Assembly: GCA_017448375.1 (NCBI GenBank)
Contig: JAFSLR010000313.1
Span: 2,873-66,872 of the forward strand
Source of the DNA: Synergistaceae bacterium
GTDB taxonomy: Bacteria; Synergistota; Synergistia; Synergistales; Aminobacteriaceae
Reading direction: 5' to 3'
DNA: 64,000 nucleotides
The notes under the pieces: model-generated
Told to the model about the DNA's origin: nothing
Seen by the model: only the letters and a program-made list of their open reading frames with translations
Databases searched by the model: none
Program-made: the position numbers and the translations under genes
In this document: positions 1 to 64,000 of the stretch, piece by piece
Numbering within the stretch: the stretch's first letter is position 1
Layout of the letters: each line of letters begins with the position of its first letter

Positions 1-1098
1 GTTGCAGAAGGGACAAGCTCCGTTGTCGGGATTGATATAGTCCATTCCGCAAGTATCACAATGAAGCGAAATATCATTAGCCCGTGCGAGTTCCAATGCC
101 CATTCACTCATAGAAGGCCGCGAAAGGTAGTTATCTCTGCCTTCCTGACAAAACGTTTGCTGAAATAAGTCCCTCAGTTCCGAAGTCAGGACAAAATCAA
201 GCCGTAAAAATTCGCCTTTATTGCTGTCGTCTTCAGTGTCCGCAACATAGGCAAGCGTTCCTCCCGATAAATTAGCATCAGCGTTATCATAGCTGTCATC
301 TTCGTCAGCCATTGCGTAGTATTTCCTGCCCTTGAACGGGTGAAGACCGGCTAACTGCTTGAAGAGGCACACGGCGAATGTATAAACATCAGAGCCGAAA
401 GAATTACCGCTTCCGTTGCGTTCTTCTTCAGGGACATTCTGAGCAAATTCCTGATCAAATAAAACGATTTCAGGAGCGGCAAGTCCAGGAGTGTAACAGA
501 TTGATTTAAGCGTATTCGATTCATAATCGAGGTTGTCTGCATCAATAAGCCATACATGACAAAATTCTTTGCTGTTGGATATAAAGACATTGTTCTGTGA
601 ATAATCGCAATAGACAAGCCCAACCGAATGAAGCTGTGCAAGAAGCGCGGAACTCTTCATGAATGCCTCCAGCCTCCTTCGTTCACCGCCTGAAGATATA
701 TAATCTGAGAAAAAGCCATTGCATTTCTCATCGTGTTTCTTCGTGAATGGAGTCGTAACACGTTCTTCGGGAGCAACAGGCTCATCAAAAGCGGACTTAA
801 ACGAGATCATGTCTGACATCATGGTCATAACGTAGCCCGAGTAATCTTTCAATGTAGCTTGGGGCATTGTAATATGCAGCCCATAGGGGATTGGGAGAAA
901 TCGCAGGGTCATGTATTTATCATTCTCTGTTGGAGGAACCAGTTCATCGTCAGCAAGCTCAAATTTTACAACGACGTTGGGAACATTAGTTCTGAACACA
1001 ACACCCTGACCTCCTCGTGAAATTTCACCGTTAAGCCTGTGAGTATGCCCATAGCTGTCAGTACAAACTGAAATTCTTTCAATATCAGTTATCATCAT
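1..1098 (-). CDS. Hanks-type Ser/Thr protein kinase with C-terminal zinc ribbon (TerY-P triad kinase-like); partial, 3' end beyond left edge
   Basis: Absent from the ORF track because there is no stop in the window. My minus-strand translation from ATG 1098 reads MMITDIERISVCTDSYGHTHRLNGEISRGGQGVVFRT.. It shows a Gly-rich loop (GGQGVV), VVVKF, a catalytic-loop-like VYCDYSQNNVFI, LIDADN (DFG-equivalent) and CDTCG..CPFCN at the window edge. It is open for all 366 codons. Its ATG overlaps the PP2C stop (ATGA at 1098-1095). Confidence 0.8.
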   Translation of the reverse strand, partial: MMITDIERISVCTDSYGHTHRLNGEISRGGQGVVFRTNVPNVVVKFELADDELVPPTENDKYMTLRFLPIPYGLHITMPQATLKDYSGYVMTMMSDMISFKSAFDEPVAPEERVTTPFTKKHDEKCNGFFSDYISSGGERRRLEAFMKSSALLAQLHSVGLVYCDYSQNNVFISNSKEFCHVWLIDADNLDYESNTLKSICYTPGLAAPEIVLFDQEFAQNVPEEERNGSGNSFGSDVYTFAVCLFKQLAGLHPFKGRKYYAMADEDDSYDNADANLSGGTLAYVADTEDDSNKGEFLRLDFVLTSELRDLFQQTFCQEGRDNYLSRPSMSEWALELARANDISLHCDTCGMDYINPDNGACPFCN

Positions 1099-1790
1099 TC
1101 TTCTTCCTCCTCCTCTCCCAAAGCAAATGCTATTGTCTTGTCATCGCTTCCGTCCCAGTCTTTTAGCCATGATGCAATAATCTCCTCTATTTCGTCGGAT
1201 GAGAGTTTGGCATATTCCCTAAAGAATCCACAGGCGAAGTCGGCATATCTGAACACGGTATCCTGATCCAGTCCAACGCCGTCAGAGCTGAGGTATATGC
1301 CTCGAAAACGCTTGAAGTTTCGTGATAATACCTTCCAGTTCTCAAGGCATAACTCTTTATCCATTGCGTAGGTATAGTTACTGAAACCTTCTTCTTTCTC
1401 GTCAAGAGTTACTGCGTAGACATCATCGGCAAGAACGACTGCAACGCCATCACCGAGGTGAAATATAGTGAACCTGTCATTCTTCGCGATCACGAACAGA
1501 GCAGTACAGGCACATTCATTGACATCAAGGCCACGAAGTTTTTTAAGCCAGCGTATATTCAGCTTCTCAAGGAAATCTTTTGCATCATCAATTTCGCAGA
1601 GACTCTCGAACGTTAATTCAACTACAGATTCACACAAAGCCCTTGAACCGAAATGAGAGAGTTTGCAGCTTCCTACCCCGTCAGACAACACAATTACAAG
1701 CCCGGCCGGACTATTTACAGCGCAGAAATAATCCTGATTGACAGTATGATAAGAACCTTGAACGGATATTCCGCCGACCTTCAACTTCAT
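1095..1790 (-). CDS. PP2C-family Ser/Thr phosphatase
   Basis: ORF track 1095..1829. Motifs VIVLSDGVGS, HLGDG and LSSDGVG fit PP2C/SpoIIE-type phosphatases. The internal ATG at 1790 forms an ATGA overlap with the upstream stop (1787-1789), so 1790 is the preferred start. Confidence 0.75.
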   Translation of the reverse strand: MKLKVGGISVQGSYHTVNQDYFCAVNSPAGLVIVLSDGVGSCKLSHFGSRALCESVVELTFESLCEIDDAKDFLEKLNIRWLKKLRGLDVNECACTALFVIAKNDRFTIFHLGDGVAVVLADDVYAVTLDEKEEGFSNYTYAMDKELCLENWKVLSRNFKRFRGIYLSSDGVGLDQDTVFRYADFACGFFREYAKLSSDEIEEIIASWLKDWDGSDDKTIAFALGEEEEEE

Positions 1791-2266
1791 TGAAAACCTC
1801 CGTTGCACGAATAAAAGTCTCTGAAGCATATTTCAAACAAAGCAGCAAGGACATTTACGCACTTGAAGCAATAGTGATTCGGAGCTGCAATTTGAGTAAG
1901 AACGCTAACATCTGAATCTGCACCGACAGCAACAGGAACAAGCGCGGATTTTTTAGCGCACAGGATGTCGTCGATATTCTCAGGGTCAAACAAACCGTCG
2001 CTCAACAACAGAAATCTTGAGTTTTCTTCCGAGTCCTCTATAAATTCCTCAAGCGATGAGACATTTACGCTGTCATAGAACTTTATTTCGTCTGGGCTGT
2101 TAGCTTCCACAAGGCTGTCAGACCACGTGAAGCACTTCATCTTACAATCAGCATATTTTGCTTTTGAAGCAGCACTCATAATTGAACGGACTGTGTTGCG
2201 CTGTAAATTAGCCTTTCCGTCTGACTTGAAGCCCGCTGATGTGTCAACGATCAGATTCACCAGCAT
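1787..2266 (-). CDS. Small vWA-like protein with degenerate MIDAS (DTSAG)
   Basis: 159-aa ORF. LIVDTSAG.., FLLLSDGLFDPENI and VPVAVGADSDVSVLTQIA follow the vWA/TerY strand pattern, but the DxSxS motif is degenerate. Confidence 0.5.
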   Translation of the reverse strand: MLVNLIVDTSAGFKSDGKANLQRNTVRSIMSAASKAKYADCKMKCFTWSDSLVEANSPDEIKFYDSVNVSSLEEFIEDSEENSRFLLLSDGLFDPENIDDILCAKKSALVPVAVGADSDVSVLTQIAAPNHYCFKCVNVLAALFEICFRDFYSCNGGFQ

Positions 2267-2268
2267 TG

Positions 2269-2979
2269 TTAGTCATCGTCTTCGTCGTCATCATGGCGGG
2301 TTGGACGCTTCACTGTGGTTGATATGTCTCTTTTGACTGTAGGCTGTGCGTCAATAGTCTTGGCCTTATCGTGGCTCTTTGAGATGGACAGCGCAACATT
2401 CTTGAAAGCGTCAGCAATCGAACTTACGTCCTGAGCATAGAAGATCATTGCCCGGTCTCCTGTGAATCTTTCCATCATGTTGACATCTGCTCCTGTACCT
2501 ATTGGGACACCTATGCGGATACACTTTGCGGTTCTTCCGTTATTGATGAAATCCTGAAGGGGACGCTGCCATTCATCATTCGGTGCGCCGTCAGAAACAA
2601 CTACAACTGCAGGGCAATACCACTTGCCGGGGGTAGTTGACTTATCCTCGATGAGAGTTTTTGCCTTCTTCAGTGCATCACCGAGCGGGGTCATTCCATT
2701 GGCATTAAAGTGCGGAATACCGTTAGCCTGAAGATCAGGCGCATCTGTGTATGTCAGATGGAGATTCGCGTTATCTCCGCCGAAGGTGATAATTGCAACC
2801 TTAATCATCTTCTCGCGTGTTCTCTGAGCAGCAAAGGAGTTCACCATTTCGGTAACTGCGTCATGAAGAGCCTTGATAGGTTCACCGTCCATACTTCCAC
2901 TCACATCGAGAAGCAGTATCACAGGATAATAGCGGACTTCGTTATTCCTGAATCCTTCCTGAAAACCAGCCATTTTCAC
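2269..2979 (-). CDS. von Willebrand factor A (TerY-like) protein, paralog 2, acidic C-terminal tail
   Basis: 236-aa ORF with MIDAS motif LLLDVSGSMDGEPI, VVVSDGAPND and tail HDDDEDDD. An AGGAG lies upstream. The start is either GTG at 2979 or ATG at 2973. Confidence 0.85.
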   Translation of the reverse strand: MKMAGFQEGFRNNEVRYYPVILLLDVSGSMDGEPIKALHDAVTEMVNSFAAQRTREKMIKVAIITFGGDNANLHLTYTDAPDLQANGIPHFNANGMTPLGDALKKAKTLIEDKSTTPGKWYCPAVVVVSDGAPNDEWQRPLQDFINNGRTAKCIRIGVPIGTGADVNMMERFTGDRAMIFYAQDVSSIADAFKNVALSISKSHDKAKTIDAQPTVKRDISTTVKRPTRHDDDEDDD

Positions 2980-2999
2980 TCACACTCCTAATTAGATAT

Positions 3000-3704
3000 T
3001 TATTCATCATCGCCATCATCATCGTGCCTGACAGGACGTTTTACTGTAGTCGCAATACTCCTCTTTACTGTAGGGACAGAATGTTTGCTGCCGGTAGAAG
3101 TTTTACTTATAACTTCCGACACTTCTCTAAAGATTTTAGCGAGTGAGTTTACATTTTCTGCATGAAATATCATAGAGCTTTCTCCAGTGAAACGCAACAT
3201 CATATCTTCGTCAGCTTTCGAGCCTATGGGGACTCCAACTCTGAAACACTTTGCAGTGCGTCCGGTTTGAACAAAGTTATTCAGAGCCTTTTCCCATCCT
3301 GATGCGGGGCGTCCGTCCGAGACAAGCACAACAGAAGGAATATACCATTTGCCCGATGTCTTAGCTTTATCCTCTATCATGTCCTTTGCAACCGTAAGTG
3401 CCTCGTAAAGCAATGTACCTCCTCCAGCCTTCAGTTCGGGAACTCCGCGCTTTTGAAGTTCTGCGGCATCCGTGTAAGGAGTATGGACAACTGCACCATC
3501 AGCACCGAAAGTAATTATTGCGATCTTGAACATATTTCCAAGTCCCATTTCCTGCGCGAAGGTCTCAACCATAACACCAACAGCCTCATGAAGTATCCTT
3601 ATCGGTTCACCTCTCATGCTTCCGCTCACGTCGAGAAGAAGTATCACGGGATAATAGCGAACTTCGTTATTCCTGAATCCTTCCTGAAAACCGGCCATTT
3701 TCAC
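3000..3704 (-). CDS. von Willebrand factor A (TerY-like) protein, paralog 1, acidic C-terminal tail
   Basis: 234-aa ORF. The first 30 residues are identical to the 2269..2979 product (MKMAGFQEGFRNNEVRYYPVILLLDVSGSM). It also has VLVSDGRPAS and tail HDDDGDDE. Confidence 0.85.
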   Translation of the reverse strand: MKMAGFQEGFRNNEVRYYPVILLLDVSGSMRGEPIRILHEAVGVMVETFAQEMGLGNMFKIAIITFGADGAVVHTPYTDAAELQKRGVPELKAGGGTLLYEALTVAKDMIEDKAKTSGKWYIPSVVLVSDGRPASGWEKALNNFVQTGRTAKCFRVGVPIGSKADEDMMLRFTGESSMIFHAENVNSLAKIFREVSEVISKTSTGSKHSVPTVKRSIATTVKRPVRHDDDGDDE

Positions 3705-3722
3705 TCACACTCCTATAAATAT

Positions 3723-4742
3723 TCACCTGCAGACAAGGGAACTTGGGACTTTCTCTGTTATATTGCCTTCAGAATCTGTCTCAGTCTCGTAGCTTTCAAC
3801 TGTTATCTCGCAGTCGTGATCTTTGTTTTCATCGAACATGTAGCGTGAGAGCGGATCAATCAGATAACTCTCAACAATGTTACCGATCCCTCTTCCGCCG
3901 TTTGCGAGATTCTCAAGAGAACGTTCAAGTAACCTATCTCTCACCGTCTCACTTATGTTCAGCGTGATATTCATATTCTGCCTTATCGCCGAACAAATAT
4001 TAGCGAGTTGTGTATCAAGAATCTCTCTCGCTGTTTCAGGACGTATGAAATCAAAGACCACTATATTTTCTCCGAGCCTGTTAAGAATCTCAGGCCTGCC
4101 TATCCTGTGGAAGAAGTTCACGATTCCCTGCCTGACCTTTTTCTGCACCGCCTCATAGTTATCGCTCTGATCGACAAATTCACGGCGTTCACCGTTTTCA
4201 TCTATTTCTGAAATTCCGAGATTACTGGTGAAAATAATTATAGCCTCAGAAAAATACACAGTGTTTCCCTGACCGTCAGTCATGCGTCCATCTTCAAGTA
4301 TCTGCAGGAACTTATCGAGAATAGTTACGTGAGCTTTCTCTATCTCATCAAACAGCAGTATTGAAAACGGATTCTTCTTGACGGCATTAGTGAGCTGCCC
4401 TCCAACCTCATAGCCGACATATCCGGGAGGTGCTCCTAAAAGCCTTTGGTCGCTGTGAGGCTGTCCGTATTCGCTCATATCAAAGCGTATGCAGCTGTTC
4501 TCATCGCCGAATATCTTCTCCGCAAGAGTTTTTGCTGTTTCCGTTTTTCCCGTTCCTGTCGGGCCTGCAAAAAACAGAACACCTTTAGGCTTTCCGTGTG
4601 ATGATGCTCTGATTCCTGCCATGCCGGTAACTGCACGTTTTACTATGTCCAGAGTTTTTATGACCGCCTGATCCTGCCCTTTACACGCCTGCGGAAATCT
4701 GGAAGGGCACTCTTCAATTTTGACTTGTCGAAGTCGCGCCAT
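3723..4742 (-). CDS. ClpA/ClpB D2-type AAA+ ATPase module, probably the C-terminal half of one frameshifted ~630-aa gene
   Basis: Walker A GPTGTGKTE, Walker B ILLFDEIEKAH, IIIFTSNLG, GAPPGYVGY and the GQDQAV motif typical of Clp D2 domains. It overlaps the upstream ORF by 85 nt in another frame. Confidence 0.8.
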   Translation of the reverse strand: MARLRQVKIEECPSRFPQACKGQDQAVIKTLDIVKRAVTGMAGIRASSHGKPKGVLFFAGPTGTGKTETAKTLAEKIFGDENSCIRFDMSEYGQPHSDQRLLGAPPGYVGYEVGGQLTNAVKKNPFSILLFDEIEKAHVTILDKFLQILEDGRMTDGQGNTVYFSEAIIIFTSNLGISEIDENGERREFVDQSDNYEAVQKKVRQGIVNFFHRIGRPEILNRLGENIVVFDFIRPETAREILDTQLANICSAIRQNMNITLNISETVRDRLLERSLENLANGGRGIGNIVESYLIDPLSRYMFDENKDHDCEITVESYETETDSEGNITEKVPSSLVCR

Positions 4743-5602
4743 GGGTTATCCTTTATGCCGAACTTGTAGAGGTCAACAACATCACATAGATCTCGAATCG
4801 ATGTCTCCTCAGAACGGCACATTGCTCGAAGACTCCCCAGTTCGCGGAAACTGAAGCCCTCAGTAAGTGCGGTAAATCGGTCAAGAAGTTTATCCAACTC
4901 ATTTTGCGAGAAGAGTTCTCGTTCTGCCTCCCATATCTCTGCTGTGAAGAAACCCTCTATATTATTCTCTATGTATACTCTACGCTCATCCCTGGAGGGT
5001 GGAAGAATGTTAATTATCTTCAGGCAGGGATTATCATGAAAGAACCAGCTCGGTAAATCGTTAGTCTTGTTGGTGATGATGATTAAGATATTTCTGAGGA
5101 CGTCACCGCTGTCAGAACGCGCCTGTGAAGCATTCAGTGCCGCCTGATGAAGAAGGTTGTAACAGTCAACAGCTCTCTGCTCCAAATGCTGAGGGTCAGC
5201 AATATATCTTGAGGCAAAGTTCATGATCACAACCGAGGGCATTCTGTTTTGCGACAAACTGCGCTGTATTGACTGTACAGCGTCATTTTTCGTGAACGGA
5301 CTGTCTATTGCATCAGAGTTTCCATCAGAGCGAAGACCGACGAGTTCGGCGAAGACCTGAAGATATTTCTCATACGGTTCACAATGATTGTAGAAGCCCC
5401 TTACAGAATCATAAAATACTATGCTTTTGTACCCCTGTTCCTTAAAGTAGAAATGAAGATATTGCTGTAAGTCGACAATGGAATCTCCTGAATAGCTGTG
5501 ATACAAATCGAAGATGTCCCCTTCGAGAATAATGAGGGGCTTAATTTTGCTGAAGATGTCAAGCTCACGCGTCCAGTTGCTTTTACTATCGTTCATTACC
5601 AT
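4658..5602 (-). CDS. Degenerate AAA+-like module (no Walker A), probably the N-terminal half of the same ATPase gene
   Basis: 314-aa ORF. VVIMNF (Walker B-like), IIITNKTNDLP (sensor-1-like), ILPPSRDERRVYI and TEGFSFRELGSL (lid-like) resemble an inactive AAA domain. It ends ..FRRRVKG just where the other frame continues GQDQAV. Confidence 0.55.
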   Translation of the reverse strand: MVMNDSKSNWTRELDIFSKIKPLIILEGDIFDLYHSYSGDSIVDLQQYLHFYFKEQGYKSIVFYDSVRGFYNHCEPYEKYLQVFAELVGLRSDGNSDAIDSPFTKNDAVQSIQRSLSQNRMPSVVIMNFASRYIADPQHLEQRAVDCYNLLHQAALNASQARSDSGDVLRNILIIITNKTNDLPSWFFHDNPCLKIINILPPSRDERRVYIENNIEGFFTAEIWEAERELFSQNELDKLLDRFTALTEGFSFRELGSLRAMCRSEETSIRDLCDVVDLYKFGIKDNPWRDFDKSKLKSALPDFRRRVKGRIRRS

Positions 5603-6201
5603 ATTGTCAGCCCTTTCTGTTTTAGTCGTGTTTCAAGTTCCTGATGATACCCCGGCCTGTGAATACCGACAGAAGCTACACCCGTTGGTGTGGTGAAATT
5701 CTGAATTACATTATGCCACTCATTGAGGTAATCACTATACAAATCTTGATATTCCTTTTTGAGAAAGATAATGTTCTGATTGCTTGATCCTCTTAGGGCT
5801 TCGCCGTTATTACTTGCCTCGATATAAGGCCCGTCAATCAACACAGCTATATACTTCATAAGCTCAGGGTATTTACGCAGGAGTTCATCGTATTCATAAC
5901 CGGTATACACGAGGACATCACGGGATATTCGGTTAAGTTCTGGCAGCAGTTCCATCAATGCGTCAGGCTGATAGAATGGGTCGCCTCCAGAAAGAGTGAA
6001 GCCGTCTACTCTATATTTCACCGTGATATTGCTGACTATCTTCAAGAGACTCTGAAGTGTTATGCTTGTGCTGTCAGGCTGAGTCCAAAGTTCAGGGTTA
6101 CTGCACCCTTCGCAATGGTGCTCACAGCCGGCAAACCATATGCCTAGACGCTCACCTGGCCCAAGAGTCTTGACCGGATAAAGAATACGGGCAATAAACA
6201 T
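5596..6201 (-). CDS. Radical SAM activase, NrdG-like (anaerobic RNR-activating-enzyme family)
   Basis: 201-aa ORF with cluster motif GCEHHCEGCSNPELW (CxxxCxxC) and TLSGGDPFYQP. Start and stop overlap both neighbours (6201, 5596-5602). Confidence 0.75.
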   Translation of the reverse strand: MFIARILYPVKTLGPGERLGIWFAGCEHHCEGCSNPELWTQPDSTSITLQSLLKIVSNITVKYRVDGFTLSGGDPFYQPDALMELLPELNRISRDVLVYTGYEYDELLRKYPELMKYIAVLIDGPYIEASNNGEALRGSSNQNIIFLKKEYQDLYSDYLNEWHNVIQNFTTPTGVASVGIHRPGYHQELETRLKQKGLTIW

Positions 6202-7085
6202 CAGCGAAGTTCTACCCTGAAGAACGCCGCATTATTCCCGCTGGAGTCCTTCTTACTATCCCCGAGACTTAAGATGTCGCCGTCGGACAGCTCCCTCACT
6301 TCTCCGTTACGAACTTTCCTGCCGTTCACGTATGTATGATTCTGTGAGCCGAGATCCTGAACAGTCATAACTCCGTCAGAGAAGTTAATTTCCGCGTGTT
6401 TTCTACTTACCCAGACCATAGACTGAAGATGTTCATTCATTACATTTTGACGGCCAACTATGATTTTCCCAGGCTTAACCTCATAACTGTATGTGCCGTC
6501 ATCTGACAGAAGGCGGGCATATGCAGCTTTATGTTTTACTTGCGGTTCTGGAGCTTTTACATTCTCGGGGTTATGGTTACTGGGTTGTGGCTCAGGAGCT
6601 TCCTGTGAACGCTTGAGAATTTCGGCCTCTGCTTCTTGACGGGACATTATGTTGGTGGGAGCATGGCATTTCTCACACAAGCGGCTTGTTACAGGGTTAA
6701 TGTAATTGCAGTCAAGGTTCGAGCATAATCTGACCGCCTTACCTTGCGATGACGGCTGCTCTGGTTCCGGCGGTTTTGAAGGTGATTGTTCTTCAGTATC
6801 CTTAGCAGATTGTAACTTCTTCAGTTCTTCTTCTACTTTATCCGCTGGAATAGCTGGGACAGAACCTAGGTCAGCACCGCACGGACAAGCCACAGATTTT
6901 GCGGAGTTCACCGTAAAACATACAGGACAAATCTTTTTCTTTTCAGGAGATTTTGGTGTATCTTTCGGAACATTTCCGTCTTGAACTTTCATTACGCTGC
7001 TTAGGTCTTCTCCGCATGATTTGCAGTTATTGCGGTTACCCTTGTTCTTTAAGCCGCATTTCGGGCAATATTTCACCAAGTCCAT
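6201..7085 (-). CDS. Triple zinc-ribbon + C-terminal FHA domain protein
   Basis: CPKCG..CKSCG, CPVC..CPCG and CSNLDC..CEKCH ribbons, a PE-rich linker, then FHA signature IIVGRQ..VSRKHAEI..VQDLGSQNHTYVNGRKV..GDILSLG. Confidence 0.8.
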   Translation of the reverse strand: MDLVKYCPKCGLKNKGNRNNCKSCGEDLSSVMKVQDGNVPKDTPKSPEKKKICPVCFTVNSAKSVACPCGADLGSVPAIPADKVEEELKKLQSAKDTEEQSPSKPPEPEQPSSQGKAVRLCSNLDCNYINPVTSRLCEKCHAPTNIMSRQEAEAEILKRSQEAPEPQPSNHNPENVKAPEPQVKHKAAYARLLSDDGTYSYEVKPGKIIVGRQNVMNEHLQSMVWVSRKHAEINFSDGVMTVQDLGSQNHTYVNGRKVRNGEVRELSDGDILSLGDSKKDSSGNNAAFFRVELR

Positions 7086-7101
7086 AAACCTTTATTCTCC
7101 T

Positions 7102-8253
7102 TTACGAAATACTCAAGCTCTCAGAAGCACTCGTGAAATTATTGTTACGCTCTGAGGCAAGAACCTTCACATCACGCTGCATTTTATATTCTTCAATCAA
7201 GAACGATGGAGCATAAGCACCATTTGGCGGCTGTCGTGTAATTGAACAAGTTATGCCTTTTACTGCTATATCCTCCTCGAATTTATGAGCCTTTGCACAA
7301 AAAGACCGCTGGTGATTCTCAAGGACAATGGGCATTTCATCATAAAGCGGGTATTCTTCACAGGAACTTGAACTTCTGAGCGCGCCTATCTCTATTGAAA
7401 TTTGTCCGTTATCCTGATAGATAACACTAGCTGCGACACCGTCATCATCAATCTGATAAAGTTCTTCGGTAAAAGACAGGCCTGACGGAACGGTCATTTT
7501 ACGCGATCCAATGACTTTATAACCCATGCTTGCCATTTCCTCGTTCATCGTGTTGTGTATGTATTGACGCTTACTGTCAGTATATGCGCGCTCTTCGAGA
7601 GAACTTATCAATTCGGTTAAAGTTGCCTCCGCGTTCTCATCAAACAGCACTTCCTTACATTCAACACCAACCATCTCAGCTGAAGCTCTATACTTATCAA
7701 CAAGCGACAGATATGTTTCAAAGCGTTCATGATATTTTCTGCACTTGTTGACGAATGGAACCAGTACTAATGAATCAAACCGGTCAACATCGTCAATACT
7801 GTTCAGCGATGTAATTTCAAGCTCCAGACTTTCAGCCTCACTATGCAATTCATCTGAGAGGTTTAAGCCGTAGACTTCAGATAAAAAGTTCTGAAGCTGT
7901 TTAACTCTCTCGTCGAGCTGAAGTTGTTGCTGCCGCTGTGCTCTTAGGCGTTTTGTTTCATCAGCCCTTTGCTGCATAATTAGTTCTTCCTGTCTTTGCC
8001 GGGCTTCACGGAGCTGACGTGTCTCTTCGGCTTTTTGGTTCTGCTCACGGATCTTGCGTGCAAGTTCTTCGGCCTCTTGCTTTCTGCGAGCTTCTTCTTT
8101 TCTGCGAATCTCTTCAGCTTCACGTATCCTTCTAGCTTCTTCTCTGGCTTTACGTTCTCTTTCCTGAGCTTCACGCTGTTCTTGTTTTCTGCGGCGCTCT
8201 TCTTCCTGACGTTTTTTGCGTTCTCTCTCTCGTCTGCGCCTTTTTTCCTGCAA
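7102..8253 (-). CDS. ERK-rich coiled-coil protein with uncharacterised C-terminal domain
   Basis: 383-aa ORF from a TTG start. About 110 aa of E/R/K/Q low-complexity heptad-like sequence is followed by a globular part. The frame stays open upstream to 8352. GGAGG at 8361-8365 sits 8 nt before an in-frame ATT (8352-8350), so the true start is uncertain. Confidence 0.6.
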   Translation of the reverse strand: MQEKRRRRERERKKRQEEERRRKQEQREAQERERKAREEARRIREAEEIRRKEEARRKQEAEELARKIREQNQKAEETRQLREARQRQEELIMQQRADETKRLRAQRQQQLQLDERVKQLQNFLSEVYGLNLSDELHSEAESLELEITSLNSIDDVDRFDSLVLVPFVNKCRKYHERFETYLSLVDKYRASAEMVGVECKEVLFDENAEATLTELISSLEERAYTDSKRQYIHNTMNEEMASMGYKVIGSRKMTVPSGLSFTEELYQIDDDGVAASVIYQDNGQISIEIGALRSSSSCEEYPLYDEMPIVLENHQRSFCAKAHKFEEDIAVKGITCSITRQPPNGAYAPSFLIEEYKMQRDVKVLASERNNNFTSASESLSIS

Positions 8254-8523
8254 GAGACGGCGTTTTTGTTCCTGGCGCTGGTGATTCCTCTGCCTCAGAG
8301 AAACTTCAAGATAAACATCAACATCGAAATATCCATCAAAAGGCGAACTAATTCAAAACACCTCCATAACATGAAATTTTTTATAATTATTACACGCAGA
8401 AAGGATAGAAACAACAGTAATTAACGTGTGCGTTTGAAAATAAACAGTATACTGAAAGTAGAAATTGATATAAAATAATAAAAACTTTACGCAAAAACTA
8501 ACTACGTAATAACTTTTGCAAAA

Positions 8524-9186
8524 ATGACGACAGTATTTAATCTGACAGATAATGAGATTTCACGTTTAACGGCAAAATTTAGAGAGTTTCAGGATACCCG
8601 CAATGCGCTTCTAATATTTATCATAAATTACATTGCAGATTATCAACAGTCTCATGGCACATCTTCAAATCATCGCAGATATTTGCGGCAGAAATATACT
8701 TGGCAGACACCAAGAATAAATTATTTATTCAACAGCGGGGACGGCTTTTATTGGAGTGTGAGAAACATTGCTATAGTTTTAGGGCGCAACCGTTCATCAA
8801 TCACGAGAACAATGAAAAAAATGAAGACATCTGAAGACTGGAATAATAGACTGTCAGACCTTAGAAGAATAGTAACCTCTGACAATGGCTTGAATATTGT
8901 AGTATTCCATCAGGATATTTTTGAGTTGCTGCTAGATTACTACGAGGAAGAATACTTAATGCGTCTCGCAAAGCCAAGACATGGCAGTGCAGAAAATGCC
9001 CCTGATATAGAGGAATTACGCCGTTTTTGGCATCAACTTAGAGCACAGGAGAATATTCAAAAGAGCTTATTTGCGCCTGGAAGTTTTAGAGCCTGTTTGC
9101 CAGGTTCGCCAGTCAGCTGGCACTATCGTTTCAGGAATATCGTGCGAAAAATTTTTGACTTCATAAAAATTAAATGCACAGGTTAA
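8524..9186 (+). CDS. Hypothetical protein, possible HTH
   Basis: 220-aa ORF, divergent from the operon. The segment VRNIAIVLGRNRSSITRTMKKM looks HTH-like. No family recognised. Confidence 0.4.
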   Translation: MTTVFNLTDNEISRLTAKFREFQDTRNALLIFIINYIADYQQSHGTSSNHRRYLRQKYTWQTPRINYLFNSGDGFYWSVRNIAIVLGRNRSSITRTMKKMKTSEDWNNRLSDLRRIVTSDNGLNIVVFHQDIFELLLDYYEEEYLMRLAKPRHGSAENAPDIEELRRFWHQLRAQENIQKSLFAPGSFRACLPGSPVSWHYRFRNIVRKIFDFIKIKCTG

Positions 9187-9262
9187 TTACGGTAGATGTT
9201 ATAAATTTTTTCTGCAAGAATAAGCACCTAGAAAACATATTCCATAAAGGTTAATTTGAGTC

Positions 9263-10168
9263 ATGAAAAATTATGAGTTCTACGAATTATGCAAAGAAGC
9301 AACTGCAGAGGAAGTTAAGGCCGCCATAAATTCCGGGGCTGACCCGAACGCAAGAGTTAAGTATGGCAGGACTGCTTTAACTGCTGCCTGCAACTGCAAC
9401 ACTTCTGCTGTTGTAAAAGTACTGCTTGAGGCCGGAGCCGATCCAAACGCAACAGAATTTGAAGGCTGGACAGCGTTAATGTCGGTAGTTGATAAAGACG
9501 AGGTTGAACTCAAAACCGTTAAACTGCTAATAGATGCCGGAGCTGACGTAAATGCAAAAAATGATTTCGGTACTACGCCTTTACTGCGTGCTGTATGCTG
9601 GAACAACCGACCCGATATTGTCAAAGTTTTACTTGAGGCTGGAGCTGATATGTATGCTTTTGGGGCCATAGGCTTTGATGATTTTGAATACGGCTCTACA
9701 ACGCCTGTACAAGCATCCATTGCTAAATGGGATAACACGATCATCAAAATTTTTCTCGATGCTGGAGTAGACGTAAACAGAAGATATGGAGGCGGCCAAA
9801 CTCTTCTCATTGAGGCAGCAGGCATGTATAAAAGTGCTGACACCGTCAGGTTTCTGCTTGATGCCGGCGCTGATGTCAATATGAGGCGTTACGATGATTT
9901 CACAGCATTGCTAGCGGCTGCAGAATGTTATACATCACCTGATGCTGAAGACACTATAAAAATGTTATTAGATGCTGGAGCTGACCCCAATGTCAGATAT
10001 AACGGCCTGTATGCTCTTGATTATGCCCGTAGAAATGAAGCACTTAAAGGTACTGAGGCATTGAGACGTCTTGAAGCTGTCACAGAAATTCTCCCAGACA
10101 TCCAGAAAAAGGTGTCTCAGTTGAAGAGTTTGAGCGTATTCTGGAGTACGGTTCACTTGGCAGAGTAA
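9263..10168 (+). CDS. Ankyrin-repeat protein, 5' part of a split gene
   Basis: Repeated G.TALM.A...G....VK.LL.AGADVNA units. Ends in the module linker LDYARRNEALKGTEALRRLEAVTE. Confidence 0.8.
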   Translation: MKNYEFYELCKEATAEEVKAAINSGADPNARVKYGRTALTAACNCNTSAVVKVLLEAGADPNATEFEGWTALMSVVDKDEVELKTVKLLIDAGADVNAKNDFGTTPLLRAVCWNNRPDIVKVLLEAGADMYAFGAIGFDDFEYGSTTPVQASIAKWDNTIIKIFLDAGVDVNRRYGGGQTLLIEAAGMYKSADTVRFLLDAGADVNMRRYDDFTALLAAAECYTSPDAEDTIKMLLDAGADPNVRYNGLYALDYARRNEALKGTEALRRLEAVTEILPDIQKKVSQLKSLSVFWSTVHLAE

Positions 10169-10230
10169 AAGAAGCTATAGAAGCTGGCGCTGATCTTCAT
10201 GCTGCGGATAAACCATATGGCGAAACTCCT

Positions 10231-11946
10231 ATGATCTTCACATTACGAAGACGGCCGGAGCCTGAACTGATAAAACTCTTATTGGATTCAGGTATTGATG
10301 TTAATGAAACAGGAGAGAAAGGCAGCCTATACGAAGGTGTAACATTTTTAATGGTTGCGCTTACTATGCCTCAAAATACGTACTTTAAGGAAAGCCCCTA
10401 TGAGGTTATAAAGTTGCTAATTGATTATGGAGCTGACGTAAACACAAAAAATCCCAACGGAGCGACTACCTTAATGATAGCTGCATATAATCGTGATCTG
10501 GAAGTTTTGAAACTGTTGATAGCTTCCGGAGCGGAAATTAACGCTAAGAATAATGAGGGATATACTGCTTTAATGGCCGCAGCTTATAGAGGCGATTATG
10601 AGAGCGTGAAGTTCTTTTTGAGCTTGGGAGCTGATGTTTCAGCGAAAGATATTACAGGAAGGACTGCACTAATTGAAGTAATGAATAACCTCAATTATAT
10701 TTCAATACTTGATGGCATAAAAACTATTAGACTTTTAATCTCATCAGGAGCTGAGGTGAACTTAAAAGCACTTGATGAGGGCATATGGACCAGCGGGAAT
10801 GGAGAATGCTATAGAACCCCTCTAATGATGGCAGTAAATTACAACAAAACTTTCTACGATGCTATGGAAGAAGTGTGCCCATTGCCGGAGATAGTTGAAT
10901 TTCTGTTAAATGCCGACGCAAAAATCAATGAAGTAGACAGCGAAGGTAATACAGCATTAATGCTTGCGGTACAAGTGAATAATCCAGATTGCAAAGTGAT
11001 TGAAACGCTCTTGGACGCTGGTGCTGATGTTAATGTTGAATGTAATGGGTTAAGGGCTGTAGATTATGCAAGAAGAAACCCTAAGCTAGTCGGCACCGAG
11101 ATATTCAAGAGACTTGAGAGCATGACCAAACCCTTGAGCTATAAGCGTCATGCAAATGCCTCTGAAATGCTAGAGTTTATCTATAAAAATCTAGCAGACG
11201 AGCTAAAAGCCGTCATAGCTGATGGTGCAAATGTCAACGAAAGGGAAAAAGAAGGTGGCTGGACAATATTGATGAGCGCTGTACACTCAGAAGAAGTTGA
11301 TCTTGAGATTATAAAAATTCTTCTTGAGTCTGGTGCTGAAATAAATGCAATAGATGAATTTCATGAAACAGCCCTGAAAAAAGCGGTCTATAACCAATAT
11401 AATGAAAAAAGTCTTGACGTCATCAAGCTCTTAATTGATGCAGGAGCGGACATAAATGCAGCAAATGATGAAGGCTGGACACCTCTGATGGAAGCAGCAT
11501 ATCACAACAATCCTGACATTGTGAAACTGCTTGTTGATTGCGGTGCAGACGTAAATATTGAGCGCAAGGGGTTACGAGCCATTGATTATGCTTACGGTAA
11601 CAAGTTAATGGCAAACACACAGGCGCTCAAAAAACTTGAAGCAATGACTGCTCGTAGAGATAATCACCGTAAAATTACGGACGACGAGTTTGTGGAAATC
11701 TGTGAAATAGGTTCGTTGCAACAGATAGAAAAAGCACTAAAAGCCGGAGCTAATGCTGATGCTAGAGACAGTATGGGAGCTACAATGCTTATGAACGCAG
11801 TCAGCGATCATGATAGCCCTAACCCTGAACTTATAAAACTGCTTTTAAATTATGGTGCTGATGTAAACGCAAGAGATTATAACAGATCAGTGCTAATGCA
11901 AGCGGTTCATCATGCTTCGATTCAAGAAAAACGGCATATTTCCTAA
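10231..11946 (+). CDS. Ankyrin-repeat protein, 3' part of a split gene (frame open from 10075)
   Basis: 571-aa ORF of ANK repeats. Upstream of its first Met the same frame reads GVSVEEFERILEYGSLGRVKEAIEAGADLHAADKPYGETP, which continues the module pattern of the preceding ORF. Confidence 0.8.
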   Translation: MIFTLRRRPEPELIKLLLDSGIDVNETGEKGSLYEGVTFLMVALTMPQNTYFKESPYEVIKLLIDYGADVNTKNPNGATTLMIAAYNRDLEVLKLLIASGAEINAKNNEGYTALMAAAYRGDYESVKFFLSLGADVSAKDITGRTALIEVMNNLNYISILDGIKTIRLLISSGAEVNLKALDEGIWTSGNGECYRTPLMMAVNYNKTFYDAMEEVCPLPEIVEFLLNADAKINEVDSEGNTALMLAVQVNNPDCKVIETLLDAGADVNVECNGLRAVDYARRNPKLVGTEIFKRLESMTKPLSYKRHANASEMLEFIYKNLADELKAVIADGANVNEREKEGGWTILMSAVHSEEVDLEIIKILLESGAEINAIDEFHETALKKAVYNQYNEKSLDVIKLLIDAGADINAANDEGWTPLMEAAYHNNPDIVKLLVDCGADVNIERKGLRAIDYAYGNKLMANTQALKKLEAMTARRDNHRKITDDEFVEICEIGSLQQIEKALKAGANADARDSMGATMLMNAVSDHDSPNPELIKLLLNYGADVNARDYNRSVLMQAVHHASIQEKRHIS

Positions 11947-12559
11947 AATTACAGAATCGGGGTGTTCTTGTTTTAATATGACGATTCCCACACACAAGAA
12001 TATTCACGCAAGGATACCCATTAAAAAAGTTATGGCCGGCAGGTTTGCACTGTCGGCCGGTCTGTAGTAAAATTCTTGTTAGCTAAAAAATTCGATGGGA
12101 GTAGTATAACATGTTAGTAAAACTTTTCAAAGTATTTTCAGATCAGAGACACACAGTTCCAAACTTGGTTCATAGCTCATTTAGAGCAAACAACAGGGTT
12201 CGTCTTATTAAGCCCTAATAAAAATATTGCTCCTATATCCTCACCCTAGGAAAGTTGACGGATAAAAAGGAGCTTAAGTTGCGGGCACTCTAAGGAGCGG
12301 AGTGACTTTTCATATTCTAACACATTTTAGAAATATGAAAAGCCCACGCTAAGAGAAAGTCTCCCAAAAGAAAGTCTCTCACCCCCTTTAAGAAAAGAGT
12401 TCCCGCAATACTAACCTTGAAAATTGAGTCCCTCAGAGGGATTTATAAGTAACCTAGAAGTAAGTAACCTTAAATAAGGAGGCAACAAACCTATGCAACA
12501 ACACAAAGAAACGCAACTACCCCAAGCAATGCGGAAACACCAAAAGGGAGTGATGGGAA

Positions 12560-14857
12560 ATGGCAATAACCTTTCGTATTCTTGATGAAGCCGTCGCGGC
12601 AGACCGAAATTTGCCTGGACCGGCGTTGAGGCTTTACATACTCATGCTCAATCTTGTCAACGTCAAAACGCGTGAGGGAGCGCTCTACATTAGCCAAATC
12701 GCAAAAGAGTACAATCGGTCAGAGCGTACAGTTCAGAGGTGGCTCGCTTTCCTAGCCAACGAGAATCTCATTGAGCGGCATTTCAGAAAAAGCAGGAGTA
12801 ACCCCCGCTGGAATGAAAAGAGCACGTTCGTAGTTCGCGGCAATGACGCGAAAAGATATGCGGATACTAGGTTTGCGGAGTTGAGCCGTCAAAAAGTGTC
12901 ACCAGGTGGTGACACTCAGCGTCACCCAGGAATTTTGAGTAGGGATTCTAAGGATATAGAAGATACTCTAAGGAGGGAAAATAAAGACCTACCTGAAGAG
13001 TATGCTATTGAAGAAGCCCAACCGTATGGTGAAGAACCCACAACAAAGACTCTGTCGAAGAACGAAGCCGATCAGCAAGAACTGATTCAAGCCGTCCCAG
13101 AGATCATGCGCACGACTGCTGAGTATCTTCTGCTCAAGACCGGCAGGACTTCTCTGAAACCGAAAGAAGTCAAGGCTCTCATTGAGCTCTCCCAGAACCA
13201 CACCCCTGCCCGTGTTCAGAAAGAGATAGACATATGTGTTGAGCGTTTCCGGCAGAATGGCAGAAAGCTGAACGGCCTGTATGCCGGATACATAGCCACC
13301 TGTCTGCGCGATCAGAAAAGCTGCACCACTGCTAGTAAGAGCACACCTGCTCGAAAGAACGACAAGGACAGGAACAAGGAAGCCCCAAATTCAGCACCTA
13401 CCGACGCTCTAGTGCAGTTCTCTATTACAGAGCGAGTTTTATCTCACGGGGAAGCTGAGAGTATCATTTCGGGTTATAAGCCTACAATGAAAGACTCAGA
13501 CAGCTTCCCAACTGCGCTGAGAGAATTATACAGGAAAATAACTCCTGAAATGACTCTTGAAGAATATCTGCGGTTGCGACATCCGGAAGCCACGGAAGCT
13601 GAGCTGGACACCAGCAGGGTCTCAGACTGGCGCGGGCTTCAGAAGGCGTTTGAAATGGATCAGACTTGCGCAAGCTGTGATAACCCTGACAACTGTCCAT
13701 TCAACCGAAAGAATGGTCGGCCAGTGACAATGGTGAAGTATCATAGGCTTGAAGTGGGCTATACTCTGCAGACCCGTTGCAAGCATGACAGAGGAAGGCC
13801 TGATCCGGAGTTCGAAGACAGAGTAAAGCGTAGCGGGCTATCAGCGTCCCAGGTGAAGCAGACATTCGAAGGCTATGACCACAATGGAATGCCGGCTGAG
13901 GTTGTGTCGGCAAAGGCGAAGGCGATAATGGCGGCAAAGAACCACACTTCACTGATATTATCCGGAAAACCAGGCACAGGGAAGACGCATCTAGCTGTTG
14001 CGATAGCTCTTGAAGCAATGCGTGGGGGGAAACAGGCGTTGTTCCGCACAGTGCCAGAGCTGATCGCTGAACTGAGGCAGGCTGACTGGGATCATGCGGA
14101 CTTCTTCGGTTTGCGGCAGAAGTTTAGGGACGTACCATGCCTGGTTCTTGATGACTGGGGTAAAGAGAAGGCGACTGAGAAAGGGATGGAGTATCTGTAC
14201 CAGATCATTGACTATCGATACCGGAAGGGGCTTCAAACTGTGATAACGACGAACGGGCTGAAAGGGGACGTAGAGCCGCTCGTATCGAGGATACTGGAGA
14301 ATGGCGAATGGGTATCGCTTCAGAATGCTGAGAATCATAGACTGAAGAAGGCTGAGAAAGTACCAGAGCCTGAAGCGAGCTTGCAAAAATCTGAAGTAAA
14401 TGCATCAGAGCTTGAATCAGCCACGCCGGAGAATGAAGCGACAGTACCGGCGGAAGAACTAGCCCCCGAACCTGAAGCGGCCGAGCCTGAAGTGCCCATT
14501 CCTGAAGCGGCTGAACCTGAGCAAAACATGTTACCTGAATACGACAGCCCCGCCGTGGAAGACGACGGATTCAGAAGCATTGGGGCGGTGCTGGGGGGAG
14601 AGAAGCCGAGAAGCGGCATATATAAGTATTTCCCCAACTATGACAGACTGGATGACTATGACAAGAAGCAGGTAGCCCTTTGGTGCATGCAGAATTATGA
14701 GCGTCTTGAAGCGGAAGAAGCGGGCGAAGCTACGAAAGTTCAACAGACGAAGCCTGAACATGATCCTGCATACGACGACGAGGATTTATGGAAGGAGGAC
14801 GAGGACGAGTATAGGCTTCCTGGAGACGACTTGTATAGGCCGGCTGTGGATCAGTGA
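12560..14857 (+). CDS. Replication initiator-like protein: N-terminal wHTH + DnaC/IstB-like AAA+ loader module + acidic PE-rich tail
   Basis: N-terminal ISQIAKEYNRSERTVQRWLAFLANENLIER. Walker A LSGKPGTGKTHLAVA, Walker B LVLDDWG and VITTN. Sits upstream of parAB. Confidence 0.75.
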   Translation: MAITFRILDEAVAADRNLPGPALRLYILMLNLVNVKTREGALYISQIAKEYNRSERTVQRWLAFLANENLIERHFRKSRSNPRWNEKSTFVVRGNDAKRYADTRFAELSRQKVSPGGDTQRHPGILSRDSKDIEDTLRRENKDLPEEYAIEEAQPYGEEPTTKTLSKNEADQQELIQAVPEIMRTTAEYLLLKTGRTSLKPKEVKALIELSQNHTPARVQKEIDICVERFRQNGRKLNGLYAGYIATCLRDQKSCTTASKSTPARKNDKDRNKEAPNSAPTDALVQFSITERVLSHGEAESIISGYKPTMKDSDSFPTALRELYRKITPEMTLEEYLRLRHPEATEAELDTSRVSDWRGLQKAFEMDQTCASCDNPDNCPFNRKNGRPVTMVKYHRLEVGYTLQTRCKHDRGRPDPEFEDRVKRSGLSASQVKQTFEGYDHNGMPAEVVSAKAKAIMAAKNHTSLILSGKPGTGKTHLAVAIALEAMRGGKQALFRTVPELIAELRQADWDHADFFGLRQKFRDVPCLVLDDWGKEKATEKGMEYLYQIIDYRYRKGLQTVITTNGLKGDVEPLVSRILENGEWVSLQNAENHRLKKAEKVPEPEASLQKSEVNASELESATPENEATVPAEELAPEPEAAEPEVPIPEAAEPEQNMLPEYDSPAVEDDGFRSIGAVLGGEKPRSGIYKYFPNYDRLDDYDKKQVALWCMQNYERLEAEEAGEATKVQQTKPEHDPAYDDEDLWKEDEDEYRLPGDDLYRPAVDQ

Positions 14858-15094
14858 AAGACTGATAGTTAGGCTTTGGCTGTAGTTAGAGACCCAATAA
14901 TGTGGGCTTATCTTTTTGTGTTGTCAGAAGGCCTGTACTAGAATATAAGTTAATTATTATATTGATAAATTATAGACTATAGTTATATTGTAAAAGATAT
15001 ATTACTATGTAAACTTCTGGACATTGGTGTCTAAAAGTGGTGTTTTGTTTTGCCCTATAAAAATGTATAATACCCAAAAAGGAAGGAACAAAGG

Positions 15095-15883
15095 ATGAAA
15101 ACGATAGCAGTATCAAACCAAAAAGGCGGAGTGGGAAAGACGACGACGGCGATAAATCTCGGAGCGGCATTGGCCAAGCTAGGCAAAAAGGTCTGCCTGA
15201 TTGATGCTGACCCGCAAGGAGACTTAACGCTAGGTTTAGGGTTCGGGAAATCCCATCGAATAACGCTCAAGAACAAATTGGAAGATGTGATTCTTGGAAT
15301 TGAGAGCGATCCTCATGATGCAATCTTGCACCATGCGGAACGTCTTGACCTGATCCCATCGAACAAGTTACTATCCGGTCTTGATATGTCCCTTATCACA
15401 GTAGAGGATCGAGAACTTGTTCTGAGGAAGTACATATCACAGCTTACCGGAGAATATGACTATATTCTCATTGACTGTATGCCCTCACTTGGAATGCTGA
15501 CGCTGAACGCACTTGTGGCCGCCAATAGTGTGCTGATACCAGTGCAGCCACAATACTATGCGGCCGATGGGCTGACTGAACTGATGCGGGTAATCCAGTC
15601 AATGAAAAAACGATATAACCCTTCATTGGAAATTGAAGGAATATTGTTTACATTGGACAATGCGCGTTACTCAAATGCTCGTCGTATCAAGGAAAAGATA
15701 ACACTGCTGTACGGTTCACATGTGAAGATATTCGATGTGTCAATACCGCGGTTAGAGCAGCTTTCGGAAATATCCTCAGAGGGAGTGAGCATATTTTCAT
15801 ATGATCCACGAGGGAACGGGGCTATGAGCTACAAAAAGTTAGCGGAAGAAGTGGATGCAGGGACGGAGGATACAAATGCTTAA
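15095..15883 (+). CDS. parA: ParA/Soj-family partition ATPase
   Basis: Deviant Walker A NQKGGVGKTTT, DADPQGD and ILIDCMPSLG. Confidence 0.9.
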   Translation: MKTIAVSNQKGGVGKTTTAINLGAALAKLGKKVCLIDADPQGDLTLGLGFGKSHRITLKNKLEDVILGIESDPHDAILHHAERLDLIPSNKLLSGLDMSLITVEDRELVLRKYISQLTGEYDYILIDCMPSLGMLTLNALVAANSVLIPVQPQYYAADGLTELMRVIQSMKKRYNPSLEIEGILFTLDNARYSNARRIKEKITLLYGSHVKIFDVSIPRLEQLSEISSEGVSIFSYDPRGNGAMSYKKLAEEVDAGTEDTNA

Positions 15884-16736
15884 GAAAGAAATTAACTTAA
15901 TGTCGTATGAGGATATACTGGGAGAAACAGGTCAGATAAAAGAAATCCCGCTGACGGAGCTTCATGAGTTCACAAAGCACCCGTATCAAGTCCGAGAAGA
16001 CAAGGAATTTGAAGAGCTTGTGCAGAGCATAAAGGAACATGGGATACTAACACCAGGGGTAGCGAGAGAAAGAGCAGAAGGCGGCTATGAGCTGATAAGC
16101 GGACACAGACGGAAGAGAGCCTGCGAGAAACTTGGGTTGAAGGCGATGTCAGTGATAGTCAAGGAGTTATCAGATGATGAAGCAGCAATTCTGGTAGTGG
16201 ATTCGAACGTTCAGAGGCGTAAGGTTTTTACGAGTGAAAAAGCGAAAGCATACGCACTGAAGTATGAAGCGATGCGGCATCAGGGAAAAATTGGCGGCTC
16301 AAGTCTTGAAGCGATGGGCGAGTTATTGGGAGAGAATGCCAAAAAGATACAGCGGTACATATGGCTATCTCGTTTGAAGGACGAACTGCTGGAGAAGGTA
16401 GATGCCAGACAGATACCGTTTGTGGCCGGAGTAGAGCTTTCATTCCTGAGTCCAGGACAGCAGGAAATAGTGATAGGAGCGATCGACAAAACCGGATGTG
16501 GAAGAATTGATAGGCAGAAAGCACTTAAACTGAAAGATGCGGCGAACAAGAATGTATTGGACGAGAAGACAGCAGAAGAGATATTGCTGGTTAAGACAAC
16601 GGTTGTGAGAGACATATCACTGGATACCAAGAAGCTGGAAGGGTATTTCGGAGAAGGCTTCAATCAAGGAAAGGCTGTAGAACTGATATTCGAGCTTCTG
16701 GACAAGTGGAAAGAGGAAGCGGGGAATAGAAGTTGA
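15876..16736 (+). CDS. parB: ParB/Spo0J-family partition protein
   Basis: ORF track 15855..16736. ISGHRRKRA (ParB box) and an HTH region. ATG 15876 is preceded by GGAGGA (15865-15870) and overlaps the parA stop. Confidence 0.85.
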   Translation: MLKKEINLMSYEDILGETGQIKEIPLTELHEFTKHPYQVREDKEFEELVQSIKEHGILTPGVARERAEGGYELISGHRRKRACEKLGLKAMSVIVKELSDDEAAILVVDSNVQRRKVFTSEKAKAYALKYEAMRHQGKIGGSSLEAMGELLGENAKKIQRYIWLSRLKDELLEKVDARQIPFVAGVELSFLSPGQQEIVIGAIDKTGCGRIDRQKALKLKDAANKNVLDEKTAEEILLVKTTVVRDISLDTKKLEGYFGEGFNQGKAVELIFELLDKWKEEAGNRS

Positions 16737-16840
16737 AGGCTAATATGTCCTTGTGTGGCCTGATTTTATATTCTGGTTGGCCTGTTTAGAGGGCTATATG
16801 CTGATGGCGAGCCGATGGCGATGGTAAAATCACCACCACC

Positions 16841-17965
16841 GTGACGGTGACAATAGAAGAACTTGTCAGACGCGGATTCCTAGCGAGCCTGACTTCAACA
16901 TTCACAGAGACACAGATGAACGTTGAAGGTATCAAGAAGGTTCAGGGAGATTTTGAGAAGCAGGAACTGGAATCCCGAGTGAACAGCTCAGAAGTGAACG
17001 CCAAGGTTGTTGCCGAGACAATCCTGCGCGCTGAAGACAGGACAGCGTGGTTGATCTTCTGTGTGAGCGTCTCACATGCAGAAGCGATGCGGGAAGAGTT
17101 TCGTGAGCAGGGAGTGGTTGCTGAAGCAATAACGAGCAGGACCAGCTCATCAGAACGAGAACGCATCTTCAATGACTTCAAGGCCGGAAAGATCAGAGCG
17201 CTGACGAACGTGGGAGTGGCGACAACCGGCTTCGATTATCCAGATATTGATGTCATCGTAATGGCCAGACCGACGCTTTCCCCAGGACTTTATGTTCAGA
17301 TGAGCGGGCGCGGAATGTGGGTGAAAAGTCCAGGCCATCACAAGGATTGCCTTGTTCTCGACTTCGCCGGAAATATTGCTCGTCACGGAGCGGTGACGAA
17401 GATCATTCCACCTCGCCGGACAGTGAAAGCCAGCCGAAGAACACAGGAACTGAGCGAAATGTTCAAGCTCTGCCCTAAGTGCCACGGCACCGTCATGAAG
17501 CGATCGCGAGAGTGCGTTCATTGTGGACATATCTTCACAGAACTTTCAGAGCTGAGCACGTCAGCAGATATTATGGGTATTGAAAGTTCAGGGACTGTGG
17601 GTACAGGATTTCAGCGAATGAAGGTAGCTTCATGGTATTGGAAGGTAGCGTTCCGGAAGAAGGATAACATGCCGATAGTGAGAGCGGACTTCTACGGAGA
17701 AGACAAGTTGCAGGGGCCGAAGCAGTTGTTCCTCTACATAATGCAGGAAGACAGTGCAAGGGAACGAGCCTATAGGCAGATAAAGCGCCTATTGCAAGGA
17801 ACATTTTTGCCCGAGCTTGAGAAGATGCTTGACATCAAGATACTCCAAGACTTATGCAGAGCGGCAAGGGAGAATTATGCACCGCCGTCATGGATAGAGT
17901 ATAAGGAAGAAATACGAGACGGCGGAAGGATATATTTCACGATAAGCAAGTGGGGATTTGAGTAG
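16841..17965 (+). pseudogene. SF2 (DEAD/DEAH-like) helicase, C-terminal RecA2 half + zinc ribbon only; 5'-truncated
   Basis: Carries helicase motifs IV-VI (LIFCVSVSHAE, TNVGVATTGFDYPDID, QMSGRGMW) and CPKCHG..CVHCGH. The Walker A/DEAD half is missing. The frame is open only from 16805 with no proper start. Confidence 0.65.
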
Positions 17966-18064
17966 TTTCTTATGCCGAATAGCACTGACGCAACAAGAAC
18001 TGCATCAGCATAATTGTGGGTATTACGAGAGCAGTCTATTAAAACCGCCAGTTCTGAATAGTGG

Positions 18065-19372
18065 CTATTCCTCGAAAAATATGGAATCGAAGCCTGTAGT
18101 CTCTAGTATTTCCATGACCTGCGGACGCACATTCTCTAGGAAAATATCGCCCTTCTTTTTCATAATGAGCAGAACACGAAGCCCCGCAGATGATATATAC
18201 TGAAGGTCAGCACAGTCGACATATACCATTTTGATATTCTTGGCTACCTTCTCATAAAATGACAGAATCTTGGGAGCTGTCAGTGAATCGATTCTGCCCG
18301 CCAGAGAAATGAAGAGTTTTTCTCCTTCTATCTGCGCTTTAATATCGAAGTTCTTTTCGGCGATACCTGATGTATCTATTTCCTCTCTGACTGCTGGTGC
18401 ACCCATGGAAGTGATTTTCCAGTATGCATTCCGCTTCATGGCTTCTTTTACGGCAACGACCTGCTCAGGCTTAAGTTTCTCGAATACTTTAAGTTCAGGC
18501 ATGTGATCAGCAACGATCATTCTCTCTGCTTTAAGGCCGTGTTTTGCCAAAAATTCCATAGCTTTTTTGATGTCCTCTGTAATATCGTCTTTTGGGCGAT
18601 TTTTAATAACGTCTTTCGGATCAATGACCAGCGAGTTGCCTTGAACAGCTGTGTCCGATTTATCCTCTACCCGTTTCTTCATGGAGTCCAGAGCCGCAAA
18701 CGCTCTGTCGCCAAGAATGGCTTTTACGACGAGGAGATAAGCCATGAGCCACTCCGGATCAATGGTGAGCCAACATCCTCCATGTTCGTCCAAAATTCTC
18801 TTCACATTGTCGCATAACGCCCCGACTTCTGAGTCGTTGAAATAGACCATGAGACCTTCTGTAGTGATGACAACTTTTCCCTTTACATCAGACAGCGCGG
18901 CCTTCAGCGAGTCATAGTTAGTTGCATCGACACCAGCAAACTTCACCATCTTTTTCTGTTTGTCATTCAGAAGCGTATTTATGGCAGGTTCAACTTCTGT
19001 AATGGTAGCCGGAAGATCAAGGCCTATGAACCTGTGTCCTGCTTTTATGTATCTTAGAGCCTTTGGCAGGTAACCGCATGGAAGATCGATTTCTGTGAAC
19101 TCCCCTTCCGACAAGGCTATTTTCTCAATAGTGTGATACCTCATATCCATCAGCAGACTCTCAATCAAGAGCTTAACCGCGTCTGAAGTTGTTGTGGCGC
19201 TATTCTGAGTATCTTCAGTGAGACCGAGTTTTTCAACCAGACGGATTGAGTCTTCATCACCCGATGCTGCCAGTTGATAGAGTGTCATTTTTGCAGTATT
19301 AAAAATAGGATTTGCCTGCTCCAGAAATTCAGCATCTACCTTAAGATCATCTAAGCTGAATAAATTGTTCAT
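18065..19372 (-). CDS. Class I SAM-dependent methyltransferase (LCMT/TcmP-like) fused to a C-terminal STAS domain
   Basis: IDLPCGYLP..FIGLDLP and VVITTEGLMVYF (SAM-MT motifs). The C-terminal GRIDSLTAPKIL..DCADLQYISSAGLRVLL..ILETTGF matches the SpoIIAA/STAS pattern. Confidence 0.7.
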   Translation of the reverse strand: MNNLFSLDDLKVDAEFLEQANPIFNTAKMTLYQLAASGDEDSIRLVEKLGLTEDTQNSATTTSDAVKLLIESLLMDMRYHTIEKIALSEGEFTEIDLPCGYLPKALRYIKAGHRFIGLDLPATITEVEPAINTLLNDKQKKMVKFAGVDATNYDSLKAALSDVKGKVVITTEGLMVYFNDSEVGALCDNVKRILDEHGGCWLTIDPEWLMAYLLVVKAILGDRAFAALDSMKKRVEDKSDTAVQGNSLVIDPKDVIKNRPKDDITEDIKKAMEFLAKHGLKAERMIVADHMPELKVFEKLKPEQVVAVKEAMKRNAYWKITSMGAPAVREEIDTSGIAEKNFDIKAQIEGEKLFISLAGRIDSLTAPKILSFYEKVAKNIKMVYVDCADLQYISSAGLRVLLIMKKKGDIFLENVRPQVMEILETTGFDSIFFEE

Positions 19373-19386
19373 TATGATTCTTCTTT

Positions 19387-19920
19387 CTAGAGTTCATTCT
19401 CTGCCAAAAACTTCTTCAATTCCTCGATCACTTTCGCTCCGTCGTAATCCTTGAATATTTTGACGAAACAGCCGCTAATCATCGGATTCAGAGCAAGCCC
19501 CATCTCCGCAGACCTGCAGTCCGTCATTAACCCATAACATCTTTTCTTGTTGGCGTAAGCAATGCCAAGTTCTACACATGCCCCCTCATCCGGAACGCGT
19601 CCGTCCAGTACCATGAAGAGAACATCTGCCTTGAGAATTTCGCTGACATCTTTATTGAAGATCATTCCGGTCTTCTCTGTCTCGTTTTTATTTTCCAGCT
19701 CTGATGCTAAGAAGCCGTCACGCTGAGGGAGAAAGACCGAGTAACCGTGATCCTCAAGGATTTTTGCGAGAAAGAGGTTGTAATCCCTCTCACTCTGTGA
19801 GAAGAGAGGCGCAGCGAAGTAGATAGAACCTTTTGATGTGGTAGTAGTATCTGCGGCTTCTAAAGTTACGGCTGTTCCCAGTAAGATTGTCATGATTACT
19901 AAACAGGTCAGAATTTTCAT
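19387..19920 (-). CDS. Nucleoside 2-deoxyribosyltransferase-like protein with N-terminal signal peptide
   Basis: Signal peptide MKILTCLVIMTILLGTAVTLEA. IYFAAPLFSQSER and DGRVPDEGACVELGIAYANKK match the NDT/DNPH1 family core, including the catalytic-type Glu. Confidence 0.65.
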   Translation of the reverse strand: MKILTCLVIMTILLGTAVTLEAADTTTTSKGSIYFAAPLFSQSERDYNLFLAKILEDHGYSVFLPQRDGFLASELENKNETEKTGMIFNKDVSEILKADVLFMVLDGRVPDEGACVELGIAYANKKRCYGLMTDCRSAEMGLALNPMISGCFVKIFKDYDGAKVIEELKKFLAENEL

Positions 19921-20042
19921 TTTATTTACCTTTCTGAAATTTAAAACTCTTTGTTTCTAATCATATCACGCATGTCAAGCAAGATACTTTAAACAGCCCC
20001 AAAGTTCTGCTGTATAATGCTCTTAAAGGCAGGTGATGATTC

Positions 20043-20885
20043 TTGGCAGTGAACGACGAACACAAAGATCGGGTCTTCAAGTTCCTGTTCGGTAATCCAG
20101 AGAATAAGCATTGGACTCTTTCGCTGTATAACGCAGTGAACGGGTCGAGCTATGGTGATCCTGAAGCAATACAGTTCAATACGATAGAGGATGCGGTCTA
20201 TCTCGGAATGAAAAACGACGCATCTTTTATAATTCTGAACGAGCTGAACTTGTGGGAGCATCAGAGCACGTTCAATCCGAATATGCCGATGCGGTTCTTT
20301 CTATATGCAGCAAAGCTGTATGAGAAGTATATAGCTAGCAGTGAGTACTACGCCTATAGCAGTGTGCTTCAAAGTATTCCCCGTCCGAAGTGTATATGCT
20401 TCTATAACGGGACAAAGGAGCAACCGGAGAGGGTAGTCCTGAAGCTGAGCGATGCGTTCGGAGGCGATGGAGATATTGAAGTAAAAGTGACCATGCTGAA
20501 TATCAACTACGGGAAGAATCGGAAGCTGATGGAAGCGTGTGAGCCTCTGAGGGAATATGCATGGTTGGTTGATAGCATCAGGCAGAAGCAGAAGATGTTG
20601 AAAGACTTAGAATTGGCAGTAGATAAGGCTATTGAAGAGATGCCAGAGGAATTTGTGATAAGAGGATTCCTGTTGTCAAATAAGGCGGAGGTGAAGGGAA
20701 TGTTTTTAACGGAGTATGACCAGGATAAGGTTCTGGCACAGGAGAGAAGGGAAGTTGAACGCATGACTTATGAGCAGGTTGCTGTGGATATGCTGAAAGA
20801 GAGGTTGCCGATAGCGTTGATAGCGAAGATAAGCAGACTTTCGGAAGAAGTGATACAGGGTTTGGCTCAAACACTCAACAAATGA
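20043..20885 (+). CDS. Rpn/YhgA-like PD-(D/E)XK recombination-promoting nuclease / putative transposase
   Basis: The NLWEHQSTFNPNMPMRFFLYAAKLY core resembles the E.QS..(N).MP.R..Y signature of the Rpn family. Confidence 0.55.
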   Translation: MAVNDEHKDRVFKFLFGNPENKHWTLSLYNAVNGSSYGDPEAIQFNTIEDAVYLGMKNDASFIILNELNLWEHQSTFNPNMPMRFFLYAAKLYEKYIASSEYYAYSSVLQSIPRPKCICFYNGTKEQPERVVLKLSDAFGGDGDIEVKVTMLNINYGKNRKLMEACEPLREYAWLVDSIRQKQKMLKDLELAVDKAIEEMPEEFVIRGFLLSNKAEVKGMFLTEYDQDKVLAQERREVERMTYEQVAVDMLKERLPIALIAKISRLSEEVIQGLAQTLNK

Positions 20886-20976
20886 GATTAGAGAGTATAA
20901 CTATTTGTCTGCATGTAGAGAGAGCGAAAACATAAAGCATTGTGATATTTAGTAGAAAGGTAGCGAATCAAGAATA

Positions 20977-23394
20977 TCAATCTAGGTTCACACTTGGAGT
21001 GCCAAATACTCTCTGTTCCAGTGCTTTAATCCTTGCTTCCGCTGCGTTGATGTAGATTTCGGAATCTGTTTTTCTATAGATAACTACTGCTTTTTTCAGG
21101 CATTCGATGGCTTTATCAGCATTCTGTGCGTATTCCCATATTTTAGAGCGGAAATGCCAATCTTTTGCAATGTCGATATGATCCGGTCCTAGAAGCGGAA
21201 GCAACGTTTCACGAGCCACTTGGCTGTAATGAAGAGCGTCTTCTATTTTCCCTTCCCTGGCCAGAAGTACTGCGTATATTTCATATGAAAAACTTCTTGA
21301 GTAATCATCATGAAACATGTTGAAGTGTGCAATTCCTTGCTGAATCATCTCTATCGCTTCGTCATAGCGACCCAGAAGGTAGAGAATCTTAGAAAGATGA
21401 TATTCAGACCAACCCATTGCCTGCTCCGGCGTACAGCTATAAAATACGGAACAGAGTGCGTGGTTTTTTAGTTCCTGAGCATAGGCGGCCTCATAGTTTC
21501 CTAGCGAATAGTTTGCTTCTACGATACGTCCAGCGTTGTGTTGCATTAGATCACCTTCGAAACGGTCTATATCCTCGATCGGAACATCCTTTGTCAGTGC
21601 AGCTCCCTCCTCCGCAACAACGAGGCCTTCTTGATTCCTGCCGATCAGGATTAGTCCGTGAGCTAGTTTGTCGTAGCCATAGAGCTTCTGATACCGGAGA
21701 GGCGCTTCTACGATCAATTTTTTGCAGTCATCAAAGACCTGCTTGTAGAGGGAAAGGTCATAAACACGACCAATCTTTATGATGAGTGCATTCCAGTAGA
21801 GCGGGTGATTTTTCGGGAGGCGACGGCACATGGTATCTGCAATCTCCTTGATGCGGAACCGTTCCATCACAGGAAGTTGTGGACCCCATTTATAGGTCTC
21901 ATAGAAACTTGTAACCATCCTATGACAGCACTCTGAGTCCTTTTCTAACTCCTCCAGCATAAGATCGGCAATGAGGGGATGAAGGTGTACAGTATCCTGC
22001 ACCTCGTCATGAATGATCCAGCTACGTGCAATAAGACTGTCGATTAGGTCATAGTCTTCAAAACCGCACCATTTATAGAAGGTTTCCACATGAATGCCGA
22101 CGTTTGAGATTAGGGATAGATTTTTCAGGAGTCTCACTTCTTCCGCCGAAAGAGTGGACAGACGAAAGACCGCCCGGAGCCTTCCAAATATTTGATCTGC
22201 AAGTTTCTCGTTTTCCCTAAGGTTATGCAGCCGGTCATCTCTCAGTAGTTCTAACATCTTCTCCGGCTTTATCCGCCTTGACTGCATAGCTGAAGCCACC
22301 AGGCGGATACTCAGGGTATGGCGGTCAAGCAGGGTAATCAACTTCCGAACGATTTCTGTATCGACAGGTCCCATAGCTCGTGTATATTCGGAACGGAAGA
22401 CGGCAAGAAGCTCCTCATCGTTCTGCATTGGCTGCACTTCCATTTCGCGGTGCGCGCACCCTTGATGTATTCGTGTCGTGAAAATTACGCTATAAGTTCC
22501 GGAGAGGAATAGATCCAAGTCCGGGTCTCCATCCACATCAAAATTATCGACTACGATCAGGATTCTATGGTCCGCAATTCGCTTCATCAGTTCAATTTTC
22601 CTTCGTCCGTAGGCTTCATCGGAGTCAGCAGTAAATTCAGTTCGCTGTATCCCGTCAATGGGAAATGCGGAATCGCTGGCAAGAGTATGAGCAAGGCTTC
22701 CTTCAAAGGGTACCCACAGGACGGCATTGTAACGTTCAGCGTTTTCCTTGACATACATTTTAGCGAGCTCACTTTTTCCGAGTCCGCCCATTCCAACAAG
22801 AAACAGCTTATTGTATGTTCCGGATAGCTGTTCCTTAATGTAACTTAGTTCGTTCCTGCGTCCGACAAATTTCGTATCTGGGTAGACTAAAGATGTGATC
22901 AGTCTGTAGTTTTTTACAGGGAAAATGGTCTCTCCTGATAAAGCAGGAGTGGAAGTTAGCTCGACAAACTGCTCCTTTCCAAGAAGCCTTGAGACACGAT
23001 CTACTAGTTCCCGCACCTTGAGTAGTTCTGGTGGAATACCGCCATTCATGATGTGAATGCGCCCCAAGAAATAATACATGTCGTCACTAAGCTGGCATTG
23101 CTCAATCTGAAAAGGAAGGAGAGATATATCCTCATGGTTCTTGAAACGCTCGAAAGCGATATTAACCTCGTTGAAGCAATGCTCAGATAGATTTGACTTG
23201 CTATTTAAAACAAGTAAAAAGACTCGGCAGTACCGTATTGCTCGCACGATGGAACGAGCGTAATCATCGCTGCAGTCCCGCGGTGCGTACCAACAACTGA
23301 TTCTGGCGCTCTCCAGTGCAACAGCTAACTTATGCACAATATCTCCAGCACTGTCTGTGTGATAACTTATGAATACATCTCGCTTCTCATCCAT
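20977..23394 (-). CDS. TIR - NB-ARC (STAND NTPase) - TPR protein
   Basis: ORF track 20977..23454. ATG 23394 with GAGGA upstream gives MDEKRDVFISYHTDS (TIR betaA). SEHCFNEV is a TIR Glu motif. P-loop GMGGLGKSE, Walker B ILIVVDNFD, C-terminal TPR-like helices. Confidence 0.85.
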   Translation of the reverse strand: MDEKRDVFISYHTDSAGDIVHKLAVALESARISCWYAPRDCSDDYARSIVRAIRYCRVFLLVLNSKSNLSEHCFNEVNIAFERFKNHEDISLLPFQIEQCQLSDDMYYFLGRIHIMNGGIPPELLKVRELVDRVSRLLGKEQFVELTSTPALSGETIFPVKNYRLITSLVYPDTKFVGRRNELSYIKEQLSGTYNKLFLVGMGGLGKSELAKMYVKENAERYNAVLWVPFEGSLAHTLASDSAFPIDGIQRTEFTADSDEAYGRRKIELMKRIADHRILIVVDNFDVDGDPDLDLFLSGTYSVIFTTRIHQGCAHREMEVQPMQNDEELLAVFRSEYTRAMGPVDTEIVRKLITLLDRHTLSIRLVASAMQSRRIKPEKMLELLRDDRLHNLRENEKLADQIFGRLRAVFRLSTLSAEEVRLLKNLSLISNVGIHVETFYKWCGFEDYDLIDSLIARSWIIHDEVQDTVHLHPLIADLMLEELEKDSECCHRMVTSFYETYKWGPQLPVMERFRIKEIADTMCRRLPKNHPLYWNALIIKIGRVYDLSLYKQVFDDCKKLIVEAPLRYQKLYGYDKLAHGLILIGRNQEGLVVAEEGAALTKDVPIEDIDRFEGDLMQHNAGRIVEANYSLGNYEAAYAQELKNHALCSVFYSCTPEQAMGWSEYHLSKILYLLGRYDEAIEMIQQGIAHFNMFHDDYSRSFSYEIYAVLLAREGKIEDALHYSQVARETLLPLLGPDHIDIAKDWHFRSKIWEYAQNADKAIECLKKAVVIYRKTDSEIYINAAEARIKALEQRVFGTPSVNLD

Positions 23395-23768
23395 AGTGTT
23401 ATTTTCCTCGTTTTTTTTTCTGTCAATGGTCTTGCAGTACTGCCGCACAAGCACAGTTATAATAACAAAAATGTCCTTATTCTAGAAGCTCCAGCTTAAG
23501 TTGGATTGTCTGGATCACAATGCTTCTTTCCCTTAGCTGTCTAATAACATTAAGGTATAAATATATTTAGTAATTTTTGCCCATTATAACAGTTCTTTTA
23601 TAAAAATATTTTTTATGTTTAGTTTAACGATACTTGATATTATCTGAATTATACTAGAAAATTTCATCTGATTGAACATAGGCGTTGAATGGTGCTGGAG
23701 GCGTTTTTTTTAAAAGTTTTGAAGTAATGATATACTATTTTATAATTTAGCGAAGAGGTATTTCGATA

Positions 23769-25433
23769 TTGGAAGCATCAAGAGATGAAATATTTGATAT
23801 TTTTGTTTCCTACAGGTTCAGTGACGGCGAACTCATAAGCAGGAAATTTGCCGATGCCTTAAAGGAGATGGGATATTCCGTTTATCACAATTCAGACAGG
23901 AATCATAAAGGGAAGTTTCCTGATCGACTGAAGAGAGTGATAGACCACGTAAGGGATTTCCTGCTGATTGTTACGGAAAAGTGTTTGGAACATTTGATTA
24001 ACAGTACCGACTCGGACGGAATTGACTGGGTAAAGGAAGAACTGTTAGAGGCTATTGCGCAGGGGAAGAATATTATTCCTGTAATGATAGCTAATGTTGA
24101 TTGGCCAAAAAACTTATCGGTTTTGTCTAATGAAACCACTTCACTTATCCGGGATTTATCTGAACGTGAGAACATCAGGCTTCCGATTGATTTCGAGAAA
24201 GCACCTCCGCTGATTCTACTTTGCGGGAAACTGGATTCGAGGCCTAATGCTGGTGGTGTATTCAGAAATCAGAAGAATGATCCCAAATATGTTGATGTGA
24301 AGAAGCTGCTAGCTCAGCTCACGGATGAAGCGAATAACGGTAACCCTGTGGCAATGTACCAGCTTGCGGTTTTGTACCGTAACGGACTGGGTGATAAGCC
24401 TCGTGATAGTATCAATGAATATTATTGGCTGAAAAAGTTAATAGAAATTAATGATGAATCGGAGGAGGCGAAAAAGTATAAGGCTCACGCATATTGGCAT
24501 TTGGGTGGAATGTATTATAATGGTGAAGTTCCCGAAGAGAGACAATCATTCGAAGAATCGTATAAGTGTAAAGAGAAGGCTAGTCGTTTATGCCCTGATG
24601 ATTCCTCGTTTAACTCTTCGCTAATGTACATGAAATCATGGGTAGTTGGAGTTGCATTTGATTATGAGGATATTGTTCGTTCTTTTGAGGCTATAGATGA
24701 TTTAGAAAGCGCAGAAGCTAGTATAATTTTGCATCAGGCTGAATTTTATGATAGATATGGGGATTTTTCTCGGGCGATAGATTTATACCTCCGAGTATCT
24801 CATATATATAGCGGTGCTGCCTATAGGTTAGGAATGCTGTATCTGCGAGGGGTAGATTCAAATCCCCCTGATCCAAACGGAGTTTCAGCAGCTCATTACT
24901 TACAGGAAGCCGCAGATATGGGTTCTATAGAAGCGGCATATGAATTAGGAGTACTATATTTTCGTCCGCCTATTTCGAAAACAAGAGCAAAAAATGTCCA
25001 CCAAAACATAAAGAAAGCGATAAAATACTTAAAGATTGCCGCAAATATTAATCATACCAACGCACAATATTATCTCGAATGGATATATTCTCATGATTTA
25101 GGAATTAGTCAGGATATTGCCAAGGCAATTGAATATGGAGAAAACGCTGCAAGAAGTGGCTCGCTAAATGCTATGGTTACCCTTATCAGGTTATATCAGC
25201 ATGAAGAGTGCAAAAATTACGAAAGAGCCTGTCATTATGCGGTTAAAGCTGCAGAAGCCTACCAAGAGGCCGCATTATCTGCGGGGTATTTCTTCTTGTT
25301 TGGATGGGGGTGTGAACCAAATTTGAGTGAAGCAAGAAAATATTTTAGGATGGCCCTTAAGCAGCATACACTTGAAGCTCAATACATGCTGGACTTGATT
25401 CATGAGATAGAGGAGAAAGGCAACCTTGCATGA
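23769..25433 (+). CDS. TIR - Sel1-repeat (SLR) protein
   Basis: DIFVSYRFSDGE.. and IDWVKEELLEA (TIR), followed by Sel1-like units (AMYQLAVLYRNGLG, AAYRLGMLYLRG, AAYELGVLYF). TTG start in the track. Confidence 0.8.
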   Translation: MEASRDEIFDIFVSYRFSDGELISRKFADALKEMGYSVYHNSDRNHKGKFPDRLKRVIDHVRDFLLIVTEKCLEHLINSTDSDGIDWVKEELLEAIAQGKNIIPVMIANVDWPKNLSVLSNETTSLIRDLSERENIRLPIDFEKAPPLILLCGKLDSRPNAGGVFRNQKNDPKYVDVKKLLAQLTDEANNGNPVAMYQLAVLYRNGLGDKPRDSINEYYWLKKLIEINDESEEAKKYKAHAYWHLGGMYYNGEVPEERQSFEESYKCKEKASRLCPDDSSFNSSLMYMKSWVVGVAFDYEDIVRSFEAIDDLESAEASIILHQAEFYDRYGDFSRAIDLYLRVSHIYSGAAYRLGMLYLRGVDSNPPDPNGVSAAHYLQEAADMGSIEAAYELGVLYFRPPISKTRAKNVHQNIKKAIKYLKIAANINHTNAQYYLEWIYSHDLGISQDIAKAIEYGENAARSGSLNAMVTLIRLYQHEECKNYERACHYAVKAAEAYQEAALSAGYFFLFGWGCEPNLSEARKYFRMALKQHTLEAQYMLDLIHEIEEKGNLA

Positions 25434-25451
25434 TAACTGACCATTTGCGCT

Positions 25452-27824
25452 TTACTCTTCACTTTCTTGCGCTGTGCGAATACTTTGCTCTGCATCTTGC
25501 CTTTTTTGTCTGATGCGTACTACATGAGGGTTATCTTCTCCGAGATACTGTTCCATGTCTAGCTCAAGAACGCTGTATAACATGACAGCTTCTTTTAGGT
25601 CGCCTTTGCGATAGGTATGATCAGCTATAGCTTCCCGCGTGTATGCTGTAGTCATGCTTTTATTCCCTAGATTTCTGAATTTAATTTCTAGCGCACAGTG
25701 AAGATTTTTTTCTGCTTTCTCATATTGTCTTATGTGACTATAGCAAATACCTAAGTCTGCTAAAACATATGCACTGCTTGTATTTTCTTCTCCATAATGA
25801 AGCATCATGAAGTCATAATTGCTCTTGCAGAGTGTTATAGCTTCTTCGTATTTCCCTTGCAACATAAGCATACGTTCTCTTGCTATCCTCAAATCCTCAT
25901 ACTGCTCTGGATAAGCATCACCATTTTGAATTAAGTAAAGATACATTTTCTCTGCCTCATCATAATGTCTTACAGCTTCTTCAAAATCTCCGCGTTCAGA
26001 AGCACAGCGGCCAATCTTGAAGCAAGCCTGAGCAAATTTCGCTGATATTGGCGCGTTGCTTGCCCTGTAGTGTTCAAATGATTTCTTATAAAACTGTTCT
26101 GCGGAAGAATCATCACCGCTGTTCAAGTATGCCCCCGCAAGATACAATGCCGCTAGAGCTGCCTGTTCTGACATGTCTCCGTATTCCCTGCATGAGAACG
26201 CATAAAACATTCTGCCCATTTCTTTAGCTTTTTCGTAATCTCCGCAAATCCAGCAAATGTTTACAAAGTCGCTGTATTCTGTGTAAAGAGATTTTACAGC
26301 TTCTGGGAACAAATATAGAAAATGCGACAAAAGCGGATAGTAGTTATTCCTTTCCTCTTCAGTTAGCCACCAGCTATCTTTCATGAGTAACCACAGGCCA
26401 GTTACGTAATCACGGCAATTTTCAGGGTCAGGCTTCAATTCGTTCACAATGACATCACGGATTATGGAGTGCAGTTGAAGCACGTCATTTTCTTTGTCCA
26501 GTACAAGCCAGCTATTATCTATTAGCCCGTTAATTACGTCATAATTATCGAGTTTCAGTATTTGGCCTAATAATGTCGCTTCGATACCGTTCGGAGGAAC
26601 TAATGACATGTACATGAGAATATGTTGCTTATCCTCTGATAGTCTTTCAAGCCTGAAAAGCTGCCGAATGTGATAATAAGAGCTATATTTTTCCGCAGTA
26701 CCTTTCATCTGTACACCCTCTTGCAAGGGCAGATGGATTCCCGAATCTTTCAGCAACTGGAGCATTTTTTCAGGCTTGATGAAACTTGCTCGCATCTGTT
26801 TCGCTATAAGCTCGACAGTTATTGTGTGATAGCTAATCAGATGGAGTATTTCATCTATGATACTCCAATTTTTGACATGGCGGTCATAATATTTCCTGAA
26901 AATATTTCTGACTTGTTCAATGTTCTCAATATGTCCAATGTGAATAACGGGGTAATCGCTGTGATTGTTGCGCGTAGTGATTAAGACGTGGCATGGACAA
27001 TTCAGAATGTCTTCTAAGTATGGATCATTATCTGTGTCGAAGTTATCGATGATTAAAAGTGTTCTTTCGTTCACAATGCGCCGAAAAACATTCATTTTTC
27101 TCTGATACCAAGCCTCAATAGTTTCCTGCTCACTGCGCTGTAGATTCTCTATCAGAATTTCATTGCCGCAGAAAAGTTCCTGCAATCCTGAAATATACCG
27201 CGTAAATATTATTGTGCTGTAACGAGACCTGAAAAGTTCTGCATACCTTCTAGCGATTTCACTTTTTCCGATTCCCCCCATGCCTTGAAGAAATAGAACG
27301 TGCTCACAGGTGAAATGATCTGCAATCTGCTTTATCTCTGAGTCCCTGCCTAAAAATGATTCCTTGGGATATTCTATACGTTCAACAAGTTGCAAGCGAT
27401 TGGGATTAAGGTATACGGCATCTTCATCAGAAACATGAAGTACTCTTTGAAGCAACTCCTCTATTCGTTCTTCCAGAGGAGGCACTGAAGCATCCAGCCA
27501 GTGAGCGGGGGCTAGATGATAGCGCATTTTAGGACTCAGGTCTGTATTGTCTATTTTGAACGGTATAATGTAGTAGCATGTACGTGTAGCTTCGGTTAAC
27601 TCTTTCAGGCATTCCGGCGAATTGATAGTATATTCGCCAACAATGAAGATGAAAATATCCGCCCGCGAAAGACCGTCCATGATTGATCCAGCCCAGTCGC
27701 CAGATGATATATTTCTGGGAGCAATCCAGCATGAAATACCATTTTCCTCAAGTCTACAGCATATTTTCTGAGCAATCGATGAATACTGATGTGCGTGAGA
27801 TATGAATGCCAGATGTTTTTCCAT
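25452..27824 (-). CDS. TIR - NB-ARC (STAND NTPase) - TPR protein, paralog
   Basis: HLAFISHAH.. and SPECLKELTEA (TIR). GMGGIGKSE, LLIIDNFD, FIKPEKMLQLLKD (shared with the 20977 paralog) and TPR repeats. Its start lies 1 nt after the upstream stop. Confidence 0.85.
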   Translation of the reverse strand: MEKHLAFISHAHQYSSIAQKICCRLEENGISCWIAPRNISSGDWAGSIMDGLSRADIFIFIVGEYTINSPECLKELTEATRTCYYIIPFKIDNTDLSPKMRYHLAPAHWLDASVPPLEERIEELLQRVLHVSDEDAVYLNPNRLQLVERIEYPKESFLGRDSEIKQIADHFTCEHVLFLQGMGGIGKSEIARRYAELFRSRYSTIIFTRYISGLQELFCGNEILIENLQRSEQETIEAWYQRKMNVFRRIVNERTLLIIDNFDTDNDPYLEDILNCPCHVLITTRNNHSDYPVIHIGHIENIEQVRNIFRKYYDRHVKNWSIIDEILHLISYHTITVELIAKQMRASFIKPEKMLQLLKDSGIHLPLQEGVQMKGTAEKYSSYYHIRQLFRLERLSEDKQHILMYMSLVPPNGIEATLLGQILKLDNYDVINGLIDNSWLVLDKENDVLQLHSIIRDVIVNELKPDPENCRDYVTGLWLLMKDSWWLTEEERNNYYPLLSHFLYLFPEAVKSLYTEYSDFVNICWICGDYEKAKEMGRMFYAFSCREYGDMSEQAALAALYLAGAYLNSGDDSSAEQFYKKSFEHYRASNAPISAKFAQACFKIGRCASERGDFEEAVRHYDEAEKMYLYLIQNGDAYPEQYEDLRIARERMLMLQGKYEEAITLCKSNYDFMMLHYGEENTSSAYVLADLGICYSHIRQYEKAEKNLHCALEIKFRNLGNKSMTTAYTREAIADHTYRKGDLKEAVMLYSVLELDMEQYLGEDNPHVVRIRQKRQDAEQSIRTAQESEE

Positions 27825-27825
27825 G

Positions 27826-29922
27826 TTAGTTTCCCCTTTTTTCTGGCTTTATAAGCTCCATGACAACATTAACATTATTCCTGTCATTTTTCTTGAAGTC
27901 TCTGTTTCCGTGCGTAACAGAGTTTTCTATCTGTGAAATCTCATCGAGCTTATCCCAGCCCACAAGGCATACGTGTTTTCTTGCTTCTTCATCTTGTCTA
28001 GGTTTTATGTCAGAGCTACCGTGCTCTTGAATTTCGGTCTGCTGCTTTTTGAGCCGCTCAGTAAATTCATCTATCTCCATGACATCGTACCCGAATGTGT
28101 AATGGAAAGCACACCATCTTAGATGTTCGCTCTTTGCGAGATTCTCTTTTTGTATGGGCGTTAATGTATTTGTCCCTACCATTATTTTGCGTATCAGCGG
28201 TATCAAGTAATCGACACTTGCACGGTTGCTCATTCTGTGGAAATATGCACATTGTTTCCAGTCTTCACTTATGCTGTTTCCTTTATCTTTATTGTAATGA
28301 TGGTTAAGCTCCATAGCGTACCTGTCAAGTTCTCCCGAATAAAGCAAATCTGAGTCATATATCGAGTATGTTTCGCATTCCTGTGCAGAGATAGAATAAC
28401 ACCTTACGCTTTTTGAATCACAAGTGTATACATTCTGCGGATGCCCCATAGCGTGGAGACGGTCAGCCATACGTATAGCTATATTCCTTGCAGTATCTCT
28501 GTCTTCAAGGCATATAACTATATATTTTAGCTTTGAGGCGTGTTCCTGAAGGTATTTGAAGCATTCTCCGCTCCTTATGTCGTACTGTTCAAAACCGATA
28601 TCGGCATCGGGCGTTGCAAACATTTTAGAGTACTGCGATCTTACGAAGCCTGTTTTGTCGCCATGTTTAGGATCGAATATCGTAATTTTTAGATTGCTTC
28701 CCTCAAAACGCCCGTTAGCAAGAACTTTCCGCAATACTTCATGACCGATACGCCCGAAACCGCCTATAAGAACCTCTATATCCTCAGTAGCGCATCCGTC
28801 CTTATCGAAATTTATGAAATTGCACAAAGGATATTTATATATCAGGAGGCGGGCATTCATTTCGTACTCGTCAAAGGAAATTACTCTCCCGTAGCCGTAT
28901 TGCTTCTTGTCTGACTGAAAGAGCATCCCTTTTTCTTCATCAGCACCAAGTAGCACTAGTTCTGTCTGTTCAGGGGGTATACCTTCTTTTTTGAGAGTGG
29001 CAGACATCTTGCGTGCGTACTGAAGATTTCTGTCGTAATCCTCCGATAGAGTATAAAGTCTCAGCTTCATATTCTTCTTCCCGATGTGAATTTCTTTCAG
29101 GAATGATGTGGTAGCTTTTAACGCATCTGCACCTGAATACACGAGTCCGCCAAGATTTTGTATTGAAGCCTCATAATTTTCACAGACCATGTTGTCTACA
29201 TATACAAGCAGGTTATCTCCAGTATTTGTGATATTTCTGCTAAATGCGAGAGAGGTTGCATTGATGCCGAACACTAAATCTACACTGGAGACTTGTGTTT
29301 TTGTTCTGACCCACTTAAGCAGGTTATCTCCAAAACGTATAAGCAGTGTGCTTACAGCGGTAAGAAAAGCAATGAGATGAAGTAACCAGAACACAAGAAC
29401 GAGCGGCGGGTATTTAGCTTCCGGCAAACTGAAAAAGACATCAGCATTACCGCGACCATAAAACATCCAGCCTACATCCATGACAGAACTTATGATTACG
29501 TAAAAAACTTTATAGAACCAAGAAGCCTCCTTTGCCCAGACTAGGGAATCGTTTTTTGACAAGCCTAGCTCTAAGCCTCTATAGTGGCAGTAGAAATAGA
29601 AGATCATGCCTCCAAAGAACATCAAAACAAATGCCCATTTCAGTAGGTTTGTTCTTCCATTGGGATACTTTGATATAAGTATTATCAGCTCTGGGAGAAG
29701 AACAATGGAAAGGATACATGCCACAGCAATCTGGAAAGCTCCGTAATGCATAAAACCCATTAAAAGAGTTTCTGCGATAACCATGGAATAGAATGCTACT
29801 TTCAGTGACTTTACTCCATTGTATTTATATTTTAGTACGCAAAGTATAAGAACAATGAGTCCTCCTGATGCCGCTACAATATTGAGGTTATAAACCCGCG
29901 CTAAATCCCCGATATTATTCAT
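27826..29922 (-). CDS. Multi-pass membrane protein with two RCK/TrkA-N-like Rossmann modules and a C-terminal RyR-like repeat
   Basis: About 200 aa of hydrophobic helices. DLVFGINATSLAF.. (degenerate) and VLIGGFGRIGHEVLRKVL (GxGxxG). The C-terminal LAKSEHLRWCAFHYTFGY...KHVCLVGWDKLDE...DRNNVNVVMEL matches the bacterial RyR-domain pattern as I recall it. Confidence 0.55.
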   Translation of the reverse strand: MNNIGDLARVYNLNIVAASGGLIVLILCVLKYKYNGVKSLKVAFYSMVIAETLLMGFMHYGAFQIAVACILSIVLLPELIILISKYPNGRTNLLKWAFVLMFFGGMIFYFYCHYRGLELGLSKNDSLVWAKEASWFYKVFYVIISSVMDVGWMFYGRGNADVFFSLPEAKYPPLVLVFWLLHLIAFLTAVSTLLIRFGDNLLKWVRTKTQVSSVDLVFGINATSLAFSRNITNTGDNLLVYVDNMVCENYEASIQNLGGLVYSGADALKATTSFLKEIHIGKKNMKLRLYTLSEDYDRNLQYARKMSATLKKEGIPPEQTELVLLGADEEKGMLFQSDKKQYGYGRVISFDEYEMNARLLIYKYPLCNFINFDKDGCATEDIEVLIGGFGRIGHEVLRKVLANGRFEGSNLKITIFDPKHGDKTGFVRSQYSKMFATPDADIGFEQYDIRSGECFKYLQEHASKLKYIVICLEDRDTARNIAIRMADRLHAMGHPQNVYTCDSKSVRCYSISAQECETYSIYDSDLLYSGELDRYAMELNHHYNKDKGNSISEDWKQCAYFHRMSNRASVDYLIPLIRKIMVGTNTLTPIQKENLAKSEHLRWCAFHYTFGYDVMEIDEFTERLKKQQTEIQEHGSSDIKPRQDEEARKHVCLVGWDKLDEISQIENSVTHGNRDFKKNDRNNVNVVMELIKPEKRGN

Positions 29923-30050
29923 ACTCTACACTGTCCCTTTACGAAAAATTATTTTGTGCGTATTGAAATTTATTATACATTGGACGTCGAAAATTGAATA
30001 CATGCTGTATAATAAAAACCATAATAAAATAAAATTAGGAAGTATTAGCG

Positions 30051-30188
30051 ATGTCAAAACTTACATACAAGACGAAGGGCAATTCCTCCCCGCAGGGAAA
30101 ACCCAGAGTTTTCTTCTCATGTAATCCGAAAGATTTTGAATATTATATCGTTTTGTCGACAGATAGTAGAAAGCGGTCAGGAAAATGA
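30051..30188 (+). pseudogene. 45-codon stub resembling the N-terminus of a TIR-like protein (possible remnant)
   Basis: MSKLTYKTKGNSSPQGKPRVFFSCNPKDFEYY.. then a stop. Another frame continues ..DIVESGQENDFKECLNRIKSF. Looks like a deletion-scarred gene. Confidence 0.3.
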
Positions 30189-30453
30189 TTTCAAGGAGTG
30201 CTTGAACCGAATAAAAAGTTTTACCCGATACCAGAGAAGAGCCTTAGAACCTGTTCAGTATCCCATGGAAACGTAATATAATCTTCTTATTTATGGAGTT
30301 CATCTGAAATTTAATTTAAGGAGGTGGATAAACGTGGGATGAACATATACATTTTAAGTTTTTTAGCTATAATAAATTATAATGCAAAAACGAGTAGCAG
30401 TAACTGTACGGAATAGTCATTCTAAAAGTGCTGTTTTTCTGTGTATTTGCTGA

Positions 30454-33400
30454 TTGCTCTTTGCACAAAAAGCAAATTTGAATAAAGAAGGATTAAAAAA
30501 GAAGGAATCAATCATTAAACAGAAATATTACGCATTTATAAGTTACAGTCATAAAGATCAAAAAATAGCGAAGAAACTTCAAACAAGATTACAGCATTAT
30601 CACCTTCCAACATCGTTGCGAAAAGCGAATCCAGATTTACCGAAGAATCTTCGCCCAATTTTTATTGATGAATCGAATCTCGTTGGTAGTGTTTTGAAGG
30701 AAGCGCTTCAGAATAATCTTAGTCAGTCGAAGTACCTGATTCTGATTTGCTCGCCGAACAGTGCGAAATCTGAATATGTGAACGATGAGGTCAGATACTT
30801 CATAGAGAATGGCAAGGGTGACAGAATTATTCCGTTGATTGTAGATGGTGTGCCACATTCTGAACGTGAATGCTTTCCGCCGGCACTTCTCGAACTTCCC
30901 AGAGAACGTGAACTACTTGGGATCGATTTGAAAAAATTTGGAGTTCGTGGGGCATTCCTTCGAGTGATAGCGACAATGCTGGGACTTGATTTGGATAATT
31001 TCGTTTCGTATGAGGATCGGATCAGAAGGAAACGAAGCATGATCTTAACCTCTATCGCAGCAGCGATTATGTTTTTTGCTGGATTCTTAATCTGGCAGAA
31101 TGTCCCCCACACGCACTATTATCGAACGTATGTCTACCGTTGGGAAAAACCAATCGGATTATTCGAAGTAGAATCCGAAGCTGCTCGTAAAAGAATGGCG
31201 TACACTTACAAATTCACAACTTTGAAGGGAGAAGTTCAGAAGATTGAGCGCATAAATTCAGCCGGAGTTCTGGTTAATCCGTTAAATCCTACACCGCTTC
31301 TCGAACCAGCCAAAGTTGAATTTCGTCCGGATAGTTCAGTCGATTATTTTGACATTTACGGACACAGAATTTACAGGAAAAGACATTTGAGTATGAGAGT
31401 TGTCGATTTTTATTGTGGAAAATATAGTGAAATTCCTTACGCTTTTCAGTTCGATAATCTTAGTGTTCTTGATTCGGAGTTAGAAGATCCCGGAACCAAT
31501 GGGGGGCGAGAGAATATAGATACAGGAAATATTATCCGTATGACACTTGAATTTGATGATAACGGTTACATAGTCAAGCAAATTTTCCGTCGTACTGCTG
31601 AGAGTGGCAAGGACAAACGCGGTTTTTTCACTCGCGATAAAAAGGGCAGATGGGGGTTGGGTTATACAGTTGATGAACTCGGAAGAATCACAGCAATTCA
31701 CAATTTAAACTTGAAATGGGAAATTATGCCGATTCAGGGGATTTATACTCAGAAATTCGACTATGAAAATTCTCCGTATCCTGTGAAAATTTCATATGCT
31801 GGTAAAGACGGTGAACCTGTTGAGGGCGAGGATGGGTACGCATTTACGACCGTAAGTTATGATGAGTATTTCAATGCCGTCAAAGTGTCAAATTTTGATA
31901 CTGATGGAAAGCTCACCACAGATATTTCTGAAACACGCTACACCTATGATACAAACGGCTTCAGAACTTCAGAAAGCTATTACGATGCGAATCTCGAACC
32001 TATTCTTGTCAGAGAGGGCTATTTCTGCGTTAAATTTACAAATGACACAAATGGTAGAATTATTAGAGGTTCTTACTATAACACCAAAAACGAAAAAACC
32101 GTATGTTTAAGTGGATACGCAGAGTTTGTTCGTAAGCTCAACGAAAATGGTCAGCTTTTGCTAGAGACTTATTATGATGTTGAAGGAAATTCAGTTGCAA
32201 ATTACCACAATAATATTGTATACGCTTGCAAGATCACTTATGAAAATGGATTTATTCATAAAATCGAAAATTTGGATCAAAATGGGAATCTAACGCTCAA
32301 CGACGAAGATTTTGGCTATGCATCACAAATAAGGACGTATGACACTGACGATGATAAGATCGTTGGAATAACTTATCTTGACACGGAAGGCAACAAAATT
32401 CTTATATCAGACGGGTTCTCTGAAGGATTTGCCGAGATACGTTACACATATGATACAGGCAACATAACCAGCGTATCGTTCTATGGCGATAAAGGAGAGG
32501 CAGTTTGTGTATATGATACTGCAAAAACAGTTTATGAGTGGGAAAACGGGAGTATGATTTCCGTTAAATTTTTCGGAACAGATGGGAACCCTGCTATAGC
32601 CAGGGGGTACTCCAAAGCTGAATATGAGTACGACGAGAATGGTCTGCAAATCTGGGAGCGATATTATGGAGTGAACGGCGAACGTGTAAATACCACATTT
32701 GCACGTGAAGCACTTCCTGGTGTTGATGGGCGTTCTGCAATCAAACACACTTATGATTCAGATGGAAATGAACTGACTTATGAAGAATTTGACGCAAACG
32801 ATAATTCTATCTCATTCAGCGTTATGAATATAAGTGATGAAGCTGAAAAGGTTGAGTGGCTCAGAAATGCTGCTGAACAAGGCGACGCGCGAGCGCAATA
32901 TACTCTCGGTGAGATGTATCACGGGGGGCTGAGTGTTGAGAAAAAATATGTTGAAGCTGCAAAGTGGTTCAGGAAAGCTGCTGAACAGGGGTACGCATAC
33001 GCACAATTTAATCTTGGCAATATGTATTACAACGGTGAAGGTGTCAAGAAAAATAAATCTGAAGCTGTAAAGTGGTTCAGAAAAGCTGCAGATCAGGGCT
33101 ATGCCTATGCACAATTCAATCTTGGTAATATGTATTACAACGGTGAAGGTATCAAGAAAAACAAATCTGAAGCTGCAAAATGGTTTAGAAAAGCTGCCGA
33201 ACAAGGAGATGCGGAAGCACAATTTAATCTTGGCGATATGTATTACAATGGTGATGGCGTCAAGAAAAATAAATCCGAAGCGGTCAAGTGGTTTAAGGAA
33301 GCTGCATTACGAGAAGATAACGATGCGCAGTATACTCTTGGAGTAATGTATTACAATGGTGAAGGTGTTGTGCAAAATAAACCTGAAGCTGTTGAATGGT

Positions 33401-33516
33401 TCACAAAGGCTGCAGAAGGCGGTGTTTCTGAAGCAGTCGAATGGCTCAGGAAAGCATCTAAACAAGGAGTTATCGAGGCTCAAAACGCGCTCAAAGAACT
33501 GGGCGAAACTTGGTAA
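30454..33516 (+). CDS. TIR - transmembrane helix - YD/RHS-like repeat - Sel1-repeat protein (1020 aa)
   Basis: YAFISYSHKDQ.. and SEYVNDEVRYF (TIR). TM helix MILTSIAAAIMFFAGFLIW. Repeated Y.YD..G units (RYTYDTNGF, EYEYDENGL, HTYDSDGNE). Six or more Sel1 units at the C-terminus. TTG start is uncertain. Confidence 0.8.
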   Translation: MLFAQKANLNKEGLKKKESIIKQKYYAFISYSHKDQKIAKKLQTRLQHYHLPTSLRKANPDLPKNLRPIFIDESNLVGSVLKEALQNNLSQSKYLILICSPNSAKSEYVNDEVRYFIENGKGDRIIPLIVDGVPHSERECFPPALLELPRERELLGIDLKKFGVRGAFLRVIATMLGLDLDNFVSYEDRIRRKRSMILTSIAAAIMFFAGFLIWQNVPHTHYYRTYVYRWEKPIGLFEVESEAARKRMAYTYKFTTLKGEVQKIERINSAGVLVNPLNPTPLLEPAKVEFRPDSSVDYFDIYGHRIYRKRHLSMRVVDFYCGKYSEIPYAFQFDNLSVLDSELEDPGTNGGRENIDTGNIIRMTLEFDDNGYIVKQIFRRTAESGKDKRGFFTRDKKGRWGLGYTVDELGRITAIHNLNLKWEIMPIQGIYTQKFDYENSPYPVKISYAGKDGEPVEGEDGYAFTTVSYDEYFNAVKVSNFDTDGKLTTDISETRYTYDTNGFRTSESYYDANLEPILVREGYFCVKFTNDTNGRIIRGSYYNTKNEKTVCLSGYAEFVRKLNENGQLLLETYYDVEGNSVANYHNNIVYACKITYENGFIHKIENLDQNGNLTLNDEDFGYASQIRTYDTDDDKIVGITYLDTEGNKILISDGFSEGFAEIRYTYDTGNITSVSFYGDKGEAVCVYDTAKTVYEWENGSMISVKFFGTDGNPAIARGYSKAEYEYDENGLQIWERYYGVNGERVNTTFAREALPGVDGRSAIKHTYDSDGNELTYEEFDANDNSISFSVMNISDEAEKVEWLRNAAEQGDARAQYTLGEMYHGGLSVEKKYVEAAKWFRKAAEQGYAYAQFNLGNMYYNGEGVKKNKSEAVKWFRKAADQGYAYAQFNLGNMYYNGEGIKKNKSEAAKWFRKAAEQGDAEAQFNLGDMYYNGDGVKKNKSEAVKWFKEAALREDNDAQYTLGVMYYNGEGVVQNKPEAVEWFTKAAEGGVSEAVEWLRKASKQGVIEAQNALKELGETW
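32850..33480 (+). repeat. Tandem ~108-nt coding repeats (Sel1 units) with high nucleotide identity
   Basis: Successive units read ..AVKWFRKAA(E/D)QG(Y/D)A(Y/E)AQFNLG(N/D)MYYNG(E/D)G(V/I)KKNKSEA.. with near-identical DNA. Confidence 0.8.
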
Positions 33517-33571
33517 ATCATAAAAAATGAAAATCAAAAAGTGACTGTAAAATAGTTTGCGTAAATGGTGA

Positions 33572-33796
33572 ATACTAAGAATTATCGAAGGAGCCTTAAA
33601 GTGTGAAGTAGTTCCAGTGAATGACCTTATCGCCTTCAAAGCAGCCGAGATACGGAGCTGCTATGAAGCATTCAAACAAATGGACGCATTGCAGTTAGCG
33701 ACGGCGATCGTTTCAGGGGCGAATGTGTTTTACACAAACGATGAACAGCTTTTGCAGTTTCGGGAGATAGCGGTAAGCCCGTTTGAAAGGGCTTAG
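33572..33796 (+). pseudogene. PIN-domain (VapC-like) toxin fragment, C-terminal part only
   Basis: My translation: ..VVPVNDLIAFKAAEIRSCYEAFKQMDALQLATAIVSGANVFYTNDEQLLQF.. then a stop at 33794-33796. The frame opens after a TGA at 33569. It has no start and lacks the N-terminal acidic residues. Confidence 0.6.
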
Positions 33797-33934
33797 TATC
33801 CTCTCAACATCTCCCCCAATCTTTTATTACTTGTTTTTGACAGTCTCCTTCTTGAGAATATTTTGCTATAATACTTTATGTTTCAGTTTATAGTTTATTT
33901 AAAGTAGTGTTCAGAAAATTTTAGGAGGTGTAAC

Positions 33935-36760
33935 ATGAGAAAGTATGGCATTGTGATAATGGTGATGTTTGTGCTTGCGGTGAGTTCGTGCGCATGGGCC
34001 GATAAACTTTTTGATTGTCCGATAAAGAATGTTCCTGCGAGTATTTCTTGCCTATATGGAGATGCAGGTTATAAGGGGCACACCGGCTATGATTTAAAAG
34101 CTGATTACGGTACTCCTATATACGCGCTGTTTGACGGTAAAGTTACGTACAGGGTGATTTACAGCGACAGAAAAAATGATGAGAAATACCATTCATGGAG
34201 CTATGGGAATGTCTTAGAGCTTACGAGCGATGGGGTGATTGAAGGGAATAGATATTCAATGCTTGTTGCGCACCTGAGTGAGTTTGACGGGAAAAGATAT
34301 ACTGTCCCATCTACAATAGATGGAATTGAACTCATCTGTGATCATGATGATGTTGCTGACAGAGGGTCTTATGACGGTGTCCCTAAAAAATGGATATGTG
34401 AAGAAGGTATGCCAGTCAAGAAGGGGCAACTGATAGGTTATTCTGGTAACTGTGGGAACTCAACAGGGGATCACCTTCATATTGAAATAAGAGTGAATGG
34501 GAGATTAGTTGATCCAGATGGCTACATATCTAGAGAACGTTTTGTAGGAGAATATGTAGAGTCTGTGAAAATAGATGAAGATAACTTTCCGGATGAGAAA
34601 TTTCGCGCAGCATTATTAAATCGATATGACCCTAATCATGACGGCATATTAACTGGAGAGGAAATAGAAAATATCAATAGCTTATTTATTGAGTTAGAGG
34701 GCATATCTAATCTCAAAGGAATTGAATACTTCACGGTCCTTAAAGGGCTTTTCTGCGATCAGAATCTGCTAACGGAATTAGATGTCAGCAAAAATACAGC
34801 TCTTGAGCAACTTAATTGTGATAATAACCAGTTAAGGGTTCTTGATGTTGGCAATAATACTGCTCTTAGAATCCTTTACTGCCATAACAATCAGCTTGTA
34901 TCACTTGATGTAAGCGGCTGTTCAGATCTGCAATATCTGTATTGCAATAGTAATCAATTAACCGCACTAGATTTGAGCGGCTGTAATGCTCTGAAGCATA
35001 TCGAGTGTAATAAGAACCAGTTGACAACACTGGATATAGATGGTTGTTCTAAACTGCAAGAGCTGGACTGTTCAAGTAACAAGCTGACTACGCTTGATTT
35101 TGGTAGCCAGATGTACAGAGACAGTTGTACCAATCTTTTAGAGTTAAATTGCTCTAATAACCAGTTAAACGATCTGGATATGGGTAGTTGTCATGCTCTT
35201 CAAACTCTTACATGCTCATATAATACATTAACCACTCTTAATTTGAGTGGTTGTAAGCATTTATATAGTATTACCTGTGATCATAATCTGCTGACTGTAA
35301 TTGATATAACTAGCTACCCACAGGCAATTGTGTTTTGTGATGAGGGTGTTAACGTAATTCGTGAATCTAAGCCCAAAATCACCACGACATCTCCTGATGA
35401 TGCGGTATTGGGTATGCTGTATTCCTTCCAGCTTACAGCAACAGGCTCTGATACTATAACGTGGACATATACAGGAACCATTCCTGAAGGTCTTAATTTT
35501 AGTGCATCAGGTCTCATTATCGGAATACCAACTAAAGCGCAAACGTGTACCTTTGTTGTGAAGGCATTAAACAGTTATGGTGAAGATACAAAAGAGTTGA
35601 CGCTAACAGTATCATCTTCATCTCCTATTAGTATCACCACATCTAGCCTCAAAACCGGAACAATCGGGAAGTCCTACAGTGTAACGCTCAAAGGCAAAGG
35701 AACAAAGCCACTCACGTGGTCAGCAGAGGGGCTTCCCAATGGTCTCAAGTTCAGCGAGAAGGGAAAAATCTCCGGCAAACCGATAGAGTTCGGGACGTTT
35801 AATGTGAAGTTTACACTCTCGAATGGTGCAGGGAGTACTACGAAGGAATTACCGCTTACGATCAAAGGTATTCCGCCGAAGATTTCCGGCAGTCTCGCAA
35901 AAGCTGAACTTAATGTGCCCTACTCTTCCGGTTTAAGACTCACGAAGGGAAGTCAGCCTATCACGTGGAGTGTAACAGGGAATCTTCCTGAAGGACTCTC
36001 ATTCGACGCATCAACAGGAATCATCTCAGGTACCCCAGAGTCCTACAAGAGTTCAGGCTTCAAACTCACAATAACAGCTTCCAATGGTGCTGTGGAGAAG
36101 TCGAAGTCTGTGAAGCTCAAGGTTAAGGGAACGAAGCCCAAGATCACAACTAGCCTGCCGAACGCAACGGTAGGACAGCCATATACAGCTGCTCTAACCG
36201 CAACAGGAAGTGAGCCAATCACATGGACAGCGACGAATCTTCCTGAAGGTCTCAGCCTTAATGGGGATACAATTTCTGGCACACCAACTGGAGCGGCGAA
36301 GTCCTATAAGGTGAAGCTAGTGGCGAAAAATCCTGTGAAGTCCGTCAAGAAGACTGTGACTCTCAAGGTCAACGCAGCATCTGCCCAAAGTGCCCCCGTA
36401 ACGTCTCAGGGAGACGAGGAGTTGTATTCATTCGGCGAGTATTCGCCACTTCCAGAGTTGAAGCTCACGCCAGAGTTGGAACTCACGAAGGGGTATACCG
36501 TTGTTGCGGAGCTTGGAACAATATCGGCTGACGAAGCTGGAATGTACGAGTTCGATGTAGTGTTGAGCGATAACGCCCCAGAGGGAGCGGAATTAGTGTA
36601 TATCGCCAATTCTGACAATCCTTCGGAGGACGATGAGATAGTGGAGTTCTATGATGAAACTGGAGCAGAGACCACAGTAGTTCCCGAAAACCGAAACATT
36701 ACTGTGTCGATATGGCTGAACGAAGGAGTAATTTACTCTCCAGTTATAGCAGTGAAATAA
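33935..36760 (+). CDS. Secreted M23 (LytM-type) metallopeptidase - leucine-rich repeat - multiple Ig-like (He_PIG-like) domain surface protein
   Basis: Signal peptide. HTGYDLKADYGTPIYALFDG and GDHLHIEI (M23 HxxxD/HxH). About 10 LRR units (L..LD.S.C..L..L.C..NQLT.LD). Five repeats of ..ITW...G.LPEGL.F....G.ISG.P. Confidence 0.85.
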   Translation: MRKYGIVIMVMFVLAVSSCAWADKLFDCPIKNVPASISCLYGDAGYKGHTGYDLKADYGTPIYALFDGKVTYRVIYSDRKNDEKYHSWSYGNVLELTSDGVIEGNRYSMLVAHLSEFDGKRYTVPSTIDGIELICDHDDVADRGSYDGVPKKWICEEGMPVKKGQLIGYSGNCGNSTGDHLHIEIRVNGRLVDPDGYISRERFVGEYVESVKIDEDNFPDEKFRAALLNRYDPNHDGILTGEEIENINSLFIELEGISNLKGIEYFTVLKGLFCDQNLLTELDVSKNTALEQLNCDNNQLRVLDVGNNTALRILYCHNNQLVSLDVSGCSDLQYLYCNSNQLTALDLSGCNALKHIECNKNQLTTLDIDGCSKLQELDCSSNKLTTLDFGSQMYRDSCTNLLELNCSNNQLNDLDMGSCHALQTLTCSYNTLTTLNLSGCKHLYSITCDHNLLTVIDITSYPQAIVFCDEGVNVIRESKPKITTTSPDDAVLGMLYSFQLTATGSDTITWTYTGTIPEGLNFSASGLIIGIPTKAQTCTFVVKALNSYGEDTKELTLTVSSSSPISITTSSLKTGTIGKSYSVTLKGKGTKPLTWSAEGLPNGLKFSEKGKISGKPIEFGTFNVKFTLSNGAGSTTKELPLTIKGIPPKISGSLAKAELNVPYSSGLRLTKGSQPITWSVTGNLPEGLSFDASTGIISGTPESYKSSGFKLTITASNGAVEKSKSVKLKVKGTKPKITTSLPNATVGQPYTAALTATGSEPITWTATNLPEGLSLNGDTISGTPTGAAKSYKVKLVAKNPVKSVKKTVTLKVNAASAQSAPVTSQGDEELYSFGEYSPLPELKLTPELELTKGYTVVAELGTISADEAGMYEFDVVLSDNAPEGAELVYIANSDNPSEDDEIVEFYDETGAETTVVPENRNITVSIWLNEGVIYSPVIAVK

Positions 36761-36763
36761 ATT

Positions 36764-36795
36764 CTGCCCTGCTCTATTCCAGCAGGGCAGTTTTT
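36764..36795 (+). terminator. Rho-independent terminator
   Basis: A perfect 10-bp stem ctgccctgct/agcagggcag with a 7-nt loop, followed by TTTTT, 4 nt after the stop of the 33935 gene. Confidence 0.85.
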
Positions 36796-36915
36796 AAGTC
36801 TTATCTGTCGTTCTCTTACCGACCAGCTAAAGAATAATTATCCTTCACCTGCGACAGCGAAGATGAGCACACTTATCGGAAGAAGTGATAAAGGGGAGTC
36901 CTTGCTCAACTGAAT

Positions 36916-37059
36916 GTTATTGCCGAATATCTCATGTAGTCTTTTCGGGAGCTAGCAAATGCTGAATTGAGCGGTGCTGAATGGTGCTGAAATAGCGTTG
37001 CAGGGAATACGATTGTAGGATAGCTCCCTCAAAGCCAACATTCAATATTCGGCAATAAC
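36916..37059. repeat. Long imperfect inverted repeat (about 39-nt arms, 66-nt centre)
   Basis: gttattgccgaatat (36916-36930) is the exact reverse complement of atattcggcaataac (37045-37059). Pairing continues inward with mismatches to gggagcta/tagctccc (36947-36954 / 37021-37028). Confidence 0.7.
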
Positions 37060-37183
37060 CTATCCAGACTATTCTGATAGGGCTGTCCGCAGTCTTTATT
37101 CCTTTCAATAACAATGACATACTCTTTCATTGTGAGCATGCTTTCATGTGATAGTCATAGACGCACAATGATTTCACAGTATT

Positions 37184-38122
37184 CTAGAGCATTCGCAGAT
37201 CGTCAAGAGATAGATCTGTGAATTGGTGAATTTGAGCATCGCTCATTCCAGCATTGCGTAATCGCCTAGCAGTATCAAGTTTTTCTTCTCGCCTTCCGCG
37301 TGCTTCACCGCGCTCTTCTCCGACAGCAACTCCGTCATAAAAAATGCTTCTACCTTCGTAATCAAGAACTCTGCCACCCATAATTTCTTTCACCTCTTTC
37401 TGGATATTGTCATACTTAGCGGCGATGTTTTCAAGAACCTTTTTACTCATTTCCAAGATTGTTCTTCTGTCATGAGTAAAGATTTTCCTTTTCTGAACGG
37501 CCTGCTCAAGTCTTGTCATGAAATCAGAGTATTCTCTTTTTAGCTTTTCCAGTTCCGCAGGGTCATGCTCGTATTTTGAGAAATTCTTCTCCAGATTGAA
37601 GATATAGAAAGGCAAGAGGAAGTATAGATCCTTCTCAAAGATTTGAGCCAGAGAGTATGAATTGACTTTCATGATAGGAACGTCAAAATCAACCGTCCCA
37701 CCAGGAGTATTGATAACAATGTTCATAGCGTCAGGAGTATCCTTCTTTGTTCTTAAGAAAAGAACAGCGGCGTTAGGAATGGTGACGATGAGCTTGTGTT
37801 TGAGAATTTTGCCTGAATCGAGGGCTTCCTGAGTAATATACTCAAAAATTCGAATGAGCATGGTATCGTCAGCGGTGGATTGGCACTCAAAGATATACTT
37901 ATCTTCTTGACGGCCTGAAATGATAGAGAAGGAACTATCAGTAATTCTTTTCTGCTCATTTCCGTCTTGCTGGTTAATGAAGTGCTCATTGGGGTGAGTA
38001 ATAATTTTTTCTTTGCCTGTATAATTCTTGCCAAAAATCTCGTTGATGACAGGAATAAGGAGCTGAACACAATCATTCATTAGGGTCCTAAAACAATCAT
38101 CGTACGGGCTGGCAATGTTCAT
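37184..38122 (-). CDS. Rpn/YhgA-like PD-(D/E)XK nuclease / putative transposase
   Basis: Core YIFECQSTADDTMLIRIFEY. A charged C-terminal tail ends ..AGMSDAQIHQFTDLSLDDLRML, as in Rpn-family proteins. Confidence 0.5.
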   Translation of the reverse strand: MNIASPYDDCFRTLMNDCVQLLIPVINEIFGKNYTGKEKIITHPNEHFINQQDGNEQKRITDSSFSIISGRQEDKYIFECQSTADDTMLIRIFEYITQEALDSGKILKHKLIVTIPNAAVLFLRTKKDTPDAMNIVINTPGGTVDFDVPIMKVNSYSLAQIFEKDLYFLLPFYIFNLEKNFSKYEHDPAELEKLKREYSDFMTRLEQAVQKRKIFTHDRRTILEMSKKVLENIAAKYDNIQKEVKEIMGGRVLDYEGRSIFYDGVAVGEERGEARGRREEKLDTARRLRNAGMSDAQIHQFTDLSLDDLRML

Positions 38123-38198
38123 AGTTAATCACCTCTTTGAGAATTAAGCGCCCCATTTTAAGAGTCTATTATTAGGAGACCCCTTTATATAAGCCTAA

Positions 38199-40364
38199 TT
38201 ATACATTGTTTCTCAGCCTCTCCCCCAATCTCGTATTCCTTTCCACAATCTTATTGTTCATAACAGCTATGAACACCGCTTTTCTCTCGCCAACTATAAT
38301 GAGACCCTTCTTCGCGCGTGTGACTCCAGTGTAGAGCAAATTCCTTTGAAGCATGATGAAATGAGCCTTCACGATGGGCATGATCACATAAGGAAACTCG
38401 CTGCCTTGTCCCTTATGGATAGTAGTAGCATAAGCGAGAACGAGCTCGTCAAGCTCAGAAGTATCATATGCGACCAGCTTATCGTCAAATTGGACCATGA
38501 CTTCACCAGAGTCTACCCAGTCAACGATCCCTATATCGCCATTAAAGACCGACTTCTCATAGTTGTTCCTGACCTGCATGACCCTGTCGCCGAGTCTGAA
38601 GTTAATGCCGGCAATCTTGATACCGTCGGGGTTAAGAGCTTCTTGCAGGAGCTGGTTGAGAGCATTAGCGCCGGTATCCCCACGTCTCATTGGTGTGAGC
38701 ACCTGAATGTCGACCGGTTTAATGTCTTGAATGAGCGGAACTATACCTTCCGGCAGAACTTCACTGTCGGGCTGCCCCGCACCTTCCGGCTGATCTCCAC
38801 TTTCCGGCATACCCCTACGCTCTGGCAGAATCCCGCGGCAAATCTCCACAATCTTCTCAGCGGGGTTTTCGCTCTCAATGAACAAGAAGTCGGAATCGTG
38901 GTCAGTCAGATAGGGCATTTCACCCTTATTGATCTTGTGAGCACTGGTGATAATGCTGCTCCTTTGAGCCTGTCTGAATATCTTCTCCAGCCTTATGACT
39001 GGAATGATCCCCGAAGCAATAATGTCAGCTAAGACCTTTCCAGCGCCGACGCTTGGGAGCTGACACACGTCGCCAACTAAAATGACTGTCATGTGGTCAG
39101 GAACGGCTTTGAGCAGGCTGTACATGAGAAGAAGGTCAACCATGGAGCATTCGTCGACGATGAGCACATCCCCTTCGAGTTTATTGTTCTCGTCTCTCTG
39201 GAATCCTTCCGGCGGTCTCATCTCAAGAAGCCGGTGAATGGTCTTAGCCCTCATGTGGGTAACTTCGGACAGGCGTTTAGCGGCCCTTCCTGTGGGAGCA
39301 GCGAGAAGGACTTCGGCTCCGGCTTCGCGATAGGCCTGAATAATGCCTTTAGTGATGGTAGTCTTCCCCGTTCCAGGACCGCCTGTGATGACTAGAATCT
39401 TTTCATTAAGAGCTGCTTCAATGGCTTCAACCTGAGTATCGTCATAGTAGTCTGTGTCAATATCGTCGTAGTCAAAGTAACTCCAGCCGGAAGAGTTCAT
39501 GATCTCATGAAGCCTTCTAGCGACCCCGACTTCAGAATGGTAATACATGGGAAGGTAGATGGTTTCATCTTCTCGTATCAGGTCTTTGTCAGAGAGCATT
39601 GTGTTAATGGCGGCAGTGATCAAATTCTCCTTAACTTCCAGAAGCTCAATAGCGGACGCCATCAAGTCACTCATAACAGCATAGCAATGCCCCGCTTCGG
39701 AGAACCTATTCATGGAGTAAAGAATGCCGCTTCTGAGTCTCTCGAATCGTTCATGCTCAAAGCCCAGCTTAGAAGCAATATCATCAGCGGTCTTGAAGCC
39801 GACGCCCCAGAGTTCATCAGCAAGGCGATAAGGATTCTCAGTGACGGTCTGGATAGACTGAGATCCGTACTGCTTGAAAATTTTTGTAGCGAGAGATGTG
39901 CTTACGTTATAGGACTTAAGGAAGAGCATAATATTCCTAATTTCTTTTTGCTCCGTCCAGCATTTCTTTATCTTATCTAATTTCTTGGGACCGATCCCCC
40001 GAATCTCCGACAGCCTGTCAGGCTCATTATCGAGAATATCGAGAGTAGCTTCCCCGAAACGATCGACAATCTTTTCAGCGTAAGACGGGCCAATGCCTTT
40101 AATGAGACCGCTTGCGAGATAATTCTTAATGCCTTCAATAGTGGCCGGCAGAGTCTCTTCGCACTCTTGAAATGCGAACTCGTAGCCGAACCTAGGGTGA
40201 ACCTTCCAATCGCCATAAAGGTTGAAGACACTGCCGACGTGGACAGCCGGCATGACTCCCACAGCGATAAAGGAGTCGTTGCTGGAGCTGACCCTGACAA
40301 CAGAATAGCCATTCATCTCGTCGCGGAAGGTGATACTATCGATAACACATTGAATTTTTTCCAT
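38199..40364 (-). CDS. recD2: RecD2-type SF1B ATP-dependent DNA helicase
   Basis: HhH region (IRGIGPKKLDKI), VITGGPGTGKTT, LIVDECSMVD, ATTIHKGQGSEF. Confidence 0.9.
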   Translation of the reverse strand: MEKIQCVIDSITFRDEMNGYSVVRVSSSNDSFIAVGVMPAVHVGSVFNLYGDWKVHPRFGYEFAFQECEETLPATIEGIKNYLASGLIKGIGPSYAEKIVDRFGEATLDILDNEPDRLSEIRGIGPKKLDKIKKCWTEQKEIRNIMLFLKSYNVSTSLATKIFKQYGSQSIQTVTENPYRLADELWGVGFKTADDIASKLGFEHERFERLRSGILYSMNRFSEAGHCYAVMSDLMASAIELLEVKENLITAAINTMLSDKDLIREDETIYLPMYYHSEVGVARRLHEIMNSSGWSYFDYDDIDTDYYDDTQVEAIEAALNEKILVITGGPGTGKTTITKGIIQAYREAGAEVLLAAPTGRAAKRLSEVTHMRAKTIHRLLEMRPPEGFQRDENNKLEGDVLIVDECSMVDLLLMYSLLKAVPDHMTVILVGDVCQLPSVGAGKVLADIIASGIIPVIRLEKIFRQAQRSSIITSAHKINKGEMPYLTDHDSDFLFIESENPAEKIVEICRGILPERRGMPESGDQPEGAGQPDSEVLPEGIVPLIQDIKPVDIQVLTPMRRGDTGANALNQLLQEALNPDGIKIAGINFRLGDRVMQVRNNYEKSVFNGDIGIVDWVDSGEVMVQFDDKLVAYDTSELDELVLAYATTIHKGQGSEFPYVIMPIVKAHFIMLQRNLLYTGVTRAKKGLIIVGERKAVFIAVMNNKIVERNTRLGERLRNNV

Positions 40365-40391
40365 ATCTATGCTTTTAATGCCGTAATACAG

Positions 40392-40847
40392 TTATGCTTC
40401 AAGCCAGCTTTTGACTTCACCCGCATTGCTGACGAGCCTTGCGTCAACTGAAGCTGCCCCCTTCAGGTATGGAGCTAACTTCTCAGCCGTTTTGCCGATA
40501 CCAGAGCCGCCGGATGTGGCGAAAGCATACACTCTGATTCCGCTCCAATCGTAGTCCTTGCAGAACGTGTTCACGATGTTGGGAGCAGATCCGTACCAGA
40601 TAGGGAAGCCGATCAGCACAGTATCATAGTCCGAAAGATTCTCCAGCTTACCTGAAACCGGTACGTCCTTCTTGCCGAATTTCTCTCTGTTGCAACGCGC
40701 CAGCGGATTCACCCACCTGATGTCGGCCGCTGTGTAAGGCACCGCAGGTTTGATCTCGAAAAGATCGGCATTGATATTAGCCGCGAGTTCTTTTGCGATC
40801 TTAGCGGTTGTTCCTTGTGCGCTGAAGTAGATAACTAATGTCTTCAT
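40392..40847 (-). CDS. Flavodoxin
   Basis: MKTLVIYFSAQGTTAKIAKELA.., IGFPIWYGSAP. Confidence 0.8.
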   Translation of the reverse strand: MKTLVIYFSAQGTTAKIAKELAANINADLFEIKPAVPYTAADIRWVNPLARCNREKFGKKDVPVSGKLENLSDYDTVLIGFPIWYGSAPNIVNTFCKDYDWSGIRVYAFATSGGSGIGKTAEKLAPYLKGAASVDARLVSNAGEVKSWLEA

Positions 40848-40896
40848 GTTTTGCTCCTTTATGTTATGTTCTTAATTCCCTTAAAGTCTTATTCCC

Positions 40897-41394
40897 TTAA
40901 AACCTTAACTCGTGATAAGTTCTTCCGTCCAAATCTTTCCAGAAGAAGCCGTTGTCGTTCAAAACCATGTAACCGCGCTGACTGTTGCGTCTTGGCTTTG
41001 AGACCGAACCAGGACACAGATCAAGGAAACTGGCCCAAGCAGGCGCATGAGTGTGTCCATGAAGCAGGAGGCTTCTCTCTGGCGATAAAGCGGGGAGCGC
41101 CCTGTGTCCATGAGTAGCAAAAATGACTCTGTCGCGGACGAACAGCAGACAGTATTCAGCCATTATCGGGAAGTCGAGCATAGCTTGGTCTTCCGGATAA
41201 TCACAGTTACCGCGGACACAGAAAATCCCTTTATCCCTGTTCAAGGCGTTGAGCAACTCGGCAACTTCCTTGTTTCCGTCCAGAATATCACCGAGCAGAA
41301 GAACATTTTCAGCCTGCTCCAGATAACAAGCCTTTACGAATTTAGTACAGTCCGAGACAGCGCCGTGAATGTCTGATGCGATTATTATGTTCAT
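40897..41394 (-). CDS. YfcE-family metallophosphoesterase
   Basis: IIASDIHG, LLLGDILD, VRGNCD, ATHGH, LHGHTH. Confidence 0.8.
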   Translation of the reverse strand: MNIIIASDIHGAVSDCTKFVKACYLEQAENVLLLGDILDGNKEVAELLNALNRDKGIFCVRGNCDYPEDQAMLDFPIMAEYCLLFVRDRVIFATHGHRALPALSPERSLLLHGHTHAPAWASFLDLCPGSVSKPRRNSQRGYMVLNDNGFFWKDLDGRTYHELRF

Positions 41395-41436
41395 TTCTCT
41401 CCGAATAATATACTCAATAATATATTATATGTTATC

Positions 41437-41916
41437 ATGAACAGCAAAGGAAGTGAAAGAACAATTCGTATTCTATTTGTATGTCATGGAAATATCTGCC
41501 GTTCGCCAATGGCGGAGTTTATCATGAAGCACTTGATCAGCCGAGCCGGTCTTTCAGAGCAGTTCACGATCTCATCAGCAGCCACAACGACGAAGGAGCT
41601 TGGGAACGATATTTATCCGAACGCGAAGGCAGAACTGAAGCGGCGCGGTATCCCATTCGAGAAACGGCGGGCGCGTCAAATCCGGAGCGATGAATACGCT
41701 GGCTGGGACTTGATCATTGCAATGGATCGTGAGAACCTGGCTGGTATTGAGCGTATTGTAGGGGATGACCCAGAGCATAAAGTGTGGCTTCTGCTGTCAT
41801 TCGCCGGAGAAGAGAAGTCCGTCTCGGACCCATGGTTCACACGGAACTTCGCCAGAGCTTATGATGACATTCTCCGCGGTTGTGAAGGTCTGCTTGGGAG
41901 TCTGCTGGGTGAGTGA
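41437..41916 (+). CDS. Low-molecular-weight protein-tyrosine phosphatase
   Basis: ILFVCHGNICRSPMAE (CX5R P-loop) and a C-terminal DP motif. Confidence 0.85.
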   Translation: MNSKGSERTIRILFVCHGNICRSPMAEFIMKHLISRAGLSEQFTISSAATTTKELGNDIYPNAKAELKRRGIPFEKRRARQIRSDEYAGWDLIIAMDRENLAGIERIVGDDPEHKVWLLLSFAGEEKSVSDPWFTRNFARAYDDILRGCEGLLGSLLGE

Positions 41917-42207
41917 AGGGTATTATCGCTTCTTGTGTGCTCGAAATTGCTCAAGCAGAGCCGATATTCAAGCAGAGCGGCACTCCAGCCTGCCCCTAAT
42001 GCCCCAACTAAGATAAAGACCCGTTTTTCTTAGTGCCTTCATAAGCCGACAAAGGTGAGAAGGCTTCCCGCTGAAGTATTCCCGTTGCTGTCCCAATTGA
42101 ACGCTCAATCAACCCCAACAGTCGGTTAATACTCATAAAAACGAATAATGTCTGAAAGAGCTTTGCTGTGTTAGAATCAAATAAAAAAGAAAGGCCTATA
42201 AACTAAT

Positions 42208-42858
42208 ATGGAAGAAATAATAGCGGACATGAGCGAAGTATCAGTTAACCCCGATAAAACTGTAGGAGTTGACCAGGCTGGAGAACCCCGAACGGCAGAG
42301 GACTCTGCTCCGACAGAAGCCCCCGCTCCAACAGAAGACCAGCTTTCAAAAGGCTCAGGGGACTTTACCCCCGAAGAAAGAGCGACAATAATAGCGATGG
42401 CGAAAGAAGTTGGCTTTGCAAAAGTAGCGAACGAATTTGGCATTAAAGCGCGACTGATAAGTTACTGGGTTCAACAGGAAAAGAAGAGAGCGGCTAGGCC
42501 GACGAAGCCATCAAGGCCGTCAACGTCGCCAAAGCCTAAAGCTAAGGTGAAGGGTAGGAGTTCAAGTCGTACCCTTGTGAAAGAAGTTGCGCGGCCCGAA
42601 CACATAGAAGGTGCTCCATCTGTTGCGGCAGTGCCGGTGAAAGCCATTGAGCCGGCCGAACGTAAGGCAGAGAGAACTGTGTCTGCCAAGCCGACGGGAT
42701 CAGCCCAATCGGCGGAGAGAAGTGAAGCGTTGACTGACAGACAGTCGCTCATTGACAAGCAGGGACTCATTATCGAGAATGCCATTCTGAAGGAAAGGAT
42801 TTTAGCACTGAACGCCGAGATAGAAAAGCTACGAGCGGCATTGACTAGCCTGATGTGA
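42208..42858 (+). CDS. Hypothetical protein with Tnp1/IS3-OrfA-like HTH and C-terminal leucine-zipper-like coiled coil
   Basis: FTPEERATIIAMAKEVGFAKVANEFGIKARLISYW, a low-complexity P/S/K linker, then ENAILKERILALNAEIEKLRAAL. Confidence 0.4.
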   Translation: MEEIIADMSEVSVNPDKTVGVDQAGEPRTAEDSAPTEAPAPTEDQLSKGSGDFTPEERATIIAMAKEVGFAKVANEFGIKARLISYWVQQEKKRAARPTKPSRPSTSPKPKAKVKGRSSSRTLVKEVARPEHIEGAPSVAAVPVKAIEPAERKAERTVSAKPTGSAQSAERSEALTDRQSLIDKQGLIIENAILKERILALNAEIEKLRAALTSLM

Positions 42859-42880
42859 GTATTTGCTGTTCCAGACGAAG

Positions 42881-42985
42881 TCCAGTAATGAAGCAAATCC
42901 CCGAATAGGTATCGAAGGCCTTCGAAGGCAGTTCTTCGAAACGAATTGAGTTATTTACTGCATGGGTTGATAGCTTCAGCGGCTT
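42881..42985 (+). repeat. Direct repeat copy A (~105 nt)
   Basis: Shares with copy B an exact 25-mer aaatccccgaataggtatcgaaggc (42895-42919 / 44111-44135), tcgaaacgaatt, ttattt, gatagctt and cggctt blocks in the same order. Confidence 0.75.
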
Positions 42986-44096
42986 GATCGACTTTAACGC
43001 TGATAGATGAAGAAAACGGTAGGCTTTGCCTTTGTGTCAGGGGTATATGTAATAAAGTATTCTCATGGAAACATCCTATCCATATGAGGTTATGTGAGGC
43101 ATTGACGAGACTGATGTAGCCGGATGTTTCGTTTGAGCTGATTCTTGTTAGCGCCGGTTCTTATGAACTCAAGCATGCCGCCTTTGTCCCAGCCAAGGGT
43201 GAGTGCTGTTCCAGCCGTTCGCTCATGTCGGCGAAGATGTACACAGAAAAGGGATGTACACAGACTATCCGCAGCTCGGCCGCCTGTTCCTTGCCGGCGG
43301 CTCTCCCTGACGGATCGCTCCCAGCCGCAACGCCCTAAGCAGAAGTGAGACCGTCAAATCCGTAGCAGAGCGGTTACTCCGCGGCAATGCGTGCTTAAGC
43401 ATTTATGATATTTATCATATTTGTGATATTCATGAAGTTTAAGGGGCTTTATTGCAGATGAGCAGACACTTGGGGGCAATTTAGAAAAGGCTTAACTAGA
43501 AAACGCAGTGCCGTCCGCAATAAAACGGTAAAAAGCTAGTCAATGATAAGAATTTATGTAGTTTTGTGCATTCTGTGCAGTCTACTTCTGGTTTCTTTCC
43601 TAATGTATGTTTGAAAAAAAATTATAAATAATAAAAATATATAAAGGGATAACCGGAAAATGAGTGCACAGGGTGCACAGAATCGGTAAAGTAAGTAATG
43701 GTAAGAGTTTTATGGAAAAAGATTAGCTTCTGCTGCTCCAGCTTTAGGGTTCTGTTGGTTCGAATGCACCAATTCTTCTAGCCATAATGAAGCGGCCTTG
43801 CTGATAATAGCCGCTTTGTGAGAATGATCCGCGAGAGCGGCGATGGTCGGACGGGGAGCGATCTGAGCCTGACGCGGCCTGACCCTGGGACAGCCGCAAC
43901 TGTGGACATCCGCCGGCTTGAGCGTGAGCAGCCCCAGCGGAGACACGAGAAGGGGAAATTTTGAAGACTTAACTCATGCTACATGAAAGAGTATGCTCAA
44001 ATATATCGAGCGCGCTCATGTGGTTTTCTGACGCGCCTGAGAGAATATTTTCTTGAAGGGTTGGTCATGGAATAAAGTCCGGTGAATGTGGTGCAG

Positions 44097-44206
44097 TCCA
44101 GCGATGAAGTAAATCCCCGAATAGGTATCGAAGGCAGTCCCTATCAGAACGCTTCCTCGAAACGAATTAGGTTATTTGCTTCATAGGCAGATAGCTTGAA
44201 CGGCTT
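44097..44206 (+). repeat. Direct repeat copy B (~110 nt)
   Basis: See copy A. Roughly four-fifths identity by eye, with one variable internal block. Confidence 0.75.
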
Positions 44207-44458
44207 CAATAGCTTTTATCCCTTCAAACACATTAGCGGCCCATATTAAGCCCTGCGTTGAGCAGAGTAATACGTTTCACTACTCTCCCCCCCCCCTTTG
44301 GGAGCGCCGTAAAAGCTAAAAAATGAACGTTGAATATAAACGGCATTCAAGAGTATGAAGGAAACAGGATATGGTAAAAAAACAGCGTTATTATTCGTCG
44401 TAAGAAACTTTTATCCAGCCGGTATGGTGCCTTCCGGTCTCAGGCAGTTGCCAGTTTT

Positions 44459-44824
44459 TCAGGCAGTTGCGGCTGAGCCTGTGAGTCTTTCGACAAGCCG
44501 GTTAAAAAGTTCGTAGCCCTTCTCAGTGGCGGGGAGTTCTATTCTCAATTCTCCCTTTTCAAAGACGAGCACATTGCGGCTTGGAGCAATATTGCCGCTC
44601 GGAACAGCCTGGTTGACCGGCTTCGGTTGAGTCTCCGAAACAAGGCTCTCAGGTTCAACCTGAAGAACCTTTGCGAGTTCAACGATTCTCATGCCTGTTG
44701 GGGCGGTCTCACCGCCTTCCCAGCGTCTGAATGTTGCGATTGAGACACCGAGAGCTTTTGCAACATCGATCTGTGTGAGTTTTGCTTTCTTGCGAAGAAT
44801 ACGGATATTGCTCGATATTGGCAT
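44459..44824 (-). CDS. XRE-family HTH transcriptional regulator
   Basis: ORF track 44459..44854. IRILRKKAKLTQIDVAKALGVSIATFRRWEGGE. ATG 44824 is preceded by AAGGAGAG. Confidence 0.8.
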   Translation of the reverse strand: MPISSNIRILRKKAKLTQIDVAKALGVSIATFRRWEGGETAPTGMRIVELAKVLQVEPESLVSETQPKPVNQAVPSGNIAPSRNVLVFEKGELRIELPATEKGYELFNRLVERLTGSAATA

Positions 44825-44914
44825 TTTTGAGATCACTCTCCTTGAAATGTTCAAGTTTTGATATATTATACCGAAGAAAATATCTTTTATGAAAGTATAA
44901 TAAAGGAGTAAAAG

Positions 44915-45190
44915 ATGTCAAATATTAAAGTTTATCTTCTCCGTTGTTCTGACGGAAGTCTCTATTGCGGTTGGACGAATGACTTGGAGCACCGGCTTGC
45001 CGCTCACAACGCCGGCAAAGGGGCGAAATACACGAGAAGCCGGCGGCCGGTTGAACTGGTCTATTGGGAAGAATGTGAGAGCAAGAGTGCGGCGATGAAA
45101 CGAGAGTACGAGATCAAGCAGCTCAGCCGAGCGGAGAAGCTGGTGTTGTTTGTGTGCAACTCGAAAGAAAAGCTAAATTCTGGTGTCTAG
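44915..45190 (+). CDS. GIY-YIG nuclease family protein (YhbQ/UPF0213-like)
   Basis: VYLLRCSDGSLYCGWTNDLEHRLAAHNAGKGAKYTR..REYEIKQLSR. Confidence 0.85.
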   Translation: MSNIKVYLLRCSDGSLYCGWTNDLEHRLAAHNAGKGAKYTRSRRPVELVYWEECESKSAAMKREYEIKQLSRAEKLVLFVCNSKEKLNSGV

Positions 45191-45238
45191 AGCGATTTGC
45201 AAAACAATAAACATATTTTGATGTAAAATATAAATATT

Positions 45239-45389
45239 ATGAATGCATATTCGAATGACTTACGTAAACGTATATAAACGTATAATTGATGCTATAAATG
45301 ATGGTGATAAGGTTGTTGAGGTTGTAGAACGTTTTTCTGTAGGTGTTGGGTTTGTTTATTCTTTAATTCCTCACTGTCTTATCAATTGA
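45239..45389 (+). pseudogene. IS630/Tc1-like transposase N-terminal HTH fragment
   Basis: MNAYSNDLRKRI then a stop caused by a 10-nt tandem duplication (aaacgtatat/aaacgtataa, 45266-45285). It then continues IDAINDGDKVVEVVERFSVGVGFVYSLI. No DDE domain follows. Confidence 0.3.
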
Positions 45390-45526
45390 TCAAAATTATA
45401 ACTAGGTATTTGGAATGAATTTATGTAAAGGTTATTTGACGCTACAGAATTTTCGTAATTGTTTGGGTTAATTCCCCTGAAAATTTTATTGCCAACATTT
45501 TTACATCTCCAAATGAATCATATCAG

Positions 45527-46675
45527 TTACGGTATTATCTGCGTAAAAAACGTCCAACTACCCCACCCCCAACGATGAAGGGCAGTATAAAAACCATTAA
45601 AATATACACAAAGTATATAATTAATTGCTACTTTCACACCGTAATTATGCCATAGATGCGAATATTTTCTAAGCTCTTCGCTATCATTCAAGGACAAATA
45701 CAATAAAAATAATAGCTCGTTTTTGAACTTGTTCACTGACGTTGAATACTTGCCGCTTGTGTATGCATCAATCCTATCAAGCATGTTTACCAATTCAAGA
45801 ATACGCTCTTTGGCAAGGTTTGCATTCCCTCTTGATGTTTGGCTTAACGAGCCTAAACTGAGGACCCGATAAGCACTCATGAGCTTGTTTAAGAAGTAAA
45901 CTTTCCCTTTAAGCGAGAAATAGATTAACGTGGCGTAATCACCATAAATGCACTTTTCCTGATAAGGAATAGTAACTGCTCCCATTTTCACGCTTTTCCT
46001 GAACATTACTGAATTTGTTGCCAGCATCCATTTTTCAATTAACTCTTCTGTCGATAAGTAGCGTGATTCGTCTATATGTCGGAAATATTTATCATGACGC
46101 AAAGTTCCGTCTTCATTAGCGTAGTAGGCTGCATGGCCGCAAAGGGAACATTCCGGATGCGTTTCCATGAAGTCAACTTGTATTTGAAGCTTATTTTCAT
46201 CCGTCCAAAAATCATCACCTTCGCAAATGGCGATGTATTTTCCTCTTGATATTTTCAGAAATTTTTCGGCTACAACATGGTCAAGTCCCAGTTCAAAATG
46301 GTTTGTTTCGAGTAAAAGAGGCATGATTTTATCAGGATAATTTTCAGCGTATTGCTTGATGATTTCTTGCTGACCGTCCGTAGAGGCATCGTCTTTTACT
46401 ATGATTTCGTATTTGAAGCTGGTCTTCTGATTGACTAAAGAGTCGAGGCAAGTTCTAATGTATTTGCGCTGGTTATGTGTGCTACAAAATATACTAACCA
46501 TATATTGATCCTCTATTGGGTCAGTATCTTGTCTTATCGTAGAGGCACGTACAGCAGTGGAATTGAAAGACATAAGTTCAGTTGGCTTTTGGGAAACCTC
46601 CTTACATAATCTATACATAAAATGCCTTCCTTTCTGTTGTTTGTCTAATTTTATAAATTTCACAGCATATTTCAT
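45527..46675 (-). CDS. Family 2 glycosyltransferase
   Basis: VSIFCSTHNQRKYIRTCLDSLVNQ..IIVKDDASTDG. The true start may be an internal Met (MVSIF..). Confidence 0.8.
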   Translation of the reverse strand: MKYAVKFIKLDKQQKGRHFMYRLCKEVSQKPTELMSFNSTAVRASTIRQDTDPIEDQYMVSIFCSTHNQRKYIRTCLDSLVNQKTSFKYEIIVKDDASTDGQQEIIKQYAENYPDKIMPLLLETNHFELGLDHVVAEKFLKISRGKYIAICEGDDFWTDENKLQIQVDFMETHPECSLCGHAAYYANEDGTLRHDKYFRHIDESRYLSTEELIEKWMLATNSVMFRKSVKMGAVTIPYQEKCIYGDYATLIYFSLKGKVYFLNKLMSAYRVLSLGSLSQTSRGNANLAKERILELVNMLDRIDAYTSGKYSTSVNKFKNELLFLLYLSLNDSEELRKYSHLWHNYGVKVAINYILCVYFNGFYTALHRWGWGSWTFFTQIIP

Positions 46676-46811
46676 AATGTGAATACCTTCATCTTAGGAA
46701 CGATGAATATGACTTATTATATCAGCGATCCAAATTTTGTCCATATCCCCAAATAAAATACGAAGGAGTGTAAAATAGCTCTACTAAGCACTTTAATCCC
46801 GCTCATTGCTT

Positions 46812-48650
46812 TTACAAAACCGAAGATGAAAAATTACCGACAAATTTACACGTTGCAGGAGTTTGGGACTGCTCTTTAGAAATTGTGATTACCAAATTAT
46901 TCGTGTTGAATATGCCCAGATAGATTATGTCTAAACACATTTTCACTACCATCCTTATTCCTATATTTTTTGTGGGGTCATCTTCATTTTGGGAAGTCAT
47001 CTTGTAATATTCCAGCGGATTAAAAGCTACACAATCATCACGAATACGCAAGATTATCTTGTCTTCTTTTACGAGAATACGCAAGTAAATATAATGCTCT
47101 TTACCATCATTAAAACCATGTTTTATGATGTTCATTCCAAATTCTTCAATGCAGAGCGATAACATAAAAGCGCTTCTTTTGTCGAGATTATTTTCGGCGC
47201 AAAACAGATGGGCAATTCTTGACATTCCCATAACTTCAAGTTCAGAATCCGCAACAAGTTCCAATTCTTTAGCTGTTTCAGTGTAAAAATTACTGTTCAG
47301 CAAGAGACGTTTTTTGAAATTCACGGGGACTTTCTGAATCACAATATAGCCCAAGCACATCAAAGCAAGAATTACACTACTGTAAAGGGTGGCACACCAT
47401 GGTCCTTTGGAAGTAAATCTCAACGTTGCATAGATTGTACTCAATGGAACAAGTACCTGAATCAAAAATACAAAAATATTCGCCGAAAAAACCCTTTTAA
47501 CGCCTTGAAGGTAATTAAGAAAGCCAAAAATCAAGACGTAAAACGGTAATGTAAAAGCCATATATCTGACAGCTTCAGCACCCATTGAGAGGATTTGCAA
47601 ATTTTCACGACCAAGATACAAACCAGCAAAAAATTCAGAGAACACTAGCAACAATACCGAAACAATCGCAGACAAAAATATTCCTGTCGACATTGAGGTT
47701 ATCTGAAGATCATCGAGCGATTTTTTGTCTTCTTCACCATAATATACGTTAGACATTGCCAAAATCATTTCAGCAGTACCGAGATATAAAGATCCAACAA
47801 GACTTTCAATTTGTTTTTGAACCCCGAAGACTGCAAGTGCTTTGCTGCCAGCATAAAAAATGATAGCGTGATTTATTATAATATTTGCAATAGATTTTGA
47901 CAATCGAGAAAAGGCAGGCATTGAACCACGAGTGAAGATTTCGAGGAACGTTTGAAGAAAGTTCAAAGCTTTGAAATTCAGATGCAAAATTCGTTTTTCT
48001 CTCCGAAAGTGAAGCATCAAAACTCCGAAATAAGCAACATAGCTTAAAGAAGTCGCGAGAGCAAGCCCGAACATCTTCATATCAGTGAAAAGTACAACAT
48101 AAAAATCTCCTGCAATGTTTACAAATGTCATCGCTATTATTGCGTAAACAATACAGGAATTGTCATTATCAATATTCATTAAGACTTGTACAACCTTTGC
48201 GCAGCTAAAAAACATAAGCCCTGGAGCGTAACCGCACAGGTAATCAGCGGCGTAATTTGCAGAGGCTGTACCTGGTTTTCCTCCCAAAATCCTCACGATC
48301 GAATCTGAAAATATCAGAATCGACAGCATAATCAGCAAAGATACAATCACGGCCAAAACATTTGAAAACGTAAAAACAGAATTTGCTTCGTCAACTTTGC
48401 CCTGACCCAATAATTCCGTGTACACGCTTTGAGAACCAACCGCAAAAATGATGCCAACGAGTGTTAATATCAATATTAAAGGAGAAATAAGACTTGTAGC
48501 TGCAACTGCATCAACTCCTAGAAAATTTCCCGTTACTATTCCATCAATTAAAGGCCCCAATCTGTAAGTCAAATCTGCAAGAATAAACACAAACAGGGAT
48601 CTGCGAAAAATTTCTCCTGTTAAACTTTTTTGTTGTATATTGATTTTCAA
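46812..48650 (-). CDS. MATE/MOP-superfamily transporter fused to a C-terminal SpoIIAB-like HATPase (anti-sigma kinase-like) domain
   Basis: About 440 aa with 12 predicted hydrophobic helices. C-terminal LSLCIEEFGMNIIKHGF..YIYLRILVKEDKIILRIRDDCVAFNP.. Confidence 0.7.
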   Translation of the reverse strand: MKINIQQKSLTGEIFRRSLFVFILADLTYRLGPLIDGIVTGNFLGVDAVAATSLISPLILILTLVGIIFAVGSQSVYTELLGQGKVDEANSVFTFSNVLAVIVSLLIMLSILIFSDSIVRILGGKPGTASANYAADYLCGYAPGLMFFSCAKVVQVLMNIDNDNSCIVYAIIAMTFVNIAGDFYVVLFTDMKMFGLALATSLSYVAYFGVLMLHFRREKRILHLNFKALNFLQTFLEIFTRGSMPAFSRLSKSIANIIINHAIIFYAGSKALAVFGVQKQIESLVGSLYLGTAEMILAMSNVYYGEEDKKSLDDLQITSMSTGIFLSAIVSVLLLVFSEFFAGLYLGRENLQILSMGAEAVRYMAFTLPFYVLIFGFLNYLQGVKRVFSANIFVFLIQVLVPLSTIYATLRFTSKGPWCATLYSSVILALMCLGYIVIQKVPVNFKKRLLLNSNFYTETAKELELVADSELEVMGMSRIAHLFCAENNLDKRSAFMLSLCIEEFGMNIIKHGFNDGKEHYIYLRILVKEDKIILRIRDDCVAFNPLEYYKMTSQNEDDPTKNIGIRMVVKMCLDIIYLGIFNTNNLVITISKEQSQTPATCKFVGNFSSSVL

Positions 48651-48689
48651 CTCTGAAAATTTCCTTTCATCGTAATTATCTCTATCCCT

Positions 48690-50100
48690 GTGAACCTTCT
48701 TCGACTAAAGTCGAAGGCTTCGAAAGGATAAAAATCCTCGTCCAAGAAGTTTGGTCATGCAACCCTTATTCTTGCAGACGTGTCCACTTCGCCCCTACTG
48801 TATAGCCCTGTTAAGGACACAACATTACTTTTTCTCATTATATTTAACGCTCCGTTTACATCGGCGTTGAACTTGTGGCCTTTTGATGTTTTGTACAATC
48901 CTCTGTGTACTCTGCACCCTGAAAATTTATTCTTCACTTCACTGTCCGCATTGTACACGGGGATTTCATCTTTGTCCCAAAAACTCGCCTTCGATGCGTA
49001 ACTCTCTTCCTGTTCAAAATATTTTATTCCGTAAAAAACACACAAGCACTCAAGTTTTTTTCGGAATTTTCCAAAGGGAATGTTGACGAAATTCTGATTG
49101 TTCACTCTTCCCATTCTACTTCCCTTTTGAAAGTCCAAGTTGTAACCGCACACCAAAATTCCGATCTTCTCTTCCAAACAGAATTTTATTATCAGTCGGG
49201 CCGCCTTGTTCAAATAATCGTTCACACGGTTACTTTTTTTTTTCGACAGTTGTTTTTGGCGATTCGTGATCTTCCGGCTATTTTTTTGTTTGTCATTCAG
49301 CCCCCGTAGACGAGCTGTTTCTTTGTTGTACCACTGGTTTATGGCTTTCAATTTTCTGCCGCAGATTATGAATGACTTTCCTGAGGTGGATACACCGTTG
49401 CAAGATTGTTCACACCAAAATCTATTCCCAGTGCTTCGTTCGTGTTTAATTCCCTTTGATTTTCTTCCACTTCATATGTGTATTGAATTTCAAAGTACCT
49501 GGCTTCTGATTTCGGCTTGATTCTTATCTCTTTTATTTTCTTTCCTTCCAGAATCTGCGGAATTGTTATGGTTATCGTTTTATGTTCTTTCTTGAAGCTG
49601 TTGGAGTACGGAATTGTCAAACGATTCCCATTCAATCTTACGAAAAGAGTTGTGAAACCTTTTTTAGAAAGATATTTCGGCAGTTTTACACTGCTTAACG
49701 GATAATTATTTCTCTTTGCCTTTTCTAACAACGCAAAAAATGACTGAAACTCTCCGTCAACTTCCTTCAGGATTTGCTGCGCCATATTTGAATTTAATTT
49801 TCTGTAATTCGGACTACTCTTAAGTAATCTGTTATTTTCTTTGTAGCTCAAATATTTTTTCTCGCTAAAGTAATGTTGACGTACGTTGTAAATTGCCTCA
49901 TTAGTTAAATTTTTTGCTATGTGGGACAAGCTTTTAATTATGCGGTATTCTTCCTTTGAGATTTGCTTCACTTGTTGTTTTACTGTCAAATACATTTTTC
50001 TCACCTCCTTTGAGGAAAAATTAGCAGATTTTTTCAAAAAGTCAATTATACGGCGGCGTTTCATCTCACGACTAAAGTTGCGAGTGGTTCAAGCCGCTTC
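48690..50100 (-). mobile_element. IS200/IS605-family TnpB-only element (decayed)
   Basis: tnpB is flanked by similar subterminal hairpins with a GAC-TAAA-GT apex: cttcgac taaa gtcgaag (48698-48715) and ctcacgac taaa gttgcgag (50065-50084). Confidence 0.6.
48755..50064 (-). pseudogene. tnpB: TnpB (IS605 OrfB-type RNA-guided nuclease), split by a frame change near 49385-49395
   Basis: ORFs 49366..50064 (..GIDFGVNNLATV then YPPQESHS stop) and 48755..49351. The second frame read upstream gives STSGKSFIICGRKLKAINQWYNK, so one base appears missing after ..LATV. RuvC motifs GIDFG, EQEESYASK, NADVNGALNI. Confidence 0.8.
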
Positions 50101-50311
50101 CCATAAATACGTTGTATTATAACACGTTTTATATCTTATGAAGACAGGTTCTAAGTAATATCACTCCTTTTTTGTTATTATGTCATAATTCGCAAGAAGA
50201 CTCTCGTCTCTGTAGGTTGGAGATGAATTGTGCAAGTTGAGTTATGAGAATAACGTGTAAGAAATTCATGCTCCTGCAAGTGCTTCATGAATTGTCCGCC
50301 GCTAAAATATT

Positions 50312-50349
50312 TTGACAAATTTGACAAAAATATTTAATATCGCTATTAT
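50312..50349 (+). promoter_or_regulatory. Two overlapping near-consensus sigma70-type promoters upstream of the KAS III cluster
   Basis: TTGACA (50312-50317)-N17-TAATAT (50335-50340) and TTGACA (50321-50326)-N17-TATTAT (50344-50349), about 25-35 nt before the first start codon. Confidence 0.5.
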
Positions 50350-50370
50350 TAAAAAAATTAGATTTAATTT

Positions 50371-51453
50371 GTGGGATTTAACATGGAGAAGTTTTTTGCA
50401 ACAACATCAATTAGAGCAATTGCTACAGCTTTACCCCAAGAGAAGTTGGACTTGCTGTCTTTGTCTTCGATATACGGAGAAGAGATTGTAAGAAAAATTA
50501 TTAAGAACACGGGGATCAGCGAGATAAGATTTTGCCCCCCTCTTCCAGAAAATAACCAGAAAACTTCAGCAGATTATTGTATGGAATCAGCCAAGAGAAT
50601 CTTTAGTGAAGGTAAAATAACGCCGGACGATATTGACGCTATAATATTTGTTACTGAATTTCCTGATCACATCGTTCCTCATACTTCTGCAATTATTCAG
50701 GCAAAATTAGGACTTCCGAATAGAGTCATAGCATTTGATATAAATTATGGTTGCGCAGGTTATGTTTACGGAATTTTTCAGGCCTCGCTGTTAATTGAGT
50801 CTGGTTATTGTGAAAATGTCCTACTGTGTGTCGGAGATACCCCTACAAAGGCTATAAGCCCGCAAGATAAATCATTGCGAATGGTATTCGGTGATGCTGG
50901 AAGTGCAACTATATTATCAAGATGTGAAAATGTGCGCAGAACTGCTTTTAGTTTCTATACTGACGGCGGGAAGGCAAATAATTTGATAATTCCTGCCGGA
51001 GCTTTCAGAATGCCTCATCAAGAAGGCGTAACGGATATTTTAACGTTCGATAAAAACGGGAACGGTAGAACTCTTGAAAATATTTTTATGGACGGCATGC
51101 AGATAATGGAGTTTGTTTTGAAGCACGTGAAAAATGTCGTCCACAATACTTTGGAGATGTTAAATCTGCCTATTGATGCGATAGACCTTTTTGCGTTTCA
51201 TCAGGCAAATATTTTGATTTTGAATTACTTGGCACAACGTCTGAAGATACCTCACCAGAAAGTCCCGTTTGGAGCGGCTAAAACAGGTAACACGACCTGC
51301 GCTTCAATTCCCCTAATGCTTTCAACTCTTTATCCCGGTATAAATCCATTGCTGGAAAAAGTTTTAATCTGCGGATTTGGAACTGGGTTATCTTGCGCTT
51401 CAGGTGTTATTGACCTGAGCAGGACAGAAATTTTTGAGCCGGTTCAAATTTAA
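50371..51453 (+). CDS. KAS III (FabH-like) 3-oxoacyl-ACP synthase / acyltransferase, copy 1
   Basis: FDINYGCAGYVYG (active-site Cys), AFHQANILI and GNTTCASIPL. Start may be ATG 50383. Confidence 0.8.
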   Translation: MGFNMEKFFATTSIRAIATALPQEKLDLLSLSSIYGEEIVRKIIKNTGISEIRFCPPLPENNQKTSADYCMESAKRIFSEGKITPDDIDAIIFVTEFPDHIVPHTSAIIQAKLGLPNRVIAFDINYGCAGYVYGIFQASLLIESGYCENVLLCVGDTPTKAISPQDKSLRMVFGDAGSATILSRCENVRRTAFSFYTDGGKANNLIIPAGAFRMPHQEGVTDILTFDKNGNGRTLENIFMDGMQIMEFVLKHVKNVVHNTLEMLNLPIDAIDLFAFHQANILILNYLAQRLKIPHQKVPFGAAKTGNTTCASIPLMLSTLYPGINPLLEKVLICGFGTGLSCASGVIDLSRTEIFEPVQI

Positions 51454-51469
51454 GGAGGGATTTTTCAAA

Positions 51470-52402
51470 ATGATTGGGATTGAGAATATCGGTGTTTATA
51501 TTCCGAAGGACTGCAGGGACAATTTCTCGAAGATTTATGACGGTGAGCCTTTGAACGCTGATTTTGTGAAAGAAAGAGTCGGTTTTCTTGCCACTGCCAG
51601 AAAAGAGCCTGATGAAGAAACGTCCGACATGTGCAAAAGAGCATTTTTGGATCTGAAAGGCCGTGTCGAAAATTTATCTGAAGAAAACATAGAATGTATT
51701 TGTGTATGTTCTCATAACGGAGATTTTCAGCTGCCTCATACTTCTGCGATTTTGCAGGACAAATTAGCCCTTAGAGGAAGCTGTGCGGCTTTTGACATAA
51801 TGCTTGCTTGTTCGGGATATGTTTACAGCGTGAATATTCTGCGGAGTTTTATGGAAATGAATAATTTTTCGACAGGGATTCTTTTCACATGCGATCCTTA
51901 CTCAAAAGTATTGAACCCTAACGACAAGAGTACCGACTTGGTTTTAGGAGACGCAGCGGCAGCCACTCTCCTCAGCACAAACGGCATATTTAGTCTTGGG
52001 AAAAGCACTTTTTGCACAAAAGGCAGCGGATATTCTGCCATAATCAAAAGAAAAGATTCCTATCTCGCTATGGATAACCGCAGAGTATTGCGTTTTGTCC
52101 TGAGGGAAGTTGCACCAATAATTCGGGAATGCCTGGAGAAAAATCACATTACAGAAAAAGACATTGATCTATGCCTCTTTCATCAGGCAAGCAAATATAT
52201 TGTTGAACAGTTAGGGGAAAAACTTAGCATTTCACCTGAGAAAGTTCCGTTTGAAGCGCAGAATTATGGGAACACTATTTCGTCTTCAATACCGATTTTG
52301 CTTCAGAAGTATCTGGGCGATGAAAGCGTGAAAACCGTTTTAATGAGCAGCTTCGGTGCGGGAATGTCAGCGGCGGCAACTATAATGGAGAGAAAATCAT
52401 GA
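51470..52402 (+). CDS. KAS III (FabH-like), copy 2
   Basis: ORF track 51434..52402. AGGAGGG precedes MIGIENIGVYIP. FDIMLACSGYVYS, LFHQASKYI, GNTISSSIP. Confidence 0.8.
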   Translation: MIGIENIGVYIPKDCRDNFSKIYDGEPLNADFVKERVGFLATARKEPDEETSDMCKRAFLDLKGRVENLSEENIECICVCSHNGDFQLPHTSAILQDKLALRGSCAAFDIMLACSGYVYSVNILRSFMEMNNFSTGILFTCDPYSKVLNPNDKSTDLVLGDAAAATLLSTNGIFSLGKSTFCTKGSGYSAIIKRKDSYLAMDNRRVLRFVLREVAPIIRECLEKNHITEKDIDLCLFHQASKYIVEQLGEKLSISPEKVPFEAQNYGNTISSSIPILLQKYLGDESVKTVLMSSFGAGMSAAATIMERKS

Positions 52403-52656
52403 AAGCTGTAACCTCAAAGGATATTATAGGACTGGCTGAAAAGCTCAATTCGGACTCAAAAGTTGATTTTGAAAACTTTGACCCTGGCAAAAAGATTTTG
52501 GAGCAGGGATTAGATTCCCTTGATCTTTCAAGGTTATTGTTTGAAATCGAAGAAAAATTCCAGATTACCTTTCCCGACGATGAGTTTTCTGTAGCGGAAT
52601 GGGATACAATCAACAAGATTGTTGAAAAGGTCAACGCGCTAAGGCAAACATCATGA
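52399..52656 (+). CDS. Acyl carrier protein
   Basis: 85 aa with the GLDSLDLSRLLFEIEEKF phosphopantetheine-attachment motif. ATGA overlap with the upstream gene. Confidence 0.8.
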   Translation: MKAVTSKDIIGLAEKLNSDSKVDFENFDPGKKILEQGLDSLDLSRLLFEIEEKFQITFPDDEFSVAEWDTINKIVEKVNALRQTS

Positions 52657-53297
52657 AAAGTTTAATCATTATTGGTGTTGGCGGATTTGCCCGTGAGGTT
52701 TACTGGCACGCCCAGCAGACTGGGGAATTTAATTCGGAATGGAAAATCAAAGGTTTTCTTGACGGCGATATTAAACTTTCCGAAGAAGACTACAGCAAAC
52801 TCCCTGAGGAAGTTCCGCTGCTCGGTGATATTGACAGTTATCAGATATGTGATGATGATGTATTCACGTGCGCTGTCGGTATGCCTGAAGTCAGAATAAG
52901 ATTAATCGGGAAAATGTTAAGCAGGGGAGCAGATTTTGTCAGCATCATAAACCACCGTTCGATTGTTTTTCCAACAGCTGAAATTGGCCGCGGCGTGATT
53001 ATCGGACTGGACAACGGAATAGGAGATCATGTCAAAGTCGGTGATTTTTCCGTGATAAACAATGCAACTTATCTCGGCCATGATGTTACTGTAGGGAAAT
53101 ATTCCTGCATAATGTCTCATGTTGATATAGGCGGCTATGCTCAAATCGGCGACAATGTTTTTATCGGCAGCCATGTTTCAATTATTCCCAAGTCAAAAAT
53201 TGGCGATAACGCATACATAGGCACAGGCAGCGTGGTACTGAAAAAAGTGAAAGCAGGCGCGAAAGTTTTCGGCAATCCTGCAATTGACATCAAGTGA
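52653..53297 (+). CDS. NeuD/PglD-family hexapeptide-repeat sugar N/O-acyltransferase
   Basis: LIIIGVGGFAREVYWHA N-domain followed by left-handed beta-helix hexapeptide repeats (IGDNVFIGSHVSI..IGDNAYIGTGSVV). Confidence 0.75.
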   Translation: MKSLIIIGVGGFAREVYWHAQQTGEFNSEWKIKGFLDGDIKLSEEDYSKLPEEVPLLGDIDSYQICDDDVFTCAVGMPEVRIRLIGKMLSRGADFVSIINHRSIVFPTAEIGRGVIIGLDNGIGDHVKVGDFSVINNATYLGHDVTVGKYSCIMSHVDIGGYAQIGDNVFIGSHVSIIPKSKIGDNAYIGTGSVVLKKVKAGAKVFGNPAIDIK

Positions 53298-53536
53298 AGG
53301 CGGTAATAACTTTGAAGAAGGAAGAATTTATCAAAACTCTCAAAGAATTGATGGATACGGACGAAGAGCTTACCTTGAACACGGAATTAAAAGAAATTTT
53401 AGAATGGGATTCTGTAAGCATGGTAGCTTTCTTTTCGTTCTGCGGCCAGAGATTAGAGGAGAGTGAATTACTTATGCAGAAAATTGAAAACGCTGCAACA
53501 GTAGGAGATCTGTATAACATCATAGGTGCAGAATAA
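53294..53536 (+). CDS. Acyl carrier protein-like, second copy
   Basis: 80 aa with LKEILEWDSVSMVAFFSF (DS motif). Overlaps both neighbours. Confidence 0.6.
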   Translation: MKAVITLKKEEFIKTLKELMDTDEELTLNTELKEILEWDSVSMVAFFSFCGQRLEESELLMQKIENAATVGDLYNIIGAE

Positions 53537-54585
53537 TGCTTACTGTAGTTGAAAACGCAAAAATAGAAAGCCTTTGCGCTGTCGTGTCCAGCAAAAATAT
53601 TACGGTTGAAAAGCGTCTGGAAAATCTCATAGACAGCAAGAAAATTTCCCGTCTGAAAAAAATTACAGGATTTGACAGCTTCAGTGTTGCTGAAGAGGAA
53701 ATTTGCGCGTCAGACTTTTGTGTGAGAGCCGCAGAAATACTTTTTGACTCGGAGCAGGTTCGCCGCGATGAAATTCGTGCTTTAATTTTCGTGACTCAGA
53801 CTGCTGATTACTTTATGCCTTCAACAGCTTGCACTCTGCAAAAACGTCTGAATTTGCCTAATGATATTGCAGCATTCGACCTTTCGTTGGGCTGTTCAGG
53901 CTTTGTCTACGGCCTTTATGTTGCTTCGTCAATGCTTCAGAACCTGACTGACGGAAAAATTTTGCTCCTCTGCGGTGACACCTCAACACGAAATATTTGT
54001 CATGATGATACTTCTTGCCTTTCAATTTTCGGAGATGCGGGAGCAGCGGCAGTAATATCAAAAAGCGCAGGCAAAAAAATATTTTTCAATTTGCAAACGT
54101 TCGGTGAACTTTCAGAGACGATTATAATCAGGAGAGGAGCTTACCGAAATCAGCATCTTGTGGAAAATAATTCGCTCGATGTCCGGGAAAATTTTGTATT
54201 CATGAACGGCTTGGAAGTAGTTAATTTTTCCTCAAAATATGTGCCTCAAAATATTGCGGACTTAATTCATTTTGCAAAGGCTGATATTTCAGAGATTGGA
54301 GCATTTCTGCTTCATCAGGCGAATAAATCAATTGTAGAAAGCATTGCCGCAAAACTACAAATACCGTCTGCAAAAGTTCCCTTTAGAGCGTCAAATATCG
54401 GTAACACAAGTTCAGCGTCAATTCCTTTGATACTGTCAGAAATGAAGCGGCTTAATGAGCAGACAAATTTTTTGTCCCTCATCAGCGGCTTTGGCGTAGG
54501 AATGTCAATCGCTTCGGCGGTCATTGATTTCTCAGACTTATTGTGTCTGCCTACTGAAAAATTAGTAGGAGGTAAAAATTCATGA
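53536..54585 (+). CDS. KAS III (FabH-like), copy 3
   Basis: FDLSLGCSGFVYG, LLHQANKSI, GNTSSASIPL. Confidence 0.8.
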   Translation: MLTVVENAKIESLCAVVSSKNITVEKRLENLIDSKKISRLKKITGFDSFSVAEEEICASDFCVRAAEILFDSEQVRRDEIRALIFVTQTADYFMPSTACTLQKRLNLPNDIAAFDLSLGCSGFVYGLYVASSMLQNLTDGKILLLCGDTSTRNICHDDTSCLSIFGDAGAAAVISKSAGKKIFFNLQTFGELSETIIIRRGAYRNQHLVENNSLDVRENFVFMNGLEVVNFSSKYVPQNIADLIHFAKADISEIGAFLLHQANKSIVESIAAKLQIPSAKVPFRASNIGNTSSASIPLILSEMKRLNEQTNFLSLISGFGVGMSIASAVIDFSDLLCLPTEKLVGGKNS

Positions 54586-55439
54586 AGTGTTTTGTATGCA
54601 ACGGAGAAATGAAACCGTATTTCGTGAAGAAAATCGGAGTGAAATATCTCCCTGGCCTTGATACCTTTGAGTATGTACGCTGTGAGCACTGCGGATTAAC
54701 GGTTTCAAAAACTCTCTACGAAATGTCCCACGAAGAATGGAGCGAATTTAGCTATAACGCCCATAAAGATTATTTCAACGGTGTACTGAAGTATGAGGTG
54801 CTCGATCCCAAATGGCTGAGGCGTATTGGGCGTATTGATTTTCAGGCAGGTCTTTTCGCTGAACTTCTGAGCCTAGGAGTGTTTCAATACGGCTGGAATA
54901 CAATGGATTACGGAGCGGGAGACGGCAAGCTCGCCAATGAAATTAATGACAGAACTGGCGTGCCATGGCTGAAAAAGTTTGACGAATACATGGAACCTTC
55001 AGGCGAATATTATTTAACGCCTGAAGAAGTCAGAGAGGGAAATTTTGATTTCATTGTGTCATCTTCAGTTTTTGAGCATTTGCTGGGCAACAGAGGAGAA
55101 GTCGAAAAAATTATGGGACTTCTGAAGCCTGACGGGATTATGGGTCTGCATACTTTGATTTGCGAGGAAGTTCCGCAGGACCCGGAATGGTACTATCTTC
55201 TGCCGGTGCCTGTTCATTGTACGCTCTGGACAAATAAAGCCATGCAGATAGTTTATCAGAAAAACGGATTTATCGGTTGCAGTTACAACGTGGAGGCTCA
55301 GATGTGGCTTTTCTTCAGGAATTTTGAAGCCTGGAAAAAGTTAAATGAGGTCAAGCATCAATTGCATGGGACGTGGATTTTCAGCGAAGATTTCGTTGAT
55401 TACTGGAAATGCAAACCATATAGAACAAAGAATGCCTGA
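54582..55439 (+). CDS. Class I SAM-dependent methyltransferase with N-terminal zinc ribbon
   Basis: MKCFVCNG..CEHCG and MDYGAGDGKLA (motif I). Confidence 0.7.
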   Translation: MKCFVCNGEMKPYFVKKIGVKYLPGLDTFEYVRCEHCGLTVSKTLYEMSHEEWSEFSYNAHKDYFNGVLKYEVLDPKWLRRIGRIDFQAGLFAELLSLGVFQYGWNTMDYGAGDGKLANEINDRTGVPWLKKFDEYMEPSGEYYLTPEEVREGNFDFIVSSSVFEHLLGNRGEVEKIMGLLKPDGIMGLHTLICEEVPQDPEWYYLLPVPVHCTLWTNKAMQIVYQKNGFIGCSYNVEAQMWLFFRNFEAWKKLNEVKHQLHGTWIFSEDFVDYWKCKPYRTKNA

Positions 55440-56559
55440 AGCAATATATGTAACAAGTCCTTCAATGCCTCCGTTCAGTGAATATTCGGATTTAATTAAA
55501 GAAATCTGGACTAATCACTGGCTTACAAACATGGGGAAATTTCATCAGGAATTTCAACTAAAACTGCAAGAGTATTTGAGTGTTGATAACGTTGATTTAT
55601 TTACTAACGGGCATATGGCGTTAGAATTATCACTACAGGCTTTATTAGAAAACGTTGAAAAGGGCGCGGAAATCATCACAACGCCTTTTACTTTTATTTC
55701 AACGACACATGCAATAATCAGGGCTGGGTTTAAGCCGATTTTTTGCGACATAAATCTTGATGATTTTACGATAGATGCTTCAAAAATTGAGCCACTTATA
55801 AATGAACAAACTTGCGCGATTGTCCCTGTTCATGTTTATGGCAATGTCTGTAATGTAGAGGAGATAGAACGCATAGCAAAAAAACATGGTCTGAAAGTAA
55901 TATACGATGCTGCGCATGCTTTTGGAGTCCGCTATAAAGGCAAAAGCGTTGCCCATTTCGGGGATATTTCGATTTTCAGTTTTCATGCAACAAAAGTTTT
56001 TAACAGCATTGAAGGCGGAGCAGCCTGCATCAAGGACAAAGACGTTGCGGAAAAAATTTATCATCTCAAGAATTTTGGAATTACAAGTCCTGAGAGAGTT
56101 GAATACATAGGCACTAATGCAAAAATGAATGAGTTTTGTGCTGCTATGGGAATTTGCAACTTGAAATATTTAGAGGAAAATATTGCAAAGAGAAGAAGAA
56201 TTTATGAAAAATATATTGAATGTTTGTCTGATGTTCAGAGAATAGAGATACATTCCATTCAAGATAATACTGAAGCGAATTACTCATATTTCCCTTTATT
56301 ATTCACTGATGAAGCGTGCCGAGACAGAGTATTTCGATGTTTAGCAGAGCATAGCATTTACGCGAGGAAGTATTTTTATCCGCTGACAAGTTCTTTTGAA
56401 TGCTTTAGTTTTGATGAGAACGAGACACCGATTGCATTAGATGTTAGCGGGCGAATTTTAACGTTGCCGATTTATTCAAGGCTCTCATTGGCTGAAACTG
56501 AAAGAATTTGTGAGATTATGCGCAGCTGTCTCGGTTACGAAAAGGCAGGTTCAAGTTGA
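55432..56559 (+). CDS. DegT/DnrJ/EryC1/StrS-family PLP-dependent sugar aminotransferase
   Basis: ORF track 55345..56559. ATG 55432 overlaps the upstream stop. TPFTFISTTHAI, DAAHAFG, SFHATKVF (PLP Lys). Confidence 0.85.
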   Translation: MPEAIYVTSPSMPPFSEYSDLIKEIWTNHWLTNMGKFHQEFQLKLQEYLSVDNVDLFTNGHMALELSLQALLENVEKGAEIITTPFTFISTTHAIIRAGFKPIFCDINLDDFTIDASKIEPLINEQTCAIVPVHVYGNVCNVEEIERIAKKHGLKVIYDAAHAFGVRYKGKSVAHFGDISIFSFHATKVFNSIEGGAACIKDKDVAEKIYHLKNFGITSPERVEYIGTNAKMNEFCAAMGICNLKYLEENIAKRRRIYEKYIECLSDVQRIEIHSIQDNTEANYSYFPLLFTDEACRDRVFRCLAEHSIYARKYFYPLTSSFECFSFDENETPIALDVSGRILTLPIYSRLSLAETERICEIMRSCLGYEKAGSS

Positions 56560-56745
56560 ATAAACGCTTATAAAAGTACTTCATCTCGTCTGATTAAGAA
56601 AAATTTTCCTATCGTTCGCAGTAAACTTTGGAAGGAAATGTTTTGGTCAAGAAGTTTTTGCCTGATTACTACTGGTGGCGCTCCTATAGAAGTTATAAAG
56701 AAATACATACATTCGCAGGGTAATAGAAATGAACAGGGCATATAA
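56560..56745 (+). pseudogene. tnpA: TnpA (IS200-type Y1 transposase) C-terminal remnant
   Basis: My translation: ..KKNFPIVRSKLWKEMFWSRSFCLITTGGAPIEVIKKYIHSQGNRNEQGI stop (56743-56745). This matches the conserved C-terminus of Y1 transposases. The HUH and Tyr regions are absent. Confidence 0.6.
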
Positions 56746-57932
56746 ATTCCGAATATATCCGAACAAAGAGCAGAGAATAATGTTTGCCAAAACCTTTGGC
56801 TGTGTTAGGTTCATATACAACCGAATGCTGGCAGACAAGATTGCTCACTATAAGAAAAAAGGCCAGACAACTTCAGACAACACCTGCACAGTATAAAACC
56901 GAGTTTGAGTGGCTTAAAGAAGTGGACAGTTTAGCATTAGCCAATGCCCAGTTAAATCTTCAGTCAGCATACAAAAATTACTTCAGCCAAAAACGAGTAG
57001 GCTTTCCGAAGTTCAAGAGCAAGAAGAAAAGCCGAATGCGTTATACAACGAACAATCAAAACGGGAGCGTGAGGATAGAGAACGGGAAACTCAAGTTGCC
57101 GAAAGTAGGCTTTGTGAAGATAGTACAGCACCGCCCGATGATAGGGAAGATTAAGAGTGTAACGATTGAGAGGACACCGACGAATAAATATTATGCGAGC
57201 ATACTTGTGGAGTACGAAAAACAAGTTCCCGAAGTAGAATTGCATAGGTTTATCGGACTGGATTTCTCAATGCACGATTTATACGTAACATCAGAAGGAG
57301 AAAGGGCGAACTATCCAAGATTTTTACGAAAGAGTGAAAAGAAACTAGCGCGTTTATGTAGCCGTCATTCAAGGCGGAAACTAGGAAGTCAGAACCGCGA
57401 ACGTATGAGACTGAAAGTGTGTCTAATGTACGAGAAAATCACCAATCAACGGCTGGACTTTCTGCACAAAAAGTCATATGAATTATCTGAGGATTATGAC
57501 GCGGTGTGCATAGAGACACTGAACATGCAGGCGATGAGCAGGACATTGCACTTCGGGAAGTCAGTAGCAGATGACAGCTTCGGAAAATTTCGGGATATGT
57601 TGGATTACAAGTTGTATTTTCGCGGTAAAAAACTGGTGAAAGTAGACAAATGGTTTGCGTCCAGCCAGTTATGCAGTAAATGCGGATATAAGAATGTCCA
57701 AGTGAAAGACCTGAAAGTGCGAGAGTGGAAATGCCCGTTATGCGGAACAGAGCATGACCGAGACATAAATGCGGCAATAAATATCTGCGAAGAAGGAAAA
57801 CGAATTACCTTCCCTTCGGGGCTGCGCTATGGGACTACGGGAAGTTACGCCTATGGAGAAGATGTACTGCGTCCTTCGGCAAGACGACTCCAGCTAGAAC
57901 ATCGGACTGTAGCGCAATCTTCGCTGAAGTAG
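56729..57932 (+). pseudogene. tnpB: TnpB, N-terminal 55 codons in a different frame from the rest (frame change at the A6 run 56855-56860)
   Basis: ATG 56729 gives MNRAYKFRIYPNKEQRIMFAKTFGCVRFIYNRMLADKIAHYKKKGQ.. then a stop at 56894. Track ORF 56784..57932 continues ..TTPAQYKTEFEWLKEVDS.. with RuvC and CxxC..CxxC motifs (CSKCGY..CPLCG). Confidence 0.8.
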
Positions 57933-57936
57933 GAAG

Positions 57937-57958
57937 CCGCCACTTCTATAAGTGGCGG
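57937..57958 (+). other. Perfect 9-bp hairpin at the IS right end (candidate RE / omega-RNA 3' structure)
   Basis: ccgccactt ctat aagtggcgg, 5 nt after the tnpB stop. Confidence 0.55.
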
Positions 57959-58099
57959 TAGTTCACAGTATAAAATTTAACTTCATATGCTTAATATGTT
58001 TTTAAACATATGATTCCATTTTGCGATGCGCAACCGCTGACCCGAAAATCTTCGCTAAACATGCAAAGCCCGGTAACGCCGTATTCCGCTCGGTCATAA

Positions 58100-58225
<126 letters not shown>

Positions 58226-58270
58226 TGATAAAATTGAGGGCGAAATGATGATTTAGGAAAGGATGGTATT

Positions 58271-59896
58271 ATGTTACGCAAGATTTTGACAGTAGCGTTA
58301 CTGCTGGCGTTGTCAGCTGTTACTTCTGAGGGAGCTGCACCGGATAAGGACATTATTATTGTATACACCAATGATGTTCACTGCGGAGTTGAAGATAACA
58401 TCGGCTACGCAGGGTTCGCATTCTACAGAAACGAGATGAGGAAGCTCACGCCGTATGTTACGACAGTCGATGCCGGCGACTTTTCACAGGGAGCGACAAT
58501 AGGAATGCTCTCTCAGGGACGCTACATAGTCGAAATCATGAACGCAATTGGTTATGACGTTGCCGCGCCCGGTAATCACGAATTTGATTACACAATGGGA
58601 ATGTTCGAGAACTTTAACAAAAATCTGTCATGCGGCTTTATTGCATGCAACATCAGGACAGTCTCGGACGACAAATTAATTCTCCCTGCCTATAAAATCC
58701 TCTCATATGGAGATGTCAAAGTAGCTTACATCGGAGTGACCACACCTGACACGATCGCAAAGTCTACACCGACATACTTCATGGACGAGGCAAGGCAGAA
58801 TTACATATACACGTTTGACGGAGATATGACAGGCGAGAAATTAATTGCGGATATTCAGAAAGCTGTTGATGAAGTACGCGCAAAGGGAGTTGATTACGTT
58901 ATCGTTGTTGGTCATTTAGGCGAATATGACGATGCCTTGACTGAAGCATGGACTTCACCGTTCATAGCAGCGAGGACACATGGAATTGACGCGTTCATAG
59001 ACGGACATTCTCATGAGGTAACACCTGAGCTGAAGATTAAGAATGCCGAAGGGAAGGACGTAATAATCACGCAGTCAGGCACAAAGCTGAGGCATATCGG
59101 TCTGGTTACGATTGAAACAGATGGGAAAGTTTCATCAAAGCTCATTGATTCATCGAACGGAAAAGATGAAGGAATCGACATAGTGATTCAGAATATAAAA
59201 GGCAGGTTTGAGGAAACAATAAAATCTCATCAGGGCTATACGAGTTTTGATCTTGTAGCAGTCGATGATGAAGGCAAATGGCTTGCGAGAGATGCCGAGA
59301 CGAATCTTTGCAACCTTCTGGCTGACGCTTATCTTGAAGCTGCTTCGATGACGAAGACTGGCAGCGCTGATATTTCATTCATACATGCGGGGGGTCTCCG
59401 AACGAACATAAAGGCAGGCGAGATAGCCTTCAATGACGTAATCTCAGTTCTGCCGTATGGAAATACTGTATGTATTGCCGAAGTGAGCGGTCAGACGATA
59501 CTTGATGAGCTTGAATTTGGAGCGAGAACAGCACCGGGAAAAAACGCAGGTTTATTACATGCCGCTGGACTGACATACACGATTGATTCAAGAATCCCTA
59601 CGCCGGTGAAAGTCGATAAGAACAACATGCTCGAAAGCATTGAAGGGGAACGCAGAGTTAAAGATGTCAAAGTGAAGGGCGAAGCGATTGCCCCTGAGAA
59701 AATCTATAATGTAGTGTCAACTAATTATGTTTTTTTCGAGAAGGGAAACGGTCATGTTTTCTCAGGAGCAAAACTAATTGAGGCAGATTTCGCAACCGAT
59801 GCTGAAATTTTGGGGTGTTACATAAGGAAGCTCGAAATTATTCCCGAAGCGTATGGGAACACAAAAGGTCAGGGAAGACTCAAAATAATCAAGTAG
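58271..59896 (+). CDS. Secreted bifunctional metallophosphatase / 5'-nucleotidase (UshA family)
   Basis: Signal peptide. YTNDVHCG, DAGDFSQG, GNHEFD, GHLG and GHSH motifs, plus a C-terminal nucleotidase domain. Confidence 0.85.
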   Translation: MLRKILTVALLLALSAVTSEGAAPDKDIIIVYTNDVHCGVEDNIGYAGFAFYRNEMRKLTPYVTTVDAGDFSQGATIGMLSQGRYIVEIMNAIGYDVAAPGNHEFDYTMGMFENFNKNLSCGFIACNIRTVSDDKLILPAYKILSYGDVKVAYIGVTTPDTIAKSTPTYFMDEARQNYIYTFDGDMTGEKLIADIQKAVDEVRAKGVDYVIVVGHLGEYDDALTEAWTSPFIAARTHGIDAFIDGHSHEVTPELKIKNAEGKDVIITQSGTKLRHIGLVTIETDGKVSSKLIDSSNGKDEGIDIVIQNIKGRFEETIKSHQGYTSFDLVAVDDEGKWLARDAETNLCNLLADAYLEAASMTKTGSADISFIHAGGLRTNIKAGEIAFNDVISVLPYGNTVCIAEVSGQTILDELEFGARTAPGKNAGLLHAAGLTYTIDSRIPTPVKVDKNNMLESIEGERRVKDVKVKGEAIAPEKIYNVVSTNYVFFEKGNGHVFSGAKLIEADFATDAEILGCYIRKLEIIPEAYGNTKGQGRLKIIK

Positions 59897-59913
59897 AAGA
59901 GAATAACAATTAC

Positions 59914-60489
59914 TTAGGGCAGTTTCACAAACTCGGTTCTGTCCTTTCTGCCTTTGCCCTGAACATACAGAACGGTGAAGTCTCCTAATATCCTTATATC
60001 TTCAACGTTCGCGCGGCTAACCTCTATAGTCCTTAACCCACCAACGCTCATCAAAGCCATGATCGCATAGTTCCTTTTGCCTTCCAAGGTTTCACGTTCT
60101 ATTGTGCTCAGCACCAGCTTTAACAGCTTTGCGCCAAGGAAGTCTCTCTTGTGTCCTCTTTCCTGTCTTGGAGCTTTTACGCCGACGGCCACATTCGGAA
60201 AAATGTTTTTCTGCTCACACCACGAGAAGAAACGACGAGTAGCGGCAAGATAGAGAGCTATTGTTGCGGATTTGCAGCTTCGAGCTTCTAGTGTCTTCTT
60301 GAATAAGAGAATATCGTCATATTTAGGTTTAGAGATATTATTGCTATGAAGAAAAGAGAATAACTGTTTTAGAGCTCTACGGTAAGTAGCCATAGTCTTC
60401 TCAGAAACGTAAAGGAATAAGAAGAAGTCAGTTAAAAGGTTATCACAGAAAGACTTAATATCATAATACTGTTTTTCTTCTAAGTTCAT
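59914..60489 (-). pseudogene. Tyrosine recombinase (XerC/D-like), truncated after catalytic box I
   Basis: 191 aa. Has the SAM-like N-domain and GLRTIEVSRANVEDI (first Arg) but lacks the H-x-x-R and Tyr regions. It ends 17 nt from the convergent 5'-nucleotidase stop. Confidence 0.65.
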
Positions 60490-60757
60490 TTATCCCTTTC
60501 GCTCCTTAACAATTTGAGTATAAATATTATACATTTTGAACTCCAAAACTGTAAAACGGGCAGTAACACAGAAATTCGGGGCAGATTCGGTTTCTATGTT
60601 TTCTACGGTTTCTACGGACACGGCAGAATAGACTCACTACCGACATTAGTTTTATGAACTGATAAGGCGGCCAAGTGCCGATGCTCCAAAGTTCCGGCGT
60701 TGACAGACACTCCCCCTTTATCCATTTACACACGGTGAGAAAAGCCGTTTTTATTTT

Positions 60758-61060
60758 TTATCCCTGATCAGCCGCGTCTGTGTCTGAACCGGAAATGTCC
60801 TCACTGCTTTCCTTGGGCGGAATCTTGAGAGTGATTCTTGTAGCGTAAAGATTGCCTGAGCTGACTGCGCTGTCCTTAATCGTACCTTTCCTGTTATTTA
60901 CTGTGAATGACTCTTTTGCCCAGTAGCGGCCATGAGATGATTCTATTTTACGTTCTTCTGTGTTTGCGTCCTCTGTATTTGCGGCAACAGACACAGAACC
61001 CACAGAACCGATGGCGGCAAAAAGAACTGTGATGACTATCAGTAAAAATTTTTTCTTCAT
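60758..61060 (-). CDS. Small secreted protein (signal peptide), unknown function
   Basis: MKKKFLLIVITVLFAAIGSVGSVSVAAN.. 100 aa. Confidence 0.5.
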   Translation of the reverse strand: MKKKFLLIVITVLFAAIGSVGSVSVAANTEDANTEERKIESSHGRYWAKESFTVNNRKGTIKDSAVSSGNLYATRITLKIPPKESSEDISGSDTDAADQG

Positions 61061-61359
61061 GATCTGCTATCATCCTTGTGATAATTGAATCACTGTGTCC
61101 GTAATCATAAGGGTTGACGCGGTTTAAGTCAACACGCACCAACACACAGGGGGCAAGATGAGGCAGTCGAGGGCATGTCAAAACGGCACTTTTAAGGCTA
61201 CTCAGAGGAAGGCAGAGGATAGAACACTCGATGGGGCTTTTCTGAATCGCAATTTAGGGCTTCTACGCAGAACGGGGTAGATCCAACAACGGCTGAAAAC
61301 GGCTAAAGCCGCGAGAGCCGTGATGAAACCGCTAAAGGGCCGACCAAGAAGGGCCGATG

Positions 61360-61383
61360 CGCCCGAACCGCCGAACTTTGCAG
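61360..61383 (+). repeat. 24-nt direct repeat, copy 1
   Basis: gcgcccgaaccgccgaactttgca matches 63003-63026 at 23 of 24 positions. Confidence 0.8.
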
Positions 61384-61525
61384 GGGCGGAGGGAATTTGC
61401 TTGCCTGCGGTTCAAGCCCTCATCGAAGTAAACTAAAATCCAGATGGAAGGCCTTGATGTTTTTACGAATCAGCAAGACCGCAGCAGCAAGGCCATGTCC
61501 CATCTTGCTTATAATTGTGGAAACA

Positions 61526-62338
61526 TCATTTGTTCAACAGAATGCCCTTATAATACTTACGGAAAGCTTCATCGCCTATTTCCTGACGCTTTTGCCATAC
61601 AGCCTTAGCAGTCTTACCCGTGACATAAGTCATTCGGTCATCGTCATCATCCGTAACAGCAAAATATGCGTCTTGAGCCGCTTCTTGTGCATCCTCGATG
61701 TCATTCAAATCAGGCATCAAAAACTGAACCTGCTTGTCCACATATTCTTTATACTCTTCAGGCATTGTTCCGCCGCCTTCCATTTTGAAGCCGGTCTTAA
61801 CGACTCCAGGTACAAGCGTCTTCACACGAATATTGAACGGCGCAAGCTCGAAATAAAGCATTTCGCACATTCCTGTGACTGCCCACTTGTCCGCCGCATA
61901 AACGCCGTCAAGGATTAAACCCATCTCACCGGCCAGTGATGTTGTGGTCAGGATAGTTCCGGATTTTCTGGCCTTGAAATGAGGAATGAATGCCTGTGTT
62001 ACACGGATCATGCCGAGAATATTTGTGTCAATGGACTTTTTCATCATGGCTTCGTCCATATCTTCAAATCGTGCTTTCATTCCATAACCAGCATTATTGA
62101 AGAGAACATCGACATTGAATTGTTTTAGCACGGTTGAGACAGTTTCTTTGACTTGCGTCGGATTCGTAATGTCCAAAGGATATAAAGCTACGTTCTTGTA
62201 GCTTGTCAGCTCCCCCAGCTCTGCTTCTTTTGAGGGATTTCGCATTGTTGCAATGACCGTCCAGTTCTTTTCTGCAAAGAGCTTCGCCGTTGCTTTTCCA
62301 ATCCCTGATGATGCGCCTGTGATAAAAATTGTGTTCAT
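61526..62338 (-). CDS. Short-chain dehydrogenase/reductase (SDR)
   Basis: ITGASSGIGKATA, NNAG, YAADK. Confidence 0.85.
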   Translation of the reverse strand: MNTIFITGASSGIGKATAKLFAEKNWTVIATMRNPSKEAELGELTSYKNVALYPLDITNPTQVKETVSTVLKQFNVDVLFNNAGYGMKARFEDMDEAMMKKSIDTNILGMIRVTQAFIPHFKARKSGTILTTTSLAGEMGLILDGVYAADKWAVTGMCEMLYFELAPFNIRVKTLVPGVVKTGFKMEGGGTMPEEYKEYVDKQVQFLMPDLNDIEDAQEAAQDAYFAVTDDDDDRMTYVTGKTAKAVWQKRQEIGDEAFRKYYKGILLNK

Positions 62339-62340
62339 GT

Positions 62341-62883
62341 TTAGACTCCTTTCCCCATCTCATAAGCCTTCTGCATCGTAGCTTCGGACTTCCTCACATC
62401 TCCCGGCTCTCCAGTTTCAAAACCGAACAAATAGCCGCCTTCTGTGACTGTCTCATCGTAGCAGGCCAGATAATTGCGGAAGCTGTCCAGCATCATCTTG
62501 CACCAGCTTTCATCGGGGGACATGCAGGTGCTAAGAAGATAGAAGACTTTATTATGCATTGTGGAAAGCAAAGCATAGGTTCGATCAATAACAGCCTTTA
62601 ATTGAGCCGTCCATGTGTAGTAGTAAATTGGCGAAGCCAAGACAATAACATCGGCTGACAGAATTTTACTGTAAAGTTCTGCCATGTCATCGTGTTGGAC
62701 GCATTTCCCGCCGTTGCGCTGACAGCCGTTACAGCCGAGACAGCCCTTGATGGTTTTATCGGCGATATTGATTTTCTCGACTCTGTGTCCGGCTTCTTCT
62801 GCGCCACGCGCAAATTCATCACAGAGAATGCTCGTGTTCCCGTGTTTCCTAGGACTACCCATGAGGATTAAAATATTCGACAT
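62341..62883 (-). CDS. Flavodoxin-like FMN-dependent NAD(P)H oxidoreductase (iron-sulfur flavoprotein-like)
   Basis: ILILMGSPRKHGNTS, CLGCNGCQRNGGKC, VLASPIYYY. Confidence 0.75.
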   Translation of the reverse strand: MSNILILMGSPRKHGNTSILCDEFARGAEEAGHRVEKINIADKTIKGCLGCNGCQRNGGKCVQHDDMAELYSKILSADVIVLASPIYYYTWTAQLKAVIDRTYALLSTMHNKVFYLLSTCMSPDESWCKMMLDSFRNYLACYDETVTEGGYLFGFETGEPGDVRKSEATMQKAYEMGKGV

Positions 62884-62922
62884 TTTTTATTAGTTCTCCT
62901 AATTTAAGTTTAAAAAAAAATC

Positions 62923-63429
62923 TTAGATATTATTATACATTAACAGTGAAGAGATATTGAAGAGACCGGCCATGAAGGGCTGAAGCTGCTGAAGCTGCTG
63001 AAGCGCCCGAGCCGCCGAACTTTGCAACTTCGGTACGTATTTCCATTCCGACGTTTCACAGTAAGAACATGTCTTCACAAAATCGACAAATTGTGATAAA
63101 TTGATTTCATCGTAAAAAGAAGGAGATATTAACTCAAACTTCCCATAAGGATTTGATCGCTTCACCTTTGTAAATAAAGGCATATTGGCGGGGTTCATGC
63201 CTGCATTGACCCTGCTTTGACCAGTTAGGACGGCGTTATCCTCATTAAAGACTTGAACATTAATGTGTTCAAGTTCTTCGGAGAAATAGTTAAGAGTTCC
63301 ATTCTCAATGGCTTTCAGGTATTCTCCTTTGGTCTGCTTCATTCCTGTCATGTGAATCAGAACAAAAGAATCATCGAAGATTCTCTCAAGGTGAACAACG
63401 TCTTTAGCGACCGATAAAAAATCTATATG
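62923..63429 (-). pseudogene. NTF2-like (DUF4440/SnoaL-like) gene lacking a proper start, with an aberrant C-terminal extension
   Basis: Track ORF 62923..63351. The frame is open upstream (..IDFLSVAKDVVHLERIFDDSFVLIHMTGMKQTKGEYLKAIENG..) but has no start codon. The tail ..ARALQQLQQLQPFMAG runs through repeat DNA. Confidence 0.35.
63003..63026 (+). repeat. 24-nt direct repeat, copy 2
   Basis: gcgcccgagccgccgaactttgca, preceded by a 3x tandem gctgaagct (62980-63006). Confidence 0.8.
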
Positions 63430-63437
63430 ATAAAATA

Positions 63438-63453
63438 TTAACTAATTGGTTAA
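63438..63453. promoter_or_regulatory. Near-palindrome TTAACTAATTGGTTAA upstream of higB (candidate HigA operator)
   Basis: 14 of 16 positions are palindromic. It overlaps -10-like TAAAAT/TAATAT hexamers, about 20 nt before the higB start. Confidence 0.35.
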
Positions 63454-63471
63454 TATTTCGGTGGTGGTGTT

Positions 63472-63810
63472 TTGGTAATAAAGTATGCAAATAAACGTGT
63501 AGAAAAGTATTTTAGCGATTACAGCGAAATGAAGAAAAAAATTCCTGCTGAGTGGGTCAGGAATATCAAAAAGCATATTGACAGAATGAAAGCTGCTGAA
63601 ACATTCGGCGATTTTCTTTTGTTAGGTCTGGGGCATCCCGAACTGCTCAAAGGGCAAGACGCAGGAAAGTATTCGATTCATGTTACAGGGAACGTAAGGC
63701 TGATCGTGAAGCCTTATGATGACGGCAAAGCTGTGATGATTTGTGAAGAGATTGTAATGGAAGGAGTAGTTGATTATCATGGCGGCAAACAAACTTGGTA
63801 TATCTCCTGA
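63472..63810 (+). CDS. higB: HigB-like RelE/ParE-superfamily toxin (plasmid maintenance system killer)
   Basis: MVIKYANKRVEKYF..IKKHIDRMKAAETFGDF..GHPELLKGQDAGKYSIHVTGNVRLIVKP..VDYH. Confidence 0.75.
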   Translation: MVIKYANKRVEKYFSDYSEMKKKIPAEWVRNIKKHIDRMKAAETFGDFLLLGLGHPELLKGQDAGKYSIHVTGNVRLIVKPYDDGKAVMICEEIVMEGVVDYHGGKQTWYIS

Positions 63811-64000
63811 TTTGTTGATTCACCCAGGTGAAACAATTTCTGATATTTTAGGAGAGCGCAAAATCACTCAGAAAGAATTGGCGCAAAGGGCAGGAGTATC
63901 TGAGCCGTTTTTAAGCGATGTAATTCATGGGAAGAAAGACATTTCTAAAAGGTTAGCCGTTGGGCTTGAGTATGCGTTAGGAGTTCCGAGTTCATTCTGG
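63779..64000 (+). CDS. higA: HigA-family XRE HTH antitoxin; partial, runs off the right edge
   Basis: My translation from ATG 63779: MAANKLGISPDLLIHPGETISDILGERKITQKELAQRAGVSEPFLSDVIHGKKDISKRLAVGLEYALGVPSSFW. It overlaps the end of higB. Confidence 0.8.
   Translation, partial: MAANKLGISPDLLIHPGETISDILGERKITQKELAQRAGVSEPFLSDVIHGKKDISKRLAVGLEYALGVPSSFW

Follow-up and report, generated by a model that had tools for sequence, protein, structure and literature searches.

The operon at one end of the window, the 64,000-nucleotide stretch of Synergistaceae DNA analysed here, is likely to be a Type III-A CoCoNuT with a TerY-P switch, two extra 5'-type vWA genes, and an undescribed 5' cassette, lying in a chromosomal defence island. 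CoCoNuTs are coiled-coil McrBC-derived restriction systems that were described recently (Bell et al., eLife 2024, PMC11090510), and the system definitions are taken from that paper. Our reading is based on gene content, homology, collinearity, recurrence of linkage, and conservation of catalytic motifs; the mechanism is inferred. The whole operon consists of 13 genes in ~20.4 kb, and positions 1-8352 of the window are its 5' part. The defence island around the window is dense and includes TIR-NB-ARC-TPR, TIR-Sel1, and ankyrin genes.

From position 8253 to 1, nine consecutive genes all lie on the minus strand. They are joined by ATGA start/stop overlaps at 1790-1787 and 1098-1095, a TGATG junction at 6203-6199, and a 7-nt overlap at 5596-5602, and all remaining intergenic gaps are 26 nt or shorter. 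An earlier note on this DNA had described a tightly packed minus-strand unit with exactly these junctions. The gene calls bear this out. Its count of ten ORFs becomes nine genes because one gene is frameshifted. The operon also extends ~12 kb beyond the window edge, further than the note had placed its limits; four more genes, overlapping and in the same orientation, stand there after the kinase gene. Ahead of the operon, a divergent intergenic region (8353..8523, no strand assigned) is presumed to hold the promoter. Its single, weak sigma-70-like match, at 8474-8446, is not above chance, and promoter and terminator scans of the locus scored no higher than shuffled sequence.

The four genes outside the window encode, in order, an SF1 helicase (CnuH), CnuE, a coiled-coil McrB-type GTPase (CnuB), and a DUF2357 protein (CnuC). 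CnuH is an AAA_11/AAA_12 SF1 helicase that matches the PADLOC model MkoA with 272 bits. It aligns to AAA_11 over 381 residues, more than the 257 positions of the model, which is consistent with a large insertion. CnuB (838 aa) has a coiled coil of ~430 aa and the McrB-like motifs GVSGTGKS and MNQDET (NxD). CnuC has 1260 aa; sequence comparison did not reveal the Hsp70-like part that a Type III-A CnuC should have. Collinearity was tested by tblastn against the Enterobacter plasmid NZ_CP056712.1. The annotated order on this plasmid is VWA, hypothetical, AAA, CARF, VWA, PP2C, kinase, an AAA-domain protein, a hypothetical protein, 'ParA', and DUF2357, which fits the compound Type III-A (PMC11090510). 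Matches were found for CnuB (42%, E 2e-159), CnuH (32%, 1e-145), CnuC (27%, 4e-96), and CnuE (21%, 1.5e-19). From the short vWA gene through the CnuC gene, the operon is collinear with and homologous to this Type III-A CoCoNuT, and therefore the TerY-P triad belongs to a named system. The layout shared with the compound type (5' vWA ... short internal vWA, PP2C, STK-ZnR, CnuH, CnuE, CnuB, CnuC) shows pairwise homology for each gene and includes a duplicated 5'-type vWA. Unlike the Enterobacter system, the operon here resides in a member of Synergistota, and its CnuE has the C-terminal RxH motif only, with no RxxxxH HEPN motif found.

For the TerY-P triad (Anantharaman, Iyer and Aravind 2012; Gao et al. 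2020) we follow the summary in PMC11090510. A triad of this type (vWA/PP2C/kinase-ZnR) is present, as the earlier note had claimed. However, the note had placed it at the centre of the operon, whereas it is an accessory switch of the Type III-A CoCoNuT, whose core lies beyond the window edge. Among the domains named in the note, Pfam supports the FHA, radical SAM, AAA_2/ClpB_D2-small, and PP2C assignments and two of the vWA proteins; the kinase is supported weakly. vWA paralog a (3000..3704, minus strand; VWA_2/VWA) is a 5'-type TerY-like protein with an intact MIDAS motif (DVSGS...T...D) and is 40% identical to the 5' VWA of the Enterobacter CoCoNuT (E 1e-51). Paralog b (2269..2979, minus strand; VWA_2/VWA) is 59% identical to paralog a, and the 5' ends of the two genes are near-identical. 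The third, minimal vWA of the note (1787..2266, minus strand; 159 aa, degenerate MIDAS DTSAG) has no Pfam match but holds up through its homology to the internal 193-aa VWA that adjoins PP2C in NZ_CP056712.1 (28% identity, E 3.5e-9). The PP2C phosphatase (1095..1790, minus strand; PP2C_2 8.3e-32, 110.9 bits) is 28% identical to the CoCoNuT-linked PP2C (E 1e-16). The Ser/Thr kinase (1..1098, minus strand; the first 366 of 490 aa lie in the window) scores 29.5 bits for Pkinase, slightly below the 31.7 cut-off, and is 32% identical to the STK of the Enterobacter system (E 1e-52). It ends in a C-terminal zinc ribbon, as in the CoCoNuT-associated form of TerY-P, and has CxxC motifs at residues 347 and 362. 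In the experimentally tested anti-phage TerY-P, the kinase instead bears an OB-fold and no zinc ribbon (PMC11090510). The vWA, PP2C, and kinase genes form one translationally coupled unit here, as in TerY-P, but the vWA genes number three, the triad does not make up the core of this locus, and PADLOC, a check proposed by the note, gave no TerY-P match for the vWA, PP2C, or kinase proteins of the window.

Upstream of the vWA genes stands the four-gene cassette. Its first gene encodes protein X (7102..8352, minus strand), an ERK-rich coiled coil with a conserved C-terminal alpha/beta domain. The ORF as called starts at TTG 8253 (383 aa). The true start is probably ATT 8352 (416 aa), because the in-frame peptide upstream of the called start, ISSPFDGYFDVDV, matches the N-termini of homologues, MSSPFDGYFEVDF, and GGAGG stands ahead of it at 8364-8360. 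Protein X has no Pfam match, and its AF2 model (pLDDT 77.5) found no fold match in PDB or BFVD. At 50% identity the family falls into 729 clusters, all sharing one architecture, and a homologue precedes the FHA gene in 61/64 loci with enough flank. The second protein (6201..7085, minus strand) carries three zinc ribbons and an FHA domain (Pfam FHA 2.5e-16 and DZR; 60.3 bits) and is a predicted phospho-threonine reader; the pThr-binding residues GR...SRxH...N are kept across 66 family members.

The third protein (5596..6201, minus strand) is a radical SAM enzyme of the glycyl-radical-activase (NrdG/PflA) class (Fer4_12 9.8e-32; Fer4_12/Radical_SAM 110.6 bits). It shares with this class a small size, the N-terminal GxGxR...CX3CX2C cluster motif, and the GGxP SAM motif. 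Its best family matches are NrdG and PFL-AE, and a PDB sequence search also led to PFL activase. Across 68 members of the family, CX3CX2C, GGxP, GSxNQ, and, at the C-terminus, N.IQNF..SVGIH are retained. The enzyme differs from NrdG/PflA in that its NCBIfam NrdG score (109.9 bits, E 1e-31) is under the equivalog cut-off of 126.1, and in a conserved, family-specific C-terminal extension of ~55 aa. The operon proteins also include no glycyl-radical enzyme and no conserved glycyl-radical motif (RVxG[YFW]).

The fourth gene (3723..5602, minus strand) encodes an AAA+ protein with a D1 that lacks Walker A and a ClpB-D2-like D2 (AAA_2 169.2 bits, 1e-49; ClpB_D2-small 30.3 bits). What the earlier note had described as a two-module ATPase (314 + 339 aa) is one 626-aa gene, broken in the window by a 1-nt deletion. 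The window, identical here to contig L001, is short of one G in a GGGG run at 4677-4679, and the intact protein is encoded in the near-identical contigs L002, L003, L006, and L098. The frameshift may have inactivated the copy in the window, or it may reflect a mistake in the assembly. Foldseek assigns an AAA+ fold to the AF2 model of residues 1-314 (pLDDT 82.7), with matches to NSF/ORC/Rubisco activase at E about 1e-5, and no P-loop was found in this D1. D2 retains Walker A/B, the GYVG pore loop, and the sensor motifs, and matches ClpV1 of NCBIfam with E 3.6e-65.

The cassette of X, ZnR-FHA, radical SAM, and AAA+ proteins is a previously undescribed CoCoNuT 5' extension. Three 5' extensions that encode an ATPase are on record for Type III-A CoCoNuTs with duplicated vWA genes, namely EssC/WXG100, SpoVK/Gly-zipper/CARF, and EccE3-VirB4, all placed between vWA genes (PMC11090510). 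The present cassette is none of these three; its gene set is different, and it lies upstream of both 5' vWA genes. It resembles the SpoVK/CDC48-like extension in having a hexameric-type ATPase with only the C-terminal tier active, but the similarity between the two ATPases is at the P-loop level only (E 0.007). As a CoCoNuT add-on, it is absent from the main text of PMC11090510 and, by keyword, from part of the supplements, nor did it turn up in other literature searches. The undescribed variant of the earlier note thus stands as far as this add-on is concerned, although ATPase-bearing 5' extensions as such were known. Both L097 (36-75% amino-acid identity) and L096 have the identical gene order, so that the compound of cassette and CoCoNuT recurs and its arrangement is not due to chance. 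The extra genes of the note are genuinely linked to the vWA/PP2C/kinase triad, since the linkage recurs in these diverged loci.

The cassette is also a self-contained, independent four-gene module with a conserved core in Clostridia. Relatives of the ATPase N-module occur patchily, in at least 368 of 185,579 GTDB species genomes, mostly Clostridia. We examined 85 loci and counted FHA, X, and kinase genes only where the flank sufficed. The FHA gene was present in 65/68 and an upstream kinase in 56/60; in all 85 loci, without this filter, the radical SAM gene was found in 76/85 and PP2C in 71/85. The catalytic motifs are conserved family-wide. The Clostridial layout is (Hhe-like helicase)-kinase-X-FHA-rSAM-(LRR)-AAA+-PP2C-(DUF4236), for which the literature consulted gave no name. 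Examples are Lachnospiraceae bacterium A4 (KE159527.1, L079), Cuneatibacter caecimuris DSM 29486 (L024; without helicase or DUF4236 within the 10-kb flanks), and Desulfosporosinus sp. HMP52 (L089). The four cassette proteins are homologous and in the same order in both lineages, with the ATPase N-module 42-51% identical, and both associate with a kinase, PP2C, and an SF1 helicase effector. However, vWA genes are missing from the Clostridial loci, which encode DUF4236 proteins instead. Their helicase is of the DUF4011/MTES_1575 Hhe type (PADLOC PDC-S37 1197 bits, Hhe 524 bits), whereas that of the present operon is CnuH. Clostridial X starts with MSGPK... and lacks the ERK-rich coil, whereas X of the window starts with MSSPFDGYF. 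The extra genes are thus not elaborations of TerY-P, as the earlier note had suggested, since in Clostridia they accompany a non-orthologous kinase and PP2C.

It is conceivable, though rather unlikely, that the cassette is an autonomous defence or conflict module hitch-hiking before the CoCoNuT, with opportunistic or no use of the kinase and phosphatase and no coupling to the CoCoNuT core. The dense defence island and the occurrence of the set without any helicase in 18/50 Clostridial loci with enough flank would fit such a module. On the other hand, overlaps or gaps of 26 nt or less join the cassette to the vWA genes, and the fused arrangement has been maintained in L097 despite its divergence. 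In addition, the cassette of the window lineage has no kinase or PP2C of its own, while both are present in >90% of Clostridial loci, which implies reliance on the TerY-P pair. A second alternative, of low probability, is that kinase, X, FHA, radical SAM, AAA+, and PP2C proteins form a physiological phospho-signalling module of anaerobes with a secondary CoCoNuT link, for example in the control of a glycyl-radical enzyme (anaerobic ribonucleotide reductase) or in a stress response. The radical SAM protein is nearest to NrdG, and no PADLOC model fits X, the FHA protein, or the radical SAM enzyme. Moreover, in the three helicase-less Clostridial loci examined, the neighbours are housekeeping genes (Lgt, SufBC, and sortase among them), which leaves room for the core to have a regulatory role outside defence. 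Against this stand the patchy spread, the sub-cut-off NrdG score and family-specific extension, the absence of a nearby nrdD gene, the Hhe/PDC-S37-type helicase-nuclease directly linked in 32/50 Clostridial loci with enough flank, the mobile-element genes (recombinase, ParB) linked to the cassette in L012, and the CoCoNuT here. Chance juxtaposition of unrelated genes, or artefact ORFs, is exceedingly improbable: one gene is frameshifted and the promoter and terminator scans were uninformative, but all ORFs have significant same-order homologues in many independent assemblies from three bacterial phyla, and this recurrence already refutes it.

If the operon is a Type III-A CoCoNuT with the cassette as its 5' extension, an infection cue would activate the kinase, and the FHA protein would read phospho-threonine on some component of the system, bringing X and the AAA+ hexamer together. 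The hexamer, with its dead D1 and ClpB-type threading D2, would thread or remodel a partner; possible partners are the coiled-coil CoCoNuT complex and a substrate passed to the radical SAM enzyme. The latter would perform oxygen-sensitive radical chemistry on a protein, and PP2C would reset the switch. This logic resembles the threonine-phosphorylation pathway of type VI secretion, in which, as Mougous and colleagues reportedly described in 2007, PpkA (a kinase with a vWA domain), PppA (PP2C), Fha1, and ClpV take part. The parts are the same: a Hanks kinase, vWA, PP2C, an FHA reader (the FHA domain here matches TagH of NCBIfam with E 2e-6), and a ClpB-family AAA+ protein. The analogy is one of logic and not of membership, since the operon has no T6SS structural genes, its AAA+ protein has a dead D1 and lacks the ClpV N-domain, and it adds the radical SAM enzyme and protein X.

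The hosts of the cassette, judged by record titles, are nearly all uncultured gut, rumen, and faecal Bacillota. They are taken to be anaerobes, which fits oxygen-labile chemistry. The PP2C and kinase of the window have no significant pairwise similarity to their Clostridial counterparts. The cassette has therefore come together on two independent occasions with a kinase/phosphatase pair and with an SF1 helicase effector.

The operon at the left end of the window is, judged by sequence comparison, a member of a named system, CoCoNuT, with a TerY-P triad followed by CnuH, CnuE, CnuB, and CnuC. The earlier note read the locus as an elaborated variant of the TerY-P triad. The triad is instead part of CoCoNuT, and four Cnu genes follow the kinase. 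The genes at the 5' side are a different matter. They encode a cassette of a coiled-coil protein (X), a phospho-threonine reader with zinc ribbons (ZnR-FHA), a radical SAM enzyme (rSAM), and an AAA+ ATPase.

The minus-strand ORFs run unbroken from 8253 to the left window edge. The gene junctions named in the earlier note are all correct in the ORF list (ATGA overlaps at 1790-1787 and 1098-1095, TGATG at 6203-6199, and a 7-nt overlap at 5596-5602), and the remaining intergenic gaps of the operon are at most 26 nt. Most of its domain calls were also recovered by Pfam, all on the minus strand: DZR and FHA at 6201-7085, Fer4_12/Radical_SAM at 5596-6201, AAA_2 and ClpB_D2-small at 3723-4742, VWA_2/VWA in two genes at 3000-3704 and 2269-2979, and PP2C_2 at 1095-1790. 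The calls that Pfam did not carry are the kinase at 1-1098, where Pkinase scores 29.5 bits against a cut-off of 31.7, and the minus-strand genes at 7102-8253, 4658-5602, and 1787-2266, which have no match. The base composition of the operon is unremarkable, and promoter and terminator scans of the region gave nothing above shuffled sequence. Exact-protein look-ups recovered the locus in more than 20 metagenome contigs, and the window is 100% identical to the contig L001 over 8.6 kb.

The vWA, PP2C, and Ser/Thr kinase genes are adjacent and co-oriented (ORF map; Pfam VWA and PP2C_2). They include a triad of the TerY-P type, as had been claimed, since the mini-vWA, PP2C, and kinase are homologous to and collinear with the triad of NZ_CP056712.1, an Enterobacter asburiae plasmid used here as the reference. 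In the sequence reading, both full vWA proteins have a complete MIDAS (DVSGS, T, and SDG), and the MIDAS of the internal 159-aa vWA is degenerate (DTSAG). The internal vWA of CoCoNuTs is shorter and has an imperfect MIDAS, with which the mini-vWA of the window agrees (PMC11090510). The full vWA paralogs are 59% identical overall. Their 5' ends with the upstream spacers (2850-2995 and 3575-3725) are 88% identical over 149 nt and do not differ in the first ~30 codons, pointing to gene conversion or to a partial duplication of recent date.

The kinase carries K45, the catalytic loop CDYSQNN, and DAD, and its C-terminus has a Zn-ribbon signature with CxxC at residues 347 and 362. The Pkinase score is below the cut-off, yet the protein shares 32% identity (E 1e-52) with the CoCoNuT-linked STK of NZ_CP056712.1. 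These motifs read as a Hanks-type kinase with a C-terminal Zn ribbon, which is the CoCoNuT form. The form of TerY-P with the single anti-phage screen result (the Gao form) has an OB-fold kinase, whereas the CoCoNuT form has the Zn ribbon (PMC11090510). PADLOC, in a release that may hold no TerY-P models, matched the kinase and PP2C only weakly (PD-T4-6 and PDC-M21C) and the vWA proteins not at all.

In the near-identical contigs, four further genes lie downstream of the 490-aa kinase, with starts that overlap or nearly abut, in an operon of 20 kb. In the Type II/III-A CoCoNuT architecture, the TerY-P triad (vWA, PP2C, and STK-ZnR) is followed by CnuH, CnuE, CnuB, and CnuC (Bell et al., PMC11090510). 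Type III-A CnuH is an SF1 helicase resembling UPF1; it has SPB/RTL domains at the N-terminus and a large insertion following Walker A (PMC11090510). The 1129-aa CnuH found here is an SF1 helicase with AAA_11 and AAA_12 (PADLOC MkoA, 272 bits). Its AAA_11 match is stretched over 381 residues (458-838) for a model of 257 positions, indicating a large insertion. Type III-A CnuE combines a wHTH with two HEPN domains, one with RxxxxH and one with a C-terminal RxH (PMC11090510). The 671-aa candidate CnuE has no Pfam match and a weak MarR_2 wHTH (E 0.037); of the HEPN motifs, the C-terminal RGH (RxH) at residue 640 was found and RxxxxH was not. Type III-A CnuB is defined as a GTPase of the McrB family, in the NxD clade, whose N-terminal part is a long coiled coil (PMC11090510). 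The 838-aa CnuB contains GVSGTGKS and MNQDET of an McrB-like GTPase (AAA_5 weak; PDC-M26A, 112 bits), and its N-terminal region of ~430 aa is highly charged and heptad-like, which we read as a coiled coil. Type III-A CnuC consists of DUF2357 (the McrC N-terminal domain), an Hsp70-like NBD/SBD, and HEAT-like repeats and is devoid of a PD-(D/E)xK nuclease (PMC11090510). The 1260-aa candidate CnuC has DUF2357 (E 1.5e-8; the reference CnuC is 1348 aa), and Pfam and PDB sequence searches gave no signal for Hsp70 or HEAT repeats. Directly after CnuC, an AAA-ATPase_like/PDDEXK_9 gene, an IS21 element (IstA/IstB), and a tyrosine integrase are present (16388-22517 of the near-identical contig L098). 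The related operon of the diverged locus L096 has a PDDEXK_9 homologue (32% identity) on its upstream side.

The reference plasmid was found by tblastn of CnuB against PLSDB and matches the published description. Its locus reads VWA(233), hypothetical(523), AAA ATPase(715), DUF1887-CARF, VWA(193), PP2C, and kinase, followed by AAA-domain(1144), hypothetical(718), 'ParA'(887), and DUF2357(1348), and is the compound Type III-A with the SpoVK-like extension of PMC11090510. Besides the kinase, the counterparts are the mini-vWA with the internal VWA (28%, E 3.5e-9), PP2C (28%, E 1e-16), CnuH (32% over residues 51-1127, E 1e-145), CnuE (21% over the full length, E 1.5e-19), CnuB with the gene at the CnuB position (42%, E 2e-159), CnuC (27% over residues 58-1035, E 4e-96), and the first full vWA (a) with the 5' VWA (40%, E 1e-51). 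X, ZnR-FHA, rSAM, and AAA+ have no counterpart in this locus, and the likeness between the window AAA+ and the SpoVK-like ATPase is limited to the surroundings of the P-loop (E 0.007).

In compound Type III-A CoCoNuTs, duplicated TerY-like vWA genes flank an ATPase cassette, which is EssC-, SpoVK-, or EccE3-VirB4-like (PMC11090510). The window likewise has duplicated vWA genes and an ATPase cassette, but the cassette is located 5' of both full vWA genes, and its ATPase is ClpB-D2-like instead of EssC-, SpoVK-, or EccE3-VirB4-like. It is therefore a fourth kind of extension. The earlier note proposed an undescribed variant. Extensions at the 5' side that carry an ATPase and go with duplicated vWA genes are already described for CoCoNuTs, in three kinds (PMC11090510), so that this part of the proposal is known, whereas the cassette extension is not among the three. 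Radical SAM, FHA, and ClpB are absent from the text of PMC11090510, as are radical, FHA, ClpB, and NrdG from the supplements searched. In full-text searches of open-access papers and preprints, neither the cassette nor the Clostridial system in which it also occurs was described. Since these were the literature covered, we call the extension undescribed provisionally.

All catalytic motifs of the cassette proteins are conserved. The N-terminal module of AAA+ gave an AF2 model with pLDDT 82.7, in which Foldseek recognized an AAA+ fold (NSF, ORC, Rubisco activase, and FIGL-1; E ~1e-5). The Walker A position of this D1 module reads EGD/EGN, so D1 is dead. D2 matches AAA_2 (1e-49) and positions 563-847 of the ClpB model, and NCBIfam assigns it to the D2 half of ClpB, ClpV, and ClpA. 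GPTGTGKT, the pore loop GAPPGYVGY, LLFDEIEKAH, IIFTSNLG, and GRPEILNR of D2 are kept in 78 members. AAA+ is read as a predicted threading motor of the ClpB/ClpV type. However, ClpB/ClpV unfoldases have two active tiers and an N-domain (and an M-domain in ClpB), whereas the cassette AAA+ has a D1 lacking Walker A and contains neither an N- nor an M-domain, for which its 626 aa leave no room. No ClpP-docking loop was seen in the sequence reading.

The rSAM enzyme conserves CX3CX2C, GGxP, VLIDGxY, GSxNQ, and a family-specific C-terminal N.IQNF...SVGIH, and its sole PDB sequence match is PFL activase. It shares the N-terminal CX3CX2C cluster with NrdG and glycyl-radical activases but falls short of the curated cut-off. 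The nearest NCBIfam model is NrdG (TIGR02491; 109.9 bits against 126.1), and its scores against all other activase models fall well short of the respective cut-offs. The conserved glycyl-radical motif RVxG[YFW] was found in none of the labelled operon proteins of 95 loci, and the operon contains no NrdD- or PFL-like gene. The FHA protein conserves the pThr-binding GR, SRxH, and N together with two zinc ribbons, three in the window protein.

At its N-terminus, X carries a short conserved motif. A long helical stretch follows, and then, at the C-terminus, a domain of ~180 aa in which MGY, several Gly, E, FC, and PP..YA are invariant. The model (pLDDT 77.5) has the topology helix, four strands, helix, and two strands, and it has no fold match in PDB (best E 0.077) or BFVD (best E 0.019). 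Word-index searches with X yielded 13-14 matches and were swamped by low-complexity words. An exhaustive profile search was used instead and returned 729 clusters, 532 of them at or below 1e-10. Among the 150 matches listed, nearly all are 380-490 aa long with the domain at the C-terminus, and a minority look like shorter fragments; these 150 thus include no informative fusions. X was also considered as a glycyl-radical protein. It has no PROSITE-like motif, the MGY sits where a helix meets a strand in the model, and there is no PDB or BFVD fold match; we keep this reading at low probability.

The true start of the X gene is probably ATT 8352, because the peptide encoded in frame in the region preceding the called TTG (8253) resembles the N-termini of homologues. 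X homologues start MSSPFDGYFEVDF, and the window encodes ISSPFDGYFDVDV upstream of this TTG. The 33 upstream codons are kept relative to the homologue N-termini (MSSPFDGYF...) and include no in-frame ATG, GTG, or TTG. ATT 8352 follows GGAGG (8364-8360) by seven bases, and the equivalent codon in the diverged locus L097 is TTG. The reading of the ATPase as two genes was rejected. It is a single 626-aa gene in L002, L003, L006, and L098, of which L006 and L098 come from other samples of the same study, and the window copy is split by a 1-nt deletion, with one G missing from a GGGG run (4677-4679). This frameshift may be a real inactivating allele or polymorphism, or a homopolymer or assembly error. 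Recoding or frequent pseudogenisation of the ATPase was rejected in favour of assembly quality, as a single clearly split copy (L086) is found among 80 GTDB loci. Metagenomic ATPase matches are often truncated, and a few GTDB loci are cut at contig ends. Helicase decay in the window strain was also rejected, since a run of Ns at a scaffold gap accounts for the 856+265 split in L001 and L099.

With the N-terminal 314 aa of the ATPase as query, the word index gave only 33 matches, and a pattern scan found relatives of this region in at least 368 GTDB species genomes. The 80 GTDB loci kept are mostly from Oscillospiraceae, Lachnospiraceae, and Ruminococcus, with others from Erysipelotrichaceae and Desulfosporosinus, and include cultured strains. 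By record title, almost all hosts are uncultured gut, rumen, or faecal Bacillota, and we take them to be anaerobes. ORFs were called in 95 loci, and iterated HMM searches were seeded from the window lineage and the locus L014. The canonical Clostridial order is an Hhe-like SF1 helicase (1,700-2,170 aa; not in every locus), kinase (~560), a variable part, X (~430-480), ZnR-FHA (~200), rSAM (~180-205), often an LRR_5 protein, AAA+ (~625), PP2C (~240), and in some loci DUF4236. Among loci with enough flank, FHA is present in 65/68, X in 61/64, the kinase in 56/60, and the helicase in 32/50; rSAM and PP2C occur in 76 and 71 of all 85 loci, with no flank filter. The domains were confirmed by Pfam and PADLOC in Lachnospiraceae bacterium A4 (KE159527.1, L079), where the helicase matches PDC-S37 (1197 bits) and Gao's Hhe (524 bits), and no PADLOC model matched X, FHA, rSAM, PP2C, or DUF4236. 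A BspA-type LRR_5 protein lies between the rSAM and AAA+ genes in many Clostridial loci, and one or two DUF4236 proteins follow PP2C in 26 of the 62 loci with enough flank (~40%). Both are candidate variable sensor or effector parts (examples, L030 8901-10010 and L079 12594-13688).

The linkage of the extra genes to vWA, PP2C, and kinase, on which the earlier proposal depended, recurs in the neighbourhood comparison. The compound form is also present in L097 (identities: X 49%, FHA 36%, rSAM 51%, AAA+ 75%, vWA 53-70%, PP2C 61%, and STK 63%) and, with frameshifts, in L096 (60-85%). A JGI metagenome scan for more loci of the window lineage gave only canonical relatives at 42-44% identity. In the iterated HMM searches of the examined loci, the vWA and the window-type PP2C, kinase, and helicase are confined to the window lineage, and no significant pairwise similarity was found between the window and Clostridial PP2C and kinase. 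By this comparison, the extra genes form a widespread cassette of their own, which has twice, independently, come together with a Hanks kinase, a PP2C, and an SF1 helicase-based effector. Both combinations include a pThr reader. The main alternative to a joint function is that the cassette is an autonomous neighbour of the CoCoNuT operon, as the CoCoNuT authors suggest for other extensions (PMC11090510). However, more than 90% of Clostridial loci have a kinase and a PP2C with the cassette, and both have been lost from it in the window lineage; we regard autonomy as unlikely. Less likely still is a physiological, non-immune role of the Clostridial core, with which the housekeeping neighbours in all three of the helicase-less Clostridial loci examined are in line.

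The operon is set in a chromosomal defence island. A plasmid or phage origin was rejected: megablast of window 1-8400 against PLSDB gave nothing, the right part of the window has chromosomal-type genes, the proteins are Synergistaceae MAG entries in NCBI (e.g., MBR0168614.1 and MBR0168615.1), and Rfam gave no match in the window. To the right of the operon are ankyrin-repeat proteins, an IstB-like ATPase, ParA, and ParB, then TIR genes, and then ordinary chromosomal genes (RecD2, FabH paralogs, and DegT). The first gene (8524-9186; 220 aa, no Pfam match) is divergent from the operon, is kept in every near-identical contig, and is a possible regulator. It is followed at 9263-14857, between the operon and parA/parB (15095-16736), by two ankyrin-repeat proteins (301 and 571 aa) and a 765-aa IstB-like/nSTAND3 ATPase. 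The GC content of the ATPase gene is 0.49-0.52, against 0.40-0.44 around it. An NLR-like cluster at 20977-33516 contains TIR-NB-ARC-TPR proteins (20977-23454 and 25452-27824), a 698-aa protein with no Pfam match (27826-29922), and a TIR-Sel1 protein (30454-33516). A 941-aa protein with Peptidase_M23, LRR_4, four He_PIG Ig-like domains, and PKD is encoded at 33935-36760. Three FabH-like KAS III paralogs are found together with a DegT aminotransferase at 50371-57932 and may form a cluster for lipid or sugar modification; TnpB/OrfB_IS605 (56784-57932) comes last in this stretch.

For the compound operon, we propose that the kinase would phosphorylate a component of the system. ZnR-FHA would bind the phosphorylated component and assemble X with the AAA+ hexamer. 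The AAA+ motor would then remodel the coiled-coil Cnu complex, or a substrate for the activase-like rSAM. The vWA MIDAS domains may mediate protein contacts, and PP2C would reset the switch. The type VI secretion system has a phosphorylation pathway made up of PpkA, PppA, Fha1, and ClpV, and this parts list parallels that of the window system. A bolder and quite improbable reading is that the cassette is a new type of phospho-gated, radical-based immune module restricted to anaerobes, in which protein modification by rSAM arms or executes an SF1-helicase-nuclease defence. Fed by the AAA+ motor and targeted by FHA, rSAM would install a radical on a protein or irreversibly modify it. The target would be X, with its invariant Gly/Tyr and Phe-Cys motifs and no fold relative, or an invader protein. 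The defence served would be CoCoNuT in Synergistota and the Hhe-like system in Clostridia.

To our knowledge, all that is known of CoCoNuTs and TerY-P comes from comparative genomics, the exception being one screen result for the TerY-P with an OB-fold kinase. The locus bears on how their kinase/phosphatase switch reaches an output, since here the switch is joined by a pThr reader, an AAA+ motor of the threading type, and a radical SAM enzyme. The four cassette genes were recruited on two occasions, and neither the kinase/phosphatase pairs nor the SF1 helicase effectors of the two settings are related to each other. This double recruitment leads to the hypothesis of an FHA-dependent hand-off from the kinase to the ATPase and the radical enzyme. 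In gut Clostridia, the cassette marks a widespread and unnamed candidate system in at least 368 species, including cultured strains such as Lachnospiraceae bacterium A4, Cuneatibacter caecimuris DSM 29486, and Mediterraneibacter agrestimuris DSM 111629. The only radical SAM enzymes that we know of in bacterial defence so far are the viperins. Bacterial defence would gain a new chemistry if an enzyme of the glycyl-radical-activase type acted in immunity.

What the first reader, a model, noticed from the sequence alone, without database searches (positions are those of the whole stretch)
20977..33516. Cluster of four TIR-domain proteins in two architectures, all retaining the catalytic-Glu motif
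Within 12.5 kb there are:

- TIR-NB-ARC-TPR (825 aa)
- TIR-Sel1 (554 aa)
- TIR-NB-ARC-TPR (790 aa)
- TIR-TM-YD-Sel1 (1020 aa)

Each TIR keeps the S.(W/x)C..E-type motif that carries the NADase glutamate: SEHCFNEV, SPECLKEL, IDWVKEEL, SEYVNDEV. The two STAND paralogs are only moderately similar (my by-eye estimate over aligned stretches is roughly one third identity) but share blocks such as (F/R)IKPEKML(Q/E)LL(K/R)D. This indicates old duplication and diversification of the TPR sensor. TIR-STAND proteins are an established class of bacterial immune sensor/effector. The co-clustering with soluble and membrane TIR-Sel1 proteins is not a named system that I know of.
Basis: partly seen in the sequence, partly recalled or inferred. 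Interest (0 to 1): 0.7.

Follow-up and report, generated by a model that had tools for sequence, protein, structure and literature searches.

The report
TIR sensors around a RyR-domain channel

Summary
There are four TIR proteins in 12.5 kb, all with Glu at the catalytic position: two TIR-NB-ARC-TPR paralogs (30% identical), a soluble SARM1-type TIR-Sel1, and a TIR-TM-YD/Sel1 membrane protein.

It lies 1 nt upstream of the 790-aa TIR-STAND gene. P4 consists of TM helices, two RCK-like Rossmann modules and a C-terminal RyR-repeat domain. Its shorter paralogs carry a canonical K+ filter (TVGYGD) and the full set of residues that phage RyR-domain proteins use to bind cADPR isomers.

Across 80 species-representative loci, 25% of the genes directly beside P4 encode TIR proteins, against 0 of 260 genes six or more positions away. 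Most partners are built as TIR, one TM helix, then a variable repeat sensor. Two metagenome loci repeat the window's gene set as a single operon: channel, (P2 ortholog), P3 ortholog, P1 ortholog.

My best reading is a Thoeris-like system in which several TIR sensors make an ADPR-derived signal that gates the RyR/RCK channel. P4 is unrelated to the ion-channel effector of type X Thoeris. No function was tested, the long P4 form has a degenerate pore and ligand pocket, and most related loci lie among housekeeping genes rather than in defence islands.

The parts
27826..29922 (-). P4: 698-aa channel-like membrane protein, the proposed effector. NCBI MBR0168630.1, 'hypothetical protein'.
   Evidence: ORF. 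No Pfam, PADLOC or NCBIfam hit. AF2 model pLDDT 81.5. Best PDB fold match is GsuK, a tandem-RCK K+ channel, followed by Slo1/BK and KefC. Family of 297 clusters at 50% identity with E<=1e-30.
29299..29922 (-). P4 residues 1-208: helical membrane region with a degenerate pore-like motif, S-V-M-D-V-G-W-M-F-Y-G-R, ahead of the inner helix.
   Evidence: Secondary structure. The conserved DVGxMFYGR sits where short paralogs have TLTTVGYGD. The inner helix aligns with that of the K+-channel paralogs.
28363..29286 (-). P4 residues 213-520: two Rossmann/RCK-like modules. The second carries GFGRIGHEV (GxGxxG).
   Evidence: Weak matches to GAPDH, TrkA_N and other NAD-binding profiles.
27829..28353 (-). 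P4 residues 524-698: RyR-repeat (R12-like) domain with EHLRW ... KHVCLVGWDKLDE.
   Evidence: hhalign to paralogs that hit Pfam RyR: prob 100%, E 1.6e-39. The domain modelled alone gives pLDDT 92.4, and its top 10 PDB fold matches are all RyR repeats, though the best E is only 0.19. Motif analysis.
25452..27824 (-). P3: TIR-NB-ARC-TPR, 790 aa. Its start codon is 1 nt after the P4 stop codon.
   Evidence: Pfam. Junction AAAAGGGGAAACTAA-C-ATG. Orthologs at 47-48% identity sit downstream of a channel gene in L098 and L100.
23769..25433 (+). P2: soluble SARM1-type TIR + Sel1 repeats, 554 aa.
   Evidence: phmmer against SARM1 TIR, E 8e-14. Sel1. Full-length ortholog (32% identity, E 1e-81) lies between the channel and the TIR-STANDs in L100.
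20977..23394 (-). P1: TIR-NB-ARC-TPR, 805 aa from ATG (the ORF extends to 23454).
   Evidence: Pfam. 30% identical to P3. Orthologs at 48-49% identity follow the P3 ortholog in L098 and L100. Split into two ORFs in variant L002.
30454..33516 (+). P5: TIR (residues 21-185), one TM segment (195-213), then a YD-like region and Sel1 repeats; 1020 aa. Transcribed divergently from P4.
   Evidence: Pfam. Hydrophobic segment. P5-like TIR-TM-Sel1 proteins directly follow P4 homologs in other Synergistaceae (L007, L012-L014, L017, L019, L022).
29923..30453 (.). 531-nt divergent intergenic region between P4 and P5; presumed to hold both promoters.
   Evidence: Gene layout. The promoter scan is no better than shuffled sequence, so the promoters are inferred, not shown.

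Best explanation
The locus is a Thoeris-like TIR signalling system built around a channel-type effector. Four TIR proteins act as sensors. P1 and P3 are cytosolic STAND ATPases with TPR sensors. P2 is a soluble SARM1-type TIR with Sel1 repeats. P5 is a single-pass membrane protein with its TIR inside the cell and its YD/Sel1 repeats outside. When triggered, the TIR domains oligomerise and use their catalytic Glu to convert NAD+ into an ADP-ribose-derived nucleotide, most likely a cADPR isomer. That nucleotide binds the cytoplasmic RyR-repeat domain of P4, possibly together with its RCK-like Rossmann modules. P4 then opens or disrupts a membrane ion path, collapsing the K+ gradient or membrane potential and arresting the cell (abortive infection or growth arrest). 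Shown here: the domain anatomy, the conserved Glu, the P4-P3 coupling, and the recurrent P4-TIR linkage. Inferred: signal production, RyR binding, ion flux and the immune role.
For: (1) Linkage. In 80 species-representative P4 loci, TIR genes make up 33/134 of directly adjacent genes, 8/117 at distance 2, and 0/260 at distance >=6. All four of the closest P4 relatives checked have TIR or DUF4062 (TIR-like NADase) neighbours by independent precomputed Pfam.
(2) Reciprocal search. Starting from P3/P1, 6 of 16 TIR-STAND loci with enough upstream flank (L116 and L132 near-identical), plus the truncated L118, have a TM-Rossmann-RyR gene just upstream. L098 and L100 repeat the window's gene set as one operon at only 30-49% identity.
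(3) P4 and P3 are 1 nt apart, with an SD-like motif inside the end of P4.
(4) Glu is at the SARM1 catalytic column in 52/59 TIRs, including all four here.
(5) P4 is homologous (prob 100%, E 1.6e-39) to paralogs that have a TVGYGD pore and a RyR domain with the H-x-x-W, H(+22), K-D(+16/17) spacing. These are the residues that bind 2'/3'cADPR and cADPR in phage RyDEP and RyR Tad (PMC13232231; 10.64898/2026.06.04.730250).
(6) Precedent: Thoeris systems pair TIRs with varied effectors, including membrane proteins and an ion channel (10.64898/2025.12.03.692087).
Against: There is no functional data of any kind. The long P4 form in this window lacks a canonical K+ filter. In its RyR domain it has a ~25-residue insertion and a near-invariant E-N where the ligand-binding K-D pair sits, so pore function and ligand are both uncertain. 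P4 itself does not reach Pfam RyR, TrkA_N or Ion_trans_2 thresholds, and the fold matches have weak E-values. 19 of 80 P4 loci with full flanks have no TIR nearby. The flanks of P4-TIR modules are mostly housekeeping genes with few PADLOC hits. About two thirds of P3/P1-like TIR-STANDs occur without a channel, so they can probably act alone, for example as NAD+-depleting Avs-like proteins. RyR domains can also be cADPR glycosidases (RyDEP), so the P4 domain could degrade a signal rather than sense it.
Confidence: 0.5

Rival explanations
1. NAD+-level sensing rather than a dedicated second messenger. The TIR proteins are the effectors and simply burn NAD+ once triggered, as TIR-bearing Avs, CBASS and SPARTA effectors do. 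P4 reads the fall in NAD+/NADH, or the rise in ADPR, through its RCK/KTN-type Rossmann modules and changes ion flux as a secondary response.
For: The second Rossmann module keeps GxGxxG, and the best fold match is GsuK, a tandem-RCK K+ channel. That GsuK is regulated by NAD+/ADP is from my own knowledge; I did not check it here. The preprint 10.64898/2025.12.03.692087 treats TIRs in Avs proteins as NAD+-depleting effectors rather than signal makers. Many P3/P1-like STANDs occur without a channel.
Against: The part of the TIR-linked membrane proteins conserved across all subtypes is the RyR motif, not the GxGxxG, which is absent from several partners. The short paralogs keep every cADPR-contacting residue of the phage RyR proteins.
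Confidence: 0.2
2. The biochemistry is the same (TIR nucleotide to RyR/RCK channel) but the role is not anti-phage. It is an envelope or environment-sensing pathway in gut and rumen anaerobes: outward-facing Sel1, LRR, YD or propeller domains detect an external or cell-wall cue and adjust K+ flux or membrane potential.
For: 50 of 62 TIR partners have the TIR-TM-repeat sensor topology, with Sel1, LRR, RHS, beta-propeller or PDZ modules. The flanks of the modules are mostly metabolic genes; few hit PADLOC. In L007 and L022 the module sits inside a purine biosynthesis operon. No relatives were found in viral contigs.
Against: In this window and its closest relatives the partners include STAND NTPases and DUF4062-STAND proteins, and the neighbours include type I RM S subunits, MmeI and AAA_15/21 genes. 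These are typical of conflict systems. The rapid turnover of sensor modules and the multi-copy TIR arrays also look like diversifying immune receptors.
Confidence: 0.2
3. Coincidental clustering: four independent TIR defence genes sit in a variable island beside an unrelated housekeeping K+-transport-type gene.
For: P1, P2, P3 and P5 are on different strands. P1/P3-like proteins often occur alone. PADLOC recognises no system here.
Against: There is a steep distance-dependent enrichment of TIR genes next to P4 across phyla. The channel, P2, P3, P1 operon recurs in L100 and L098 at 30-49% identity. P4 and P3 are 1 nt apart.
Confidence: 0.05

Closest known systems
Thoeris defence systems, types I-XI (ThsB TIR plus a signal-activated effector), as catalogued in bioRxiv 10.64898/2025.12.03.692087
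   Same: A TIR protein with catalytic Glu is encoded next to a dedicated effector. Effectors are often membrane proteins. Several TIR genes accompanying one effector is known from type I Thoeris (my recollection, not checked here). The proposed logic is the same: the TIR makes an ADPR-derived signal that activates the effector.
   Different: The effector here is a ~700-aa TM + 2x RCK-like + RyR-repeat protein. No RyR, RCK or Trk term appears in that preprint or in its stored tables, although Table S1 is truncated. The TIR proteins here are large sensors (STAND-TPR, or TIR-TM-repeat), not small ThsB proteins. That pipeline discarded Avs-type TIRs and required a defence-island context, which most of these loci lack.
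Type X Thoeris (small ThsB-type TIR plus the 'ion channel' effector ThsK; Bacillus sp. BH32, signal molecule unknown)
   Same: A TIR is paired with a predicted ion-channel effector.
   Different: The Bacillus cereus-group effector next to the type X TIR is a ~222-246-aa membrane protein with no Pfam hit and no RCK or RyR modules. hhalign against the P4 family gives probability 0.2%. That this gene is ThsK rests on adjacency (13-nt gap) and consecutive IMG gene IDs. The families are unrelated.
Phage RyR-domain anti-Thoeris proteins: RyDEP (PMC13232231) and RyR Tad (10.64898/2026.06.04.730250)
   Same: The same R12/RyR-repeat domain (PF02026). The short channel paralogs keep the H-x-x-W, H(+22), K-D(+16/17) ligand residues with identical spacing.
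   Different: Those are small soluble viral sponges or glycosidases. Here the domain forms the cytoplasmic C-terminus of a bacterial membrane protein encoded beside TIR genes, which places it on the host side. The long P4 form has E-N in place of K-D, plus an insertion.
Avs/AVAST and other bacterial NLR-like TIR-STAND proteins
   Same: P1 and P3 have an N-terminal TIR, an NB-ARC-type STAND NTPase with GMGGxGKS, and a C-terminal TPR sensor.
   Different: No PADLOC Avs model matches them. They come as a conserved P3-type/P1-type paralog pair, and in about a third of loci they are in an operon with a RyR-domain membrane protein.
Animal SARM1 / cADPR / ryanodine receptor axis, and RCK-gated K+ channels (GsuK, MthK, BK)
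   Same: P2 has a SARM1-type TIR. A RyR Repeat12-type domain is present on a channel-family protein. A tandem RCK-like gating region lies beneath a K+-channel-type pore.
   Different: The pore type is different (a 2-TM K+ pore, not the RyR Ca2+ pore). No homology to RyR exists outside the repeat domain. The functional link is inferred from gene neighbourhood only.

Membership tests
Thoeris (generic definition) | A TIR-domain protein that retains the catalytic Glu | tested here: met
   Pfam TIR_2 for P1, P3 and P5. P2 matches SARM1 TIR at E 8e-14. Glu is at the SARM1 VHKE column in all four.
Thoeris (generic definition) | The TIR gene is consistently encoded next to a dedicated effector gene | tested here: met
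   TIR genes are 33/134 of the genes adjacent to P4 against 0/260 at >=6 genes. Reciprocal result from the TIR-STAND side. Closest relatives.
Thoeris (generic definition) | The effector has a domain that binds the TIR-made ADPR-derived signal | tested here: inconclusive
   A RyR-repeat domain is present, and that domain binds cADPR isomers in phage proteins (PMC13232231). In P4, H600, W603 and the downstream His are kept, but K-D is replaced by E-N.
Thoeris (generic definition) | Infection-triggered signal production and protection against phage | not testable with these tools
   Needs experiments.
Type X Thoeris (ThsK ion-channel effector) | The effector is homologous to ThsK | tested here: not met
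   The B. cereus-group effector (L096:4319-4987, 222 aa) against the P4 profile gives hhalign probability 0.2%. It has no RCK or RyR modules.
Avs / NLR-like STAND (P1, P3) | A STAND NTPase core with a Walker A motif, an N-terminal effector domain and a C-terminal repeat sensor | tested here: met
   NB-ARC at 28.3 and 24.1 bits against a cutoff of 23.5; TIR_2; TPR_12. GMGGLGKSE / GMGGIGKSE in the sequences.
Avs / NLR-like STAND (P1, P3) | A match to a curated Avs/AVAST model | tested here: not met
   PADLOC gives only weak TIR-level hits for P1 and P3 and no Avs family.
RyR repeat domain, PF02026 (P4 C-terminus) | A significant match to the Pfam model | tested here: not met
   No hit for P4 or for its C-terminal fragment. 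Only 2 of 39 family members reach E 0.015.
RyR repeat domain, PF02026 (P4 C-terminus) | Homology to proteins that do match the model, and the same fold | tested here: met
   hhalign prob 100%, E 1.6e-39, to paralogs with Pfam RyR at 6.6e-8 and a PDB RyR match at 1.4e-13. The top 10 Foldseek matches of the isolated domain are all RyR repeats (prob up to 0.99, TM 0.50), but the best E is 0.19.
K+ channel (Ion_trans_2, TVGYG filter) | A pore helix plus a T-V-G-Y-G selectivity filter | tested here: not met
   P4 has S-V-M-D-V-G-W-M-F-Y-G at that position and no Pfam hit. The ~520-aa paralogs in other genomes do have TLTTVGYGD and hit Ion_trans_2 and KvAP.
RCK/KTN gating domain | A Rossmann-fold RCK module attached to a membrane pore | tested here: inconclusive
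   Foldseek best match is GsuK (E 2.5e-4, prob 1.0) but TM-scores are 0.22-0.30. TrkA_N reaches only E 0.011 in 4 of 39 members.
SARM1-type TIR (P2) | Sequence similarity to the SARM1 TIR domain, including the catalytic segment | tested here: met
   phmmer E 8e-14 over residues 8-115; DWVKEEL aligns with DWVHKEI.

The most novel reading that the evidence does not exclude
Bacteria have a TIR, cADPR-type nucleotide, RyR-domain-gated K+-channel pathway. On this reading, the RyR Repeat12 domain began as a bacterial receptor for TIR-made nucleotides sitting on an ion channel. Phages borrowed that receptor domain as a sponge or glycosidase (RyDEP, RyR Tad). The animal SARM1/cADPR/ryanodine-receptor connection would then be a descendant or parallel of the same pairing. 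The usual upstream sensors would be single-pass membrane proteins with an outward-facing LRR, Sel1, YD or propeller domain and a cytoplasmic TIR, which is a Toll-like-receptor topology in bacteria.
Probability: 0.35. Interest if true: 0.9.

Novelty: new variant of a known kind. Interest (0 to 1): 0.8.

Why it matters
If the reading is right, this adds an effector class to TIR-based bacterial signalling: a channel with a ryanodine-receptor-type nucleotide pocket. It would give a host-side counterpart to the phage RyR-domain proteins reported in 2026, explaining what those viral proteins imitate. It would make the long-debated link between cADPR and the ryanodine receptor testable in a simple two-gene bacterial system. 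It would also reveal a large, rapidly varying set of bacterial membrane receptors with a TLR-like layout (repeat sensor outside, TIR inside). The family is concentrated in rumen and gut Synergistota and Clostridia and mostly lies outside defence islands. That may be why defence-island-guided screens did not report it.

Tried and rejected
- Pfam, PADLOC and NCBIfam on P4, whole and in fragments, gave nothing. The domain calls had to come from structure prediction and from paralogs.
- A Foldseek search of the whole P4 model against viral structures was dominated by Rossmann-fold noise and showed no RyR proteins. Folding the C-terminal domain alone was needed.
- I looked for the type X Thoeris effector through plasmids. 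All hits were type II Thoeris, TIR + Macro. It was found instead through a protein search and contig look-ups, and turned out to be unrelated to P4.
- I tested whether DUF4062 (TIR-like) partners explain the P4 loci without TIR. No DUF4062 N-termini appear in the fetched loci.
- P4 relatives in IMG/VR viral contigs: none.
- The promoter and terminator scan of the cluster was at shuffle level and is uninformative.
- FxSxx-COOH system membership, suggested by NCBIfam hits of P1 and P3 to FxSxx_TPR, is rejected: scores of 73 and 106 bits are far below the 300-bit cutoff, and I noted no radical-SAM gene among the annotated neighbours.
- The idea that L009's large unknown neighbours are STAND relatives of P3 is rejected, as there is no similarity.

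Full report
**What is in the window.** The interval 20977-33516 holds five large genes, not four.
- P1 (20977-23454, minus strand; 805 aa from the ATG that gene callers use) and P3 (25452-27824, minus; 790 aa) are TIR_2 + NB-ARC + TPR proteins. They are 30% identical over 503 aa.
- P2 (23769-25433, plus; 554 aa) has Sel1 repeats. Its N-terminus was missed by my Pfam scan but matches the human SARM1 TIR domain at E 8e-14, with DWVKEEL aligned to DWVHKEI.
- P5 (30454-33516, plus; 1020 aa) has TIR_2/ThsB_TIR, one hydrophobic segment at residues 195-213, a YD-like region and Sel1 repeats.
- All four have Glu in the alignment column of SARM1's VHKE.

The window comes from a Synergistaceae MAG (NCBI MBR0168629-35), and the identical cluster occurs on at least 23 metagenome contigs.

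**The missed gene.** P4 (27826-29922, minus; 698 aa) has no Pfam, PADLOC or NCBIfam hit and is annotated 'hypothetical'. Its stop codon is 1 nt from the P3 start codon, with an AGGGG motif just upstream.

An AF2 model (pLDDT 81.5) shows a helical membrane region (residues 1-208), two Rossmann-like modules (213-520, the second with GFGRIGHEV) and a helical C-terminal domain. The best PDB fold match is GsuK, a tandem-RCK K+ channel, followed by Slo1/BK and KefC, although TM-scores are low.

In other genomes, P4 homologs often sit in tandem with a ~520-aa paralog. That paralog hits Pfam Ion_trans_2 and RyR. By sequence it matches the KvAP pore (1.5e-11) and RyR-repeat structures (1.4e-13). It also carries a canonical TLTTVGYGD filter.

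The P4 family and this paralog family are homologous from the inner helix through the C-terminus (hhalign prob 100%, E 1.6e-39). When the P4 C-terminal domain is modelled alone (pLDDT 92.4), its top ten PDB matches are all RyR Repeat12-type structures. The E-values there are weak (0.19 at best), so that result only corroborates the sequence-profile evidence.

**Why the RyR domain matters.** Two 2026 preprints show that phage RyR-domain proteins bind or cleave 2'cADPR, 3'cADPR and cADPR. They do so through H-x-x-W, a His 22 residues later, and K-D 16-17 residues after that (PMC13232231; 10.64898/2026.06.04.730250). The short paralogs keep all of these residues with the same spacing. The long P4 form keeps EHLRW and the downstream His. 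It has a ~25-residue insertion and a near-invariant E-N at the K-D position, and DVGxMFYG where the K+ filter would be.

**Linkage to TIR genes.** A scan of species-representative genomes with the P4 profile found 188 relatives. I analysed 80 loci, from Synergistaceae/Fretibacterium, Lachnospiraceae, Butyrivibrio, Oscillospiraceae, Solobacterium and others. I used a TIR profile iterated from the four window TIRs.
- A TIR gene is directly adjacent to P4 in 33 loci, within two genes in 6, and elsewhere in the locus in 3.
- No TIR is present in 19 loci with full flanks and in 12 truncated ones.
- My gene-set filter lost the P4 ORF in the remaining 7 loci; several of those have a TIR ORF next to the P4 match by coordinates.
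- TIR frequency by gene distance from P4 is 33/134, 8/117, 6/104, 3/94 and 1/89 at distances 1 to 5, then 0/260 at six or more genes away.

The partners carry Sel1, LRR, TPR, RHS/YD, beta-propeller or PDZ modules, or none. Of 62 distinct TIR proteins, 50 have one hydrophobic segment just after the TIR. The typical partner therefore looks like P5.

The four closest P4 relatives were checked with independent precomputed Pfam annotation, and all have TIR or DUF4062 neighbours (DUF4062 is reported to be a TIR-like NADase family; abstract). L179 is channel, TIR, TIR-NB-ARC-TPR. L178 has DUF4062-TPR, TIR-TPR/Sel1 and TIR-Sel1 around the channel. L177 and L180 sit next to restriction-modification genes.

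**The reciprocal test.** I also searched metagenomes from the TIR-STAND side, using the P3+P1 alignment. Of 16 loci with enough upstream sequence, 6 have a TM-Rossmann-RyR gene just upstream (L116 and L132 are near-identical), and so does the truncated L118.
- L098 reads channel, P3 ortholog (48% identity), P1 ortholog (48.5%).
- L100 reads channel, P2 ortholog (32% over the full length, E 1e-81), P3 ortholog (47%), P1 ortholog (49%), all co-directional with gaps under 30 nt.

The window's minus strand reads P4, P3, [P2 inverted], P1. So P1 and P3 are two old paralog lineages that travel together with a channel and often with P2. In other Synergistaceae, P5-like proteins are the usual partner of the closest P4 clade. 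The window therefore looks like a merger of a P4+P5 module with a P3-P2-P1 cassette that shares one channel. That last point is my inference.

**Comparison with what is known.** The logic matches Thoeris. The Sorek-lab preprint lists 29 putative types, including type X with an 'ion channel' effector. I located that effector next to the type X TIR in Bacillus cereus-group contigs. It is a ~222-aa membrane protein unrelated to P4 (hhalign probability 0.2%). No RyR, RCK or Trk term occurs in the preprint or its stored tables. Further full-text searches found no description of TIR genes paired with RyR/RCK channel proteins. The library is incomplete, so prior work cannot be excluded.

**Caveats.**
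- Nothing here is functional evidence.
- The long P4 form has a degenerate filter and an altered ligand pocket.
- A quarter of full-flank P4 loci lack TIR genes.
- About two thirds of P3/P1-like STANDs have no channel.
- The 129 genes flanking P4-TIR modules are mostly housekeeping, with few PADLOC hits.
- A non-immune signalling role, or NAD+-level sensing through the Rossmann modules, remains a live alternative.

**Verdict.** The real unit is a multi-TIR sensor array around a RyR-domain channel-like effector. I rate it a candidate new Thoeris-like variant of high interest.

Noticed in passing
window 18065-19920 (-): A two-gene operon directly upstream of the TIR cluster: a 177-aa Nuc_deoxyrib_tr protein (E 6.5e-22) followed by a 435-aa protein with a C-terminal STAS domain. 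Kaur et al. 2020 group the deoxyribohydrolase-type fold with TIR and SLOG. Neither protein has a PADLOC hit. It could be another nucleotide-based conflict pair.
   Followed up: partly
window 33935-36760 (+): A 941-aa protein combining Peptidase_M23, LRR, four He_PIG Ig-like domains and PKD, 418 nt downstream of P5 and co-directional with it. It is a surface or secreted peptidoglycan hydrolase with repeat domains. I do not know whether it is related to P5's outward-facing sensor.
   Followed up: no
L002 14431-16855 (corresponds to window P1): In one metagenome variant of the otherwise identical cluster, P1 is split into 547-aa and 246-aa ORFs. P1 is thus dispensable or decaying in part of the population.
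   Followed up: no
L031, L034, L050-L054, L059, L060, L066, L068, L073, L081, L084, L086-L088: 17 loci carry a tandem pair: a long P4-type gene (~620 aa, degenerate filter) and a short paralog (~520 aa, TVGYGD filter, full RyR ligand motif). In L035 and L058 the P4-family ORF is ~1140 aa, about the combined length of a long + short pair. This suggests a heteromeric channel with one conducting and one regulatory subunit.
   Followed up: partly
L066, L068, L072, L074, L079, L082 (Solobacterium and relatives): These loci share a conserved ~880-945-aa protein with no Pfam hit, then a ~280-aa TIR-TM protein whose catalytic column aligns as Arg (possibly off by one from an adjacent Glu) and a 686-aa TIR-TM-TPR protein, all downstream of the channel gene(s). 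The large unknown protein may be an extra component.
   Followed up: partly
L116 / L132 15655-18424: A 923-aa protein with two tandem TIR-like N-terminal modules followed by BspA-type leucine-rich repeats. It is encoded in the same locus as a channel gene and a TIR-STAND.
   Followed up: no
window 8253-17965: Gene orientation and cumulative GC skew both switch near 8 kb. The region to the right encodes two ankyrin-repeat proteins, a 765-aa HTH + IstB/DnaA-like ATPase, ParA, ParB, and a Helicase_C fragment resembling type IV restriction enzymes. It could be a replication/partition region or the edge of an integrated element bordering the TIR cluster.
   Followed up: no
window 46812-50064 (-): A 612-aa fusion of MatE/MurJ-type transporter domains with a HATPase_c_2 domain, next to two adjacent IS605 OrfB/TnpB-type fragments of 198 and 232 aa that look like one split gene.
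   Followed up: no
P0104: A MAG whose locus tags share the IJQ08_ prefix with this window's proteins, so probably the same MAG, encodes a second, partial P4 paralog (IJQ08_06490, 56% identity) on another contig. The genome probably carries more than one channel module.
   Followed up: no

What the first reader, a model, noticed from the sequence alone, without database searches (positions are those of the whole stretch)
25452..29922. Ion-channel-like membrane protein with RCK-type Rossmann modules and a RyR-like C-terminus, translationally coupled to a TIR-STAND gene
The 698-aa protein has a multi-helix membrane domain, a degenerate plus an intact GxGxxG Rossmann module (VLIGGFGRIGHEVL), and a tail LAKSEHLRWCAFHYTFGY..KHVCLVGWDKLDE..DRNNV. 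Its stop is 1 nt before the start of the 790-aa TIR-NB-ARC-TPR gene. The two are therefore almost certainly co-expressed. TIR enzymes consume NAD and can make cyclic ADP-ribose isomers, as in Thoeris. Rossmann/RCK modules bind NAD(H) or nucleotides. In eukaryotes RyR channels are the classical, though debated, cADPR-responsive channels. One testable hypothesis is a two-component module in which STAND-activated TIR chemistry (NAD depletion or a cADPR-like signal) gates a membrane-permeabilising effector. I am not aware of a described defence system with this pairing.
Basis: inference. Interest (0 to 1): 0.8.

Follow-up and report, generated by a model that had tools for sequence, protein, structure and literature searches.

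The report
TIR-linked membrane protein with RCK and RyR domains
A gut/rumen bacterial membrane protein descended from a potassium channel carries a ryanodine-receptor-type nucleotide-binding domain. It is encoded next to, and in two relatives fused to, TIR immune-signalling enzymes, which suggests a bacterial "TIR signal opens a channel" pathway that has not been described.

Summary
ORF 27826..29922(-) encodes 698 aa. Its stop lies 1 nt before the ATG of a 790-aa TIR/NB-ARC/TPR gene.

- The AlphaFold model matches the TrkA and GsuK tandem-RCK gating rings.
- A profile comparison (99.5%) aligns residues 174-664 with a neighbouring paralog family. That family has a canonical K+ filter (TVGYGD), matches KcsA, and passes Pfam's RyR threshold.
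- The H/W/H/D residues that bind 2'/3'cADPR in phage RyR-domain proteins (2026 preprints) are near-invariant here.

TIR linkage holds across phyla. 46 of 356 genes within three positions of a family member are TIR genes, against 0 of 260 at six or more positions. Two relatives carry a TIR-TM-RCK-RyR fusion.

The STAND pairing is local. The usual partner is a TIR protein with one predicted membrane helix and a Sel1 or beta-propeller C-terminal domain. In the window that partner is 30454..33516.

Thoeris type X (TIR plus "ion channel") exists, but its effector ThsK is unrelated in sequence.

Best reading: a Thoeris-like module with a new RyR-sensing, RCK-gated membrane effector. Pore function, ligand and defence role are all untested.

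The parts
27826..29922 (-). Family-A membrane protein, 698 aa: N-terminal helical membrane domain, two RCK-type Rossmann modules and a C-terminal RyR/Repeat12-like module.
   Evidence: ORF and translation. 106 homolog clusters. AlphaFold model at pLDDT 81. Foldseek hits to TrkA and GsuK. hhalign against the K+ channel-RCK-RyR paralogs at 99.5%.
29299..29922 (-). Membrane domain, residues 1-208: six predicted helices. The last one (172-197) is homologous to the inner helix of the K+ channel paralogs. No TVGYG filter is present. Only MF.GR (153-157) and FWL.HL (178-183) are conserved family-wide.
   Evidence: Secondary structure. hhalign starts at residue 174. The pore region does not align, probability 0.2%. 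Conservation profile. No Ion_trans_2 hit.
28798..29298 (-). RCK-like module 1, about residues 209-375. The glycine motif is degenerate (DLVFGINATS).
   Evidence: Beta-alpha-beta pattern in the model. Aligned to the paralog and to TrkA/GsuK. G219 is present in 66/68 members but there is no GxGxxG.
28351..28797 (-). RCK-like module 2, about residues 376-524. GxGxxG is intact (G388, G390, G393) and an acidic residue (D417) ends beta-2.
   Evidence: G388 68/68, G390 68/68, G393 67/68. D417 in only 34/68. Weak Gp_dh_N, Sacchrp_dh and TrkA_N hits centred on the motif.
27829..28350 (-). RyR/Repeat12-like C-terminal module, residues 525-698. Motifs: EH600xRW603, KH650vCLv.WD.LD, K677..D680R.N. A 25-aa helical insertion (about 617-641) lies between them. 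An upstream half-repeat is also conserved (H541, Y543, W555, R563, R567, D571).
   Evidence: hhalign to the paralog RyR region. The paralogs pass the Pfam RyR gathering score and hit RyR1 Repeat12 at E 2e-19. Residue conservation. Foldseek on the isolated domain is not significant, but RyR3 Repeat12 has the best TM-scores, 0.44-0.46.
25452..27824 (-). TIR-NB-ARC-TPR (STAND) protein, 790 aa. Its start lies 1 nt after the stop of the membrane gene. The putative catalytic Glu is in CLKE75L.
   Evidence: Pfam. Junction sequence. The Glu column is E in 52 of 60 TIR partners. An 84%-identical ortholog follows a RyR-ending gene in L092.
30454..33516 (+). TIR, then one hydrophobic helix (about 195-214, preceded by RRKR), then Sel1 repeats; 1020 aa. 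It is transcribed divergently, 531 nt upstream of the membrane gene, and is the ortholog of the usual operon partner of the family. The annotated TTG start is uncertain.
   Evidence: Pfam TIR_2, ThsB_TIR and Sel1. The N-terminal 195 aligned residues are 72% identical to the gene immediately downstream of the family member in L002. Hydrophobic segment.
29923..30453 (.). Divergent intergenic region between the membrane gene and the TIR-Sel1 gene. It contains the likely promoters of both.
   Evidence: Sequence. A -10-like TATAAT lies near 29975 (read by eye) on the minus strand. A promoter-like site lies at 30346-30373 on the plus strand. The consensus scan is not above chance overall.
20977..23454 (-). 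Second TIR-NB-ARC-TPR protein, 825 aa, a paralog of 25452..27824.
   Evidence: Pfam. phmmer E 3.5e-53 to the NB-ARC-TPR part of the 790-aa protein. Walker A at residue 221.
23769..25433 (+). Soluble TIR-like plus Sel1 protein, 554 aa, convergent with the TIR-STAND gene.
   Evidence: Pfam Sel1 and PADLOC TIR effector models. My own TIR HMM gives E 6e-13 at residues 9-112. No hydrophobic segment.

Best explanation
The window encodes a Thoeris-like signalling module with a new effector.

The effector is the 698-aa membrane protein. It is a divergent paralog of a bacterial K+ channel that carries a tandem-RCK gating ring and a C-terminal RyR/Repeat12 domain.

The surrounding TIR proteins are proposed to be the sensors. 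There is one membrane-anchored TIR-Sel1 protein, two cytosolic TIR-NB-ARC-TPR STAND proteins and one soluble TIR-Sel1 protein. On activation they would convert NAD+ into an ADP-ribose-derived signal.

That signal would bind the RyR-type pocket (H600, W603, H650, K677/D680). The conformational change would pass through the RCK modules to the membrane domain. The second RCK module may also read NAD(H) or adenine nucleotides. The outcome would be ion flux or membrane depolarisation, leading to growth arrest or abortive infection.

Shown here: the domain anatomy, homology to K+ channel-RCK-RyR paralogs, conservation of the ligand-type residues, conserved operonic linkage to TIR genes, and fusion to TIR.

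Inferred: that the TIRs make a signal rather than only depleting NAD+, that the RyR module is the receptor, that the membrane domain conducts ions, and that the output is anti-phage defence.
For: Anatomy:
- Foldseek matches the TrkA gating ring (E 4e-5, probability 1.0) and the GsuK RCK-gated K+ channel (E 6e-4, 533 columns).
- hhalign of the family (A1) against the adjacent paralog family (A3) gives 99.5% probability and E 5.8e-23 over query residues 174-664.
- The paralogs carry TTLTTVGYGD. They pass Pfam Ion_trans_2 (47-52 bits) and RyR (28-35 bits, cut-off 27.4).
- The paralog profile hits KcsA (E 1.6e-19) and RyR1 Repeat12 (E 1.9e-19).

Ligand site:
- E599 68/68, H600 67/68, W603 68/68, H650 66/68, D680 65/68 and K677 53/68.
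- These match the pattern H75/W78/H100/D117 of RyDEP (PMC13232231) and H129/W132, H154, K170/D171 of RyR Tad, which binds 3'cADPR at Kd 43 nM (10.64898/2026.06.04.730250).

Linkage:
- Of 57 immediately downstream same-strand genes, window included, 17 are TIR_2 and 25 are the K+ channel paralog.
- 47 of 80 loci have a TIR gene within 10 kb.
- TIR genes make up 46 of 356 genes at positions +-1 to 3 and 0 of 260 at positions >=6. 49 of 52 are on the same strand.
- 9 of 13 Synergistaceae loci have a TIR gene within four genes; in eight of them it is the next same-strand gene.

Fusion:
- L092 and L093, from independent samples, encode TIR-TM-RCK-RCK-RyR proteins of 726 and 715 aa. The family HMM scores the L092 protein at E 5e-232. 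The TIR HMM scores the L093 protein (P0107) at E 6e-39.

TIR competence:
- The putative catalytic Glu is present in all four window TIRs and in 52 of 60 partners.

Precedent:
- Thoeris types II, V, VI, VII and X use membrane effectors gated by TIR products (10.64898/2025.12.03.692087).
Against: - No curated HMM (Pfam, NCBIfam, PADLOC) recognises the membrane protein.
- The isolated C-terminal model has no significant Foldseek hit; the best E-value is 2.2.
- The membrane domain lacks a selectivity filter and does not align with the paralog's pore. Conductance is therefore unproven.
- 31 of 73 scored loci have no TIR gene within four genes. Some of these, with full flanks, sit among housekeeping genes.
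- Neighbours show only scattered PADLOC hits, so there is no clear defence-island signature.
- TIR domains in STAND proteins are usually treated as NAD+-depleting effectors, not signal producers. The Thoeris survey excluded them for that reason.
- The H/D pair is catalytic in RyDEP, so the module could be a hydrolase rather than a receptor.
Confidence: 0.55

Rival explanations
1. The module is transmembrane signal transduction rather than abortive-infection defence. The usual partners are TIR proteins with a predicted cytoplasmic TIR, one membrane helix and an extracytoplasmic Sel1 or beta-propeller domain. They would sense an external or envelope cue such as host factors, neighbouring cells or cell-wall damage. 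Through a TIR-made nucleotide they would tune ion flux via the RCK-RyR protein, as a reversible physiological response.
For: 53 of 59 TIR partners have a single strongly hydrophobic 19-mer 60-100 aa after the TIR domain, preceded by basic residues in the window protein. The Sel1 part resembles periplasmic Sel1 proteins AlgK, MotX and ExoR. Neighbours show no strong defence-island signal. Firmicutes loci pair the family with a bona fide K+-selective channel, which fits regulated K+ flux better than killing.
Against: The window and its closest relatives add cytosolic TIR-STAND or DUF4062-STAND proteins. They lie beside restriction-modification and AAA_15/21 ATPase genes, which is typical of conflict systems. 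All characterised bacterial TIR signalling systems so far are anti-phage. Topology was predicted only with a hydropathy window, not tested.
Confidence: 0.17
2. The protein senses NAD+ depletion. The TIR proteins act as plain NADases. The membrane protein reads the fall in NAD(H) at its GxGxxG Rossmann site, or the rise in linear ADPR at the RyR site, and converts metabolic collapse into membrane depolarisation. No dedicated second messenger is involved.
For: RCK module 2 has an invariant GxGxxG and, in the window protein, the beta-2 acidic residue typical of NAD-binding Rossmann folds. From established knowledge, not tested here, RCK domains of GsuK, TrkA and KtrA bind NAD+/NADH or ATP/ADP; GsuK and TrkA are the best Foldseek hits. 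STAND-TIR proteins are generally regarded as NAD+-depleting effectors (10.64898/2025.12.03.692087).
Against: D417 is conserved in only 34 of 68 members, whereas the RyR-type residues are near-invariant. That points to the RyR pocket as the conserved ligand site. Most partners are small-signal-type TIRs that hit ThsB_TIR, not STAND proteins.
Confidence: 0.13
3. The RyR module is an enzyme or a sponge, not a receptor. Like phage RyDEP, it would hydrolyse or sequester the TIR product. The membrane protein would then be a negative regulator or signal terminator of TIR signalling rather than its effector.
For: The His/Asp pair that forms the catalytic dyad of RyDEP (H75/D117) is conserved here as H600/D680 (PMC13232231).
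Against: Six of eight RyDEP homologs tested bind the signal but do not cleave it, despite conserved residues (PMC13232231). Fusion to RCK modules and a K+-channel-derived membrane domain, and in paralogs to a canonical K+ pore, is the architecture of a ligand-gated channel, not a soluble scavenger.
Confidence: 0.07
4. There is no functional link. The membrane protein is a housekeeping K+ transport regulator that happens to lie in a TIR-rich island in this genome.
For: Some family members with full 10-kb flanks have only housekeeping neighbours.
Against: TIR genes are enriched by position, share the strand, are often tightly spaced or overlapping, and recur across Synergistota and several Bacillota families. 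Two independent loci carry direct TIR fusions.
Confidence: 0.04

Closest known systems
Thoeris type X (ThsB TIR plus 'ion channel' effector ThsK; bioRxiv 10.64898/2025.12.03.692087)
   Same: A TIR gene lies next to a membrane protein annotated as an ion channel. The Bacillus sp. BH32 system is validated as anti-phage. Its signal is unknown: none of cADPR, 2'cADPR, 3'cADPR or His-ADPR was detected.
   Different: In Bacillus relatives of the published type X ThsB, ThsK is a 222-246 aa all-membrane protein with no RCK or RyR part and no Pfam hit. hhalign against this family gives 0.1% probability. Its TIR is a short ThsB of about 165 aa. Here the TIRs are large and carry a membrane helix plus Sel1 or propeller domains, or NB-ARC-TPR.
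Thoeris types I, II and V-VII (TIR product sensed by SLOG, Macro, DUF2270, DUF6650 or SLATT effectors)
   Same: The logic is the same: a TIR sensor-enzyme plus an adjacent effector with a dedicated nucleotide-binding domain. Several of those effectors are membrane proteins. Islands with several ThsB genes around one effector are known.
   Different: The presumed sensor domain here is a RyR/Repeat12 fold, which is not among the described Thoeris effector sensor domains. The effector core is an RCK-gated, K+-channel-derived protein.
Phage RyDEP and RyR Tad (PMC13232231; 10.64898/2026.06.04.730250)
   Same: They share the RyR/Repeat12 (PF02026) fold and the same His-x-x-Trp, His and (Lys)Asp pocket residues. 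In the phage proteins these bind 3'cADPR, 2'cADPR and cADPR at nanomolar to sub-micromolar affinity.
   Different: Those are small soluble phage counter-defence proteins, either sponges or a glycosidase. Here the domain is host-encoded, fused to RCK modules and a membrane domain, carries a 25-aa insertion, and is genomically tied to TIR producers. That is the position expected for the receptor the phage proteins mimic.
RCK-gated prokaryotic K+ channels and transporters (GsuK, MthK, TrkA/TrkH, KtrAB)
   Same: Tandem Rossmann-type RCK modules follow the inner helix. These are the best structural matches. The neighbouring paralog has a KcsA-like pore with TVGYGD.
   Different: The window protein has lost the recognisable pore helix and filter, has extra N-terminal helices, falls below the Pfam TrkA_N threshold, and has a C-terminal RyR module that those channels lack.
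Eukaryotic ryanodine receptors and the debated cADPR-RyR link; plant TNL to EDS1 to helper-NLR Ca2+ channel signalling
   Same: A Repeat12 nucleotide pocket sits on an ion-channel protein. A TIR-derived ADPR-type signal ends in ion flux across a membrane.
   Different: The similarity covers one domain only. The pore type (K+-channel lineage), size and architecture are unrelated to RyR. No evidence here bears on Ca2+.

Membership tests
Thoeris-type TIR signalling system (general definition) | A TIR-domain protein with the catalytic glutamate, encoded in the same operon or immediately beside the effector. | tested here: met
   TIR_2 at E 1.5e-16 in the gene 1 nt downstream. The Glu column is conserved in 52 of 60 partners and in all four window TIRs. 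TIR genes are enriched by position, 46/356 near against 0/260 far.
Thoeris-type TIR signalling system (general definition) | The effector carries a domain that binds the TIR-derived ADPR-type signal. | tested here: inconclusive
   The RyR/Repeat12-like module has near-invariant H600, W603, H650 and D680. These match the residues that bind 2'/3'cADPR in the phage proteins (PMC13232231; 10.64898/2026.06.04.730250). Binding itself was not measured, and the fold match of the isolated domain is not significant.
Thoeris-type TIR signalling system (general definition) | Confers anti-phage defence that depends on both genes, with the TIR producing a small-molecule signal on infection. | not testable with these tools
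   This needs phage challenge and LC-MS. There are no PADLOC hits for the effector. Neighbours give only a weak defence-island signal.
Thoeris type X (ThsK effector) | The effector is homologous to ThsK. | tested here: not met
   ThsK candidates were recovered beside near-identical ThsB proteins (L085:3247-3987, L087:3319-3987). hhalign against the family alignment gives 0.1% probability. Size and architecture differ.
RyR domain (Pfam PF02026, Repeat12-type) | Match to the PF02026 HMM above the gathering score. | tested here: not met
   No hit on the whole protein or on the C-terminal 207 aa, even at E<=10. Only 2 of 41 homologs hit, at E 0.015.
RyR domain (Pfam PF02026, Repeat12-type) | Homology shown by profile-profile comparison with bona fide members, and conservation of the pocket residues. 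| tested here: met
   hhalign at 99.5% includes the RyR region of paralogs that score 28-35 bits on PF02026 against a cut-off of 27.4. Those paralogs hit RyR1 Repeat12 at E 2e-19. EHxRW...H.CLV.WD.L...K..D is conserved.
RyR domain (Pfam PF02026, Repeat12-type) | Repeat12-like fold. | tested here: inconclusive
   The C-terminal model (pLDDT 84) gives RyR3 Repeat12 9l9b and 9l91 at TM 0.44-0.46 and the B. thetaiotaomicron RyR-like protein 6ug5 among the top six hits. E-values are 2.7-5.4.
RCK / TrkA_N domain | Match to Pfam TrkA_N (PF02254) above threshold. | tested here: not met
   No hit for the window protein. 5 of 41 homologs hit, at E >= 0.011.
RCK / TrkA_N domain | Tandem Rossmann-type gating-ring fold with a GxGxxG nucleotide loop, placed after the inner helix of a channel. 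| tested here: met
   Foldseek hits TrkA 4j9u/4j9v at E 4e-5 to 6e-5 and GsuK 4gx0/4gvl at E 6e-4 to 1e-3, probability 0.99-1.0. GxGxxG is invariant. The position after an inner-helix homolog is confirmed.
K+ channel (Ion_trans_2, 2TM/P-loop) | Pore helix plus a TVGYG-type selectivity filter; Pfam Ion_trans_2 match. | tested here: not met
   No Ion_trans_2 hit. The sequence VMDVGWMFYGRGN is not a filter and only MF.GR is conserved. The TM region does not align to the paralog pore. Only the inner helix is homologous.
STAND/Avs-type TIR NTPase (for 25452..27824) | NB-ARC/STAND P-loop NTPase module with a C-terminal repeat sensor; match to known Avs models. | tested here: inconclusive
   NB-ARC scores 24.1 bits against a cut-off of 23.5. 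Walker A is present, and TPR_12 scores E 4e-17. No PADLOC Avs model matches; only weak TIR models do.

The most novel reading that the evidence does not exclude
Bacteria have a complete 'TIR receptor to ADPR-derived messenger to RyR-domain-gated channel' pathway. Membrane-anchored TIR proteins with a Toll-like-receptor-style layout (repeat ectodomain, one membrane helix, cytoplasmic TIR), or cytosolic TIR-STAND proteins, make a cADPR-type nucleotide. That nucleotide is read by a Repeat12/RyR domain fused to an RCK-gated K+-channel-family protein. This would be the host receptor that phage RyR-domain sponges imitate. It would also be a prokaryotic precedent for the long-debated cADPR-ryanodine-receptor link in animals.
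Probability: 0.35. Interest if true: 0.9.

Novelty: new variant of a known kind. Interest (0 to 1): 0.78.

Why it matters
- It would add a new effector class and a new sensor domain (RyR/Repeat12) to TIR-based bacterial signalling.
- It would give a host-side function to the bacterial RyR domain. So far that domain has been characterised only in phage counter-defence proteins (May-June 2026 preprints).
- It offers a small, tractable bacterial system for testing whether a Repeat12 pocket can couple a cyclic-ADPR-type ligand to channel gating. That question is unresolved for animal ryanodine receptors.
- The usual partners appear to be membrane-spanning TIR proteins with predicted extracytoplasmic Sel1 or beta-propeller domains, a layout reminiscent of Toll-like receptors. 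If so, some bacterial TIR signalling may start at the cell surface rather than in the cytoplasm.
- The family is confined so far to rumen and gut anaerobes (Synergistaceae, Lachnospiraceae, Oscillospiraceae, Solobacterium). These are under-sampled in defence-system surveys.

Tried and rejected
- Direct HMM annotation of the membrane protein with Pfam, NCBIfam and PADLOC, on the whole protein and three fragments at E<=10, gave only sub-threshold Rossmann hits around GxGxxG.
- phmmer and profile searches against PDB sequences with the query, A1 and the C-terminal profile A4 gave nothing significant. In one search an RyR1 chimera appeared at E 0.42, aligned on KHvCLVsWDELDE.
- Foldseek of the full model against viral structures returned only generic Rossmann folds.
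- Foldseek of the isolated C-terminal model against PDB found no significant hit.
- hhalign of the membrane region against the paralog pore gave no alignment. I therefore do not claim a pore loop.
- To find ThsK (type X), I ran tblastn with the B. cereus Q1 ThsB sequence against plasmids. It returned only type II (Macro) Thoeris loci. A protein-database search followed by contig look-ups then found the ThsK candidates.
- I tried to list all 29 putative Thoeris effector classes from Table S1 of the preprint. The stored copy is truncated within 'DUF2270'. I cannot exclude that one untested class corresponds to this family. The terms RyR, TrkA, RCK, Rossmann, potassium and Sel1 are absent from the stored part.
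- A phmmer search of the TIR domain against PDB, meant to locate the catalytic Glu, gave only coiled-coil noise. The Glu was assigned from my own alignment of 60 TIR partners instead.
- I considered that the TIR-RCK-RyR fusion might be an assembly chimera. I rejected this because a second, non-identical copy sits in the same gene order in another sample.

Full report
**1. Observation**

The two ORFs are as described: 27826..29922(-) encodes 698 aa and 25452..27824(-) encodes 790 aa. The quoted motifs are present. The junction reads TAA-c-ATG, with a GGGGA run about 8 nt upstream of the ATG. Co-transcription and coupled translation are therefore very likely, although this is read from sequence only.

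The downstream protein is TIR_2 (E 1.5e-16) plus NB-ARC/AAA_16 (Walker A starting at residue 181) plus TPR.

The window holds three more TIR proteins around the pair:
- 20977..23454(-), a second TIR-NB-ARC-TPR protein.
- 23769..25433(+), TIR-like plus Sel1.
- 30454..33516(+), TIR plus Sel1.

**2. What the membrane protein is**

No curated library recognises it. Among 41 homologs, Pfam RyR hits two at E 0.015 and TrkA_N hits five at E >= 0.011. More sensitive methods reverse that conclusion.

- The AlphaFold2 model built on 41 sequences has pLDDT 81, about 90 in the soluble part. It shows six N-terminal helices, two Rossmann-like modules and a helical tail.
- Its best PDB matches are the TrkA gating ring (4j9u/4j9v, E 4e-5) and GsuK, a K+ channel with tandem RCK domains (4gx0, E 6e-4, 533 aligned columns).
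- In many Firmicutes loci the gene next to a family member is a ~515-aa paralog. It has a canonical filter (TTLTTVGYGD) and passes Pfam Ion_trans_2 (47-52 bits) and RyR (28-35 bits, cut-off 27.4).
- The paralog profile hits KcsA (E 1.6e-19) and RyR1 Repeat12 (E 1.9e-19) in the PDB.
- Profile-profile comparison of the two families gives 99.5% probability and E 5.8e-23. It covers query residues 174-664: the inner helix, both RCK modules and the RyR module.

The window protein is therefore a divergent paralog of a K+ channel-RCK-RyR protein.

Its membrane domain has diverged beyond recognition. It has no filter, no Ion_trans_2 hit and no alignment to the paralog pore. "Channel" is an inference from descent.

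The isolated C-terminal model (pLDDT 84) gives no significant Foldseek hit. However, RyR3 Repeat12 (TM 0.44-0.46) and the Bacteroides RyR-like protein are among the top six hits.

**3. The ligand-type residues**

Two 2026 preprints show that phage RyR/Repeat12-fold proteins bind, or in one case hydrolyse, 2'cADPR, 3'cADPR and cADPR.
- RyDEP uses H75, W78, H100 and D117 (PMC13232231).
- RyR Tad uses H129/W132, K147/H154 and K170/D171, with Kd 43 nM for 3'cADPR (10.64898/2026.06.04.730250).

The same pattern is near-invariant in 68 family members from two phyla: E599 68/68, H600 67/68, W603 68/68, H650 66/68, K677 53/68 and D680 65/68. It is invariant in the 25 paralogs. A 25-residue helical insertion separates the two halves, which probably explains why PF02026 misses the domain.

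By contrast, the GxGxxG of RCK module 2 is invariant, but the beta-2 acidic residue (D417) is kept in only half of the members.

**4. Linkage to TIR**

A scan of one genome per species found 176 loci, of which 80 were fetched. They come from Synergistaceae/Fretibacterium, Lachnospiraceae, Butyrivibrio, Oscillospiraceae, Solobacterium and others, nearly all rumen or gut MAGs.

I called ORFs with a simple caller of my own and built a TIR HMM seeded from the window. I cross-checked it with Pfam on the downstream genes: 17 of 57 are TIR_2 and 25 of 57 are Ion_trans_2. The results:
- 47 of 80 loci have a TIR gene.
- TIR genes occur only at positions -3 to +5 relative to the family gene.
- They make up 46 of 356 genes at +-1 to 3, against 0 of 260 at positions >= 6.
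- 49 of 52 are on the same strand.
- 9 of 13 Synergistaceae loci have a TIR gene within four genes; in eight of them it is the next same-strand gene.

The strongest single item is a fusion. In L092, the locus of the closest homolog (78% identity), the family gene is followed by a 726-aa protein made of TIR, membrane helices, both RCK modules and the RyR module. The family HMM scores it at E 5e-232 over residues 209-723. A non-identical 715-aa copy (P0107) lies in the same order in an independent sample (L093).

Not all members are linked. 31 of 73 scored loci have no TIR gene within four genes. Many of these sit on short contigs, but several with full flanks have housekeeping neighbours.

**5. 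The partner is not STAND in general**

None of the 56 TIR neighbours in the 80 genome loci has a Walker A motif. Only the two window STAND proteins do. L092 carries an 84%-identical ortholog of the 790-aa protein.

Instead, 53 of 59 partners have exactly one strongly hydrophobic 19-mer 60-100 residues after the N-terminal TIR domain. Sel1 repeats, beta-propellers or unassigned domains follow it. With basic residues before the helix (RRKR in the window protein), the predicted topology is cytoplasmic TIR, one membrane helix and an extracytoplasmic repeat domain. This rests on a hydropathy scan only.

The window's copy of this usual partner is 30454..33516. Its first ~200 residues are 72% identical to the gene immediately downstream of the family member in L002. 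Here it is transcribed divergently from a 531-nt intergenic region.

Nucleotide comparison shows the window matching L092 on both sides of the fusion gene. A ~390-nt overlap corresponds to the homologous 3' ends of the two RyR-ending genes. This is consistent with loss of the fusion gene by recombination in the window lineage, or gain by duplication in L092. In both loci the TIR-STAND gene follows a RyR-ending gene at the same junction.

**6. Comparison with what is known**

The Thoeris survey (10.64898/2025.12.03.692087) defines types V-XI. Type X pairs a short ThsB with an "ion channel" effector, ThsK. It was validated for Bacillus sp. BH32, and its signal is unknown.

I recovered ThsK candidates beside near-identical ThsB proteins. 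They are 222-246 aa membrane proteins with no Pfam hit and no similarity to this family; hhalign gives 0.1%.

That survey removed Avs-type TIRs and required enrichment near known defence genes. The present loci show such enrichment only weakly.

Full-text searches found no paper linking a host RyR domain, RCK or K+ channel protein to TIR. Two caveats apply. The library lacks most subscription journals, and the stored copy of Table S1 is truncated.

**7. Mechanism and confidence**

I commit to a Thoeris-like model with confidence 0.55. TIR sensors make an ADPR-derived signal. The RyR-type pocket binds it. The RCK modules transmit the change to the membrane domain. The result is ion flux or depolarisation.

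The rivals differ mainly in what the output is for, or in which pocket matters:
- Physiological transmembrane signalling, 0.17.
- NAD-depletion sensing through the Rossmann site, 0.13.
- RyR module as hydrolase or sponge, 0.07.
- Coincidental neighbourhood, 0.04.

**8. Verdict**

The result is a new variant of a known kind of system. It has an unusually informative link to the cADPR-RyR question and a possible TLR-like class of bacterial TIR receptors.

Noticed in passing
window 30454..33516; loci L002-L079 (TIR genes listed): 53 of 59 TIR proteins next to the family share one architecture: an N-terminal TIR, one strongly hydrophobic helix about 60-100 aa later, then a large Sel1, beta-propeller or unassigned C-terminal domain. 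The predicted topology is cytoplasmic TIR with an extracytoplasmic repeat domain, a layout reminiscent of Toll-like receptors. None has a Walker A motif.
   Followed up: partly
L092:2910-5090 and L093:2120-4267: These are fusion proteins of 726 and 715 aa: TIR, membrane helices, tandem RCK and RyR. Each is encoded directly after an ordinary family member, in two independent metagenome samples. The window lacks this gene. blastn shows a ~390-nt overlap at the homologous 3' ends, which suggests deletion or duplication by recombination.
   Followed up: yes
L021:10010-13432 (1140 aa); L043:9818-13237 (1139 aa): These are long versions of the family protein. In L021 the C-terminal extension carries a papain-family protease (Peptidase_C1, E 4e-10) and a lectin-like domain (E 3e-19). 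L043 was not scanned.
   Followed up: partly
window 18065..19920 (-): A nucleoside 2-deoxyribosyltransferase-like protein (19387..19920, Nuc_deoxyrib_tr E 6.5e-22) lies directly upstream of a 435-aa protein with a C-terminal STAS domain (18065..19372). The pair borders the TIR cluster and may be another nucleotide-centred conflict module.
   Followed up: no
L090:3722-7861 and L091:2842-7554: Very large DUF4062-containing proteins (1379 aa with an NPHP3_N STAND module; 1570 aa with faint TPR hits) lie next to the closest relatives of the membrane gene. In L090 they sit beside an AAA_15/AAA_21 ATPase and a type I restriction S subunit.
   Followed up: no
window 9263..11946 (+): Two adjacent ankyrin-repeat proteins of 301 and 571 aa. 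The longer one matches Ank_2 at E 3.5e-102. This is unusual for bacteria and its function is unknown.
   Followed up: no
window 12560..17965 (+): A 765-aa protein with an IstB-like ATPase domain, then ParA (AAA_31/CbiA), ParB_N and a Helicase_C protein, lie just upstream of the TIR island. The island may sit on a plasmid or an integrative element. No tRNA genes were found in the whole window.
   Followed up: no
window 33935..36760 (+): A 941-aa protein combines Peptidase_M23, leucine-rich repeats and He_PIG/PKD Ig-like domains. It lies next to the TIR-Sel1 gene and is probably a surface or secreted protein.
   Followed up: no
window 46812..48650 (-): A 612-aa protein has MatE/MurJ-like membrane domains and a C-terminal HATPase_c_2 (anti-sigma-type kinase) domain. 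This is an unusual combination.
   Followed up: no
L085:3247-3987; L087:3319-3987 (Bacillus cereus group): The Thoeris type X effector ThsK candidates, 13 nt upstream of the ThsB gene, are 222-246 aa membrane proteins with no Pfam match. In L084-L086 a protein with a faint Nuc_deoxyrib_tr hit lies convergent to the pair.
   Followed up: partly
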